From: an archaeon | Lineage (GTDB): Archaea; Iainarchaeota; Iainarchaeia; Iainarchaeales; 1-14-0-10-31-34 | Length of the DNA: 42,202 nt | Assembly: GCA_043819075.1 (NCBI GenBank) | Contig: JBDRFE010000003.1 | Coordinates: 1 to 42,202, forward strand | Reading direction: 5' to 3' | Part shown: piece after piece, positions 1 through 42,202 of the stretch | Numbering within the stretch: the first letter of the stretch is position 1 | How the letters are laid out: each line of letters begins with the position of its first letter | Translations under genes and position numbers: made by a program | Notes under the pieces: model-generated | What the model was told of the DNA's origin: nothing | The model's input: only the letters and a program-made list of their open reading frames with translations | The model's database searches: none

Positions 1-1
1 A

Positions 2-2674
2 CAAACTTGTACTAACACTTGGAGTGTTATTCCAACAGGAACAATAGGAAACACTTACGCTTTTTTCGTAACATACACTCCAGCGAATACTGCGATTTCA
101 CCACAAAACACTTCAACAGTTAATCTAACAATTGACAGACAAACAGGCTGCACTAACGGAACAACAAGAAACTGCACTACAACAGCAAACTGCACAGGAA
201 CACAAACATGCTCAAACAACGTCTGGGGCTCTTGCATTGACGTCCCAAACGACGGATGCCCAATATGCACTAACGGAACAACACAAAACTGTACTACAAC
301 ACAAAACTGCGCAGGAACACAAACTTGTGCAAACAACACTTGGGGAACTTGCACTGATATCACAGGAGACGGCTGCCCTGTATGCAATAACGGAGCAACA
401 CAAGCTTGTACAACCACAGCAAACTGTACAGGAACACAAACATGCGTAAACTATGTCTGGGCTTCATGCATTGATGTCCCAAACGACGGCTGCCCAATAT
501 GCACTAACGGAGCAACACAAAACTGTACTACAACACAAAACTGCCCTGGCACACAAACTTGTGTGAGTAATTCCTGGGGAACATGCAATGACACAACAGG
601 AGACAACTGCCCTTGTATTGAAAACTGGAGCTGTACTTCTTGGAGTGCTTGTGTGAACGGAAACCAGACAAGAGTTTGTACAGACAATAGTTCTTGCGGA
701 ACAACAACAAACAAACCATTTGAAAGCCAATCATGCATTGAATGCATTAACGAAGCAACAAGAAGCTGTATTACAAACCAGGCTTGCGGCGGAACACAAA
801 CTTGTGTAAGCAATTTATGGGCTTCATGCATTGACACTCCAAACGACAACTGCCCTCCATTAAGTTGTGCTGAAGGACAAATAACTTCTTTATGCGAATG
901 CAATGGAACAGTTTATTCAAGCGGATACTGTTGTGCTGGAACATACAGAACAACTCCTTGTCCCACAGACTGCTCAGAAGGACAAATAACAACTCAATGC
1001 TATTGTGATGGAACATTATTTTCTACAGGTTATTGTTGTTCTGACTCACACCAAACAACCCAATGCAGTTGCACTGAAAACTGGGTGTGCGGAACATGGA
1101 GTTCCTGTTTGAATGGAAGCCAGAGCAGAACATGCAATGACACAAACAGTTGCGGAACAATCTTAAACCGGCCTTCTTTAACCCAATCATGCGGAGTATG
1201 CACTAACAACACAACTCAAGCATGTACAACTACAACAGGATGCGCAGGCACACAAACCTGCATAAACAATTACTGGAGTACAACATGCAATGATATTCCA
1301 GGAGACAACTGCCCTGTCTGCATACAAGGACAAATTACCTCTGAATGCTATTGTGATGGTTCTGCAAGAACAACAGGATACTGCTGTAACGGAAATTATC
1401 AGACAACAGCCTGTCCTTGTGTTGAAAACTGGAGTTGCACTGGATGGAGTGCTTGTGTGAACGGAACACAAACAAGAACCTGCACTGATTCAAGTGCATG
1501 CGGAACAATTGTTAACAGGCCTTCACTTTCACAATCATGCGGCGAATGCGTTAACACAACAATCCAGTCATGCACCACTACAAGCACTGGCTGCAGCGGA
1601 ACACAAACTTGTTCAAACAACTTATGGGGCTCTTGTGCTGACATTCCAAATGACAACTGCCCTTGCGTTGAAAACTGGAACTGCGGAACATGGAATTCAT
1701 GCTCTGACGGAATTCAGAACAGGGCATGCTCTGACAACAATGACTGTAATACAACAGCCAGCATGCCTTCACTGTCACAGTCATGCGGAGAATGCATTAA
1801 CACAACAACAAGAAACTGTTCAACTAATTCAGGCTGTCCTGGAACACAGACTTGTTCAAACAACTTATGGAATTCTTGCGCTGACATAGCAAACGACAAC
1901 TGCCCTGCAATAGTTATACCTGTAACAGAAAAAGAATTCAGTGCAATAGTTGACCCAATAAAAGTAAGAGACAAAGAAATTTTTACTGTAACTGTATTAG
2001 GCGACAATTCATATCCATTACAGAATGCAAGAATAACTTATGCAGGAAAAACTTATTATTCAAACCAGAGCGGAAAAGTAACAATGGAAACACAAAAAGA
2101 ATTCAATTCAATTACAATAACCAAAACAGATTACAAAAAACAGACAATAAACTTAGACATAATTACAACTGAATGCGGAAACAATGAATGCGAAACACCT
2201 TATGAAAATTCAACTAACTGCCAAACAGACTGCAAAACAGTTTTAAATGAATTAACAATTACAACTTCAAAAGAAGGCAAGGCAATAATCATAATAAAAG
2301 TAACTGATTCAATAGGAAATCCAGTGGCTGGAGTAAAAGTAAGTTACGGCGAAGAAATAAAAACCACTGATTATGATGGAATAACTTCTTTCAATGAAAT
2401 AAAAGAAAAAACCAGCATTACAGCAAGAAAAGACAGCTACCAGATAAAAACAATCAGTTATGCTCCAATAGAATGCTTGGAAGGCGAAACAAAGGAATGC
2501 AATGCTTCAGCAAACTGCAAAGGCATTCAATCATGTGACAATAATTCTTGGGGAACATGCATTGCAGAAGACAGCCAATGCACTGAAGGAACAGGAACAA
2601 CAACAATAACTCTTGCAATCATATTAGTGATTGGAATAATTGTGCTTGTAATAACAAAAGTTACTTCAATTTGA
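2..2674 (+). CDS. Large cysteine-rich repetitive surface protein with C-terminal membrane anchor (5' end outside the window)
   Basis: The frame of the 563..2674 ORF is open back to position 2 (QTCTNTWSVIPTG...). It carries three kinds of Cys-rich module, two beta-rich domains and a C-terminal hydrophobic helix (ITLAIILVIGIIVLVI), plus many N-x-S/T sequons. Confidence 0.85.
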   Translation, partial: QTCTNTWSVIPTGTIGNTYAFFVTYTPANTAISPQNTSTVNLTIDRQTGCTNGTTRNCTTTANCTGTQTCSNNVWGSCIDVPNDGCPICTNGTTQNCTTTQNCAGTQTCANNTWGTCTDITGDGCPVCNNGATQACTTTANCTGTQTCVNYVWASCIDVPNDGCPICTNGATQNCTTTQNCPGTQTCVSNSWGTCNDTTGDNCPCIENWSCTSWSACVNGNQTRVCTDNSSCGTTTNKPFESQSCIECINEATRSCITNQACGGTQTCVSNLWASCIDTPNDNCPPLSCAEGQITSLCECNGTVYSSGYCCAGTYRTTPCPTDCSEGQITTQCYCDGTLFSTGYCCSDSHQTTQCSCTENWVCGTWSSCLNGSQSRTCNDTNSCGTILNRPSLTQSCGVCTNNTTQACTTTTGCAGTQTCINNYWSTTCNDIPGDNCPVCIQGQITSECYCDGSARTTGYCCNGNYQTTACPCVENWSCTGWSACVNGTQTRTCTDSSACGTIVNRPSLSQSCGECVNTTIQSCTTTSTGCSGTQTCSNNLWGSCADIPNDNCPCVENWNCGTWNSCSDGIQNRACSDNNDCNTTASMPSLSQSCGECINTTTRNCSTNSGCPGTQTCSNNLWNSCADIANDNCPAIVIPVTEKEFSAIVDPIKVRDKEIFTVTVLGDNSYPLQNARITYAGKTYYSNQSGKVTMETQKEFNSITITKTDYKKQTINLDIITTECGNNECETPYENSTNCQTDCKTVLNELTITTSKEGKAIIIIKVTDSIGNPVAGVKVSYGEEIKTTDYDGITSFNEIKEKTSITARKDSYQIKTISYAPIECLEGETKECNASANCKGIQSCDNNSWGTCIAEDSQCTEGTGTTTITLAIILVIGIIVLVITKVTSI
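149..613 (+). repeat. Four tandem 117-bp (39-aa) coding repeats arranged as a 234-bp higher-order duplication
   Basis: Units start at 149, 266, 383 and 500 (CTNGTTxNCTTTxNCxGTQTCxNNxWGxCxDxxxDxCP). Unit 1 most resembles unit 3, and unit 2 most resembles unit 4. Confidence 0.9.
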
Positions 2675-2682
2675 AAAAGCTT

Positions 2683-5040
2683 TTATTTCTTTGACTTAAT
2701 TTTTAATAATTTTTTTGTTTTGTCTTCAAGCAAACGGCTTTTCTTTATTGTCTCACTTTTCTCTTTAGTTAACGCAACCAATTCTTTTTTGGAATCTTTT
2801 TCTAATTCAGCTTCTTCTGCAAGGAGTTCATCATATTTTCTGTTAAATTCCTGCAGGGAAATAAGGTTTTTTGCTTTCAGTTTCTTTAAATCCCTTATAG
2901 TCCTTTCTCTTGCAAGCGCTTCTTCTTTTTTTTCCTCTGATTCAATTAAATGAGCTGAACTAGAGCTAATCCTGTTCCTTAATTCATTTATCTGCAAAGA
3001 ATAATCCCTGTTCAGTTCATTGTGCTTGTCTTCAGATATTTTTCCCTCAAAAAACAATTCATCTGCTTTTCTCTTTATTTTGCTTAACTCTGAAAGCTGG
3101 CTTTCAAGAGAATCCTTTCTTGTTTCCCTTAAAATCAGGTAACCTGAAACAACCAAAACCAAAGTCAATAAAACGAACACAGATGCAAAGAAAACAGAGT
3201 CAGCAAGTGATTCAGGTTCTTTTCCATTATCCTGCAAAACAGATGAATCAATGAAATCTTTTTCAGTAAAAGAATCATAGTAAATGTAAACTGAATCAGA
3301 TACCTTAAATAATTCTTCTGAAAGATATGCAAGAGACAAACCGCTTTTAATTCTCTCTAACGCAGTTGAAGCATAACCTTGTTCTTTATAAAAGTCAGCT
3401 GAAGCAAGAAAGTATTTTGCGTGATCAAGGTAAAGCCTTGCCCAGACAAAAGAATGGCTGTCTGTTTTTTTTAATGCAAGATTCTGGTCAATCTGGCTTA
3501 TTTTTGATTCAAGCAAAGAATAAGCTTCTGCAAAAGACAAGTCTTTTGATTCAAGTGAAGCCTTAATCAAAGCATAAGTTGAAGCAGAATCAAATGCAGT
3601 AACCAGATACCACGAATAATTTTCAGCCTTTTTTGCAGAATCAAGCCTTCTCAGAATATCAAGTTTTTCTGTTTCATCTGTTAAAGAGTCAATTGAATTC
3701 TCTGAAACAATAATATAATTGTCTGAATAGTTTTTGAAAGCATTATCCATTTTAACTCTTTTCTGCGAAGAAGTTGTTTCATTGTATAACTCTCTTGCTG
3801 CCTCAAACCAAGCTAAAGCAAATTCATAGTCTTCAATTTTTTTCATCTGGTCTGTTTCCTGTGTCATTGCACCAGTGTCAAGAACTATCTCTGAAACACC
3901 CTGAATTTTTTGAATATTGACTTCAGCCCACACAAGCCTTTGCTGTGCAGCAATATGCCATTCAATGAAATCAATCGGAAGAGAAGCATCCAAGTTTTCT
4001 TTCAATCCTTCAATGTTTTTTTTCAGGTCATCAACTTTTAAAGTAAAAACCTTTGAATCAGATTTCAAAATCGAAGGATTTTCTGCTACATCTTTTACAA
4101 GAGAAGCATAAACTTTTGCAATAAAAACATTGTTTGCAGCAGAATACAAATAATTTTTCTGGTAAAGCTGTTCGCCTTGGATTAAGCTTTGCTCAGCAGA
4201 ATTCAGGGTGTTAAGAAGAGAAAAAACTGTTGCATCATCAAGAGCAGTATTAGACAAAGCTTTTCTTGCAGAATCCTCTCCTTCAGTCAAAACTTTTGCT
4301 TCATCAAGCATTCTCTTTGAAAGCCTTTTCATTATTTTTAGGTCAGGTGATTCAGGCAGTGCTGCAGGAAGAAATTCTTTTACTTCCTCTGTTTTATTTA
4401 CATCAATTGCCTCTATTTCAGAGAAAGCATACTTTAATACTTCATCAATAGTTGAAACCTCTACAACTTTCATAGACCAGTTTTCTGCAGCATAATTCAC
4501 TAAATTAATTGTTTTAACAGAATCATCTGATTTAATTACCTGCCTTGATTCTCCTGCAGGAATCATAAACAATTTTAACCCGATTTTATTTGCTTCCTCG
4601 CTTTTAGCAAAAACTCCTCCGACTGGACCAATGCCTCCTTGCTCTGAAATTGTTCCTGTCAGCCCCACATTAGAGGGAAGCCTTTTGTCCTGCAGCATTG
4701 AAACCAAAAGCAGGGTCATTGCTGCTCCAGCGCTTGGGCCTCCGACAGAAGAAGCATCAGAGTCAATGTCAAACTTGTAATCGTATTTGTTTATTTCAGT
4801 AAAATAATTTGATGCAACCTTTAAAGCAACTTTTTCAGAGTTTTGCGTGGTAATTTCAATTAAAGGGTCAATGTCAGTCCAAATCTGGCCTGTTCCAGGC
4901 TCAATTAAAATTGTTAAATCAGCTGAAACCGCTTCGCCGTCATTTGTGACAGCAAAAATCTTCATATGGCCCTGGCTTAAGACAGCAAAAGCATTGGATA
5001 AAAACAATAACAGAAAAAAAATCAAAAGCAATTTCTTCAT
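2683..5040 (-). CDS. Secreted, membrane-anchored archaeal Lon-type (S16) serine protease without ATPase domain
   Basis: Signal peptide MKKLLLIFFLLLFLSNAFA; Lon protease motifs GGPSAGAAM, LTGTI and GPVGGVFAK (Ser-Lys dyad); long helical region, one late TM helix and a coiled-coil tail. Start moved to the ATG at 5040. Confidence 0.85.
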   Translation of the reverse strand: MKKLLLIFFLLLFLSNAFAVLSQGHMKIFAVTNDGEAVSADLTILIEPGTGQIWTDIDPLIEITTQNSEKVALKVASNYFTEINKYDYKFDIDSDASSVGGPSAGAAMTLLLVSMLQDKRLPSNVGLTGTISEQGGIGPVGGVFAKSEEANKIGLKLFMIPAGESRQVIKSDDSVKTINLVNYAAENWSMKVVEVSTIDEVLKYAFSEIEAIDVNKTEEVKEFLPAALPESPDLKIMKRLSKRMLDEAKVLTEGEDSARKALSNTALDDATVFSLLNTLNSAEQSLIQGEQLYQKNYLYSAANNVFIAKVYASLVKDVAENPSILKSDSKVFTLKVDDLKKNIEGLKENLDASLPIDFIEWHIAAQQRLVWAEVNIQKIQGVSEIVLDTGAMTQETDQMKKIEDYEFALAWFEAARELYNETTSSQKRVKMDNAFKNYSDNYIIVSENSIDSLTDETEKLDILRRLDSAKKAENYSWYLVTAFDSASTYALIKASLESKDLSFAEAYSLLESKISQIDQNLALKKTDSHSFVWARLYLDHAKYFLASADFYKEQGYASTALERIKSGLSLAYLSEELFKVSDSVYIYYDSFTEKDFIDSSVLQDNGKEPESLADSVFFASVFVLLTLVLVVSGYLILRETRKDSLESQLSELSKIKRKADELFFEGKISEDKHNELNRDYSLQINELRNRISSSSAHLIESEEKKEEALARERTIRDLKKLKAKNLISLQEFNRKYDELLAEEAELEKDSKKELVALTKEKSETIKKSRLLEDKTKKLLKIKSKK

Positions 5041-5322
5041 GACAAACACTTAACTAAATTACAGCAATAAAATAAAAGAAAAAAGGGATTATTAAGTGTT
5101 TTGTTTTTAAAAGGCACAAAAAAAAAGAACCAGAAACAAAAAATCAGCAAAAAATTAATAAAAACAAAAACAGATGCCAAAAAAACGCTTTCAGGCAAAA
5201 AAATTAATTAAATAAAAAAACAAGAAAAAACTTTTTAACTAAAAAAACCAGTTAAGCCTAAACAAAAACAAAAAAAATTAATTGAACAGAAAAAACAAAA
5301 AAAGAAAAAATAAAAGGATTAT

Positions 5323-5619
5323 TCAGCCGAATAAGGCGCCTAATCCTTGTGCTGCTTCTTCTTCTGTTTTTCCTTCTTCTTCTTTTTCTTCTTTCTTTTC
5401 AGCTTTTGCTTCTGAAGCCTGTGCTGCCGGAGCTGCTGACATAACTGAAGCAGACTTAATTGCTTCTTCAATGTTTACATCCTTTAAAGATGCAACCAAT
5501 GCCTTGACTCTGGCGGAATCAACTTCAATTCCAGCTGCTTTCAGGACTTCAGTGACAGATTTTTCAGTGATTTCCTTTTTAGCGGAATGCAAAAGCATTG
5601 CAGAATATACGTATTCCAT
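5323..5619 (-). CDS. rpl12: 50S ribosomal stalk protein P1 (L12p)
   Basis: N-terminus [11 protein letters not shown], Ala/Glu-rich hinge, C-terminal GLGALFG; GGAGG ribosome-binding site. Confidence 0.97.
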
Positions 5620-5663
5620 AATTTATTCCTCCAAATTAAATAATAAAAACAAATTAATTTTCA

Positions 5664-5864
5664 TTAATTTTCTTCTGTATTTTCCTCTTTCTCTGATTCG
5701 TCTTCAGTTGTTTCTGTGGCTTCTTCGCTTGAATCATCTGAATCTTCTGTGCTGTCAGTTGTTTCTTCTGCTGTTTCTTCTGTTGAGTCATCAGTGTTTT
5801 CTGTTTCCTCGCTTGTTTCTTCTTCGGTCGTGGTTTGTTCTTCGTTTTCATTTTCTTCATCCAT
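5664..5864 (-). CDS. Hyperacidic 66-aa low-complexity protein
   Basis: ATG at 5864 preceded by TTTGGAGGAAATAAA, nearly the same RBS as rpl12. 26 Glu + 8 Asp in 66 aa. Co-oriented between rpl10 and rpl12. Confidence 0.65.
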   Translation of the reverse strand: MDEENENEEQTTTEEETSEETENTDDSTEETAEETTDSTEDSDDSSEEATETTEDESEKEENTEEN

Positions 5865-5912
5865 TTTATTTCCTCCAAAAAAATAATTGAAAAACAATTC
5901 AATTAAACAAAA

Positions 5913-6971
5913 TTATTTTTTTTCCTCCGGCTTTTCAGCTTTCTTTTCTTCTGCTTTTCCTTCAGATTTTTCTTTTTTTTCTTCAGGTTTTTCTACTTTA
6001 AGGGCTTCTTCCTTTTTCTCTTCTTTTGGAACTTCTTTCTTTTCCTCTTTTACTTTCTCTTTTTCAGGTTCCTTTTTTGCTGCATCTTTTGTTTCTTCAG
6101 CTTTGTCTTCCTTTTTTTCTTCTGCAGGAGCATCTTTTACCTTTGATTTAAGGATTACTGCCTGCAAATTTGATTTAGCAATAAAAGCTTCAATGGTTTC
6201 AGAGTTCAGGATTTCTGCGTTAAAAGCAAGGTTCATTGAATCAAATACTGCTTTAGTCAAAAGGAATGGAATTGTTTCTGAAGTTGTATAAGAAATATTC
6301 AAAGCCAAATTGAATGAATCCCTTCTGGCAGAAACAAAGTTATTGAATACCTGTTCTTCGTCTACATCCAAAACTTCTGCTTTAAAGATTTCGCCTTTCT
6401 CGAATACAGCGTTTAAATCTAATTTAACTTTAATCGGCTTAATATTTAATTTAGATAAAATTCCTGCTGCAGGCTCTGAAACAATTTCTCCTTTCTTGCA
6501 GACAACAGTGTCTGTTGGAACTTCAATCGTTCCTCCGGTTAATTTTGCTTTAATGCCTGCTGCTTTTAATTCACTTAATGCAGGCCCTGGCGGCAGGCCG
6601 GTGTCGCCTGCAGGAACAATCAAATCTAATGGAGCAATCATTCCGGCTTTAGCTGGAGCGCTTCCCTTGTTTTTCTTTAATAAAGCATATAATTCAAATG
6701 CATTTAATTCAGTGAAAATTATTGCCAGAGAGCCTTTAGAAAATTCTTTTAAGCCGGAATCCTTTAACTTTGATTCATTTAAAGCCTTTAAAAAAATTCT
6801 TGTTTTAGAGACTTTTACAACAGCTTTGTCAGCTAAAAGCTTTCTGACGTCAGCAAACAAATTAGCTGAAAATCCTTTCAATGAAGCAATGCCTATAACA
6901 GAATGCCTGTCAAGCAATTGCTTTAATTCCTTGACTTCTTTTTCCTTCCATTTAATTGAATGAGAAGTCAT
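5913..6971 (-). CDS. rpl10: 50S ribosomal protein P0 (uL10)
   Basis: WKEKEVKEL N-terminus, PAGDTGLPPGP insertion domain, LNIKPIKV; position between rpl1 and rpl12. Confidence 0.95.
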   Translation of the reverse strand: MTSHSIKWKEKEVKELKQLLDRHSVIGIASLKGFSANLFADVRKLLADKAVVKVSKTRIFLKALNESKLKDSGLKEFSKGSLAIIFTELNAFELYALLKKNKGSAPAKAGMIAPLDLIVPAGDTGLPPGPALSELKAAGIKAKLTGGTIEVPTDTVVCKKGEIVSEPAAGILSKLNIKPIKVKLDLNAVFEKGEIFKAEVLDVDEEQVFNNFVSARRDSFNLALNISYTTSETIPFLLTKAVFDSMNLAFNAEILNSETIEAFIAKSNLQAVILKSKVKDAPAEEKKEDKAEETKDAAKKEPEKEKVKEEKKEVPKEEKKEEALKVEKPEEKKEKSEGKAEEKKAEKPEEKK

Positions 6972-7645
6972 TTTTTTGCCTCCTTTTTGCCAGTGCTTTC
7001 GCCGATTTTAATCGGAGGCCCCATTGAAAGCTTTACTATAACTGATTTAATGTTCTGGTTTCTTGAAGGAAGCTTTTCTTCAATAATATTGTAAATAGAT
7101 AAAATGTTTTCAGCTAAATCAATGTCCTGCATTATTTCTTTTCCAACAGAAACATGAATTAATGGCATGAATTTTCCTTTCTTGTTTGAAAGCTTTGTTT
7201 TTCCTGAAGAAGTTTCAATCAAAGAATAAATTGATTTAAGGTCTTGTGTAATCGGCTTAGGCATTTTTCCTCTTGGAGCAAGGGTCTGCCCTAAAAATTT
7301 TCCGACTAAAAGCATTACAGGGCCTTCAGCCATTAAAACATCAAATGATTCAGCGATTTCCTGGATTTCTTTTTTTGAAAGAACTTCAATTTCATAATCC
7401 ATTACAACCCTGCTTACAATTTCCTTTAACTTTACTGCAAACTCTTTGTCTTTAACAAAAGCAATTGAACTGGTTTTCTTGATTAAGCCATGAGGCATTT
7501 TAACTTCCAAGTCAATTCTGTTTTCTGCTTTCTTGAAGTCAATTCCCTTAAAGTTAATGGTTAAGTCTACTGACTGCTGGAATTTTCTTGTCTTAGATTT
7601 GTCTCTTGCTTCAGATAAAGCAGCTAAAACTTCTTCTTTTCTCAT
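6968..7645 (-). CDS. rpl1: 50S ribosomal protein L1 (uL1)
   Basis: RKFQQSVDLTINFK, LAPRGKMPKP, VKLSMGPPIK. Start set at ATG 7645 behind GGAGG; ATGA overlap with rpl10. Confidence 0.96.
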   Translation of the reverse strand: MRKEEVLAALSEARDKSKTRKFQQSVDLTINFKGIDFKKAENRIDLEVKMPHGLIKKTSSIAFVKDKEFAVKLKEIVSRVVMDYEIEVLSKKEIQEIAESFDVLMAEGPVMLLVGKFLGQTLAPRGKMPKPITQDLKSIYSLIETSSGKTKLSNKKGKFMPLIHVSVGKEIMQDIDLAENILSIYNIIEEKLPSRNQNIKSVIVKLSMGPPIKIGESTGKKEAKK

Positions 7646-7801
7646 AAAAACATGGCCTCCTGCAACATCTTTTTCCAAAAGCTGTACCAAAAACAGTCTT
7701 CTGGCAAAGACGCAGTAAAACGGCTTAAAATCAAGTAATAATACTTATTTCTCTGGAAAAAGGTTTAAAAAAGAAACGCAAAAACTGGATTGAACAAAAG
7801 C

Positions 7802-8050
7802 TTAAGGGTGGCGCTTTCTTTTTCTAGCCGGCCACGGAGATTCCGTTTTAGCTTCTTCCTTAATCCTTTTAGCTGCTCCATCAAGATATGCTTTCGTTAA
7901 GGGATTGCCAAAAATTTTCTTAAGAGAAATATTTGAAACAGGTTTCCTTAAAACAGCAGTGTTTCTTGCAATTACTTTCTGCCTTTGCACAAGGTTTCTC
8001 TTTCCTGAGGGAGTAAGAATTCTTGCCTTTCTTTTTATAGGTTTTCCCAT
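7802..8050 (-). CDS. Small highly basic hypothetical protein (82 aa)
   Basis: ATG start, fills the gap, TATA-like element about 25 bp upstream; K/R-rich; no recognised family. Confidence 0.6.
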   Translation of the reverse strand: MGKPIKRKARILTPSGKRNLVQRQKVIARNTAVLRKPVSNISLKKIFGNPLTKAYLDGAAKRIKEEAKTESPWPARKRKRHP

Positions 8051-8069
8051 AAAAAAATAATAGCGTTTG

Positions 8070-8083
8070 AAGTTTAAAAACTT
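8070..8083. promoter_or_regulatory. Candidate bidirectional TATA element
   Basis: Inverted repeat AAGTTT-AA-AAACTT lies 20 bp from each of the divergent ATGs (8050 and 8103). Confidence 0.5.
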
Positions 8084-8102
8084 TTGCTAGAAAAAATCTT
8101 TG

Positions 8103-8534
8103 ATGAAAGCAGAAAAATTCCTTGAACTCAGCAAAGCAAAAACATTGGCAGTGTTAACAGCCACAACAACAATTCTCTTATACATAACCAAGAATCTTTT
8201 TTTGGCGCCGGAAATCCTGATGGTTTTTTTAGGCGCAACCGCTTTGATTAAATTAAAAGTTGACGGAGTTTCACTGAACGAAAAAAAAAGCGAATTAAAA
8301 AAAGGAATTTATTTTTCTATTGCAGGATTGATTCTTGGTTTTGCAGCAGAAAAGTTTTTTGGGGTTAATCTTATTGTCGAAATTGTTCTGCTGTTCCTGC
8401 TTTTTGCTGTAATAAAAGAAGTTTATTCAAAAAAAGAAAGCAAGTGGGTTAATGCTTTTGTGTTAATGGGAAGCGTTTTGATTGTATCAGGAATTATTCT
8501 GTTAATTAAGTTTGTTTTAACGGAATTAATCTGA
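8103..8534 (+). CDS. Hypothetical integral membrane protein (about 5 hydrophobic segments)
   Basis: Alternating hydrophobic helices and short Lys-rich loops; ATG at 8103. Confidence 0.7.
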   Translation: MKAEKFLELSKAKTLAVLTATTTILLYITKNLFLAPEILMVFLGATALIKLKVDGVSLNEKKSELKKGIYFSIAGLILGFAAEKFFGVNLIVEIVLLFLLFAVIKEVYSKKESKWVNAFVLMGSVLIVSGIILLIKFVLTELI

Positions 8535-8547
8535 TTCAGTTTTTTAA

Positions 8548-9018
8548 TCAGTTTAGTTTTGAATCAAATTTTCCTTCGTTGAGTTCTTTGATTGCGTCTT
8601 TTGCTTTCATGCCTTCAACTGTTATTCCAAGTGAATTGCATGAACCCATTACTTCTGATACCTGTGATTTAAGCTTATAAGAACGCAGTGAAGAAGCCTT
8701 CATTTTAGCTACTTTAATTATTTGTTCAATTGAAAGGTTTCCTACAACAGTTTCTTTTGGATTAGAGGTTCCTTTTGCTGCTCCTGCTTCTTTTAAAATC
8801 AAAGAGCTGATTGGCGGGCTGCCGACTGTTACTGTAAAGTTCTTTTTTGAATCAATGTTTATTTTTACAGGCACTTTCATTCCAGCGTATTCTTTTGTTT
8901 TATTGTTTATTTCCTGTACTATTGCAGGAATATTCACTCCTAAAGGGCCTAAAGCAGGGCCTAACGGAGCTGACGGAGAAGCTTTTCCTCCTTCAACTAT
9001 AACTGAAACTTCTGGCAT
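8548..9018 (-). CDS. rpl11: 50S ribosomal protein L11 (uL11)
   Basis: VEGGKASPSAPLGPALGPLGVN, GMKVPVKI, GSCNSLGITV. Confidence 0.97.
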   Translation of the reverse strand: MPEVSVIVEGGKASPSAPLGPALGPLGVNIPAIVQEINNKTKEYAGMKVPVKINIDSKKNFTVTVGSPPISSLILKEAGAAKGTSNPKETVVGNLSIEQIIKVAKMKASSLRSYKLKSQVSEVMGSCNSLGITVEGMKAKDAIKELNEGKFDSKLN

Positions 9019-9032
9019 GCAATTCCACCTTT

Positions 9033-9473
9033 TTATTCTTTTATTATCCTGATGTGTTCTGCTTTAATTGTAACAGGAATTTTTACTGCTGCTTCAAGCA
9101 GTTCAACTGTGACTTCTTCTTTTGTGGGATTAACTCTTGTTACCTTGGCTTTTTCGCCTTTAAATGGCCCGGCAATTAATTCAACTTTTTGCCCTTCTTT
9201 AATGGATTTCATTAAAGGCTTTGCTTCAAGCAGATTAGATAATTCATCTATTTTTACTTCTCCGCCGACAATTCCTTTTCCTTTAATGTGCGGAGTGTTT
9301 GCAATTGACCTTCTGACAGTTAATTCATTGTCTGCTTCAATTAAAACATATCCTTTTAAGCCTGGAATAACTGAAAGAGAATAAATTTCCAGCTCTCCTG
9401 TGTTCAGCTTGTTTGACAAAATATCTACAACCAATGATTCCTGGCCAACTGTTGTCCTTAAAGTAAAAATCAT
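9033..9473 (-). CDS. spt5: Transcription elongation factor Spt5 (NusG family)
   Basis: LRTTVGQE, LKGYVLIEA, KOW motif VELIAGPFKGEKAKV; ATG 9473 behind GGTGA. Confidence 0.96.
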   Translation of the reverse strand: MIFTLRTTVGQESLVVDILSNKLNTGELEIYSLSVIPGLKGYVLIEADNELTVRRSIANTPHIKGKGIVGGEVKIDELSNLLEAKPLMKSIKEGQKVELIAGPFKGEKAKVTRVNPTKEEVTVELLEAAVKIPVTIKAEHIRIIKE

Positions 9474-9574
9474 TTGTTCACCTACTATACTCAACATTAA
9501 GCTTCAAAAAATGCTTTAAAAAAAAGCGTTAAATCATACAATATTGCATGAGAAAAACTTTATTAAATAAACTG

Positions 9575-9745
9575 TTAACCCAAAAATCCAACGAACTGAA
9601 ATATCAACATCATAACAAAAGCTATTACTCCGATGATAATTATTCCTATTCCTGTTACCTGAGACATTACTTTGTATTCCTGCATGTCAGGCTTTTTTGA
9701 TACAGTAAAAATTCTTTTGCTTGAGTTAATAAAATTGTCAAACAT
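9575..9745 (-). CDS. secE: Protein translocase subunit SecE / Sec61-gamma (56 aa, absent from the ORF track)
   Basis: Manual translation MFDNFINSSKRIFTVSKKPDMQEYKVMSQVTGIGIIIIGVIAFVMMLIFQFVGFLG shows the KP...E and GxG...G motifs; canonical ftsZ-secE-spt5 order. Confidence 0.93.
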   Translation of the reverse strand: MFDNFINSSKRIFTVSKKPDMQEYKVMSQVTGIGIIIIGVIAFVMMLIFQFVGFLG

Positions 9746-9787
9746 TTTTTGTTCCTCAATAAAAATAAAAAAGAAAAGGAATTAAAA

Positions 9788-10918
9788 TTAATCGGTGAAT
9801 TCAATTCCTAAATCTATTACCCCATTTTCATTGATTAAGCCTTTTACGTCGCCTAAATAAGGAAATTTTCCTCCGGCAATAACAACCATTGCCTGAATCT
9901 GGTTTCTTGGAAGTTCTTCGTCTATCATTGCACCCCAGATTAAGTGAGCGTTAGCAGAAATTTTTCCTGCAACTGCTTCAACAATCATTTCTGCTTCCCT
10001 TAAAGTCATGTCTGTTCCGCCGACAACATTCACTAAAGCCCTGTTGGCTTCACTGATATCAACATCCAATAAAGGAGAAGTTAAAGCGTTTTCAACTGAC
10101 TCTAATGCCCTTGAATCAGTTGCTTTTTCCTGCTGGCTTTCACCTAATCCAATCATTGCTGCTCCGCCTCTGTCAAGAATTGTCCTTAAGTCGGCAAAGT
10201 CTAAGTTAATTAATCCTGGTTTTGTAACCATTTCAGTTATTCCTTTCACTGCATTAGTTAAAACTTCGTCTGCTACCTTGAATGCAGCTGAAATCGGCAA
10301 ATCCGGAGCGATTTCCAAAATTTTGTCGTTTGGAATAACAATTATTGTGTCAGCAGCTTTTTTGAGTTTAGTTAATCCTTCTATTGCATTTTCCATTCTT
10401 TTTTTTCCTTCTACAGTGAAAGGCAGGGTTACAACTGCAATGGTTAAAGCTTTTGTTTCTTTTGCGATTTCAGCTATAATTGGAGAAGCTCCTGTTCCAG
10501 TTCCTCCGCCTAAACCGCAGGTAATGAACACTAAATCTGATTCATGCAATAAATCCTGCAGGGATTCAAGGGATTCCTGTGCTGCTGCTTCTCCAACTGA
10601 TGGATTGCTTCCGGAACCTAAACCTCGGGTAAGTTTTCTTCCTATAAGGATTTTTTTGTCTGCAGTCACAGATAATAAGTCTTGTGCATCGGTGTTGACT
10701 ACATAAGTTTCTGCTCCGTGAATGCCTATTTCGTTCATTCTGTCAACTGTGTTGCATCCTCCGCCTCCGACTCCAATTACGCGGATTTTTGCCTTGCTTG
10801 CCTCTAACAGTTTAATTAATTCTTCATCGTTTTCGCTTTTAACAAGCTTTTTTCCTTTTGGCCCAAGTTTTTCTGAATTCATATAATTTCTGACTGCTTT
10901 GTCAACAACGGTTTTCAA
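9788..10918 (-). CDS. ftsZ: Cell division protein FtsZ (FtsZ1 by gene context)
   Basis: GVGGGGCN, NTDAQDL, GGGTGTG tubulin signature, NLDFAD; TTG start behind a G run. Confidence 0.98.
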   Translation of the reverse strand: MKTVVDKAVRNYMNSEKLGPKGKKLVKSENDEELIKLLEASKAKIRVIGVGGGGCNTVDRMNEIGIHGAETYVVNTDAQDLLSVTADKKILIGRKLTRGLGSGSNPSVGEAAAQESLESLQDLLHESDLVFITCGLGGGTGTGASPIIAEIAKETKALTIAVVTLPFTVEGKKRMENAIEGLTKLKKAADTIIVIPNDKILEIAPDLPISAAFKVADEVLTNAVKGITEMVTKPGLINLDFADLRTILDRGGAAMIGLGESQQEKATDSRALESVENALTSPLLDVDISEANRALVNVVGGTDMTLREAEMIVEAVAGKISANAHLIWGAMIDEELPRNQIQAMVVIAGGKFPYLGDVKGLINENGVIDLGIEFTD

Positions 10919-11081
10919 TTAAATCCCCCCGGAAACAACAAATATAATCATTTAGTGCATAAAAACAATTAAAAATACATTTTCCTTTAGCCCCTGAAAA
11001 GAGACAAAAGAATAGTTTAACTTAAACAGGCGAAAAAAACTGCTTAATTTAAAAAAAGATTCATGCATAGATTTTTTTTTA

Positions 11082-12032
11082 ATGGACTCAAAAAAATCAT
11101 TAAAAAAAACTGATTTTTCGCTGACTGACGTCATTTCAATTTATGATTTCACAAAAAAAGACATTATGTTTGTCTTGGACAGGGCAAAACAAATTGAAGC
11201 AATGACAGCAGGAAAAAAAAGAAAACTATTAGAAAACAAAATTGTTGCATCAATGTTTTTTGAACCAAGCACTCGCACTAGGTTAAGCTTTGAAACAGCC
11301 GCACAGGCTGTGGGGGCAAAAATAATCGGCTTTGCTGACGCAGGAATCACTTCAGCAAAAAAAGGCGAAAGCTTTTCTGATACAATCAAAACAATAAGCA
11401 ATTACGCTGACATTCTTGTAATGAGGCATCCGTTAAGCGGAACAGCAAGGCTTGCATCAGAAATAAGCAACAAGCCTGTATTAAACGGTGGCGACGGCCC
11501 AAACCAGCATCCAACCCAGACACTGCTTGACTTATATACAATAAAAAAGTTTGTTGGAAAATTAGATGGATTAAAAATTGGTTTTGCAGGAGACCTGAAA
11601 TATGGAAGAACAGTTCACTCTCTTGCAACAGCTTTAACTCATTTTAATGCAAAACAATATTATATTTCTCCTGAAAGCCTGAAAATGCCAAAACATATTG
11701 CAGAAGAAGTAAAAGAAAAATGTGAAGTAAAAGAAACAACTGATTTAGAAAAATTCATTCCAGAAGTAGACGTATTATATATGACCAGAATACAAAAAGA
11801 AAGGTTTCCTGATGAAATTGAATTCAATAAAGTCAAAGACGCTTATGTTTTAAACAAAGCAATGCTTGAAAACGCAAAAAAAGAGATGAAAGTAATGCAT
11901 CCTTTGCCTAGAGTGAACGAAATTTCAACTGATGTTGACGACACACCGCATGCGATTTACTTCCAGCAGACTGCCTCAGGAATTCCGGTTAGAGAAGCGC
12001 TCTTAGATATTCTATCCAAGGTGAAAAAATGA
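11082..12032 (+). CDS. pyrB: Aspartate carbamoyltransferase catalytic subunit
   Basis: FFEPSTRTRLSFE, HPTQTLLD, GDLKYGRTVHS, YMTRIQKER, MHPLPR. Confidence 0.98.
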   Translation: MDSKKSLKKTDFSLTDVISIYDFTKKDIMFVLDRAKQIEAMTAGKKRKLLENKIVASMFFEPSTRTRLSFETAAQAVGAKIIGFADAGITSAKKGESFSDTIKTISNYADILVMRHPLSGTARLASEISNKPVLNGGDGPNQHPTQTLLDLYTIKKFVGKLDGLKIGFAGDLKYGRTVHSLATALTHFNAKQYYISPESLKMPKHIAEEVKEKCEVKETTDLEKFIPEVDVLYMTRIQKERFPDEIEFNKVKDAYVLNKAMLENAKKEMKVMHPLPRVNEISTDVDDTPHAIYFQQTASGIPVREALLDILSKVKK

Positions 12033-12508
12033 ATAAAGAAGAAATGATTAAAAAACTGAAAGTAAGGGTCACTCCAATCGGAAACGGAACAGCAATAGAC
12101 CACATTAAGCCAGGCATTGGATTAAGAATCGTTGAATTGCTTGGAATGAATTCAGGCAATGCTGCTTCAATTGCATTAAACACTGAAAGCAGTAAAATGA
12201 AAGAAAAAAGAAAAGACTTAATTTTAATGGAAAACCGGTTTCTGACACAAGAAGAACTCAATAAAATCAAGCTGATAGCAGAAGGCGCAACAGTTAATAC
12301 AATAAAAAACTTTAAAATAGAAAAAAAAGAAAAACTTGATTTGCCTGACAAAGCAGAAGGCATCTTAAAATGCATTAACCCTGTGTGCATTTCAAACCAC
12401 GAACACATTAAAACAAAGTTTTTAATCAAAAAAAATCCAGTGAAAGCAAAATGCTTTTACTGTGAGACATCAATGGATGAAAAAGAAATAAAAAAGCATA
12501 TAATTTAA
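12029..12508 (+). CDS. pyrI: Aspartate carbamoyltransferase regulatory subunit
   Basis: NGTAIDHI; Zn ligands CINPVC...CFYC; ATGA overlap with pyrB. Confidence 0.96.
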   Translation: MNKEEMIKKLKVRVTPIGNGTAIDHIKPGIGLRIVELLGMNSGNAASIALNTESSKMKEKRKDLILMENRFLTQEELNKIKLIAEGATVNTIKNFKIEKKEKLDLPDKAEGILKCINPVCISNHEHIKTKFLIKKNPVKAKCFYCETSMDEKEIKKHII

Positions 12509-12518
12509 ACTGAAGATT

Positions 12519-13844
12519 ATGTCTTTGCTTATAAAAAACGCAAAAATTTATTCAGAAAACAAGTTCTTTGATTCAAATGTTTTCTGCGAAAACGGGAAAA
12601 TAACTGAAATCAGTTCAAGAGAGATTAAAGCAGTCAAAACAATTGACGCAAAAGGAAAATTATTGCTTCCCGGAGGAATTGACTGCCATGTTCATTTTCG
12701 AGAGCCAGGCATGGAATCCAAGGGAAACTGGAAAACAGAGAGTTCAGCCGGAATTGCAGGAGGCATTACAACAGTAATTGAAATGCCTAATACAATTCCA
12801 TCAACTTCAAACATTGAAGCATTAGAGCAGAAAAGAATTATTGCAGGAAAAAATTCTTTAATTAATTTTGGCTTTCATTTTGGTGCGGAAAAAAACAACC
12901 TGCATGAAATAAGCAATGCAAGAAACATTGCTTCAATAAAAGTTTTCATGGGCTCTTCAACAGGAAATTTATTAATAGAAGAAGAAAAAACATTAGAAGA
13001 AATTTTCAGAATAGCAAAAGAAAAAAACCTGTTAGTTGTACTGCATGCAGAAGACGAAAAAACAATTAAAGAAAACCTTGAAAAAGCAAGAAAAGAGAAC
13101 TGGAATGACATTAAATTTCATAATAAAATCAGAAGCGTGGAAGCAGAAGTTATTGCAATAAAAAAAGCAGTTGAATTGCAGAAAAAAATCCACAACAGAA
13201 TCCATTTCCTGCATGTTTCAACAAAAAAAGGATTGGAAGAAATAATTAAAGCCAAAAAGAGAACCCAAAAAGTGTCTTGCGAGGTTTGCCCTCATCATCT
13301 TTTCCTTAATGAAACTCATCTAAAAAAACTGGGCAATTTTGGAAAAATGAATCCTCCTCTGAGGACAAAAAAAGACAACGATTTTTTGATGAATGCTTTG
13401 AGGAAAGGGTTAATTGATTTTGTTGCAACAGACCATGCCCCTCATTTAAAAGAAGAAAAAGAAAAAAGTTTTTTTGATGCCCCATCCGGCGTAACCGGAG
13501 TAGAAACAGTTTTTCCTTTGCTTTTGAATGCTGCTGCAGAAAAAAAGCTGAAGCTTGAAAAAGTTGTTCAGGTTTTGTGCGAGAATCCGGCAAAAATTTA
13601 TGGAATAAAAAATAAGGGGCAAATAAAAAAAGGCTTTGACGCTGATTTTGTTTTAGTTGATTTAAAGAAAAGTTTTACTGTAAAAAACGAGAAACTGCAT
13701 TCAAAGTGCAGTTGGAGCCCGTTTAATGGAATAAAATTAAAAGGAAGAATAGAGCAAACTATTATTGCAGGAGAAATTGTTTTTGACAACGGAAAAATCA
13801 ATGAAGAATTCAGGGGAAAAGAAATTGAATTTACAGGGCGGTAA
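12519..13844 (+). CDS. pyrC: Dihydroorotase (long, multifunctional-complex type)
   Basis: DCHVHFREPG, EMPNT, KMNPPLR, ATDHAPH, SKCSWSPF. Confidence 0.95.
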   Translation: MSLLIKNAKIYSENKFFDSNVFCENGKITEISSREIKAVKTIDAKGKLLLPGGIDCHVHFREPGMESKGNWKTESSAGIAGGITTVIEMPNTIPSTSNIEALEQKRIIAGKNSLINFGFHFGAEKNNLHEISNARNIASIKVFMGSSTGNLLIEEEKTLEEIFRIAKEKNLLVVLHAEDEKTIKENLEKARKENWNDIKFHNKIRSVEAEVIAIKKAVELQKKIHNRIHFLHVSTKKGLEEIIKAKKRTQKVSCEVCPHHLFLNETHLKKLGNFGKMNPPLRTKKDNDFLMNALRKGLIDFVATDHAPHLKEEKEKSFFDAPSGVTGVETVFPLLLNAAAEKKLKLEKVVQVLCENPAKIYGIKNKGQIKKGFDADFVLVDLKKSFTVKNEKLHSKCSWSPFNGIKLKGRIEQTIIAGEIVFDNGKINEEFRGKEIEFTGR

Positions 13845-13845
13845 A

Positions 13846-14514
13846 ATGCAGGAATACAAAAAAGAGTTCATAGAGTTTTTAGTGGAAAACAATGCACTAA
13901 AATTCGGCGACTTCACATTAAAAAGCGGAAGGCAAAGCCCTTACTTTATTAACACCGGAATGTTCAAAGACGGAAAAGGAATAACCAAACTAGCATCATA
14001 TTACGCTAAAGCAATAAAAGAAAATTTCAGGGAGTTTGACGTATTGTTTGGCCCGGCATACAAAGGCATTCCATTATGCGTTGCCACGGCAATGGAATTA
14101 AACAAACTCGGATTAAACAAAGGATATTCTTTTAACAGAAAAGAAGCAAAAGACCACGGAGAAAAAGGAAACATAATCGGAACAGAACTGAAACCAGAAA
14201 CAAAAGTGCTGATAATAGATGATGTTATTACAGCAGGAACCGCAGTAAAAGAAACACTTGAAATACTCAAAGAAAACGGTAACCCAAAAATTGCAGGAAT
14301 AATTATTTCAGTTAACCGAAAAGAAAAAGGCTCTGGAGAAAAAAGTGCAATACAGGAATTAGAAGACAGCTTAAAAATAAAAATCACTTCAATAATTGAT
14401 TTTGACGAAATAACAGAGCATCTGCATAACAAAAAAATAAACGGAAAAATTATCCTCAACGATGAAATGTTTGGGAAAATGATGGAATACAAAAAACTTT
14501 ACGGTGTTCAGTAA
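13846..14514 (+). CDS. pyrE: Orotate phosphoribosyltransferase
   Basis: FTLKSGRQSPYF, FGPAYKGIP, NRKEAKDHGE, PRPP motif IIDDVITAGTA. Start moved to ATG 13846. Confidence 0.97.
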   Translation: MQEYKKEFIEFLVENNALKFGDFTLKSGRQSPYFINTGMFKDGKGITKLASYYAKAIKENFREFDVLFGPAYKGIPLCVATAMELNKLGLNKGYSFNRKEAKDHGEKGNIIGTELKPETKVLIIDDVITAGTAVKETLEILKENGNPKIAGIIISVNRKEKGSGEKSAIQELEDSLKIKITSIIDFDEITEHLHNKKINGKIILNDEMFGKMMEYKKLYGVQ

Positions 14515-15224
14515 TGGAAAAAAAAATATTTTTAGCCTTGGATAACATGGAAAAAAAAGAAATCCTTGAATTAGTGAAAGAATTAAAAGAAGAAGTAATG
14601 TTTAAAGTGAATGACTCTTTTGTAAAATACCCTGAACTAATAGAAGAAATCCAGGCTTTAGGTGGAAAAGTTTTTTTGGACTTAAAATTCCATGACATCC
14701 CGAACACAGTGGCAAATTACGCTAAAGCAGCAGCAGAAAAAAAGGTTTTCATGTTTAATGTCCATTGTTTAGGCGGAATAAAAATGATGAAAAAAGCCAG
14801 AGAAGCTGTAGACACATACTGCAGTGAAAACAAAATTCAAAAGCCTTTGATTGTCGGAGTAACAATTCTCACAAGCATGGATGAAAAAACATTAAAAGAA
14901 GAAATACAAATTAATTCAGGCTTGGAAGAAATGGTTAAACAGCTTGCATTGAATGCAAAAAAAGCAGGATTAGACGGGGTAGTCTGTTCTCCAAAAGAAA
15001 TCAGTTTAATAAAAAAAGCCTGTGGAAAAAACTTTTTAACCATCACTCCAGGAGTAAGGCCTGACTGGGCTTCAGCTGACGATCAGAAAAGAGTTTTAAC
15101 GCCAAAAGAAGCAGTTAAAGCTGGAGCAGATTTTCTTGTAATCGGAAGGCCAATAATTAAAGCAGAAAAATATGGTTTAACCAGAAAAGAAGCAGTAAAA
15201 AAAATAATGGAAGAAATAAAATAA
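14514..15224 (+). CDS. pyrF: Orotidine-5'-phosphate decarboxylase
   Basis: LALD, DLKFHDIPNTV, GVTILTS, DGVVCS, TPGVRP, DDQKRV, VIGRPI; TAATG overlap with pyrE. Confidence 0.97.
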   Translation: MEKKIFLALDNMEKKEILELVKELKEEVMFKVNDSFVKYPELIEEIQALGGKVFLDLKFHDIPNTVANYAKAAAEKKVFMFNVHCLGGIKMMKKAREAVDTYCSENKIQKPLIVGVTILTSMDEKTLKEEIQINSGLEEMVKQLALNAKKAGLDGVVCSPKEISLIKKACGKNFLTITPGVRPDWASADDQKRVLTPKEAVKAGADFLVIGRPIIKAEKYGLTRKEAVKKIMEEIK

Positions 15225-15274
15225 AGCAAAAGCAATCCTTTTTAAACAATTAATTCCTTTTTTTGTGTGATTAA

Positions 15275-16792
15275 ATGAAATATTCAAAGAAAATGAAAAC
15301 CAAATTCATTGACATTGAAGCAGGAAAAATGATTTCAATTATTCACGAAAAAGACGCAAAAGAATTAGGTGTTTTTCCGCTGGACAGGGTTGAATTATTT
15401 AACCCGAAAACAAGAAAAAAAATAATTACTGTGGTTGATACAACTGATTCAATGGTAAAAGAAAAAGAAATTGGCTTATTCAATGATGTAAGGAAAAGAA
15501 TTGGGCTGAAAAAAAAAGCAATAATAATTGTTTCCCCTGTTTCAGCGCCAGAAAGCGTTGACTTCATTAAAAAGAAAATGGACGGGCATTCATTGAATGA
15601 AAAAGAAATAAAAGAAATAGTTGAAGACATTACAAGCAATTATTTGTCGCAGATAGAAGCAAGCGCTTTTGTTTCAGCTGTTTACATGAAAGGATTAAAT
15701 TTATTTGAAACAATTGCAATGACTAAAGCCTTGGTTGAAGGCGGAAAAAAATTAAGGCTTTCAAAAAAATTTGTTGTAGACAAGCATTCAATCGGCGGGG
15801 TAAACGGAAGGGCAACAATGGTTGTTGTCCCGATTATTGCGGCAAACGGGTTATTTATTCCAAAAACTTCTTCTAGAAGCATTACTTCTGCTGCAGGAAC
15901 AGCTGATTCAATGGAAGTTTTAGCCAAAGTTAACCTGCCAATGAAAAAAATAAAATCTATCACAGAAAAAATAGGCGGGGTAATTGCATGGGGCGGAGGC
16001 CTTGATTTGGCGCCAGGAGACGATAAAATAATTGCAATTGAACACCCATTAAACCTGGATCCTCCAGGGCAGGTAATTGCTTCTGTAATGGCAAAAAAAG
16101 TCAGTGTTGGGGCAAAATATCTGGTAATAGACATTCCTGTGGGACAGCACACTAAAGTGAAAACAAAAGAAAGCGCAGAAAACATGGCAAAAAAGTTTTT
16201 GGAAGTATCAAAAAAAATGGGAATAAAAACTGAAGTGCTTTTGACTGACGGAACAAAACCAAACGGTCCTGCATTCGGAGCAGCATTAGAGGCAAAACAT
16301 GCAATGGAAATACTTGAAGGAAAAATCTTTGATAATTTAGCGCAAAAATCCTGCCAGTTAGCCGGAGCATTATTTGAGTTAACAGGCAAAACAAGAAAAG
16401 GAAAAGGATACAAAAAAGCGGTTGAAATACTCAAGAGCGGAAAAGCATTAAAGAAAATGAAGGAAATAATCAAGGCACAGGAAGGAAAAACTTTTTCCTC
16501 TGAAAAAATCAAGTTAAGCTCAAAAAAAATTGAAATCAGGTCAGACAAAAACGGGAAAATAGACAGAATTGATTTAAGTGCATTAAAAGAGATTGCAAGA
16601 AAAGCCGGGGCGCCGGCAGACCAGAAAGCCGGATTGCTTTTAAAAGTAGAAGAAGATGATTTGATTAAAAAAGGCCAGATAGTGTTTGAAATTCACGGGG
16701 AAAACACAAGAAAACTTGAAGTGGCAAGAGAAGCAGCCTTAAAAGACAATCCGATTAAATTAGGCGAAATAGTAATAGAAAAAATGCGGTGA
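15275..16792 (+). CDS. deoA: AMP/nucleoside-monophosphate phosphorylase (archaeal thymidine phosphorylase family)
   Basis: About 500 aa with N-terminal extension; DKHSIGGV, IPKTSSRSITSAAGTAD, AWGG, SVMAKK, AGAPADQKAG. Confidence 0.92.
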   Translation: MKYSKKMKTKFIDIEAGKMISIIHEKDAKELGVFPLDRVELFNPKTRKKIITVVDTTDSMVKEKEIGLFNDVRKRIGLKKKAIIIVSPVSAPESVDFIKKKMDGHSLNEKEIKEIVEDITSNYLSQIEASAFVSAVYMKGLNLFETIAMTKALVEGGKKLRLSKKFVVDKHSIGGVNGRATMVVVPIIAANGLFIPKTSSRSITSAAGTADSMEVLAKVNLPMKKIKSITEKIGGVIAWGGGLDLAPGDDKIIAIEHPLNLDPPGQVIASVMAKKVSVGAKYLVIDIPVGQHTKVKTKESAENMAKKFLEVSKKMGIKTEVLLTDGTKPNGPAFGAALEAKHAMEILEGKIFDNLAQKSCQLAGALFELTGKTRKGKGYKKAVEILKSGKALKKMKEIIKAQEGKTFSSEKIKLSSKKIEIRSDKNGKIDRIDLSALKEIARKAGAPADQKAGLLLKVEEDDLIKKGQIVFEIHGENTRKLEVAREAALKDNPIKLGEIVIEKMR

Positions 16793-17605
16793 CTATTTTG
16801 TCAGCAGGACAAACAATTCAATAAAATCCTGTGATTCCATTAAATAAACTTTTTCATTGAATTCAATTTCTTTTAATCTTTCCTCCATCTTGTTTTTTGT
16901 TTTCTGGTCTAAGTTCATTAAAGGAATTGCCTTGGTTAAAGCAGAAACAAAAACCCTGTTTTTGAACCTAAACAAAGCCTTCAAAAACTCTGAAAAATCT
17001 TTTTTGTTTTTAATTCCTGCAAGCTTTTTCCCAGAAAACTTGATAAGAAAAAAATCATTTGAAACCGGGGGGAAAAAAGAATCAGGCTTAACCTGAATCA
17101 CTTCTTTTACTTCAAAAAAGCAGTCAGCTAAAACAGACAAAAAACCGTATTCCGAGAAACCAGGCAATGCAAGGATTTTCTCGGCAAAATCTTTCTGCAA
17201 AAGCAAAACCATTAAATCAAAGTCAGTTAAAAGCAGTTTTAAAAAAATTTCACCTGAACTCCCTGAAGGCAGAAAAGAAACGCATTTATTTGCATCAATT
17301 TTTTTGGAAAAAGAAGCAAAAGAAAAAGGCATTAAATTTATTTTTGGAAGCTCTTTTTCCAGCATCAAAACTAATTCTTTTCTTTCCTCAAAAGCAGTCA
17401 AAAAAGCTGTTGTTTCAGAAAGCTTTCTTGCAATAAAAAATTCTCCTGCATTAACCTCTAAAACTTTATCGGATTTATTTAATTCACTTAAAACAAGAAC
17501 TTCGCTTAAAACCTGTTTTTTTACAACAAAATGCATTCCAGAGCCTTTTTTCGGGTAAAACCTGTGCTTTGAAAAAAGGTTGTTTAATTCAACAAAAAAA
17601 TCCAT
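16793..17605 (-). CDS. ksgA: KsgA/Dim1-family 16S rRNA dimethyltransferase homolog with degenerate active-site motifs
   Basis: PKKGSGMHF, VLLLQKDFAEKILALPGFSEYGFLSV, SFFPP and LFRFKNR follow the KsgA fold; canonical rpl21e-rpo4-DUF655-ksgA order. Confidence 0.85.
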   Translation of the reverse strand: MDFFVELNNLFSKHRFYPKKGSGMHFVVKKQVLSEVLVLSELNKSDKVLEVNAGEFFIARKLSETTAFLTAFEERKELVLMLEKELPKINLMPFSFASFSKKIDANKCVSFLPSGSSGEIFLKLLLTDFDLMVLLLQKDFAEKILALPGFSEYGFLSVLADCFFEVKEVIQVKPDSFFPPVSNDFFLIKFSGKKLAGIKNKKDFSEFLKALFRFKNRVFVSALTKAIPLMNLDQKTKNKMEERLKEIEFNEKVYLMESQDFIELFVLLTK

Positions 17606-17610
17606 TTACA

Positions 17611-18174
17611 TCAGCGAAAACTTCTTTCTTCCCTTGCAGGAGGCCTTGCAAAAACATAATATTTTAGCTTGTTGTCCTTTAATTCAACTAACACTCTTTT
17701 CACAATTAACTTCACAGGGGCAGGCATTAAATGAATTCTTTCAGGGATTTCCTTGAATGACTCAAAAGGCTTTGACTCACGTTCTTTAAGTATTTCAAAC
17801 AAATGCTTTTTTCCAAGGCCAGGCAATAATTCAAGCTGATGCATTCTAAGAGACAAAGAACCGGCTTTGTTAAAGAAGTCAAGAAATTTTTGGGGATTGT
17901 CTCTTACAATTAATTCAATTGCTTTCTCTATTTCTGAAATAGACGTATTAGTTAATTCATCAAAAGAAATCCTTTTTTTTATGAACTGGATTTCCTCTCT
18001 CTTGTCTTTTCCAATGTAAACCTTAGTCAATATCTTTAACTGAATTAAAGGAATGACTTCAAGCAAAGTAAAATGCTCTGTCCCGATTACCTGCGCCATT
18101 GGTTCTGATTTGAAGCTGTTGCTTTTGCCTGTAGGCAGGTAATCCATTACTACAGCAAATTCTTCGTTTGGCAT
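17611..18174 (-). CDS. DUF655 putative nucleic-acid-binding protein
   Basis: AQVIGTEHFTLLE, VYIGKDKRE, RMHQLELLPGLGKKH (helix-hairpin-helix), PFESF; conserved position after rpo4. Confidence 0.93.
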   Translation of the reverse strand: MPNEEFAVVMDYLPTGKSNSFKSEPMAQVIGTEHFTLLEVIPLIQLKILTKVYIGKDKREEIQFIKKRISFDELTNTSISEIEKAIELIVRDNPQKFLDFFNKAGSLSLRMHQLELLPGLGKKHLFEILKERESKPFESFKEIPERIHLMPAPVKLIVKRVLVELKDNKLKYYVFARPPAREERSFR

Positions 18175-18262
18175 AATTCAACAACCTCATTTTAACCCAG
18201 CTTTTAATTAAATACTTTTTTTTGTTCTCTTTAAGAACAATCCTCCAACTCTCTCTCTTTTA

Positions 18263-18655
18263 TTATTTTTTTGACTTTGATTCTTTTGAATCTTTTTTAT
18301 GTGAAACTGTTTTTGATTCTGCAGTAAAATAACTTTTAACCAGCTTCAAAATTTTTGCAGTATCTTCATCTGAAACCTTTGCTGTTTTTGGCATAATCAA
18401 AGCCAATACTTCTTCGTTCTGCGGAAGCAGGTCAGTTATTTTTATTGCAAGCTCTTCATTCATTCCATCAAACTTCAGTAAATCTTCCATTAATTTTTCT
18501 GCTTTAGTTCTCGGAATCCTTGAAAACTTTTCAACATACTTTAAGGTTAAACCCTGTTCATAAGTTAATTCGTTTTCTTTTGACAAATCCTTTAACAATT
18601 CTTTTACTTTAGCCAAAGGAATTGGCTTAACTGATAAAACTTTTTCACTCAACAT
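18263..18655 (-). CDS. rpo4: DNA-directed RNA polymerase subunit F (Rpo4)
   Basis: IPLAKVKELL, ELTYEQ..LKYVEKF, AIKITDLLP; ATG 18655 behind GGTGA. Confidence 0.93.
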   Translation of the reverse strand: MLSEKVLSVKPIPLAKVKELLKDLSKENELTYEQGLTLKYVEKFSRIPRTKAEKLMEDLLKFDGMNEELAIKITDLLPQNEEVLALIMPKTAKVSDEDTAKILKLVKSYFTAESKTVSHKKDSKESKSKK

Positions 18656-18956
18656 TTGATTCACCTGAAACCATTTTTAATTCCTTTAAATGAGCCGGAT
18701 GCACAATCAATTGCTTTGCCTTGTTTCCGTCCCTTAATTTTATAACATAACTTCTTCCTCTTTTGCCTGACACTACCCCGGTTTTTCCCTGAAATCTCCT
18801 GAAAGGCAGTCCTGCGTGAATCCTTGAATTAATGTTTACCTGGACTGTCTGGCCGTCTTTAATGTCTGCCAGCATCTTGTTTACTGTAGTCCTCTCCCTT
18901 CTCTTCATTGTGTCTCTTTGTTTTGCTCTTTTTCCTTTTGCTTTCTTGTTCGCCAT
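18645..18956 (-). CDS. rpl21e: 50S ribosomal protein L21e (eL21)
   Basis: GLPFRRFQGKTGVV, RGRSY, KQLIVHPAHLK. Confidence 0.96.
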   Translation of the reverse strand: MANKKAKGKRAKQRDTMKRRERTTVNKMLADIKDGQTVQVNINSRIHAGLPFRRFQGKTGVVSGKRGRSYVIKLRDGNKAKQLIVHPAHLKELKMVSGESNVE

Positions 18957-19186
18957 TCAAAATCACCTTATACATCTACTTAAATCTAATCAAAACTAAT
19001 ACTAATAAATGAAAGAAAAACTTTAAATAGGTAATCAGACAAAAGAAAAACAACAGAGCCAGCAGACGATTTTACGGCAAAGCCTTTTTACAGGCTTTAA
19101 AATAGCTTTTTAAAGGTTTAGTCAGCCTTTTATATTAAGTATTTAAAGGATTTAAACATAACTAATTGTTTGGGAGAGGGAAAAAA

Positions 19187-19933
19187 ATGGAATACCAGAT
19201 TGTTAATTTAGTTGCTTCAGCTGCATTAAATGCAACATTAGATTTGTATAATTTGGCGGTAAGCGTGCCAAACATTGAATACGAACCAGAACAGTTTCCA
19301 GGCGCAATACTCAAGCTCAAGGAACCAAAAGTTTCAATGCTGTTGTTCAAGAACGGAAAAGTAATTTGTTCCGGAGCATCAAGCGAAAAAGAAATAGAGC
19401 AGGGAATAATAAAAGCATCAAAATTAATTCACGAAATCCAGCCAAAAGTTAAAGTATTAAAAAAAGTGGAATACACTGTGGTTAATTTGGTTGCAACAGC
19501 AAACTTAAAACACCAGTTAGATTTGTTTAACACTGCATTGAATTTGGATAACGTTGAATACGAGCCAGAACAGTTTCCAGGCGCAATATTAAGATTAGAT
19601 GACCCAAAAATTACTTTGCTTTTATTCAAGAACGGAAAAGTAATTTGTGCCGGAGCAAAAAAAGAAGAAGACTTAAAAAGAGGATTAGAAAAAGCCGCTA
19701 AATTAGTGGGAAAAGTTAACAGGGATGTAAAACAGCCTGCTTTCACTGAATCAATAATTGGCCCTGCATTTGAAGCAAAAAAAACTCAGCCAGTGGAAAT
19801 AAAAAATAAACCAGAGAAAAAAGCAGTTAAAGCAAAAAAGAAAGCAGTTAAAGCAAAGCCAGTCAAAAAAGCAGTGAAAAAAAAACCTAAAGCTGTAAAG
19901 AAAAAAACTGCAAAAAAGAAGAAAAAAAAGTAG
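19187..19933 (+). CDS. tbp: TATA-box-binding protein with Lys/Ala-rich C-terminal tail
   Basis: Two direct repeats, each with VNLVA, EYEPEQFPGAIL and LLFKNGKVIC.GA; ATG 19187 behind GGGAGAGGG. Confidence 0.98.
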   Translation: MEYQIVNLVASAALNATLDLYNLAVSVPNIEYEPEQFPGAILKLKEPKVSMLLFKNGKVICSGASSEKEIEQGIIKASKLIHEIQPKVKVLKKVEYTVVNLVATANLKHQLDLFNTALNLDNVEYEPEQFPGAILRLDDPKITLLLFKNGKVICAGAKKEEDLKRGLEKAAKLVGKVNRDVKQPAFTESIIGPAFEAKKTQPVEIKNKPEKKAVKAKKKAVKAKPVKKAVKKKPKAVKKKTAKKKKKK

Positions 19934-19992
19934 TTTTTGAATGAAAAGCCTTTCATTAAAAGGTTTTTATTCTTTTCTTTTCATAAAATAGT

Positions 19993-20114
19993 GTGATTAG
20001 CGGTCACAGCGGAAGGGAAACACCTGGACTCATCCCGAACCCAGAAGTTAAGCCTTTCAGCGATTTGGTTTGCACTGGGTTTTTGCTTGGAGCATCCAAG
20101 ACGCTGCTAATCAC
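19993..20114 (+). rRNA. rrf: 5S ribosomal RNA (stand-alone)
   Basis: Termini pair (GTGATTAGCGGT / GCTGCTAATCAC); diagnostic internal CACCTGGACTCATCCCGAACCCAGAAGTTAAGC; T-rich tract downstream. Exact mature ends uncertain by about 3 nt. Confidence 0.95.
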
Positions 20115-20219
20115 TTTATTCTATTTTTTATTGCGGCAGTTTATTTTTGGTTCACTAAACAAAAGTATAATCCAGAAAATTGACTGCAGGCTTCAGTGTT
20201 TGGGAAACTGCTGATTGCT

Positions 20220-21437
20220 TCAAAGAATGGTTGGAACAGGGACTGGGATAATAAATTTTCCTTTAAAGCCTTTTTCTTTTAGTTTTGGGATAATTATGTC
20301 TTTTAGATTCCAAGACAAAAGCAATGCATATTCTGGCTGGTCAAAAAAAATGCTGGATTCTTCCACTACTTTAATATGCATTCCAGGAGAATATTTTCCG
20401 ACTTTAAGGTTCTGCTTTTCAGCAAGATAATCAAGAATGTCTGACCCTATCATACAATAATTAAGCAACGTGTTTCCTTTTGCCGGAGCCCCAATACCCA
20501 CAATATGATTTCCTTTTTCTTTTATTGAAAAAAGAATGTCTCTTAATTTTTTTCTGTTTTCTGAAACTTTTTTTGCAAAATCATCAAAAGTTTTTTTTGA
20601 ATACAATCCTGCTTTTTCTTCTTCTTCAAGTATTCTTGAAACATTTTCTGATATTCTATAAGAGCCTTTTCTGCACGCATAAACTCTCAGTGAACCTCCA
20701 TGAGTTGGAATTCTTTCAGTGTCAAATACCTGCATTCCGTATTTTTCAAACAAACGAATCAGAGGTTTCAGCAAATAATACCTTAAGTGTTCTGCATAAA
20801 TTGAATCATATTCCATTTTTGAAATCATGTCTGCCAGGTAATGGGATTCTTCAACAAAAATTCCGTCATCTTTCAGCAAAAGCTTTATTCCATTCATAAA
20901 AGAATCTAATTCCTCTACATGTGCAAAAACATTTGTTGCAGTAATAACACTTGCTTTTCCATAATCCTGCAAAATTTTTTTTGCTGTTTTTTCATCAAAA
21001 AATTCCCTTAAAGTGGGAATGTTTTTTTCCAGTGCAAGTTTTGCTGATTCTGAAGGGTCAATTCCTAAAACTTTTAGTTCAAAAGGAAGAAAGTTTTCAA
21101 GCAATGTTCCGTCGTTTGAGCCGATGTCAATAACAAAATCTTTAGAGGAAAGATTGAATTGCTCGGTTAATTTTTTTGCTAAAGCAGAAAAATTTTTTAC
21201 TAGTTCCCCACTTGAACCAGTTGTATAAACAAAAGAGTCAGTAAACAATAATTTCGGGTCAAGTGCATGGCCTAACTGGACTAATTTGCAATTGTCGCAG
21301 AAAAAAACATTTATTAGGCATTTTACCTCTTTTTTGCTTAATTCGTTTTCATTAAGGAAACCATCGCTTGGAGGCAGACTCCCTAAAGACAAAAATTTAT
21401 GTAATTTTTTGTTAGAGCAAATCATGCATTTCATCAT
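20220..21437 (-). CDS. NDP-sugar C-methyltransferase family protein, copy 1
   Basis: N-terminal Zn knuckle (CMIC...CDNCKLVQL), DIGSNDG, NVFAHV, YAEHLRYY, HGGSLR, GAPAKGNTLLNY, LLSWN. Confidence 0.88.
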   Translation of the reverse strand: MMKCMICSNKKLHKFLSLGSLPPSDGFLNENELSKKEVKCLINVFFCDNCKLVQLGHALDPKLLFTDSFVYTTGSSGELVKNFSALAKKLTEQFNLSSKDFVIDIGSNDGTLLENFLPFELKVLGIDPSESAKLALEKNIPTLREFFDEKTAKKILQDYGKASVITATNVFAHVEELDSFMNGIKLLLKDDGIFVEESHYLADMISKMEYDSIYAEHLRYYLLKPLIRLFEKYGMQVFDTERIPTHGGSLRVYACRKGSYRISENVSRILEEEEKAGLYSKKTFDDFAKKVSENRKKLRDILFSIKEKGNHIVGIGAPAKGNTLLNYCMIGSDILDYLAEKQNLKVGKYSPGMHIKVVEESSIFFDQPEYALLLSWNLKDIIIPKLKEKGFKGKFIIPVPVPTIL

Positions 21438-21448
21438 AAAACCTAATT

Positions 21449-22429
21449 TTATTTTTTTTCCTGAAAAAAATTCTTATACCATTCAAATGTTTTTTTTACT
21501 CCATCCTCTAATTTTACTTTTGGCTTGAAGCCTAAAGCAGACAATTTTGTTGTGTCAGGACATCTTCTTTTCACGCTTCCTTCAGGCGCTGGAAGGATTT
21601 TTATTTTAGGGCTTGCGCCAGAAATTGCAAAAAGCTTTTTTGCCAAATCAATTATTTTTATTTCTTCATCGCTTCTTCCTATATTTATGGTTTTTGTTCT
21701 TGTTTTGTTGTTTTCCATTACCAGCTTTGTTGCTTTCACTGCATCTTCAATAAAACAAAAAGTCCTTGTTTCTTTTCCTCCAAAAATCTTGAACGGGTTT
21801 TCTTTTTTTTCTATTCTTTCAATGAACTGCGGAATAACGTGTTCTGTTCCCATTCTTGGGCCGTAAACATTATGATATCTTACAATAGAATAATCCATTT
21901 TATACAGGTGATTGTATGAATGAATTGCAACCTCTGACATTATTTTTCCTGCCCCATAAGACCATCTGGGGTTTGAAGGATCATCAATGCTTAAAGGAAT
22001 TTCTTCCGGAGTAGGAATAGGAAAATTTTCTTTCATTAATTTCAGTGTGCCTGCATATGTTTCTGAACTAGAAGAAAAAAGGAGTTTTCCTTTTTTGCTT
22101 TCAATAAACCAGTCAAGCATGTTTATTGTTCCTATAATTCCTACTTTGATTACTTTATCTGGGATTTTATAAAAGTTTTCTGTGCCGTTTATTGCAGCCA
22201 GATGATAAACAAAATCATATTTTTCTAATTCAGAGAATTCATTTTGGTTTGTAAGGTCAATTTTCAGGAAGGAAACGTTTTTGTTTTCAATGGCTTTCTG
22301 GAACTCTGAATCTTTTTTTCCTCTCTCAAAATTGTCTGCTATTGTAACAGTATATTCTTTTGCAAGCTCTCTGGCAAGATGTAATCCTATAAATCCTGCC
22401 CCTCCTGTAACAAGCGCTTTTTTTTGCAT
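21449..22429 (-). CDS. NAD-dependent sugar epimerase/dehydratase (UDP-glucuronate decarboxylase-like extended SDR)
   Basis: TGGAGFIG, HLAA, SSSETY, RWSYGAGK, RYHNVYGPRM, TRTFCF, RRCPD. Confidence 0.85.
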   Translation of the reverse strand: MQKKALVTGGAGFIGLHLARELAKEYTVTIADNFERGKKDSEFQKAIENKNVSFLKIDLTNQNEFSELEKYDFVYHLAAINGTENFYKIPDKVIKVGIIGTINMLDWFIESKKGKLLFSSSSETYAGTLKLMKENFPIPTPEEIPLSIDDPSNPRWSYGAGKIMSEVAIHSYNHLYKMDYSIVRYHNVYGPRMGTEHVIPQFIERIEKKENPFKIFGGKETRTFCFIEDAVKATKLVMENNKTRTKTINIGRSDEEIKIIDLAKKLFAISGASPKIKILPAPEGSVKRRCPDTTKLSALGFKPKVKLEDGVKKTFEWYKNFFQEKK

Positions 22430-22484
22430 AGAATAAATATCTAATAAAACGGTTTTTTAAAGCATTTAGCCAAAACAAAAAATG

Positions 22485-22501
22485 AACTAGAATTGTACCA
22501 A
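22485..22501 (+). promoter_or_regulatory. Copy of the recurrent intergenic motif (AACTAG)WATTGTACCAA
   Basis: AACTAGAATTGTACCAA is 16/17 identical to 33628-33644. The core also occurs at 39514-39524 and, with one mismatch, at 23643-23653. Confidence 0.5.
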
Positions 22502-22574
22502 AACCAATAAAATAATGAATTTATATAAATTTTAGCGTGTAATCTTATTTAGGTTGCATATTTTTGGTGATTTG

Positions 22575-23633
22575 TTGCTTCAGAAAAAAAAAAGTCTTTT
22601 ATTGAATACTGTGAAAAGAAACGGCTTGTTTGGAATTGCAAATCTTGCTTTAAGGCATTACCAGCAAAATAAAATGCTTGATAAAGTGAATTACAATCCA
22701 ACTGCATTGCAGATTGAAATAACTACTGCCTGCAATTTGAAGTGCACTATGTGCGAGCATAGTTTCATGCAAGAGATTGGAAAAAACTTAAATTTTTCTG
22801 AATTCAAGAAAATAATTGACGAAAACAAAAATGTCCAAGTAATTAACCTTACAGGAATCGGGGAATCGCTTCTTAACCCCGAATTCATTGAAATGGTAAA
22901 ATACGCCAAAAGCAAGGGCATTTATGTCTGGTTTAATGATAATTTTACTTTAATGAACCGGGAAAAAGCTGAAAAGTTAATTGATTTGGGTGCTGATTTC
23001 ATTATTCTTTCACTTGATGGCGCAACAAAAGAAGTTTACGAAAAAATCCGGGGCGGGGCAAACTTTGAAAAAGTCACTGCAAACTTTGCAGGACTTAGGG
23101 AATTAAGAGATAAAAAAAACCTTTCAAACCCAAAACTCGGAATAAGCATGGTTGTGCTGAAAGAAAATTACAAAGAAATAGAAAAAATGGTTGAGCTTGC
23201 AAAAGAACTTAAAGCTGACAATTTAATGTATTCAAGCATTGTCCTTTCTGACAATACAGGAAATCTTTCTTTAGGGAATTTAGAGGAAAAAGAAACCATG
23301 CCTTTTGTTGAATCAGGAAAAAAAACTGCTGAAGAACTGAAAGTGAATGTAATTGCCTGGCCTAATGTAAAGCTCAAAATAACAGAAAAAACCGGTTGTG
23401 CTTATCCTTGGCTTAATCCTTACATTGGCTACAATGGAAATGTATTGCCTTGCTGTTTTATTCCCCAGATGGCTAACGCAAGAATGAAAGAGGAAAACAT
23501 TATGGGAAACATATTCAAAGAGCCATTGTATAAGATATGGAATGGAAAAAAATACGTTGAATTCAGGAAAAAAATAAAAACAAAAAATCCTCCAGTATCA
23601 TGCAGGACTTGCTCTAAATTTTATGGGCAGTAA
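22575..23633 (+). CDS. Radical SAM protein with C-terminal SPASM/twitch domain, copy 1
   Basis: CNLKCTMC, GIGESLL, SLDGATKEVYEKIR, CAYPW...GNVLPCC...MGNI...IWNG...CRTC. Start placed at a TTG after GGTGA (uncertain). Confidence 0.88.
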   Translation: MLQKKKSLLLNTVKRNGLFGIANLALRHYQQNKMLDKVNYNPTALQIEITTACNLKCTMCEHSFMQEIGKNLNFSEFKKIIDENKNVQVINLTGIGESLLNPEFIEMVKYAKSKGIYVWFNDNFTLMNREKAEKLIDLGADFIILSLDGATKEVYEKIRGGANFEKVTANFAGLRELRDKKNLSNPKLGISMVVLKENYKEIEKMVELAKELKADNLMYSSIVLSDNTGNLSLGNLEEKETMPFVESGKKTAEELKVNVIAWPNVKLKITEKTGCAYPWLNPYIGYNGNVLPCCFIPQMANARMKEENIMGNIFKEPLYKIWNGKKYVEFRKKIKTKNPPVSCRTCSKFYGQ

Positions 23634-23699
23634 AAAAACAGGTATTGAACCAAATTAATATTAAAATTGTTTTAGACACTTAATGTACGAGGTTTAAAG

Positions 23700-24941
23700 A
23701 TGAATCAAAAAATTGTCAGTGTTATTGGAATCGGAAGGGTTGGCCTTCCGATGTGCTTGAGTCTTGCTGAAGCAGGATACAAGGTTTTTGGAATAGATGT
23801 AAGAAAAGAATATTTGGAAAAAATTAAGAAAAAAGAAATGCCTTTTGTGGAAGATAACGCACAGGAACTGCTTGAAAAGCATGTTAATGTTAATTTTTTT
23901 CCTTCAACTGATATAAAAAAAATTGAAGAATCAGGTTATATTGTTTTGACTATTGGAACTCCGGTTGATGAGCATTTGAATCCTGATTACAGTCAGATAC
24001 AAGCAGTGGCAAAAAACATAATCAAGCACTTGAAAAAAAATCACATCATAATTCTTCGTTCAACTGTTTCTCCAGGCACAACAGAATATTTAAAGGATTT
24101 AATTGAAAAAGAAACAGGAATGATAGCCGGAAAAGATTTTTTTCTGGCTTTTTGCCCTGAAAGAATCGCGCAAGGGAATGCAATAGAGGAGACAAAAGAG
24201 ATTCCACAGATTGTTGGGGGAATAGACGAAAAAAGTTCAGAGAAAGCAGTTGAATTTTTTAGGCCTTTTACTAAAGAACAGATTGAAACTGATGCAAAGA
24301 GCGCTGAACTGGCAAAAATTTTTACTAATATGTACAGGTACATTAACTTTTCTATTGCAAATGAATTCATGATTCTGGCAGAAGAGCATGAAAGAGACAT
24401 TTATGAAATAATTCATTTGATCAATCACAATTATAAAAGAGGAGGAATAAAACAGCCTGGCTTTGCTGCTGGGCCATGCCTTTACAAAGACGGCTTTTTT
24501 CTTGTCAACACAATGCCGTTCAATGAATTAATTTCAGTGAGCTGGAAAATAAATGAAACGGTTCCGTTATACTTGCTGAAAAAAATTAAGTCAAAAACAG
24601 AACTAAAAAACAAAAAAGTTGTGTTGCTTGGAATGTCTTTCAAGGCAGACAATGATGACACAAGAAATTCCTTGAGTTTTAAAATAAAGAAAGCATTAGA
24701 AAGAGAAAATGCCTTGGTTGAATGCCATGACCCTTTAGTTGAAGGATTCAACAGCAAAAGCGCTGAAGATGCAATAAAAGATGCAGATGTAATTATTATT
24801 GGAACAAACCATTCTGAATACAAAAAGCTTTCGCTTGAAAAAATAAGAAAGCTTTCTAAAAAAAACTGTATTGTCTGTGATATATGGAATGTTCTGGGAA
24901 AAAATAAAATAATTTATTTTGCAAGTGAACAAAAAAAATGA
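23700..24941 (+). CDS. UDP-glucose/GDP-mannose/UDP-ManNAc dehydrogenase family nucleotide-sugar dehydrogenase
   Basis: GIGRVGLP, TIGTP, RSTVSPGTT, FCPER, AELAKIFTN, AGPCLYKD, LGMSFKADNDDTRNS. Confidence 0.92.
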   Translation: MNQKIVSVIGIGRVGLPMCLSLAEAGYKVFGIDVRKEYLEKIKKKEMPFVEDNAQELLEKHVNVNFFPSTDIKKIEESGYIVLTIGTPVDEHLNPDYSQIQAVAKNIIKHLKKNHIIILRSTVSPGTTEYLKDLIEKETGMIAGKDFFLAFCPERIAQGNAIEETKEIPQIVGGIDEKSSEKAVEFFRPFTKEQIETDAKSAELAKIFTNMYRYINFSIANEFMILAEEHERDIYEIIHLINHNYKRGGIKQPGFAAGPCLYKDGFFLVNTMPFNELISVSWKINETVPLYLLKKIKSKTELKNKKVVLLGMSFKADNDDTRNSLSFKIKKALERENALVECHDPLVEGFNSKSAEDAIKDADVIIIGTNHSEYKKLSLEKIRKLSKKNCIVCDIWNVLGKNKIIYFASEQKK

Positions 24942-26047
24942 GAATACTGTATATTACTTCTGTTTTGGGAGATATCGGCGGAAGCGAAATTTACTGCAGG
25001 GATATAATAAAAGAAATGCTAAGGAAAGGGCATAAAGTTTTAATTGCAAGCACTGAACCATATGACTTTAAGCACAAAAACGCTGAATTCATGCAGATCC
25101 CTGTTTTTGGCAATCATGCATTCCATAAATTCACTGCCCCTTTGTTTTACAGGGGAGTTGTGAAAAAAGCAATGGAATTCAAGCCAGATGTAATTCAGAG
25201 CCACAGCAATTGTTTTATGGGCTGGATTGGAGACAAAGTCAAAGAAAAATTAAAGGTTCCTCATGTTCTTTTAATTGAAATGATTTCAGCAAAAAACAAT
25301 AATCTTCATACTAAAACAATTTATCAATGCGAAAAGTTTCTGCTTCCTAAATTAAAATACGACAAAATTGTTGTCTGGACTGAAAACATGAAGAAAAAGT
25401 TTTTGCTTCATTGGGGAATTAAAAAAGAAAAAATTGAAGTGATTCCTGCCGCATTAAACAAAGAAAATTATAATCTGAATGCAAGCGGGAAAAAGATTAA
25501 AGAAAAATATGGAGAGCATTTGATTGTTTCGATTAAAAGCCTTTGGACAACAAATGTTTTGGGCCTAAAATATATTGTAAAAGCAATGAAGTATGTTAAA
25601 GCAAAACACCCTGAATACAAATATTTGTGCATTGGCCCGGGAGACAGCAGTTCATTGAAGAAAATTGCAGTAGAAGAAGGAATTGAAGATGTTGTTTTTT
25701 TTCCTGGAAGCGTTTCAGACAAAGAAAAGCAGGAATATTGGGCTGCAACAGAGATTGCACCTCATTCTTACGTGTATGAATTTTCCACTTCAATTTCTTT
25801 GCTGGAGTTTCTGGCAATGGGGAAAGCCTGTGTCATAACTGATATTGGAGCAGTAAGAGAGTACTTAAAAGATGCTGCTTTGATTGTTAAAGCAGAAGAT
25901 GCAAAAGCCATGGGAGAAGGAATAAATAAGCTGATTGAAAACAAGGAATTAAGAAAAAGCCTTGAAAAGAAAGCAAGAAAATTGTTTGAAGAAGAATATT
26001 CAATTGATTCAACTGTCAGCAGACTGGAAAAAATTTATTCGGCTTAA
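24938..26047 (+). CDS. Glycosyltransferase family 4 (GT-B)
   Basis: GGSEIY, PDVIQSHS, ExxxxxxxE motif in YEFSTSISLLEFLAMGKACVITDIG. Confidence 0.9.
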   Translation: MRILYITSVLGDIGGSEIYCRDIIKEMLRKGHKVLIASTEPYDFKHKNAEFMQIPVFGNHAFHKFTAPLFYRGVVKKAMEFKPDVIQSHSNCFMGWIGDKVKEKLKVPHVLLIEMISAKNNNLHTKTIYQCEKFLLPKLKYDKIVVWTENMKKKFLLHWGIKKEKIEVIPAALNKENYNLNASGKKIKEKYGEHLIVSIKSLWTTNVLGLKYIVKAMKYVKAKHPEYKYLCIGPGDSSSLKKIAVEEGIEDVVFFPGSVSDKEKQEYWAATEIAPHSYVYEFSTSISLLEFLAMGKACVITDIGAVREYLKDAALIVKAEDAKAMGEGINKLIENKELRKSLEKKARKLFEEEYSIDSTVSRLEKIYSA

Positions 26048-26955
26048 TTTTCTTTTTCCATTTCAAATGGCGGGCTGAATTTTGGTTCTTTGAATGGAAC
26101 AAAAACCGATTTTTTTCTTTTTGCTCTTTCTTTTAATATCATTTTAATGTCTTTTATGTTGTTCCAGTAAGCTTTTATCAGCCAGAAAAACCTGCCGTCT
26201 TTGATGCTTTGCAGTAAAATCAATCCCATTCCTGGAACAAATCTCAGCAAGTCTATTAACCCTAAATTGAAAAAAAACGAGCGCAAGCAATGAGTATTCA
26301 ATAAAATATAATGGTTTTTTGCTTTCATTCCTTTTCTTGAATCCTGCGAAGAATAATGCACAACAATGCATTTACTGCATTCAATTATTTTATATCCTTT
26401 TTTTCTTGCCCGAAAATTCCAGTCGGCTTCCTCCCCATAAATAGGAGAAAAGTGTTCTGCATCAGTAAAGCCTATTTCCTGAATAAATTTTTTTTTTGTT
26501 ATCCAGCCTACAGGCAAAGTTAACTTTTCTTTGTTTGGTTTCTGTTTTATTTCTTCAATTAATTTTTTGTCTTTGAATTTTTCAGGAAAAACCTCTTTTA
26601 CTCCTACAACCACAAATTTTTCATTTGAATCAATTGTTTTGATTAATTCTTCAAGCCAGTTTTCCGTCACAAAAGCATCGTTGTTTAAATGAATTACATA
26701 GAAGCCTTTTGCTTCCCTGTAGCCTTGGTTTAAAGCATAAGGAAAGCCTTTGTTTACCTTGTTTTTGATTATTTTCAGGTTTTTTAGCTTGCTGAATTCT
26801 TTTTCTAGTTTTTCAATGCTTTTGTCTTTGCTTCCATTGTCAACCAAAATTATTTCATAAGGGAAAATTGTGTTTTTTACCACTGATTCAATGCATTGTT
26901 TTGTCAAGTCAAAAGAGTTCCAGGTTGTAATTACAATTGAAGTAAGTTTATCCAT
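26044..26955 (-). CDS. Glycosyltransferase family 2 (GT-A)
   Basis: SIVITTWN, VDNGSKD, NKGFPYALNQG, LNND, YGEEADWNFR. Confidence 0.9.
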   Translation of the reverse strand: MDKLTSIVITTWNSFDLTKQCIESVVKNTIFPYEIILVDNGSKDKSIEKLEKEFSKLKNLKIIKNKVNKGFPYALNQGYREAKGFYVIHLNNDAFVTENWLEELIKTIDSNEKFVVVGVKEVFPEKFKDKKLIEEIKQKPNKEKLTLPVGWITKKKFIQEIGFTDAEHFSPIYGEEADWNFRARKKGYKIIECSKCIVVHYSSQDSRKGMKAKNHYILLNTHCLRSFFFNLGLIDLLRFVPGMGLILLQSIKDGRFFWLIKAYWNNIKDIKMILKERAKRKKSVFVPFKEPKFSPPFEMEKEN

Positions 26956-26961
26956 AAAAAA

Positions 26962-28227
26962 TCATTTATCATTAAGCTGGGTTTGATTTTCAATTATCCT
27001 TGGAAAAGGCAAAGGAATAATGTATTTTCCGCCTTTACGCTGAAAGTTTTTTGTTTTTTCAATTAATTCTTTTGCAATAGTCCATGCAAAAAGTACAAGG
27101 TAATCAGGCTTTTCTTTTTCAAGAACACTGCTTTGAACTATTGGAATCCTGTTTCCTGCAAAACTTTTGTTTTGTTTTGTTGGCGCATCATCAACAATAA
27201 AATCAATGTAATTGCTTCCAATTCCGCAGTAGTTAAGCAAAGTCCCTGCTTTTGCTGCCGCACCATAACCTGCAATTTTCTTTTTTTCTTTTTTTAGTTT
27301 CAGCATTAACTGCAGAAAAGCTATTTTTACTTCTAAAGTTTTTTCTGCAAAAGCCAAATAAGTGTTTAAATCATACAGTTTGTTTTTGTTTTCCAGCTCC
27401 AAAAAAGAGTTAATGTTTTTTTCCTGTATTTTAATTTTTTTGTTTTCTGAATGCTTTGCAAAAACCCTTATTGAGCCTCCGTGAATTGGAATTTCCTGCA
27501 CATCAAAAACAGCCATTTTTTCTGATTCAAGCAATTCCAGCAATGGCTTTACCAAAAAATAAGACAAGTGTTCATGGTAAATTGTATCAAACTCGTTTTT
27601 TTCAATTAAATGCAAAGCATAAGGGAACTCTAAAATGAAAATTCCATCTGAATCCAAAACTTTTTTTACTGCCTTCAGGAAACCGTGAACATCATGTACG
27701 TGGGCAAAAACATTTGTTGCGGCAACCACTTTGGCTTTTCCTTGCTCTCTGATTACTTTTTCTGCGACTTTTTCATTCCAGAATTCAACCAGAGTCGGTA
27801 TTCCTTCTTCTTCGGCTATTTTGGCTAAATTTACTGCAGGGTCAACTCCTAAAACCCTGAAGCCAAGCTTCCTGAACTCTTTGAGCATGCACCCGTCATT
27901 GCTTGCAATGTCTAATACAAGAGAATCTTTTGTGTGAGGAAAAAATTCTTTTATGTATGCTGCCATTAAAGCAAAATGTTTCTGGAAAGTAGTGGAAATT
28001 GATGTCCTGTAAGCGTAATCAGAGAAAAGCAGTTCAGGGTCAACCACAACACTTAATTGTGAAAGAAAGCATTTATTGCATAAAACAACCTCTAAAGGAA
28101 AAAACAAGTCTGTTGTTGTTTTATTGGCTTCAACTAAATTGTTTGCTAAAGGCAAAGTTCCCAAACTCAAATATTTTTTCAGTTCTTTTGAACCGCAAAT
28201 CCTGCATTCTTCAAGCTTGAAAAACAA
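26962..28227 (-). CDS. NDP-sugar C-methyltransferase family protein, copy 2
   Basis: CRIC...CNKCFLSQL, DIASNDG, NVFAHV, FDTIYHEHLSYF, HGGSIR, GYGAAAKAGTLLNY. Start placed at TTG 28227 (uncertain). Confidence 0.88.
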   Translation of the reverse strand: MFFKLEECRICGSKELKKYLSLGTLPLANNLVEANKTTTDLFFPLEVVLCNKCFLSQLSVVVDPELLFSDYAYRTSISTTFQKHFALMAAYIKEFFPHTKDSLVLDIASNDGCMLKEFRKLGFRVLGVDPAVNLAKIAEEEGIPTLVEFWNEKVAEKVIREQGKAKVVAATNVFAHVHDVHGFLKAVKKVLDSDGIFILEFPYALHLIEKNEFDTIYHEHLSYFLVKPLLELLESEKMAVFDVQEIPIHGGSIRVFAKHSENKKIKIQEKNINSFLELENKNKLYDLNTYLAFAEKTLEVKIAFLQLMLKLKKEKKKIAGYGAAAKAGTLLNYCGIGSNYIDFIVDDAPTKQNKSFAGNRIPIVQSSVLEKEKPDYLVLFAWTIAKELIEKTKNFQRKGGKYIIPLPFPRIIENQTQLNDK

Positions 28228-28305
28228 AAAACCCCTTTCCTGAACTATTAGATACCAAAACAAGCAAACAACACTTTAAAAATATTTTTAGGAAACAAGT
28301 GTTTT

Positions 28306-29256
28306 ATGGGAGAAAAAATTGTGGTTACAGGCGGGGCAGGATTTATTGGCTCAACTTTAATTGAAGCGTTACTGGAAAAATATGATTATGAAATAACTGT
28401 TTTTGACGATTTTTCTACTGGATACATGAAAAACCTTGATTCTGTTAAGGGAAAAATAAAAATTGTTGAAGGGGATATCTGCAATTTTAATGAAATAAAT
28501 AAAGTGTTGGCTGAAACAAAATTTGTTTTTCATATGGCTGCACTCAGTTATGTTTCTGAATCAATAAAAGAGCCTGAAAAATACAATAAGGCAAACATTG
28601 ACGGGACATTAAATGTGCTGATGTCAGCAAAAAATAATTCTGTTGAAAAAGTTTTGTTTCCCAGCAGCTGCATTGTTTACGGCGAAACAAAAACAATTCC
28701 TATTCCTGAAAGCGAGCCATCAAACCCTAACACACCTTATGGTTTGACAAAACAAGTGGGAGAATTTTACTGCAAGTTTTTCACTGAAGTGCATGGCCTT
28801 GACACGATTTGCCTTAGGATATTCAATGCTTATGGCCCAAGAATGCAGAACAGAGTGATGTCAATTTTTGCTAACCTCATGATTCAAGGCAAGGAGCCAA
28901 AAGTCAGCGGGAATGGAAGACAGACAAGAGATTTTGTTTTTGTTGATGACATTGTTCAGGCATTTATTCTGGCAATGAATGCAAAAAAGAGCTTGAGCGG
29001 AAAATCGTTTAATGTTGGAACAGGGAAAGGAACAGACCTGAATGAATTAATTGAGAAAATAAACAATGACCTTGGAACTCACATTGAACCTGTTCATGGA
29101 GAAATTGCAACAGGAGAAATTGATGCAATTATTGCTGACACCAGATTGGCTGAAAAAGAATTGGATTTTAAAGCAAAGATTAATTTGAATGAAGGATTAA
29201 AGCCAACAATAAAATGGCTAAAAGAAAAAAACAGCGCCTATTTTTTTAAGAAATAA
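28306..29256 (+). CDS. NAD-dependent epimerase/dehydratase (UDP-glucose/GlcNAc 4-epimerase-like SDR)
   Basis: VTGGAGFIGS, DDFSTG, HMAA, PYGLTK, LRIFNAYGPR, GRQTRDFVFV. Confidence 0.9.
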   Translation: MGEKIVVTGGAGFIGSTLIEALLEKYDYEITVFDDFSTGYMKNLDSVKGKIKIVEGDICNFNEINKVLAETKFVFHMAALSYVSESIKEPEKYNKANIDGTLNVLMSAKNNSVEKVLFPSSCIVYGETKTIPIPESEPSNPNTPYGLTKQVGEFYCKFFTEVHGLDTICLRIFNAYGPRMQNRVMSIFANLMIQGKEPKVSGNGRQTRDFVFVDDIVQAFILAMNAKKSLSGKSFNVGTGKGTDLNELIEKINNDLGTHIEPVHGEIATGEIDAIIADTRLAEKELDFKAKINLNEGLKPTIKWLKEKNSAYFFKK

Positions 29257-30218
29257 GATATTAAGCCTACTCCTGCCCCAAAAGACATTGCCAAAATAAA
29301 AATGTAATATATTACTATAGAGTAAATTAAAAATAAAGGGCCGCCTTCTTTAAAAAGAAACAAGTAAAATTTTAAGTCCGTCAGAATAAAAATAAAAAAC
29401 AAAAACAGAAAAACATAAGCAAAGACAGGACAAAAGAAAGTTAAAATTAAGGAAACAAAAGATAAGCCGGCAAAAATAGCTCCCAACCCTTTGTTCGGAG
29501 TTACATAATTTGAATCAAAGCTTTTTCTTTTCAGCATCAGTGGAACCCACATCATAGACCTTTTGAAAAGTTTTTTTACCAGAGTCCAAAAAGGAGAGCG
29601 ATAATGGTTATGATCAAACTGGATTTTCTTATCCAGAAGAATCTTGTATTTCTTTACTATTCTGTGGCCCATTTCATAGTCTTCAACATCAGCATCTGCA
29701 TAAGTTGTATCAAAACCATTCATTTCAAAAAATATTTTTCTTTTAATTGAGCCGCCAGTTACCATAAAAATCGAAATAAATTTTTTGTTAAGATTGTCCT
29801 GATTGTGCCACCAGAAAATCTGGAGGTTTCTGAATTTGTCAACCCAACCTGCTCCCCTAGAAAACTTTGAAAAAGTTCCGCATACACATGCAACTTCTGG
29901 GTTTTCTTCGTAATCCTGAATCATTCTTTCCAAAACATGCTTTTCAAGTACAGCATCAACATCAACAAAAACAAGAATGTTTCCTTTTGCTTTTTCTGCC
30001 CCTAAATTTCTTGCAACTGCAGGACCTGAGTTCTTTTCAAGCTTTATTATTTTGCAGGGAAATTTTTTAACAATGTCAAGTGAGTTGTCTGTTGAGCAGT
30101 CATCAATCACTATAACTTCGTCAGGTTTCAAGCTCTGATTGTAAACCCCCTCAAGTGTTTTTTCTATTATTTTTTCTCCGTTATGCAGAGGGATAATAAC
30201 AGATGTTTTAAAAATCAT
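29238..30218 (-). CDS. Glycosyltransferase family 2 with C-terminal transmembrane helices
   Basis: SVIIPLHN, IDDCSTD, GPAVARN, FVDVD, GFD...VEDYE; hydrophobic C-terminus. Confidence 0.9.
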   Translation of the reverse strand: MIFKTSVIIPLHNGEKIIEKTLEGVYNQSLKPDEVIVIDDCSTDNSLDIVKKFPCKIIKLEKNSGPAVARNLGAEKAKGNILVFVDVDAVLEKHVLERMIQDYEENPEVACVCGTFSKFSRGAGWVDKFRNLQIFWWHNQDNLNKKFISIFMVTGGSIKRKIFFEMNGFDTTYADADVEDYEMGHRIVKKYKILLDKKIQFDHNHYRSPFWTLVKKLFKRSMMWVPLMLKRKSFDSNYVTPNKGLGAIFAGLSFVSLILTFFCPVFAYVFLFLFFIFILTDLKFYLFLFKEGGPLFLIYSIVIYYIFILAMSFGAGVGLISYFLKK

Positions 30219-30273
30219 AGCTAAAATTAGGGCAAACTAATTAAAAATAAATTGCACATTAAAATCCAAAAGA

Positions 30274-31356
30274 ATGAAACTCCTGAATACTTCAAGACTC
30301 TTTTTTAATAAAGGCATGCCATCTTACCTAATTTATATAATCAGTGCAAAATGCAATGCAAAATGCAAGTTCTGCTTTTACTGGCAAAACATAGATAACT
30401 TCCAGAAGAACTCCCACCTTGAATTAAAGCTCGATGAAATAGAAAAATTTGCAAAAAGCCTTGAAAAAATTCAGTATGTTACTCTTGGCGGGGGAGAGCC
30501 TTTTTTAAGAGAAGACTTGCCTGAAATATGCAAATTATTTCATGACTACAATGACGTGCAGCAGATAACAATTCCAACAAACGGGATGTTTACAGACAGA
30601 ATAATTTCCTATGTAAAAAAAATGATTGAATACTGCCCTAACACTTATTTCAGAGTTTCATTGTCTTTAGATGCGATAGGAGAAGAACACGACAAAGTAA
30701 GAGGTGTAAAAGGGATATTCAAAAACCTTACTAAAACATATGAAAGGTTAAGCGAATTAAGAAAAACAACAAAAAGGCTGAACATTGACATCAGTTCTGT
30801 TTTTTCTTCATTTAACCAGGACAATTTTAAAGAATTAATTGATTATGTGCATGAGAACTTTGATGTAGACAACCATAACTTTCTTTTTGTAAGGGGAAAC
30901 CCAAGAGAAAAAGTTTCAAAGAATGTTTCAGTAGAAAAATACAGTGAAGCAAGAAAATATTATGATTCATTAAAAAAAAGAAATGAGAACAGGCCTTTCT
31001 CTCCTGTGATGAGGGCAATGTACGAGACTGCAATGGAAAATATTGAAAAGACAGTAAAACACGAAAAATGTGTTATTCCGTGCAGGGCCACAATAAACCA
31101 TTTAATAAGCGTGGATGAAACAGGAAACGTTTATCCCTGCGAGCTTCTACCAGAAAAAAAATTAGGGAACTTAAGAGATTATGATTTTGATTTAAGGAAA
31201 ATGATTGAAACAGAAAAAGCAAAAAAAACCAAAAAATGGATTCTTGACAGCAAATGCCACTGCACTTGGGAATGTGCAATGAATGCTAACTTACTTTATG
31301 ATGTAAAATCTTATCCTAAGCTCCTGAAAAAAACTGTTGAATATTCTATCAAATAA
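30274..31356 (+). CDS. Radical SAM protein with C-terminal Cys-containing (SPASM/twitch-like) domain, copy 2
   Basis: CNAKCKFC, GGGEPFLR, TNG, SLDA...HDKVRG, CRA...GNVYPCE...LGNL...CHCTWEC. Confidence 0.88.
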   Translation: MKLLNTSRLFFNKGMPSYLIYIISAKCNAKCKFCFYWQNIDNFQKNSHLELKLDEIEKFAKSLEKIQYVTLGGGEPFLREDLPEICKLFHDYNDVQQITIPTNGMFTDRIISYVKKMIEYCPNTYFRVSLSLDAIGEEHDKVRGVKGIFKNLTKTYERLSELRKTTKRLNIDISSVFSSFNQDNFKELIDYVHENFDVDNHNFLFVRGNPREKVSKNVSVEKYSEARKYYDSLKKRNENRPFSPVMRAMYETAMENIEKTVKHEKCVIPCRATINHLISVDETGNVYPCELLPEKKLGNLRDYDFDLRKMIETEKAKKTKKWILDSKCHCTWECAMNANLLYDVKSYPKLLKKTVEYSIK

Positions 31357-31430
31357 TATTGAAGACGAAACAGTTTAGATACACCTAATTAAAATCATTT
31401 TAAAAATATTCAATGAAAGTTTCAAATCAA

Positions 31431-31571
31431 GGCTCTGATGTAGAATACGTTTGGTTTATAAATAACTGCCAACCTGCAAATGATTTTTGCGGGTTCTTTC
31501 AAGGCAAACTGCAAAAGCTAAAATACCCAAAAAACCGCCAACCATAAAGTATATATCAGAGTATCAGAGCC
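31431..31571. mobile_element. 141-bp MITE-like / IS-remnant element
   Basis: Perfect 9-bp terminal inverted repeats GGCTCTGAT / ATCAGAGCC, flanked by near-identical 8-bp direct repeats CAAATCAA (31423-31430) and CAACTCAA (31572-31579); no transposase. Confidence 0.55.
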
Positions 31572-31629
31572 CAACTCAAAAAAAAACGTATATTTAAATC
31601 ATTTGCTCAGCGTTTTTTTATTAGTCATT

Positions 31630-33597
31630 ATGGGATTCAAAGATAGAATTAAATCTGTGGACAAAAAGCATTTGTTTATCCTGTTGCTGATTTTTTTGCT
31701 TGCCTTTGGAATAAGGGCTAATTTAATGAAATACGAATTATTCTTTGAATTTGACACTTACTGGCATGCAAGAGTCGGCTCTTATATCTTGCAGGGAACG
31801 GGTGTTCCGGACAGAGACCCTTTGGCTTATTATCAGATGGGCGGTTCGCCAATTGGATGGAAAGTTGCCCCAGTGTTCTGGTATCTTTCAACCGGAATTT
31901 ATAGCGTGGCTACTTTGGGGTTGTTTGGCTATAACAAGGAATTATGGATTGCGTTTGTGAAATTCCTGCCGGCTTTTTATGGAGCATTAATCTGTATTGC
32001 AATGTATTTTTTGTTCAAAGAAATTTATGACAAAAAAGCAGGCTATGTTGCTTCTTTTATTGCAGCTGTTACTCCTGCATTTGTTTACAGGACAATGGCA
32101 GGACAGTTTGAAGATGATGCTTTAGGCTTTTTGTGGATGGTAATAGGGTTTTACTTTTTTGTGAAAGCAGTAAAAGAAATGAATTTCAATAAAGAGTCAA
32201 TAAAAAATGCATTGCTTTCTGCATTGTTTTTTGGGGCAATGGCTTGGACCTGGGAAATGTTCATGCTTATTCCGATGATTCTTGTAATGTATGTTATTAC
32301 TACAATTGTTTTAATGTGGTTTAACAGGATTGAATCAGGAAAAATAATGCATTTGATTAAAGTTTTTCTGATTGTTTTTGTCTTGTTTGGGGTTATCGCC
32401 ACTGCAAAAGATGACGGCCAGTGGATTAAAAGAGATATAGGCTATGTTTCAAATTATCTTCCTGTTAATCAGGAAAACATTGACAGGTTCACCGGAGTGG
32501 ATGGAAGATCAGGAATATTCGGAATGACTGTTGGAGAAGAAAACACCGGAATACAGTTTTTTGGGACAAAATATAATGCATTGATTTTGTTTCCGGTGCT
32601 TGCATTGCTGATAGTATTTTACAGGTTTATTTTGTATCCGATAATAAATCTTGTTTTTAACCTGAAAAACAAAAACTCATGGAATCAGTCTGATTTTTTT
32701 GCTTTTATTGTGTTTTACTGGGTTGCAATAACTTTGTTCATGGCTTGGAGCAAATTAAAGTTCACTTACACTTTTGGCTTGGCGGTGGCAATCGGTGCAG
32801 GGCTTGTAGCAAACTGGGTTTTTGAGTCAATGAAATCAAGGACTTTATTTGAAAAAAAAATCATCGGGGTTGCATTGGGTTTCATGCTGTTAATTGGAAT
32901 TGCTTCTGGCACTTTTTTTATGACACAAAACGCTCCAAATATTGAATACACTTTTGGATGGAAACCTGCATTAAACTGGCTGAAAGAAAACACTCCAAAA
33001 GATGCTAAAATGTTTAACTGGTGGGATGAAGGCCATTGGATTACTTTTATCGGAGAAAGAGCTGTAATAGAAGATAACAGGAACATTGACTTGAATGCAG
33101 ACATTGATGCCGCAAAATTTATTTTAAGCACTTCAGAAGAAGAAGCGTATTCTTTAGTGCAAAAATACGGGTCAGATTACCTGATTTTCGGTTCAGACCT
33201 TCTGGAAAAACAGAATTCAATGGTAATTTATGCTTTTTTGGATGAACCGGAAAAAAAGAATGCATTGCTTGGAACTTATTTTGAACAAACGTATAATTGT
33301 TCTCCAAGCACTGACAAATTAAGCGGAATAACTTCATACAATTGTTCAGGAAATGTTTTAAGTGAACCACAAATTAATTCTTTGCCCACAAAATATATTA
33401 CCCAATCAAACCAGTTGTTGAATGAAAGGCTTCCTGTGTTTATTTACAGGGAAAAAGACAATTCAAGGCTTTACATGTTTAATGCTTCTGCAAACCAGGC
33501 AATGATTACAAGAATTTGGTTTGAAGACCCGACAATAACAAAGTTTCCAATAGTTTATGAGAACGCAGGCGTAAAAATTTTTAAGGTAGTGAAATAA
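31630..33597 (+). CDS. aglB: Oligosaccharyltransferase AglB (STT3 family)
   Basis: Multi-TM N-terminal domain with EFDTYWHAR, RTMAGQFEDD and TVGEE; WLKENTP...NWWDEGHWI; DNRN. Start moved to ATG 31630. Confidence 0.95.
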   Translation: MGFKDRIKSVDKKHLFILLLIFLLAFGIRANLMKYELFFEFDTYWHARVGSYILQGTGVPDRDPLAYYQMGGSPIGWKVAPVFWYLSTGIYSVATLGLFGYNKELWIAFVKFLPAFYGALICIAMYFLFKEIYDKKAGYVASFIAAVTPAFVYRTMAGQFEDDALGFLWMVIGFYFFVKAVKEMNFNKESIKNALLSALFFGAMAWTWEMFMLIPMILVMYVITTIVLMWFNRIESGKIMHLIKVFLIVFVLFGVIATAKDDGQWIKRDIGYVSNYLPVNQENIDRFTGVDGRSGIFGMTVGEENTGIQFFGTKYNALILFPVLALLIVFYRFILYPIINLVFNLKNKNSWNQSDFFAFIVFYWVAITLFMAWSKLKFTYTFGLAVAIGAGLVANWVFESMKSRTLFEKKIIGVALGFMLLIGIASGTFFMTQNAPNIEYTFGWKPALNWLKENTPKDAKMFNWWDEGHWITFIGERAVIEDNRNIDLNADIDAAKFILSTSEEEAYSLVQKYGSDYLIFGSDLLEKQNSMVIYAFLDEPEKKNALLGTYFEQTYNCSPSTDKLSGITSYNCSGNVLSEPQINSLPTKYITQSNQLLNERLPVFIYREKDNSRLYMFNASANQAMITRIWFEDPTITKFPIVYENAGVKIFKVVK

Positions 33598-33659
33598 GCC
33601 TTTGAACAGCATTAAATTTATTGTTTTAACTAGTATTGTACCAATGCTTTTATTTAATA

Positions 33660-33752
33660 TCAAAGGACAAAAATAATATAATAAGACAAAATTTGTCCTT
33701 TGAGCTATCAAAAGGCATTGTTTTCAGCAAAATTCTGCAAGGCCTTTTGATA
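33660..33752. repeat. Two adjacent perfect inverted repeats between aglB and aglH
   Basis: TCAAAGGACAAA (33660-33671) pairs with TTTGTCCTTTGA (33692-33703); TATCAAAAGGC (33706-33716) pairs with GCCTTTTGATA (33742-33752). Confidence 0.85.
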
Positions 33753-33806
33753 TAAATAAAAAAAAAGAATTAATAATTTCTTGGTTAATTTGGGGGAGAA
33801 AAAAAA

Positions 33807-34802
33807 GTGATTCAAATAATTCTTTCTTTTTTGCTAGTTTTTTCTGTTAGTTTTGGCGTTACCTTTATTATAACCCCTTTTATTATCAGGAGAATGCATT
33901 TAAGGGGGATTACAGGAAAAGACATGAACAAGCTTGACAAGCCAGACATAGCTGAAATGGGTGGAATAAGCGTAATATTTGGTTTCAGTTCAGGAATTAT
34001 TACCTCAATTTTTGTTTCAACTTACCTTGGGCCAATTCAGATTAATTTAACTGTTTTCCTTGCAATGTTCATGACAGTCCTGCTCATCGGTTTTATTGGT
34101 TTGGTTGATGACTTAATTGGCTGGAGGAAAGGAATAAGGCAGTGGCAGCATGCATTATTCCCTGTTTTCGCCGCACTGCCTTTAATGGCTATTTCTGTTG
34201 GAGACACTAATATGTCAATTCCTTTTATTGCAATAGTTGATTTAGGAATATTTTATTCATTGATTATGGTGCCTTTAGGGATTACCGGAGCATCAAATGC
34301 ATTTAACATGCTTGCAGGAATGAATGGATTAGAAGCAGGATTAGGAACATTAATTATTTCAACGCTCATTTATTTTAATTTGGTTTCAGGAAACATTGAA
34401 GTAGTGTTATTCCTTATTGCAATGCTTGCAGCAGTGATTGCTTTCCTTAAATTCAACTGGTTGCCTGCAAAAATTTTTCCAGGAGACTCTTTGACTTTAA
34501 TGCTTGGAGCAGCAATTGCTGCATCAGTTATTGTTGGAAACATTGAAAAAATCGGCGTGATGTTAATGGCATTATTTTTTGTTGAACTTGGTTTCAAAGC
34601 AAAACATAACTTTCAGAGCCATTGCTTTGGGTTGCCGCAAAAAGACGGAACATTAAAGCCAAGGCCTGAAGGAGGCTCTTTAACGCAATGGATTATGAAA
34701 AAAGGAAGCTTTACGGAAAAAAAAGTTACAGGAATACTTTTGGGAACACAGGCTGCAATCTGTGTTGTGACAATAATTTTAATTAATTCAGGGATAGTAT
34801 GA
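33807..34802 (+). CDS. aglH: UDP-GlcNAc:dolichyl-phosphate GlcNAc-1-phosphotransferase (AglH/Alg7; MraY-like family)
   Basis: GKDMNK...IAEMGG, GLVDD, NAFNMLAGMNGLEAG, FNWLPAKIFPGD; multi-TM; GTG start behind GGGGGAG. Confidence 0.92.
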   Translation: MIQIILSFLLVFSVSFGVTFIITPFIIRRMHLRGITGKDMNKLDKPDIAEMGGISVIFGFSSGIITSIFVSTYLGPIQINLTVFLAMFMTVLLIGFIGLVDDLIGWRKGIRQWQHALFPVFAALPLMAISVGDTNMSIPFIAIVDLGIFYSLIMVPLGITGASNAFNMLAGMNGLEAGLGTLIISTLIYFNLVSGNIEVVLFLIAMLAAVIAFLKFNWLPAKIFPGDSLTLMLGAAIAASVIVGNIEKIGVMLMALFFVELGFKAKHNFQSHCFGLPQKDGTLKPRPEGGSLTQWIMKKGSFTEKKVTGILLGTQAAICVVTIILINSGIV

Positions 34803-35248
34803 AGTTATGCCTTGCCTGCTCTACCGGAGGGCACTTGACTGAAATGGTTTTGCTGACAGAAGATTACTGTAAAAGGCATGAGCATTTTTTTATTTCATTC
34901 AAGAGAATTGATTCAGTTGAATTAAGCAAAAAACACAAAGTTTTTTTTGTTGTTGACCCAAAAAGAAATCCTTTTAGTTTAATCCACAATTTTATTCAGA
35001 GCTTTTTTATTTTACTGAAAGAAAAGCCTGATGCAGTGATTGCAAACGGCGCAGGAGTTTCACTGCCGGCATTATTCATTGCAAAAATAACTGGAAAAAA
35101 AACCCTTTATGTTGAGCCATTCTGCAATATTAATGCGCCATCGCTTACGGGAAAAATTGCTTACAGGTTTGCAGACCTTTTTTTAGTGCAATGGAAGGAA
35201 AACCTGAAATTTTATCCCAAAGCAAAATTTAAGGGGGGGTTATTCTGA
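34799..35248 (+). CDS. alg14: Alg14-like (PssD/Cps14F family) glycosyltransferase acceptor subunit
   Basis: CLACSTGGHLTEM, KEKPDAVIANGAGV, YVE, SLTGK, ADLFLVQW; ATGA overlap with aglH. Confidence 0.9.
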   Translation: MKLCLACSTGGHLTEMVLLTEDYCKRHEHFFISFKRIDSVELSKKHKVFFVVDPKRNPFSLIHNFIQSFFILLKEKPDAVIANGAGVSLPALFIAKITGKKTLYVEPFCNINAPSLTGKIAYRFADLFLVQWKENLKFYPKAKFKGGLF

Positions 35249-35712
35249 TTTTTGTAATGACCGGAACCCATAATCAGGGATTTGACAGGCTGATTAAAGC
35301 AGTTGACAGGCTCGCGGAAAACTTTGAAGAAAAATTTTTTATTCAGACAGGAAACTCTGAAGTAAAACCAGAAAACTGTGAATGGAAAAAATTCCTTTCT
35401 GAAAGCGATAGAATAAAAAAAATTGCTGAAAGCTCTGTTGTAATAACCCACGGGGGCTCTGGCTCAATAATTGACTGCCTTAAAAACGGGAAAAAAACTA
35501 TTGTAGTGCCAAGGGAAAAAAAATTCAAAGAACACGTAAACAACCATCAGTTTGAATTAGCTGAAGCGCTTGGCAGGCAGGGAAAAATAGTGGCATGCAG
35601 CAGCTTAGAAGAACTGGATAAAGCAATAGAAAAGGCAGGGAAAATTAATACTGAAATTAAAAGCAGGAACACTGGGATAATAAAAGAAATAGAAGATTTT
35701 TTAGGGGAATAA
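35245..35712 (+). CDS. alg13: Alg13-like (PssE/Cps14G family, GT28 C-terminal) glycosyltransferase donor subunit
   Basis: GTHNQGFDRLI, IQTG, VITHGGSGSI, VVPR...EHVNNHQFE. Start proposed at CTG 35245 (see findings); the first ATG is 35257. Confidence 0.9.
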   Translation: MIFVMTGTHNQGFDRLIKAVDRLAENFEEKFFIQTGNSEVKPENCEWKKFLSESDRIKKIAESSVVITHGGSGSIIDCLKNGKKTIVVPREKKFKEHVNNHQFELAEALGRQGKIVACSSLEELDKAIEKAGKINTEIKSRNTGIIKEIEDFLGE

Positions 35713-36708
35713 ATGCAAAAAAAAACAATTCTTTCTTGGGTTTTAAGCTTAATTCTTGTAATAATAATTGTTTCATTGATTGATTCAAAAGAAGTAATAA
35801 AAGGAATAACAAAAATTGGATTAACTAATTTTGTTTTATTAAGCGCATTTTATTCTATTGGATATGTTTTCAGGGCATTGAGATGGAAGGCAATTCTTAA
35901 GCCGATTGCAAGGATTTCATTAAAAGAATCTTTTTTTATCACAAACACCGGCTTTCTTGTCAACGCAGTCCTGCCTGCAAGGGCAGGCGAGATTGCAAGA
36001 GCATATATTCTTGCAAAAAAAAAGAATTTAGGAAAAATAAAGAGTTTTTCAACTGTAATGCTTGACAGGGTAATAGACGGGATGACATTATTCTTGTTTT
36101 TTGTTGTCTCTGTCATTATTATTCCTGTTCCGGAAGAATTCAAGGCAATGCTTTTGGTTCCGGCATTAATTTTTCTCTCAGCTTTTGCCTTTTTTTTTAA
36201 GCCAGACAAATTCAGGTTTATGGCAAAGCCAATAACAGCTTTTTTCCCTTCAGTGAAAGGAAAAATCGAATACGTTTTTCATGAAGTGAAAGAATCAGGA
36301 AAAATTTTTTATTCAGAAAAAAAACAGTTTTTTCTTGTATTCTTTTATTCGGGAATTGTATGGGTTGTTGAAGCACTGCTGTTTTATTTTACTGCAAGAA
36401 TAATCGGAACAGAACTGTCCCTGCCGCTTGTTTTTTTGCTTGTTGTTGTAACAGGTTTTGCCGCAATGATTCCAAGCGCACCAAATTATATCGGCACATT
36501 TGAAGCAGGATTTATTGTTTTTTTTACGGCATTCGGCTTAAGCAATAACTCGGCTGTATCTGTTGCAGTTACAGTGCATTTGATTGAAACAGTTGTAATT
36601 CTTGTGTTAGGAGTAATTTCAATGAACAGGCTGGGTTTGTCTTTTAAAAGTTTTTCTGAAATAAATTTTCAGGAAATAAAAAACAAAAGGAAAGTGAACC
36701 AAAAATGA
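35713..36708 (+). CDS. Flippase-like membrane protein (UPF0104 / lysylphosphatidylglycerol-synthase TM region)
   Basis: RALRW, GFLVNAVLPARAGEIARAY, STVMLDRVID, IPSAPNYIGTFE; multi-TM. Confidence 0.88.
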   Translation: MQKKTILSWVLSLILVIIIVSLIDSKEVIKGITKIGLTNFVLLSAFYSIGYVFRALRWKAILKPIARISLKESFFITNTGFLVNAVLPARAGEIARAYILAKKKNLGKIKSFSTVMLDRVIDGMTLFLFFVVSVIIIPVPEEFKAMLLVPALIFLSAFAFFFKPDKFRFMAKPITAFFPSVKGKIEYVFHEVKESGKIFYSEKKQFFLVFFYSGIVWVVEALLFYFTARIIGTELSLPLVFLLVVVTGFAAMIPSAPNYIGTFEAGFIVFFTAFGLSNNSAVSVAVTVHLIETVVILVLGVISMNRLGLSFKSFSEINFQEIKNKRKVNQK

Positions 36709-38411
36709 AAATAAAAAATTTTCACTTAATATTAATCATTTTATACATTTTGATGATTTTGGTTTCAACTCAATTTTTTTTTGATGACCTGGCATTTGAC
36801 TATTCGGGTTATGCACTGAGGTATAATTCGTTTTTTGATGGCTGGACTCAAAAACAGCATTTAGGAATTCCTACAGGAACCTTTGACCCAATACTTCCAG
36901 GAATTCTTCCATTTATCATAAAATTAATTGGAATAGGAAGCTTTACCATTCCTTTGACGATTTCAATTTTAATAATCAGGATGATTTTTCCTTTTGTTTT
37001 TATCTATCTTGCAAAACCCTTTGGATTTGACAAAAAGATTTCATTTTTTTTAGGAATAATTTTTGTTTTCAACCCGATCCTCTTCAAATTTTTCAACAGA
37101 TTTTATGAATTCACTGCCTGGCTTTTTTTTGTTATGGCTTTTGCTTCCTTTTACGTATTCCTGAAAGAAAAAAAGTTTTCTAAAAAATACTTTGCTTTTA
37201 GCGTTTTGTTTGTGTGTCTCACCGCATTATCCCATGTTAGTGCATTGATGTTTATTGGGATCTCTTTTGGTTTGTTGGTTGAATCAAAAGAAGAAATAAA
37301 AAAACTCCTTGGCGTAGGAATATTAAGTTTTGGAATAATGGCGTTTTGGCTTGTTCCATTCTTTTCATTTTTGAATTTGAGCATACTTGAAAACCAAAAA
37401 GGAATGCTTTTAACCTCAAAAGGAATTGTTTTTTCAGGAATTTTTTTGGCAGCCGCATTGGTTCTTTTTTTATTTTTGTTCAGAAAACTGAAAAGCAAAT
37501 ATTCAAAAATAAACCGTCTGATTTTTGGAAGCCTTGTTTTGGCAACAACAGTCGTTGCTTTTCCTTTGCTCCCTTTAATTGAAAAAGCTTTTGCTCATTC
37601 ATACCATGTTTTTTTCATTTTTGTTTTAATCCTTGCTTTCCTTGTGTTGATAAAAGAAAACGTAATTAAAAAGAGCCATTTGACTATTTTAGGAATTACT
37701 TTGGTTATTGCAGTCCTTTTTACTTTTCCTATTGTTGAAAGACAGTATTTTTTTGACGAGCCGAGACTGAAAGATTATGGAATAGAAAAAATAAATCCCT
37801 TAATAGAACAGGTTCCTGAAAATTCGCGTTTTGAATTACTTCCATATAATCCTATAATTCATTCTTTTGCTGCATTGAAATATAAAAAGCTTTCATTAAA
37901 CGGGTGGGGATATAACGGGTACACATTAAAAGAAAGCAATGAAATTGGAAGCAAAATGGTTTCAATGAATTTGTCATGTGAAAAGTTTATTGAGGGAATT
38001 AAAAAAACTGCGACAAATTACTGGATTGTAATGGATGAAAATGGCGAAAAATATGTTAAGAAATGCGGTTTAAAAGAAAAATCAGAAAAAAAAGAGTTTC
38101 CAAAACTATATTATTATGAAAAGTTTTCTCCTTTAGTTGAAAATGGTAAGTTAATTGAATTTTCGGAAAAAAAAGTTGTGATTGATTCTTTTGGGGGAAA
38201 CGTTTTATTAAAACAAAGCTTTTTTCCGAGATGGAACGCTTATCAAAACGGAAAAAAACTTCAGGTATTGAACGCGAAACCCGGAATTGAGATCATTGAA
38301 ACAAAAAAAGGACTTATTGAATTAAAATATGAAAACTCATTTCAGGATTGGATTGGAATAATAATAACTATAATTTCTGTGAGCGCTTTTATTTTAGTGT
38401 TGAAAAAATAG
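36705..38411 (+). CDS. Polytopic membrane protein, probable GT-C-fold (YfhO-like) glycosyltransferase
   Basis: About 10 hydrophobic segments, acidic first loop (DDLAFDY), AFWLVPF, a soluble domain ending SFFPRWNAYQNGK and a final TM helix. Confidence 0.6.
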   Translation: MKIKNFHLILIILYILMILVSTQFFFDDLAFDYSGYALRYNSFFDGWTQKQHLGIPTGTFDPILPGILPFIIKLIGIGSFTIPLTISILIIRMIFPFVFIYLAKPFGFDKKISFFLGIIFVFNPILFKFFNRFYEFTAWLFFVMAFASFYVFLKEKKFSKKYFAFSVLFVCLTALSHVSALMFIGISFGLLVESKEEIKKLLGVGILSFGIMAFWLVPFFSFLNLSILENQKGMLLTSKGIVFSGIFLAAALVLFLFLFRKLKSKYSKINRLIFGSLVLATTVVAFPLLPLIEKAFAHSYHVFFIFVLILAFLVLIKENVIKKSHLTILGITLVIAVLFTFPIVERQYFFDEPRLKDYGIEKINPLIEQVPENSRFELLPYNPIIHSFAALKYKKLSLNGWGYNGYTLKESNEIGSKMVSMNLSCEKFIEGIKKTATNYWIVMDENGEKYVKKCGLKEKSEKKEFPKLYYYEKFSPLVENGKLIEFSEKKVVIDSFGGNVLLKQSFFPRWNAYQNGKKLQVLNAKPGIEIIETKKGLIELKYENSFQDWIGIIITIISVSAFILVLKK

Positions 38412-38475
38412 CTGAAATTATCATTTAAAAACAATCATTTAAAAAGTGTTGGAAAAACATTCTTTTGTGGTAAAG

Positions 38476-39507
38476 ATGAAAGCGATTACTGGCGGAGCAG
38501 GTTTTATTGGAACCAACTTGGCTGAATTTTTTCTAAAAAAAGGGGAAAAAGTAGTGATTTTGGATAATTTTTCAAGGAAAGGCGCAAAAGAAAACAAGGA
38601 TTATCTGGAAAAAAAATTCAAAAAAAACCTTGAAATAATCAAATGCGATATAAGAACTGACTTAAAAAAAATGCAAGAAGTTTTTTCTCAAGCAGAAGCA
38701 GTTTATCATCTTGCAGCACAGGTTGCTGTGACAACTTCTGTTAAAAATCCACGGGAAGACTTTGAAATAAATGCTTTAGGCACATTCAATGTACTGGAAG
38801 CAGTAAGGAAAAGCAAATCAAATCCTGTTATAATTTATTCTTCCACCAACAAAGTTTATGGTGGAATGGAAGACATTAAAATAACTGAAAGGAATTCAAG
38901 GCATGAATACCAGGACATTCCTGACGGAATAAAAGAAGACAGGCTGTTGGATTTTCATTCACCTTATGGCTGCAGTAAAGGAGCCGGAGACCAGTATGCA
39001 AGAGATTATTCAAGGATTTTTGGATTGAATTCAGTTGTTTTCAGGCAGAGCTGTGTTTACGGCAAAAGGCAGTTTGGAATAGAAGATCAGGGCTGGATTG
39101 CATGGTTTATTATTGCAGCGGTTTTTGGAAAAAAAATTAATATTTATGGAAACGGAAAACAGGTAAGGGATGTCCTTTTTGCAGATGAGTTAAATAAAGC
39201 TTTTGATTTGGCAACACAAAAAATAAAGAAAACAAAGGGAAAAATATTTAATATAGGGGGAGGCCCAAAAAACACGATATCTTTGCTTGAATTAATTTCT
39301 CTTTTAGAGGATCTAACCGAAAAAAAAATTGAATATTGTTTTGATGAATGGCGTCCAGGAGACCAGCCTGTTTATGTTTCAAATATACAGAAAGCAAAAG
39401 AAATTTTTGGATGGCAGCCAGAAATTTCGGCTAAAAAAGGAGTTAAAATTTTGTTTGACTGGGTTAAAGAAAACAAAAAAGAAATAGAAGGATTAAAGCT
39501 GTTTTAA
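38476..39507 (+). CDS. CDP-paratose 2-epimerase (RfbE)-like extended SDR
   Basis: HLAAQVAVTTS, YSSTNKVYG, FHSPYGCSKGAGDQY, QFGIEDQGW, GKQVRDVL, RPGDQ. Confidence 0.85.
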   Translation: MKAITGGAGFIGTNLAEFFLKKGEKVVILDNFSRKGAKENKDYLEKKFKKNLEIIKCDIRTDLKKMQEVFSQAEAVYHLAAQVAVTTSVKNPREDFEINALGTFNVLEAVRKSKSNPVIIYSSTNKVYGGMEDIKITERNSRHEYQDIPDGIKEDRLLDFHSPYGCSKGAGDQYARDYSRIFGLNSVVFRQSCVYGKRQFGIEDQGWIAWFIIAAVFGKKINIYGNGKQVRDVLFADELNKAFDLATQKIKKTKGKIFNIGGGPKNTISLLELISLLEDLTEKKIEYCFDEWRPGDQPVYVSNIQKAKEIFGWQPEISAKKGVKILFDWVKENKKEIEGLKLF

Positions 39508-39618
39508 TTTGTTTATTGTACCAAAAAACCCTTTATAAGAACAAAATCAATTATATTAAAAAGAACAATTTAATTGAATTAATTAGCTGATTTTTGAAGA
39601 AAAAACTAATGATGTTTT

Positions 39619-41007
39619 ATGGATGAAGTGATTAAAGTCAGGGAGTCAGGAGAAATAACTTTCAGAAAAGGGTTGTTTAAAGAAATAAAAACAACAAAAA
39701 AACCCATTCATTTGGTTTTGATTGCAACAAAACCAGACATAATAAAGCAGGCGCCGTTAATTCTTGAACTCAAAAAAGAAAACGAATTTGTTTTAGTGGT
39801 TCATTCAGGACAACATTATTCGTGGAATTTATCCAAAGGAATGGAACAAGAATTCGGGATTAACCCAGACATTAATTTAAATGTAAAAGGAAAATTGTTT
39901 GAACAGCAAAGCCAAATCATTAACCGTTTAGGGATTGTACTGGAAAAAATCGGAACAAAAGTTATTCCATACACTTATGGAGACACCACAACAGCTTTGG
40001 CAGGAGGAATTGCATGTTTTGCATTAAAGAATGGTGTGGCGCATGTTGAAGCAGGATTAAGGACAATGACTCCGCCAAAAGAAATTTTTGATTACTTAAT
40101 GAAGGAATTCATAGTGGAAGAATACTATGAAAAAGCAATGCAAAAAACAGGATGGACTAAGGGGTCATATGAACCTTACCCAGAACAGTTTGACACTCGC
40201 GGAGCAGCACCAAGCGCAGGAATTCATTTTGCGCCAACAGAATTAAACGCAGAGCATTTGGTTAACGAAGGATATGAAAAAGAAAGAATTTTTACTGTAG
40301 GAAATCCAATAGTGGATGCATTAGAGTTTGCAGAAAAAAGAGTTAAGGAAAGTTCAATTTTTGAAAAATATCCGGTATTAGAAGAAGGGAATTTGGTCAG
40401 GTTTTGCATTCACAGAAGAGAAAACATTTCATCAAAGCACAGATTCAAGGTTTTGTATGATTCAATGGCTGAATTAATCAAGCAAGAAAAAAATGTTTTG
40501 CTTATTTCCCTGGGAGCAACAGAAAAAGCCTTGCAGGAATACGGCTTAAAGAAAAAAATAGATGAACTGGCAAAAAAATACAAAAACTTTGTTTACAGTG
40601 AAGTATGGCCTCAATACACTGATGTAATTGCGGCAATGCAGAAATGCACTGCAATAGCAACAGACTCTGGTTCAATTCAAGAAGAAACAAATTTTTTAGG
40701 GGTTCCGGGAATTGTTTTAAGGTTTAATTCAGACAGGCCTGAAGCAGTATTTGAAGGAAGCAATTTAATTGCTCCGCCGATAAAAAAAGAAATTGTATTA
40801 AAAATAATCAAAGAAGTAATGGAAAATAACAATTTAAACAAAAAAATGAAGAACACAAAAAAATTGTATGGAAAAAACGTCTCAAAAAAAATGGTTTCAA
40901 TAACAAAAAAGATAACAGAAAAAGAAGAATTATTTGAATTGTTTGAACACGAAAGGCTTGGGTTAAGCAAAAAAGATTTCTGGAAAGAAGGCGGGATAGA
41001 ATGGTAA
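39619..41007 (+). CDS. wecB: UDP-N-acetylglucosamine 2-epimerase family protein (long variant)
   Basis: ATKPDIIK, HSGQHY, YGDTTT, HVEAGLRT, FAPT, VGNPIVD, HRREN, TDSGSIQEE, RPE. Confidence 0.85.
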   Translation: MDEVIKVRESGEITFRKGLFKEIKTTKKPIHLVLIATKPDIIKQAPLILELKKENEFVLVVHSGQHYSWNLSKGMEQEFGINPDINLNVKGKLFEQQSQIINRLGIVLEKIGTKVIPYTYGDTTTALAGGIACFALKNGVAHVEAGLRTMTPPKEIFDYLMKEFIVEEYYEKAMQKTGWTKGSYEPYPEQFDTRGAAPSAGIHFAPTELNAEHLVNEGYEKERIFTVGNPIVDALEFAEKRVKESSIFEKYPVLEEGNLVRFCIHRRENISSKHRFKVLYDSMAELIKQEKNVLLISLGATEKALQEYGLKKKIDELAKKYKNFVYSEVWPQYTDVIAAMQKCTAIATDSGSIQEETNFLGVPGIVLRFNSDRPEAVFEGSNLIAPPIKKEIVLKIIKEVMENNNLNKKMKNTKKLYGKNVSKKMVSITKKITEKEELFELFEHERLGLSKKDFWKEGGIEW

Positions 41008-41103
41008 CAAATTATATTAGCCCAAAAAAACAAATAAATAAAGTTATAAAATTTTACTGGACAATTTAACTTATGCATAAAAAATCAAGGTTGTGATAAA
41101 AAA

Positions 41104-41736
41104 ATGAAGCCGGCAAAATATTATCAAAAAGAATACCATAAAACAAACACAAATCTGCCAAGAAACACTTCAACTGAACTGCTAAAAAAATACCTTAAAT
41201 CAGAAGCTTTAGATGTTGGATGCGGGCAAGGGGTAATGGTAAAAGAATTAAGTGAAGACATAAAAGTATTTGGGTGCGATCTTTACCCTGAAGTAATAAA
41301 ATTGGGAGACAACTTTTTTATTCATGACATGGAAAAAAATCCAACAAAAAAAAAATTTAATTCAATTTATTCACTTCATGTTTTGGAGCATGTTTTTGAT
41401 TACATTAGTTTTTTAAAAAATATTAGAGACAGTTTAAAAGACGACGGAACCCTGTTTATAGCAGTCCCTAATTGTTATTCTTTACTTTCACGAACTAAAT
41501 TTTTTTTAGGAAATGAAAATATTACTATGGGTGTTGGAGAAATTAACTGTGTTGAAAACAATCATCTTGAACCTCATATAAGGTTTTTTGGCATAAAATC
41601 CTTGAAAACAATTTTGGAAAAAAACGGGTTTGAAGTCAAAGAATACTTTGGGACAACCGGAGGGAATAAATCTGTTTTAGGAAATCTTGCCGGGCAATTA
41701 AACTTTGTATGCAAGAAGGGCCCTATTGATTTATAA
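41104..41736 (+). CDS. Class I SAM-dependent methyltransferase
   Basis: LDVGCGQG, HVLEHV, LKDDGTLFIAVPN, HIRFF. Confidence 0.88.
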   Translation: MKPAKYYQKEYHKTNTNLPRNTSTELLKKYLKSEALDVGCGQGVMVKELSEDIKVFGCDLYPEVIKLGDNFFIHDMEKNPTKKKFNSIYSLHVLEHVFDYISFLKNIRDSLKDDGTLFIAVPNCYSLLSRTKFFLGNENITMGVGEINCVENNHLEPHIRFFGIKSLKTILEKNGFEVKEYFGTTGGNKSVLGNLAGQLNFVCKKGPIDL

Positions 41737-41749
41737 AAAAGGAATTTGT

Positions 41750-42202
41750 ATGTTGAAAACGCCAAGCATTATAATCCTGACTTTCAACAGACAGGAAGTA
41801 ATAGAAAAAACCCTTAAAGGAATGCTTAAACTTGATTACCCTAAATATGAAGTAATAGTGATAAATGACGGCAGCAAAGATGAAACAAAAAAAGTTTTGG
41901 AAAAATTCAAGAATGAAAAGAAAATAACTGTTGTGAATAATGAGAAAGAAAAAGGGCCTTGCGGTGCAAGAAACCAAGGGATTAAAATGGCAAAAAACGA
42001 TTTTGTAATAGTAATGGATGATGATTGTATCCCGGAAAAAAAATGGCTGAAAACAATGGTTTCAGGTTTTAATTCAGATAAAGTCGGAATGGTTTCAGGT
42101 TATTCACTGCATGGGGGAACTTCAACTGCTTTCAGCAGGAAAGCATTGGATAAAACAGGGTTATATGATGAAGAATACTTTTATTACAGAGAAGACACTG
42201 AT
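41750..42202 (+). CDS. Glycosyltransferase family 2 (3' end outside the window; absent from the ORF track)
   Basis: Manual translation MLKTPSIIILTFNRQE...YEVIVINDGSKD...GPCGARNQG...VMDDDC...YYREDTD, open to the window end. Confidence 0.9.
   Translation, partial: MLKTPSIIILTFNRQEVIEKTLKGMLKLDYPKYEVIVINDGSKDETKKVLEKFKNEKKITVVNNEKEKGPCGARNQGIKMAKNDFVIVMDDDCIPEKKWLKTMVSGFNSDKVGMVSGYSLHGGTSTAFSRKALDKTGLYDEEYFYYREDTD

Follow-up and report, generated by a model that had tools for sequence, protein, structure and literature searches.

Described routes to C-methyl-branched sugars and pentosamines

The 3-C-methyltransferases MtmC, TcaB9 and those of the KijD1 type act on dTDP-4-keto-(di)deoxyhexoses destined for antibiotics, and C5 methylases such as NovU belong to the same methyltransferase family. 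For the maduropeptin aminosugar of Actinomadura madurae, a route via MdpA2/MdpA3/MdpA4/MdpA5 is described in which a dehydrogenase and a decarboxylase lead to a 4-keto-pentose nucleotide that is then passed to a C-methyltransferase (PMC10951976); the order dehydrogenase, decarboxylase, C-methyltransferase is thus already known. N-Acetylpentosamines are made in Bacillus cytotoxicus by a UDP-GlcNAc 6-dehydrogenase and a UDP-XylNAc synthase (PMC5078965) and in incednine biosynthesis by the HexNAc dehydrogenase and decarboxylating SDR IdnS2/IdnS3 (PMC11284099), with no C-methyltransferase described in the available portions of either source. On bacterial surfaces, the accessible literature excerpts list 3-C-methyl-mannose in Helicobacter (PMC12961483), virenose in Coxiella, and cereose and cillose in Bacillus, all built on hexose or 6-deoxyhexose skeletons and without a link to AglB. 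Among the selected examples in the available part of a review of archaeal N-glycosylation, methylated sugars are O-methylated or of unspecified linkage, and a C-methyl branch is absent (PMC11407970).

The gene block beside aglB

The locus studied here lies in a window of 42,202 nucleotides (the whole stretch of DNA that was analysed, from a small, uncultured archaeon). Positions 20220-31356 hold ten intact ORFs, all of them real genes, followed by an N-glycosylation core:

20220..21437, minus strand: MT1, TcaB9/MtmC-type Zn-binding NDP-sugar C-methyltransferase, module A (PF08421/PF13489/PF08484; 4rv9, E 1e-73)
21449..22429, minus strand: SDR1, decarboxylase-type extended SDR of a distinct subfamily, module A (invariant residues; profile matches UXS1 and Pcryo_0617)
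22554..23633, plus strand: rSAM1, radical SAM/SPASM protein, module A (PF04055 and PF13186)
23700..24941, plus strand: nucleotide-sugar 6-dehydrogenase, UDP-HexNAc type by similarity, module A (TIGR03026 above cut-off; best PDB matches 4r16 and Cap5O)
24938..26047, plus strand: GT4 glycosyltransferase, module A (PF00534/PF13439)
26044..26955, minus strand: GT2a glycosyltransferase, accompanying module A or B (PF00535)
26962..28263, minus strand: MT2, second NDP-sugar C-methyltransferase, module B (Pfam; 4rv9, E 1e-88)
28306..29256, plus strand: SDR2, GalE/WbpP-like SDR divergent from MT2, module B (best PDB matches 6dnt, 4zrm and WbpP)
29238..30218, minus strand: GT2b, with C-terminal membrane segments, species-specific insert (PF00535)
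30274..31356, plus strand: rSAM2, radical SAM protein, species-specific insert (PF04055)
31603..33597, plus strand: aglB, oligosaccharyltransferase, single copy (PF02516, PF22627; WWDEG)
33807..34802, plus strand: AglH/Alg7-like GlcNAc-1-phosphate transferase (PF00953)
34799..35712, plus strand: Alg14-like and Alg13-like genes for the second core sugar (PF08660, PF04101)
35713..36708, plus strand: flippase-like membrane protein (PF03706; TIGR00374 above cut-off)
36705..38411, plus strand: 568-aa membrane protein, PTPS-related/YfhO-like, candidate second (GT-C-type) transferase (Atlas TM 0.82-0.85)
39619..41007, plus strand: WecB-like UDP-GlcNAc 2-epimerase (PF02350; TIGR00236, 207.5 against a cut-off of 210.15)

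The annotated start codon of MT2 is TTG, and the real start may lie further downstream. We propose, with a probability of roughly 0.45, that the block is a variable cassette whose two modules would lead to two C-methyl-branched nucleotide sugars for a surface glycan, most likely the N-glycan transferred by AglB.

The enzyme families named in the original prediction hold up against Pfam domains and PDB matches (two C-methyltransferases, one nucleotide-sugar dehydrogenase, two SDRs, two radical SAM proteins, one GT4 and two GT2 by Pfam), as does the position directly upstream of aglB, which starts 246 bp past rSAM2, the last gene of the block. Its expectation that both methyltransferases serve one pathway is not borne out, as MT2 is paired with its own partner, SDR2, in module B. 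Five of the genes lie on each strand, which excludes a single operon; the block is neither one operon nor one pathway. Module A is kept in six genomes of the phylum, with rSAM1 orthologues at 59-78% (G013, G014, G015, G019 and G045) and GT4 orthologues at 56-86% in the remaining five genomes that have the module. GT2a, which goes with either module, has orthologues at 52-85%.

Linkage to aglB was predicted to recur in relatives, and it does: in 13 of 32 genomes a C-methyltransferase gene and aglB are no more than 50 kb apart, where chance would give 1.5, an excess that overstates the case since the genomes are related, and one of the 13 (G012) carries only a remnant. Among genomes with at least 35 kb assembled around aglB, the linkage reaches 9/10. 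AglB itself carries the WWDEG motif at 473 and is the sole STT3 match in the genome; together with the initiating transferase and the Alg13/14-like genes it makes up an AglB system. The core genes known from archaeal AglH/Alg13-14/AglB pathways (PMC11407970) are in place directly downstream of the block.

A doubtful, though not negligible, reading is that the branched sugars bypass AglB: they would be loaded on polyprenyl monophosphate, and the GT-C-type 568-aa protein would hand them on to a lipid, to a separate polymer or to an O-linked site. The proximity of aglB would reflect the clustering of glycan genes. Outside the phylum, 15 of 18 module A loci contain GT-C-like (YfhO/PTPS/PMT-like) genes and all 18 a short GT2, while aglB is found in none within the stretches compared, and the genomes of two bacterial hosts of module A gave no AglB match. 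The occurrence of the module in bacteria beside GT-C-like genes and without aglB speaks against the transfer by AglB foreseen in the original prediction. A PTPS-related membrane protein also lies within the window: the 568-aa protein has zero Pfam matches, about 12 hydrophobic segments, weak matches to YfhO clusters, and an Atlas TM of 0.82-0.85 to PTPS_related clusters. Moreover, 15 GT2 and two Wzx-type flippase matches genome-wide imply that more than one glycan may be made. Against this, the neighbours of module A inside the phylum are the soluble GT4 and GT2a, the short GT2 of the outside clusters is absent from the five loci there, and the cassette abuts aglB in G000, G013, G014 and G015. 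GT-C transferases acting after flipping extend N-glycans in the case of Alg3/9/12, and a post-flip GT-C step could still lengthen the N-glycan here.

The dehydrogenase and its substrate class

The dehydrogenase scores 217.6 bits against UDP-ManNAc dehydrogenases and at most 105.9 bits against UDP-glucose dehydrogenases. In the alignment with 4r16 and Cap5O, R155, R213, R247 and C260 could be read off, the three arginines corresponding to those numbered Arg152, Arg211 and Arg244 in UDP-ManNAc dehydrogenases, whereas a Phe at the Cap5O Arg152 position is typical of UDP-glucose dehydrogenases (PMC4794789). An identity as UDP-glucose 6-dehydrogenase was rejected on account of Arg155 at this position and the lower similarity. 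The models for AglM and TuaD likewise score below cut-off, as do the UDP-ManNAc dehydrogenase equivalogs (263 against 750 and 198.5 against 459 bits), and where the ManNAc group has Pro155, Glu207, His242 and His257, the enzyme has Gln, Thr, Tyr and Pro. As judged from residues and similarity, the enzyme is of the UDP-HexNAc type and not of the UDP-glucose type.

The UDP-glucuronate originally predicted as substrate is not borne out, given this enzyme type and a separate pair of UDP-glucose dehydrogenase-like and UDP-xylose synthase-like genes on contig C11. For the same reasons we regard it as quite unlikely that the starting sugar of module A is a plain hexose nucleotide, leading from UDP-glucose via UDP-glucuronate and a 4-keto-pentose to a 3-C-methyl-pentose, even though maduropeptin offers a precedent in the pathway part described (PMC10951976), human UXS1 is the best PDB match of the SDR1 profile, and the four replacements set the dehydrogenase apart from the ManNAc group.

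SDR1 and its association with the methyltransferase

SDR1 carries PRWSYGAGK at residues 154-162, and S120, E123, R155, W156, Y158, K162 and R289 are invariant in 66 sequences. Its profile matches human UXS1 (154.6 bits) and Pcryo_0617 (PDB 8vr2; 151.8 bits) best; at about 28% identity, both share with it the S/T-S-E motif, R-x-x-Y-x-x-x-K and the late Arg. The substrate of Pcryo_0617 we take to be a diacetamido-uronic acid. SDR1 nevertheless falls below the NCBIfam cut-offs for UDP-4-keto-pentose/UDP-xylose synthase (PRK11908, 97.8 against 294 bits) and ArnA (PRK08125, 69.5 against 777 bits), and would thus work like these equivalogs without being a member of them. By-eye translation of the available start of UXNAcS gives LAAILGV and STSEVYG at the places of LAAINGT and SSSETYA in SDR1, differences that point to distinct SDR subfamilies (PMC5078965).

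Orthologues of SDR1 (at least 69%) and of the dehydrogenase (at least 70%) occur in the same six of 215 genomes, each with an adjoining MT1-type gene. In 80 loci collected with the dehydrogenase as bait, a C-methyltransferase accompanies all 23 SDR1-type genes (adjacent and on the same strand in 21), but only 2 of 49 loci with an alternative SDR and 0 of the 8 that lack both; the two SDR types never share one of the 80 loci. The dehydrogenase tree offers too few independent contrasts, two on well-supported branches and six in total, and the sign test is not significant. SDR1-type genes without a C-methyltransferase are seen together with other dehydrogenase clades (G104, G093, G085, G167, G166, and Bacillus and Azospirillum plasmids). 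The shared loci agree with the predicted joining of MT1 to SDR1 and the dehydrogenase, and the decarboxylase-type SDR that was also foreseen is recovered at the level of residues, including Glu123, Arg155 and Arg289.

WecB and a HexNAc dehydrogenase are the usual gene pair for ManNAcA, and their presence here, together with Rml-like genes in the genome, would fit an SDR1 acting as 4-epimerase or reductase. MT1 would then methylate a 4-keto-hexose or 4-keto-6-deoxyhexose of the conventional kind, and the glycan would receive an ordinary uronic acid from the dehydrogenase. In a fold search with the SDR1 model (pLDDT 90.5), epimerases rank first, with E values of 2e-26 to 2e-23 for 4-epimerases and decarboxylases alike. 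This arrangement is improbable in our view, as the three invariant residues agree with decarboxylases and the SDR1-MT1 pair swaps with the alternative SDR beside one dehydrogenase clade, with six changes on the tree.

The two methyltransferases

MT1 and MT2 both carry PF08421, PF13489 and PF08484, the full domain set of the TcaB9/MtmC family, and their best PDB matches are MtmC, KijD1-type and TcaB9 structures (4rv9, 3ndi, 5t64), which they resemble over the full length. Aligned to TcaB9, both retain its Tyr/His/Tyr-x-Glu-His set as well as all four Zn cysteines (in MT1, C4, C7, C47, C50, Y71, H173, Y214, E216 and H217), residues that presumably serve in Zn binding and in the active site throughout this family. 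Both are likely TcaB9/MtmC-type C-methyltransferases acting on an NDP-4-keto sugar, with a 4-keto-pentosamine predicted for MT1 in place of the dTDP-4-keto-(di)deoxyhexoses of the characterized enzymes. They are 40% identical and fall into separate clades, that of MT1 with 23 rows from archaea and bacteria (support 88), that of MT2 with 10 rows (support 100), 8 of them labelled as adjoining an SDR2-type gene. SDR2 orthologues all share S[ST]C[IV][IV]YG, and SDR2 is a candidate 4-keto generator or reductase. Two further C-methyltransferase copies are located on contigs C2 and C11, and the family is common among small archaea (33/215; 57/401). That MT1 methylates C5 of the 4-keto-pentose, giving an unbranched 6-deoxy-HexNAc by a roundabout route, is very improbable: NovU-like enzymes do belong to the family and the position is not readable from sequence, but every solved match is a 3-C-methyltransferase, in a set of compared structures that contained no C5 enzyme.

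Proposed route and its relation to described pathways

In the favoured cassette model, the genes would sit as a variable insertion between tbp and aglB. The dehydrogenase would oxidize UDP-HexNAc (GlcNAc, or ManNAc, for which the WecB-like epimerase is a possible source) to the uronic acid; SDR1 would oxidize C4 and release CO2 to give UDP-4-keto-N-acetylpentosamine, and MT1 would enolize this product for SAM-dependent methylation on carbon, most likely C3. Reduction or amination of the ketone might follow, through SDR1, SDR2 or a DegT-like gene from another part of the island, with rSAM1 as a possible tailoring enzyme. Given the HexNAc-type dehydrogenase, the likely product is a 2-acetamido-3-C-methyl-pentose. 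In module B, the substrate of MT2 would be a different 4-keto sugar, whose keto group SDR2 would either form or reduce; contigs C11 and C2 carry Rml-like genes that could supply a 4-keto-6-deoxyhexose. GT4 and GT2a would attach the sugars to the polyprenyl-linked glycan begun by the AglH- and Alg13/14-like genes.

The linked dehydrogenase, decarboxylase-type SDR and C-methyltransferase genes follow the enzyme order of the maduropeptin pathway, a likeness of pathway description in the available part of that report, which differs in its TDP-glucose substrate, the aminotransferase in the cluster and the antibiotic acceptor (PMC10951976); here the dehydrogenase is of the HexNAc type, the block has no aminotransferase (no DegT gene), and GT4/GT2 genes and aglB are the neighbours. 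The pairs of Bacillus cytotoxicus and incednine share the HexNAc dehydrogenase and decarboxylating SDR, to which MT1 would add carbon methylation (PMC5078965, PMC11284099; available portions). With the sugars of Coxiella, Helicobacter and Bacillus, as far as excerpted, the proposed products share the C-methyl branch and the cell-surface location, and the branch would set them apart from the O-methyl or unspecified methyl sugars among the review's selected archaeal AglB N-glycans (PMC11407970; available part). It is, all in all, unlikely that the fuller claim holds throughout, namely that small archaea and bacteria share, in module A, a three-enzyme route to 2-acetamido-2-deoxy-3-C-methyl-pentose not described before, whose product joins the module B sugar on the AglB N-glycan here.

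If true, carbon-branched sugars would join the repertoire of archaeal protein glycans, and a defined three-enzyme assay would become available for a pair of SDR and methyltransferase, so far unstudied, from small archaea and bacteria; the weight of this is limited in that the chemistry is known, these lineages commonly carry enzymes of this family, and the acceptor is a proposal. Residue masses calculated from formulae are 146.058 for C-methyl-pentose, equal to deoxyhexose, and 187.084 for N-acetyl C-methyl-pentosamine, equal to deoxy-HexNAc. A +14 Da signal in glycoproteomics is therefore not decisive, and mass spectrometry would misread the branched N-glycan sugar as deoxy-HexNAc.

Variation within the genus

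GT2b and rSAM2 are species-specific inserts, absent at the corresponding position in the congeners G013, G014 and G015, and rSAM2 has no further match at E 1e-15 among the 1884 ORFs of the loci compared. In one congener the whole block has been lost. Such gain and loss of the cassette inside one genus suggests surface variation resembling O-antigen switching.

Genomic setting and linkage to aglB

Domain and family model searches recovered ten intact ORFs in the block at 20220–31356, belonging to the families to which the original prediction had assigned them. The source assembly amounts to 1.24 Mb in 75 contigs and is 90.6% complete, and the GC content is even across the block (0.32–0.35 vs. 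0.346 genome-wide). With six strand changes across its ten genes, the block is a patchwork, and a single operon or pathway for all of them is ruled out by the strands, the separate methyltransferase clades and their separate partners. The original observation stands, and its interpretation is supported in part, with two modules in place of one pathway and a HexNAc-derived pentose as a likely product. We put at slightly below even odds (about 0.45) the reading that the block is a cassette in which module A (the C-methyltransferase MT1, the short-chain dehydrogenase SDR1, a nucleotide-sugar dehydrogenase, the radical SAM protein rSAM1, and the glycosyltransferase GT4) and module B (MT2 and SDR2) make two C-methyl-branched nucleotide sugars for a surface glycan, most likely the AglB N-glycan. 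The radical SAM protein rSAM2 and the glycosyltransferase GT2b were rejected as core parts, since both are missing at the block position in three congeners; no further match to rSAM2 was found among the loci collected, and for rSAM1 the Atlas returned only generic radical SAM/SPASM clusters.

The single-copy aglB gene, with a WWDEG motif, starts 246 bp past the block and is followed by further genes recognized by domain matches:

Downstream of aglB: AglH/Alg7-like, Alg14-like, Alg13-like, and flippase-like genes

Of the 215 phylum genomes surveyed, whose listed rows show sizes of about 0.5–1.5 Mb, 33 have enzymes of the PF08484 type; AglB was detected in each of the 33 genomes searched for it, namely 32 PF08484 genomes and G018. 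The association with aglB proposed originally extends to these relatives: a C-methyltransferase match lies within 50 kb on the aglB contig in 13/32 genomes, compared with 1.5 expected from contig sizes, G109 being excluded as its aglB is a contig-end fragment. Among genomes with at least 35 kb assembled around aglB, the two are linked in nine of ten; these linkage counts include non-independent kin, and the gap in G083 is 45 kb. The cassette has been cleanly lost from the congener G012, where nothing but the 65 terminal codons of MT1 survives, immediately upstream of aglB (L148:2407-2604, on contig C28). It follows that members of the genus can do without the block and that it is tied to the aglB site.

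Methyltransferases and module B

MT1 and MT2 gave full-length matches to MtmC, KijD1-type, and TcaB9 structures and retain in alignment the four Zn cysteines as well as the Tyr, His, and Tyr-x-Glu-His residues, whose roles we take to be those of TcaB9-type enzymes. With 40% identity and placement in separate clades, they are ruled out as recent duplicates. A FastTree phylogeny of 78 rows, from which five duplicate loci and ORFs of at most 330 aa were excluded, places MT1 in a clade of 23 rows (support 88) that includes phylum relatives plus Woesearchaeota- and bacteria-titled loci, and MT2 in a 10-row clade (support 100), eight of them labelled as adjoining an SDR2-type gene. A third clade, with 15 rows and support 100, includes a gene on contig C11 of the source genome (L014:3102-4385) and 14 related rows; a GMD-like SDR frequently lies close by. 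In the alignment, the His181 position is occupied by Asp in 15 rows and Tyr222 by Cys or Val in 15; these rows are probably the third clade, which may possibly act on another substrate or by another mechanism.

SDR2 resembles GalE/WbpP enzymes, and its catalytic Ser/Thr is followed by a conserved Cys. Module A is present without module B in G013, and module B is present in G157 and G159, where the MT1/SDR1 pair was not found in the stretches examined. Rml-like genes on contigs C11 and C2 could supply a conventional 4-keto-6-deoxyhexose to module B.

Predicted chemistry of module A

Seven residues of SDR1 (Ser120, Glu123, Arg155, Trp156, Tyr158, Lys162, and Arg289) are invariant in 66 aligned sequences, i.e., the query and 65 of the 120 matches listed, and are shared by human UDP-xylose synthase and the Pcryo_0617 oxidoreductase/decarboxylase (8vr2), which are also the best PDB matches of the SDR1 profile (154.6 and 151.8 bits; epimerases at most 140.2). 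Against a decarboxylase reading, SDR1 falls far under the cut-offs of the curated ArnA and UDP-xylose synthase models, and a fold search with its predicted model (pLDDT 90.5) matches epimerases as well as decarboxylases. Taken together, SDR1 probably catalyses decarboxylation. Assignment to the Bacillus UXNAcS subfamily was not supported by the two motifs compared, as given in the available part of its description.

The original prediction implied UDP-glucose as the starting nucleotide sugar, by way of UDP-glucuronate. The best matches of the dehydrogenase are Pyrococcus UDP-ManNAc dehydrogenase (217.6 bits) and Cap5O (198.6 bits), with UDP-glucose dehydrogenases reaching at most 105.9 bits. 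Read against the available part of PMC4794789, the alignment keeps Arg152, Arg211, and Arg244 of the UDP-ManNAc group, of which Arg244 is described there as binding the N-acetyl carbonyl, while Pro155, Glu207, His242, and His257 are not kept. The match scores and the UDP-ManNAc-group residues rule out the UDP-glucose dehydrogenase label. Besides, contig C11 has separate genes resembling UDP-glucose dehydrogenase and canonical UDP-xylose synthase. Because of these scores, arginines, and separate genes, a HexNAc would be the likelier substrate, by a fair margin of judgement, than UDP-glucose. Module A would then yield a 2-acetamido-3-C-methyl-pentose nucleotide, after reduction or amination. By mass alone, the predicted products would be indistinguishable from deoxy sugars.

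Distribution of module A

Of the 215 genomes searched, one set of five relatives (G013, G014, G015, G019, and G045) carries the orthologues of both SDR1 (69–77%) and the dehydrogenase (70–85%), in each case with an MT1-type gene, rSAM1, and GT4 beside them. From the GTDB collection, 80 of 93 confirmed loci were analysed.

C-methyltransferase co-occurrence by SDR type (80 loci, dehydrogenase-baited only; SDR types assigned by motifs)
SDR type; loci; loci with C-methyltransferase
SDR1-type; 23/80; 23/23 (adjacent on same strand in 21)
Alternative SDR (motifs KIGGIGYFH, SSSMVFE); 49/80; 2/49
Neither; 8/80; 0/8
Both; 0/80

The 23 SDR1-type loci comprise the five phylum relatives and 18 loci titled Woesearchaeota or bacteria. 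Six changes of SDR type map onto the dehydrogenase tree, which has 70 rows after removal of 10 loci with neither SDR or no called dehydrogenase. The SDR1–C-methyltransferase association is consistent, albeit statistically not established, because only two independent pairs lie on strong branches. Beside other dehydrogenase clades, SDR1-type genes occur without a C-methyltransferase in five genomes of the phylum and on plasmids from Bacillus and Azospirillum, the latter with DegT aminotransferases in the vicinity of the plasmid-borne genes. In L011-L013 (from G085, G167, and G166), an SDR1-type gene is flanked by another kind of dehydrogenase and by a radical SAM gene (25–28% to rSAM1), with no C-methyltransferase within the locus stretch. 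An SDR1-baited metagenome scan returned one 1.2-kb contig, and phage matches were at most 32%.

The 49 alternative-SDR loci (within L026-L100) pair the module A dehydrogenase clade with an SDR lacking the decarboxylase Glu; they are common in Micrarchaeota-, Woesearchaeota-, and Patescibacteria-titled records and adjoin short GT2 and GT-C-like genes. Woesearchaeal and micrarchaeal dehydrogenases share 50–61% identity with that of the window; the search of the source phylum did not recover them, which places the source outside both of these phyla and probably in Iainarchaeota. Three loci (L052, L058, and L097) are titled 'uncultured Methanosarcinales', but the genome of L058 (G215) belongs to a phylum with genomes of 0.5–1.9 Mb and its dehydrogenase groups with Woesearchaeota; these titles look unreliable.

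Possible acceptor of the predicted branched sugars

Outside the phylum, aglB was found in none of the 18 module A loci (stretches of up to 8 kb each side), whereas YfhO/PTPS/PMT-like membrane proteins are present in 15/18 and a short GT2 in 18/18; AglB had no match in two bacterial genomes with module A. The source genome, with 15 GT2 and two flippase matches, likewise counts against the AglB route, and the window itself encodes a candidate second sugar transferase:

36705–38411: unannotated 568-aa membrane protein, predicted to have a PTPS-related/YfhO-like fold and retained in the island throughout the phylum

On balance, we lean slightly towards the N-glycan as the acceptor. At 2–2674, an ORF open at its 5' end encodes a repeat protein rich in Cys and Thr that has 29 sequons and related copies on C75, C59, C74, and C67; it is a candidate for a surface glycoprotein modified by AglB.

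Relation to known pathways

According to the available parts of the sources, the maduropeptin aminosugar pathway (PMC10951976) runs from a dehydrogenase through a decarboxylase to a C-methyltransferase, a HexNAc dehydrogenase with a decarboxylase makes UDP-XylNAc (PMC5078965; PMC11284099), and bacterial surfaces bear 3-C-methyl sugars. A literature search joining C-methyl, archaea, N-glycan, and AglB, with most subscription papers outside its reach, found nothing, and C-methyl sugars are not named in the available portions of a 2024 archaeal review, a glycoproteomics study of Nitrososphaerota, or a preprint on Nanobdella. The C-methyltransferase family is not rare: PF08484-type enzymes occur in 57/401 genomes of another small-genome archaeal phylum (0.5–1.9 Mb; including the unpublished G579) and in none of four control archaea. 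That an undescribed three-enzyme route leads to 2-acetamido-2-deoxy-3-C-methyl-pentose, placed with the module B sugar on the AglB N-glycan, seems unlikely to us.

Further features of the window and island

A pyrB, pyrI, pyrC, pyrE, and pyrF cluster with an AMP phosphorylase-like gene (11082–16792) gives the source a fuller nucleotide biosynthesis than is kept by many small archaea. Further along the island, a conserved cobalamin-binding radical SAM protein (L003:6616-8106 and relatives, L015:4307-5800; 11 members in one cluster) is a possible second route to sugar C-methylation. SDR3 (38446–39507), conserved in the island, carries the motifs YSSTNKVYG and HSPYGCSKG, which presumably match those of CDP-tyvelose 2-epimerase. 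SDR3, wecB, and GT2c are present a second time on contig C18 (positions 1–3836, L015), with 81–87% nucleotide identity to 38800–42201, and the two SDR3 proteins share a long identical stretch; the copy is a duplicated or alternative island allele, or a co-binned strain.
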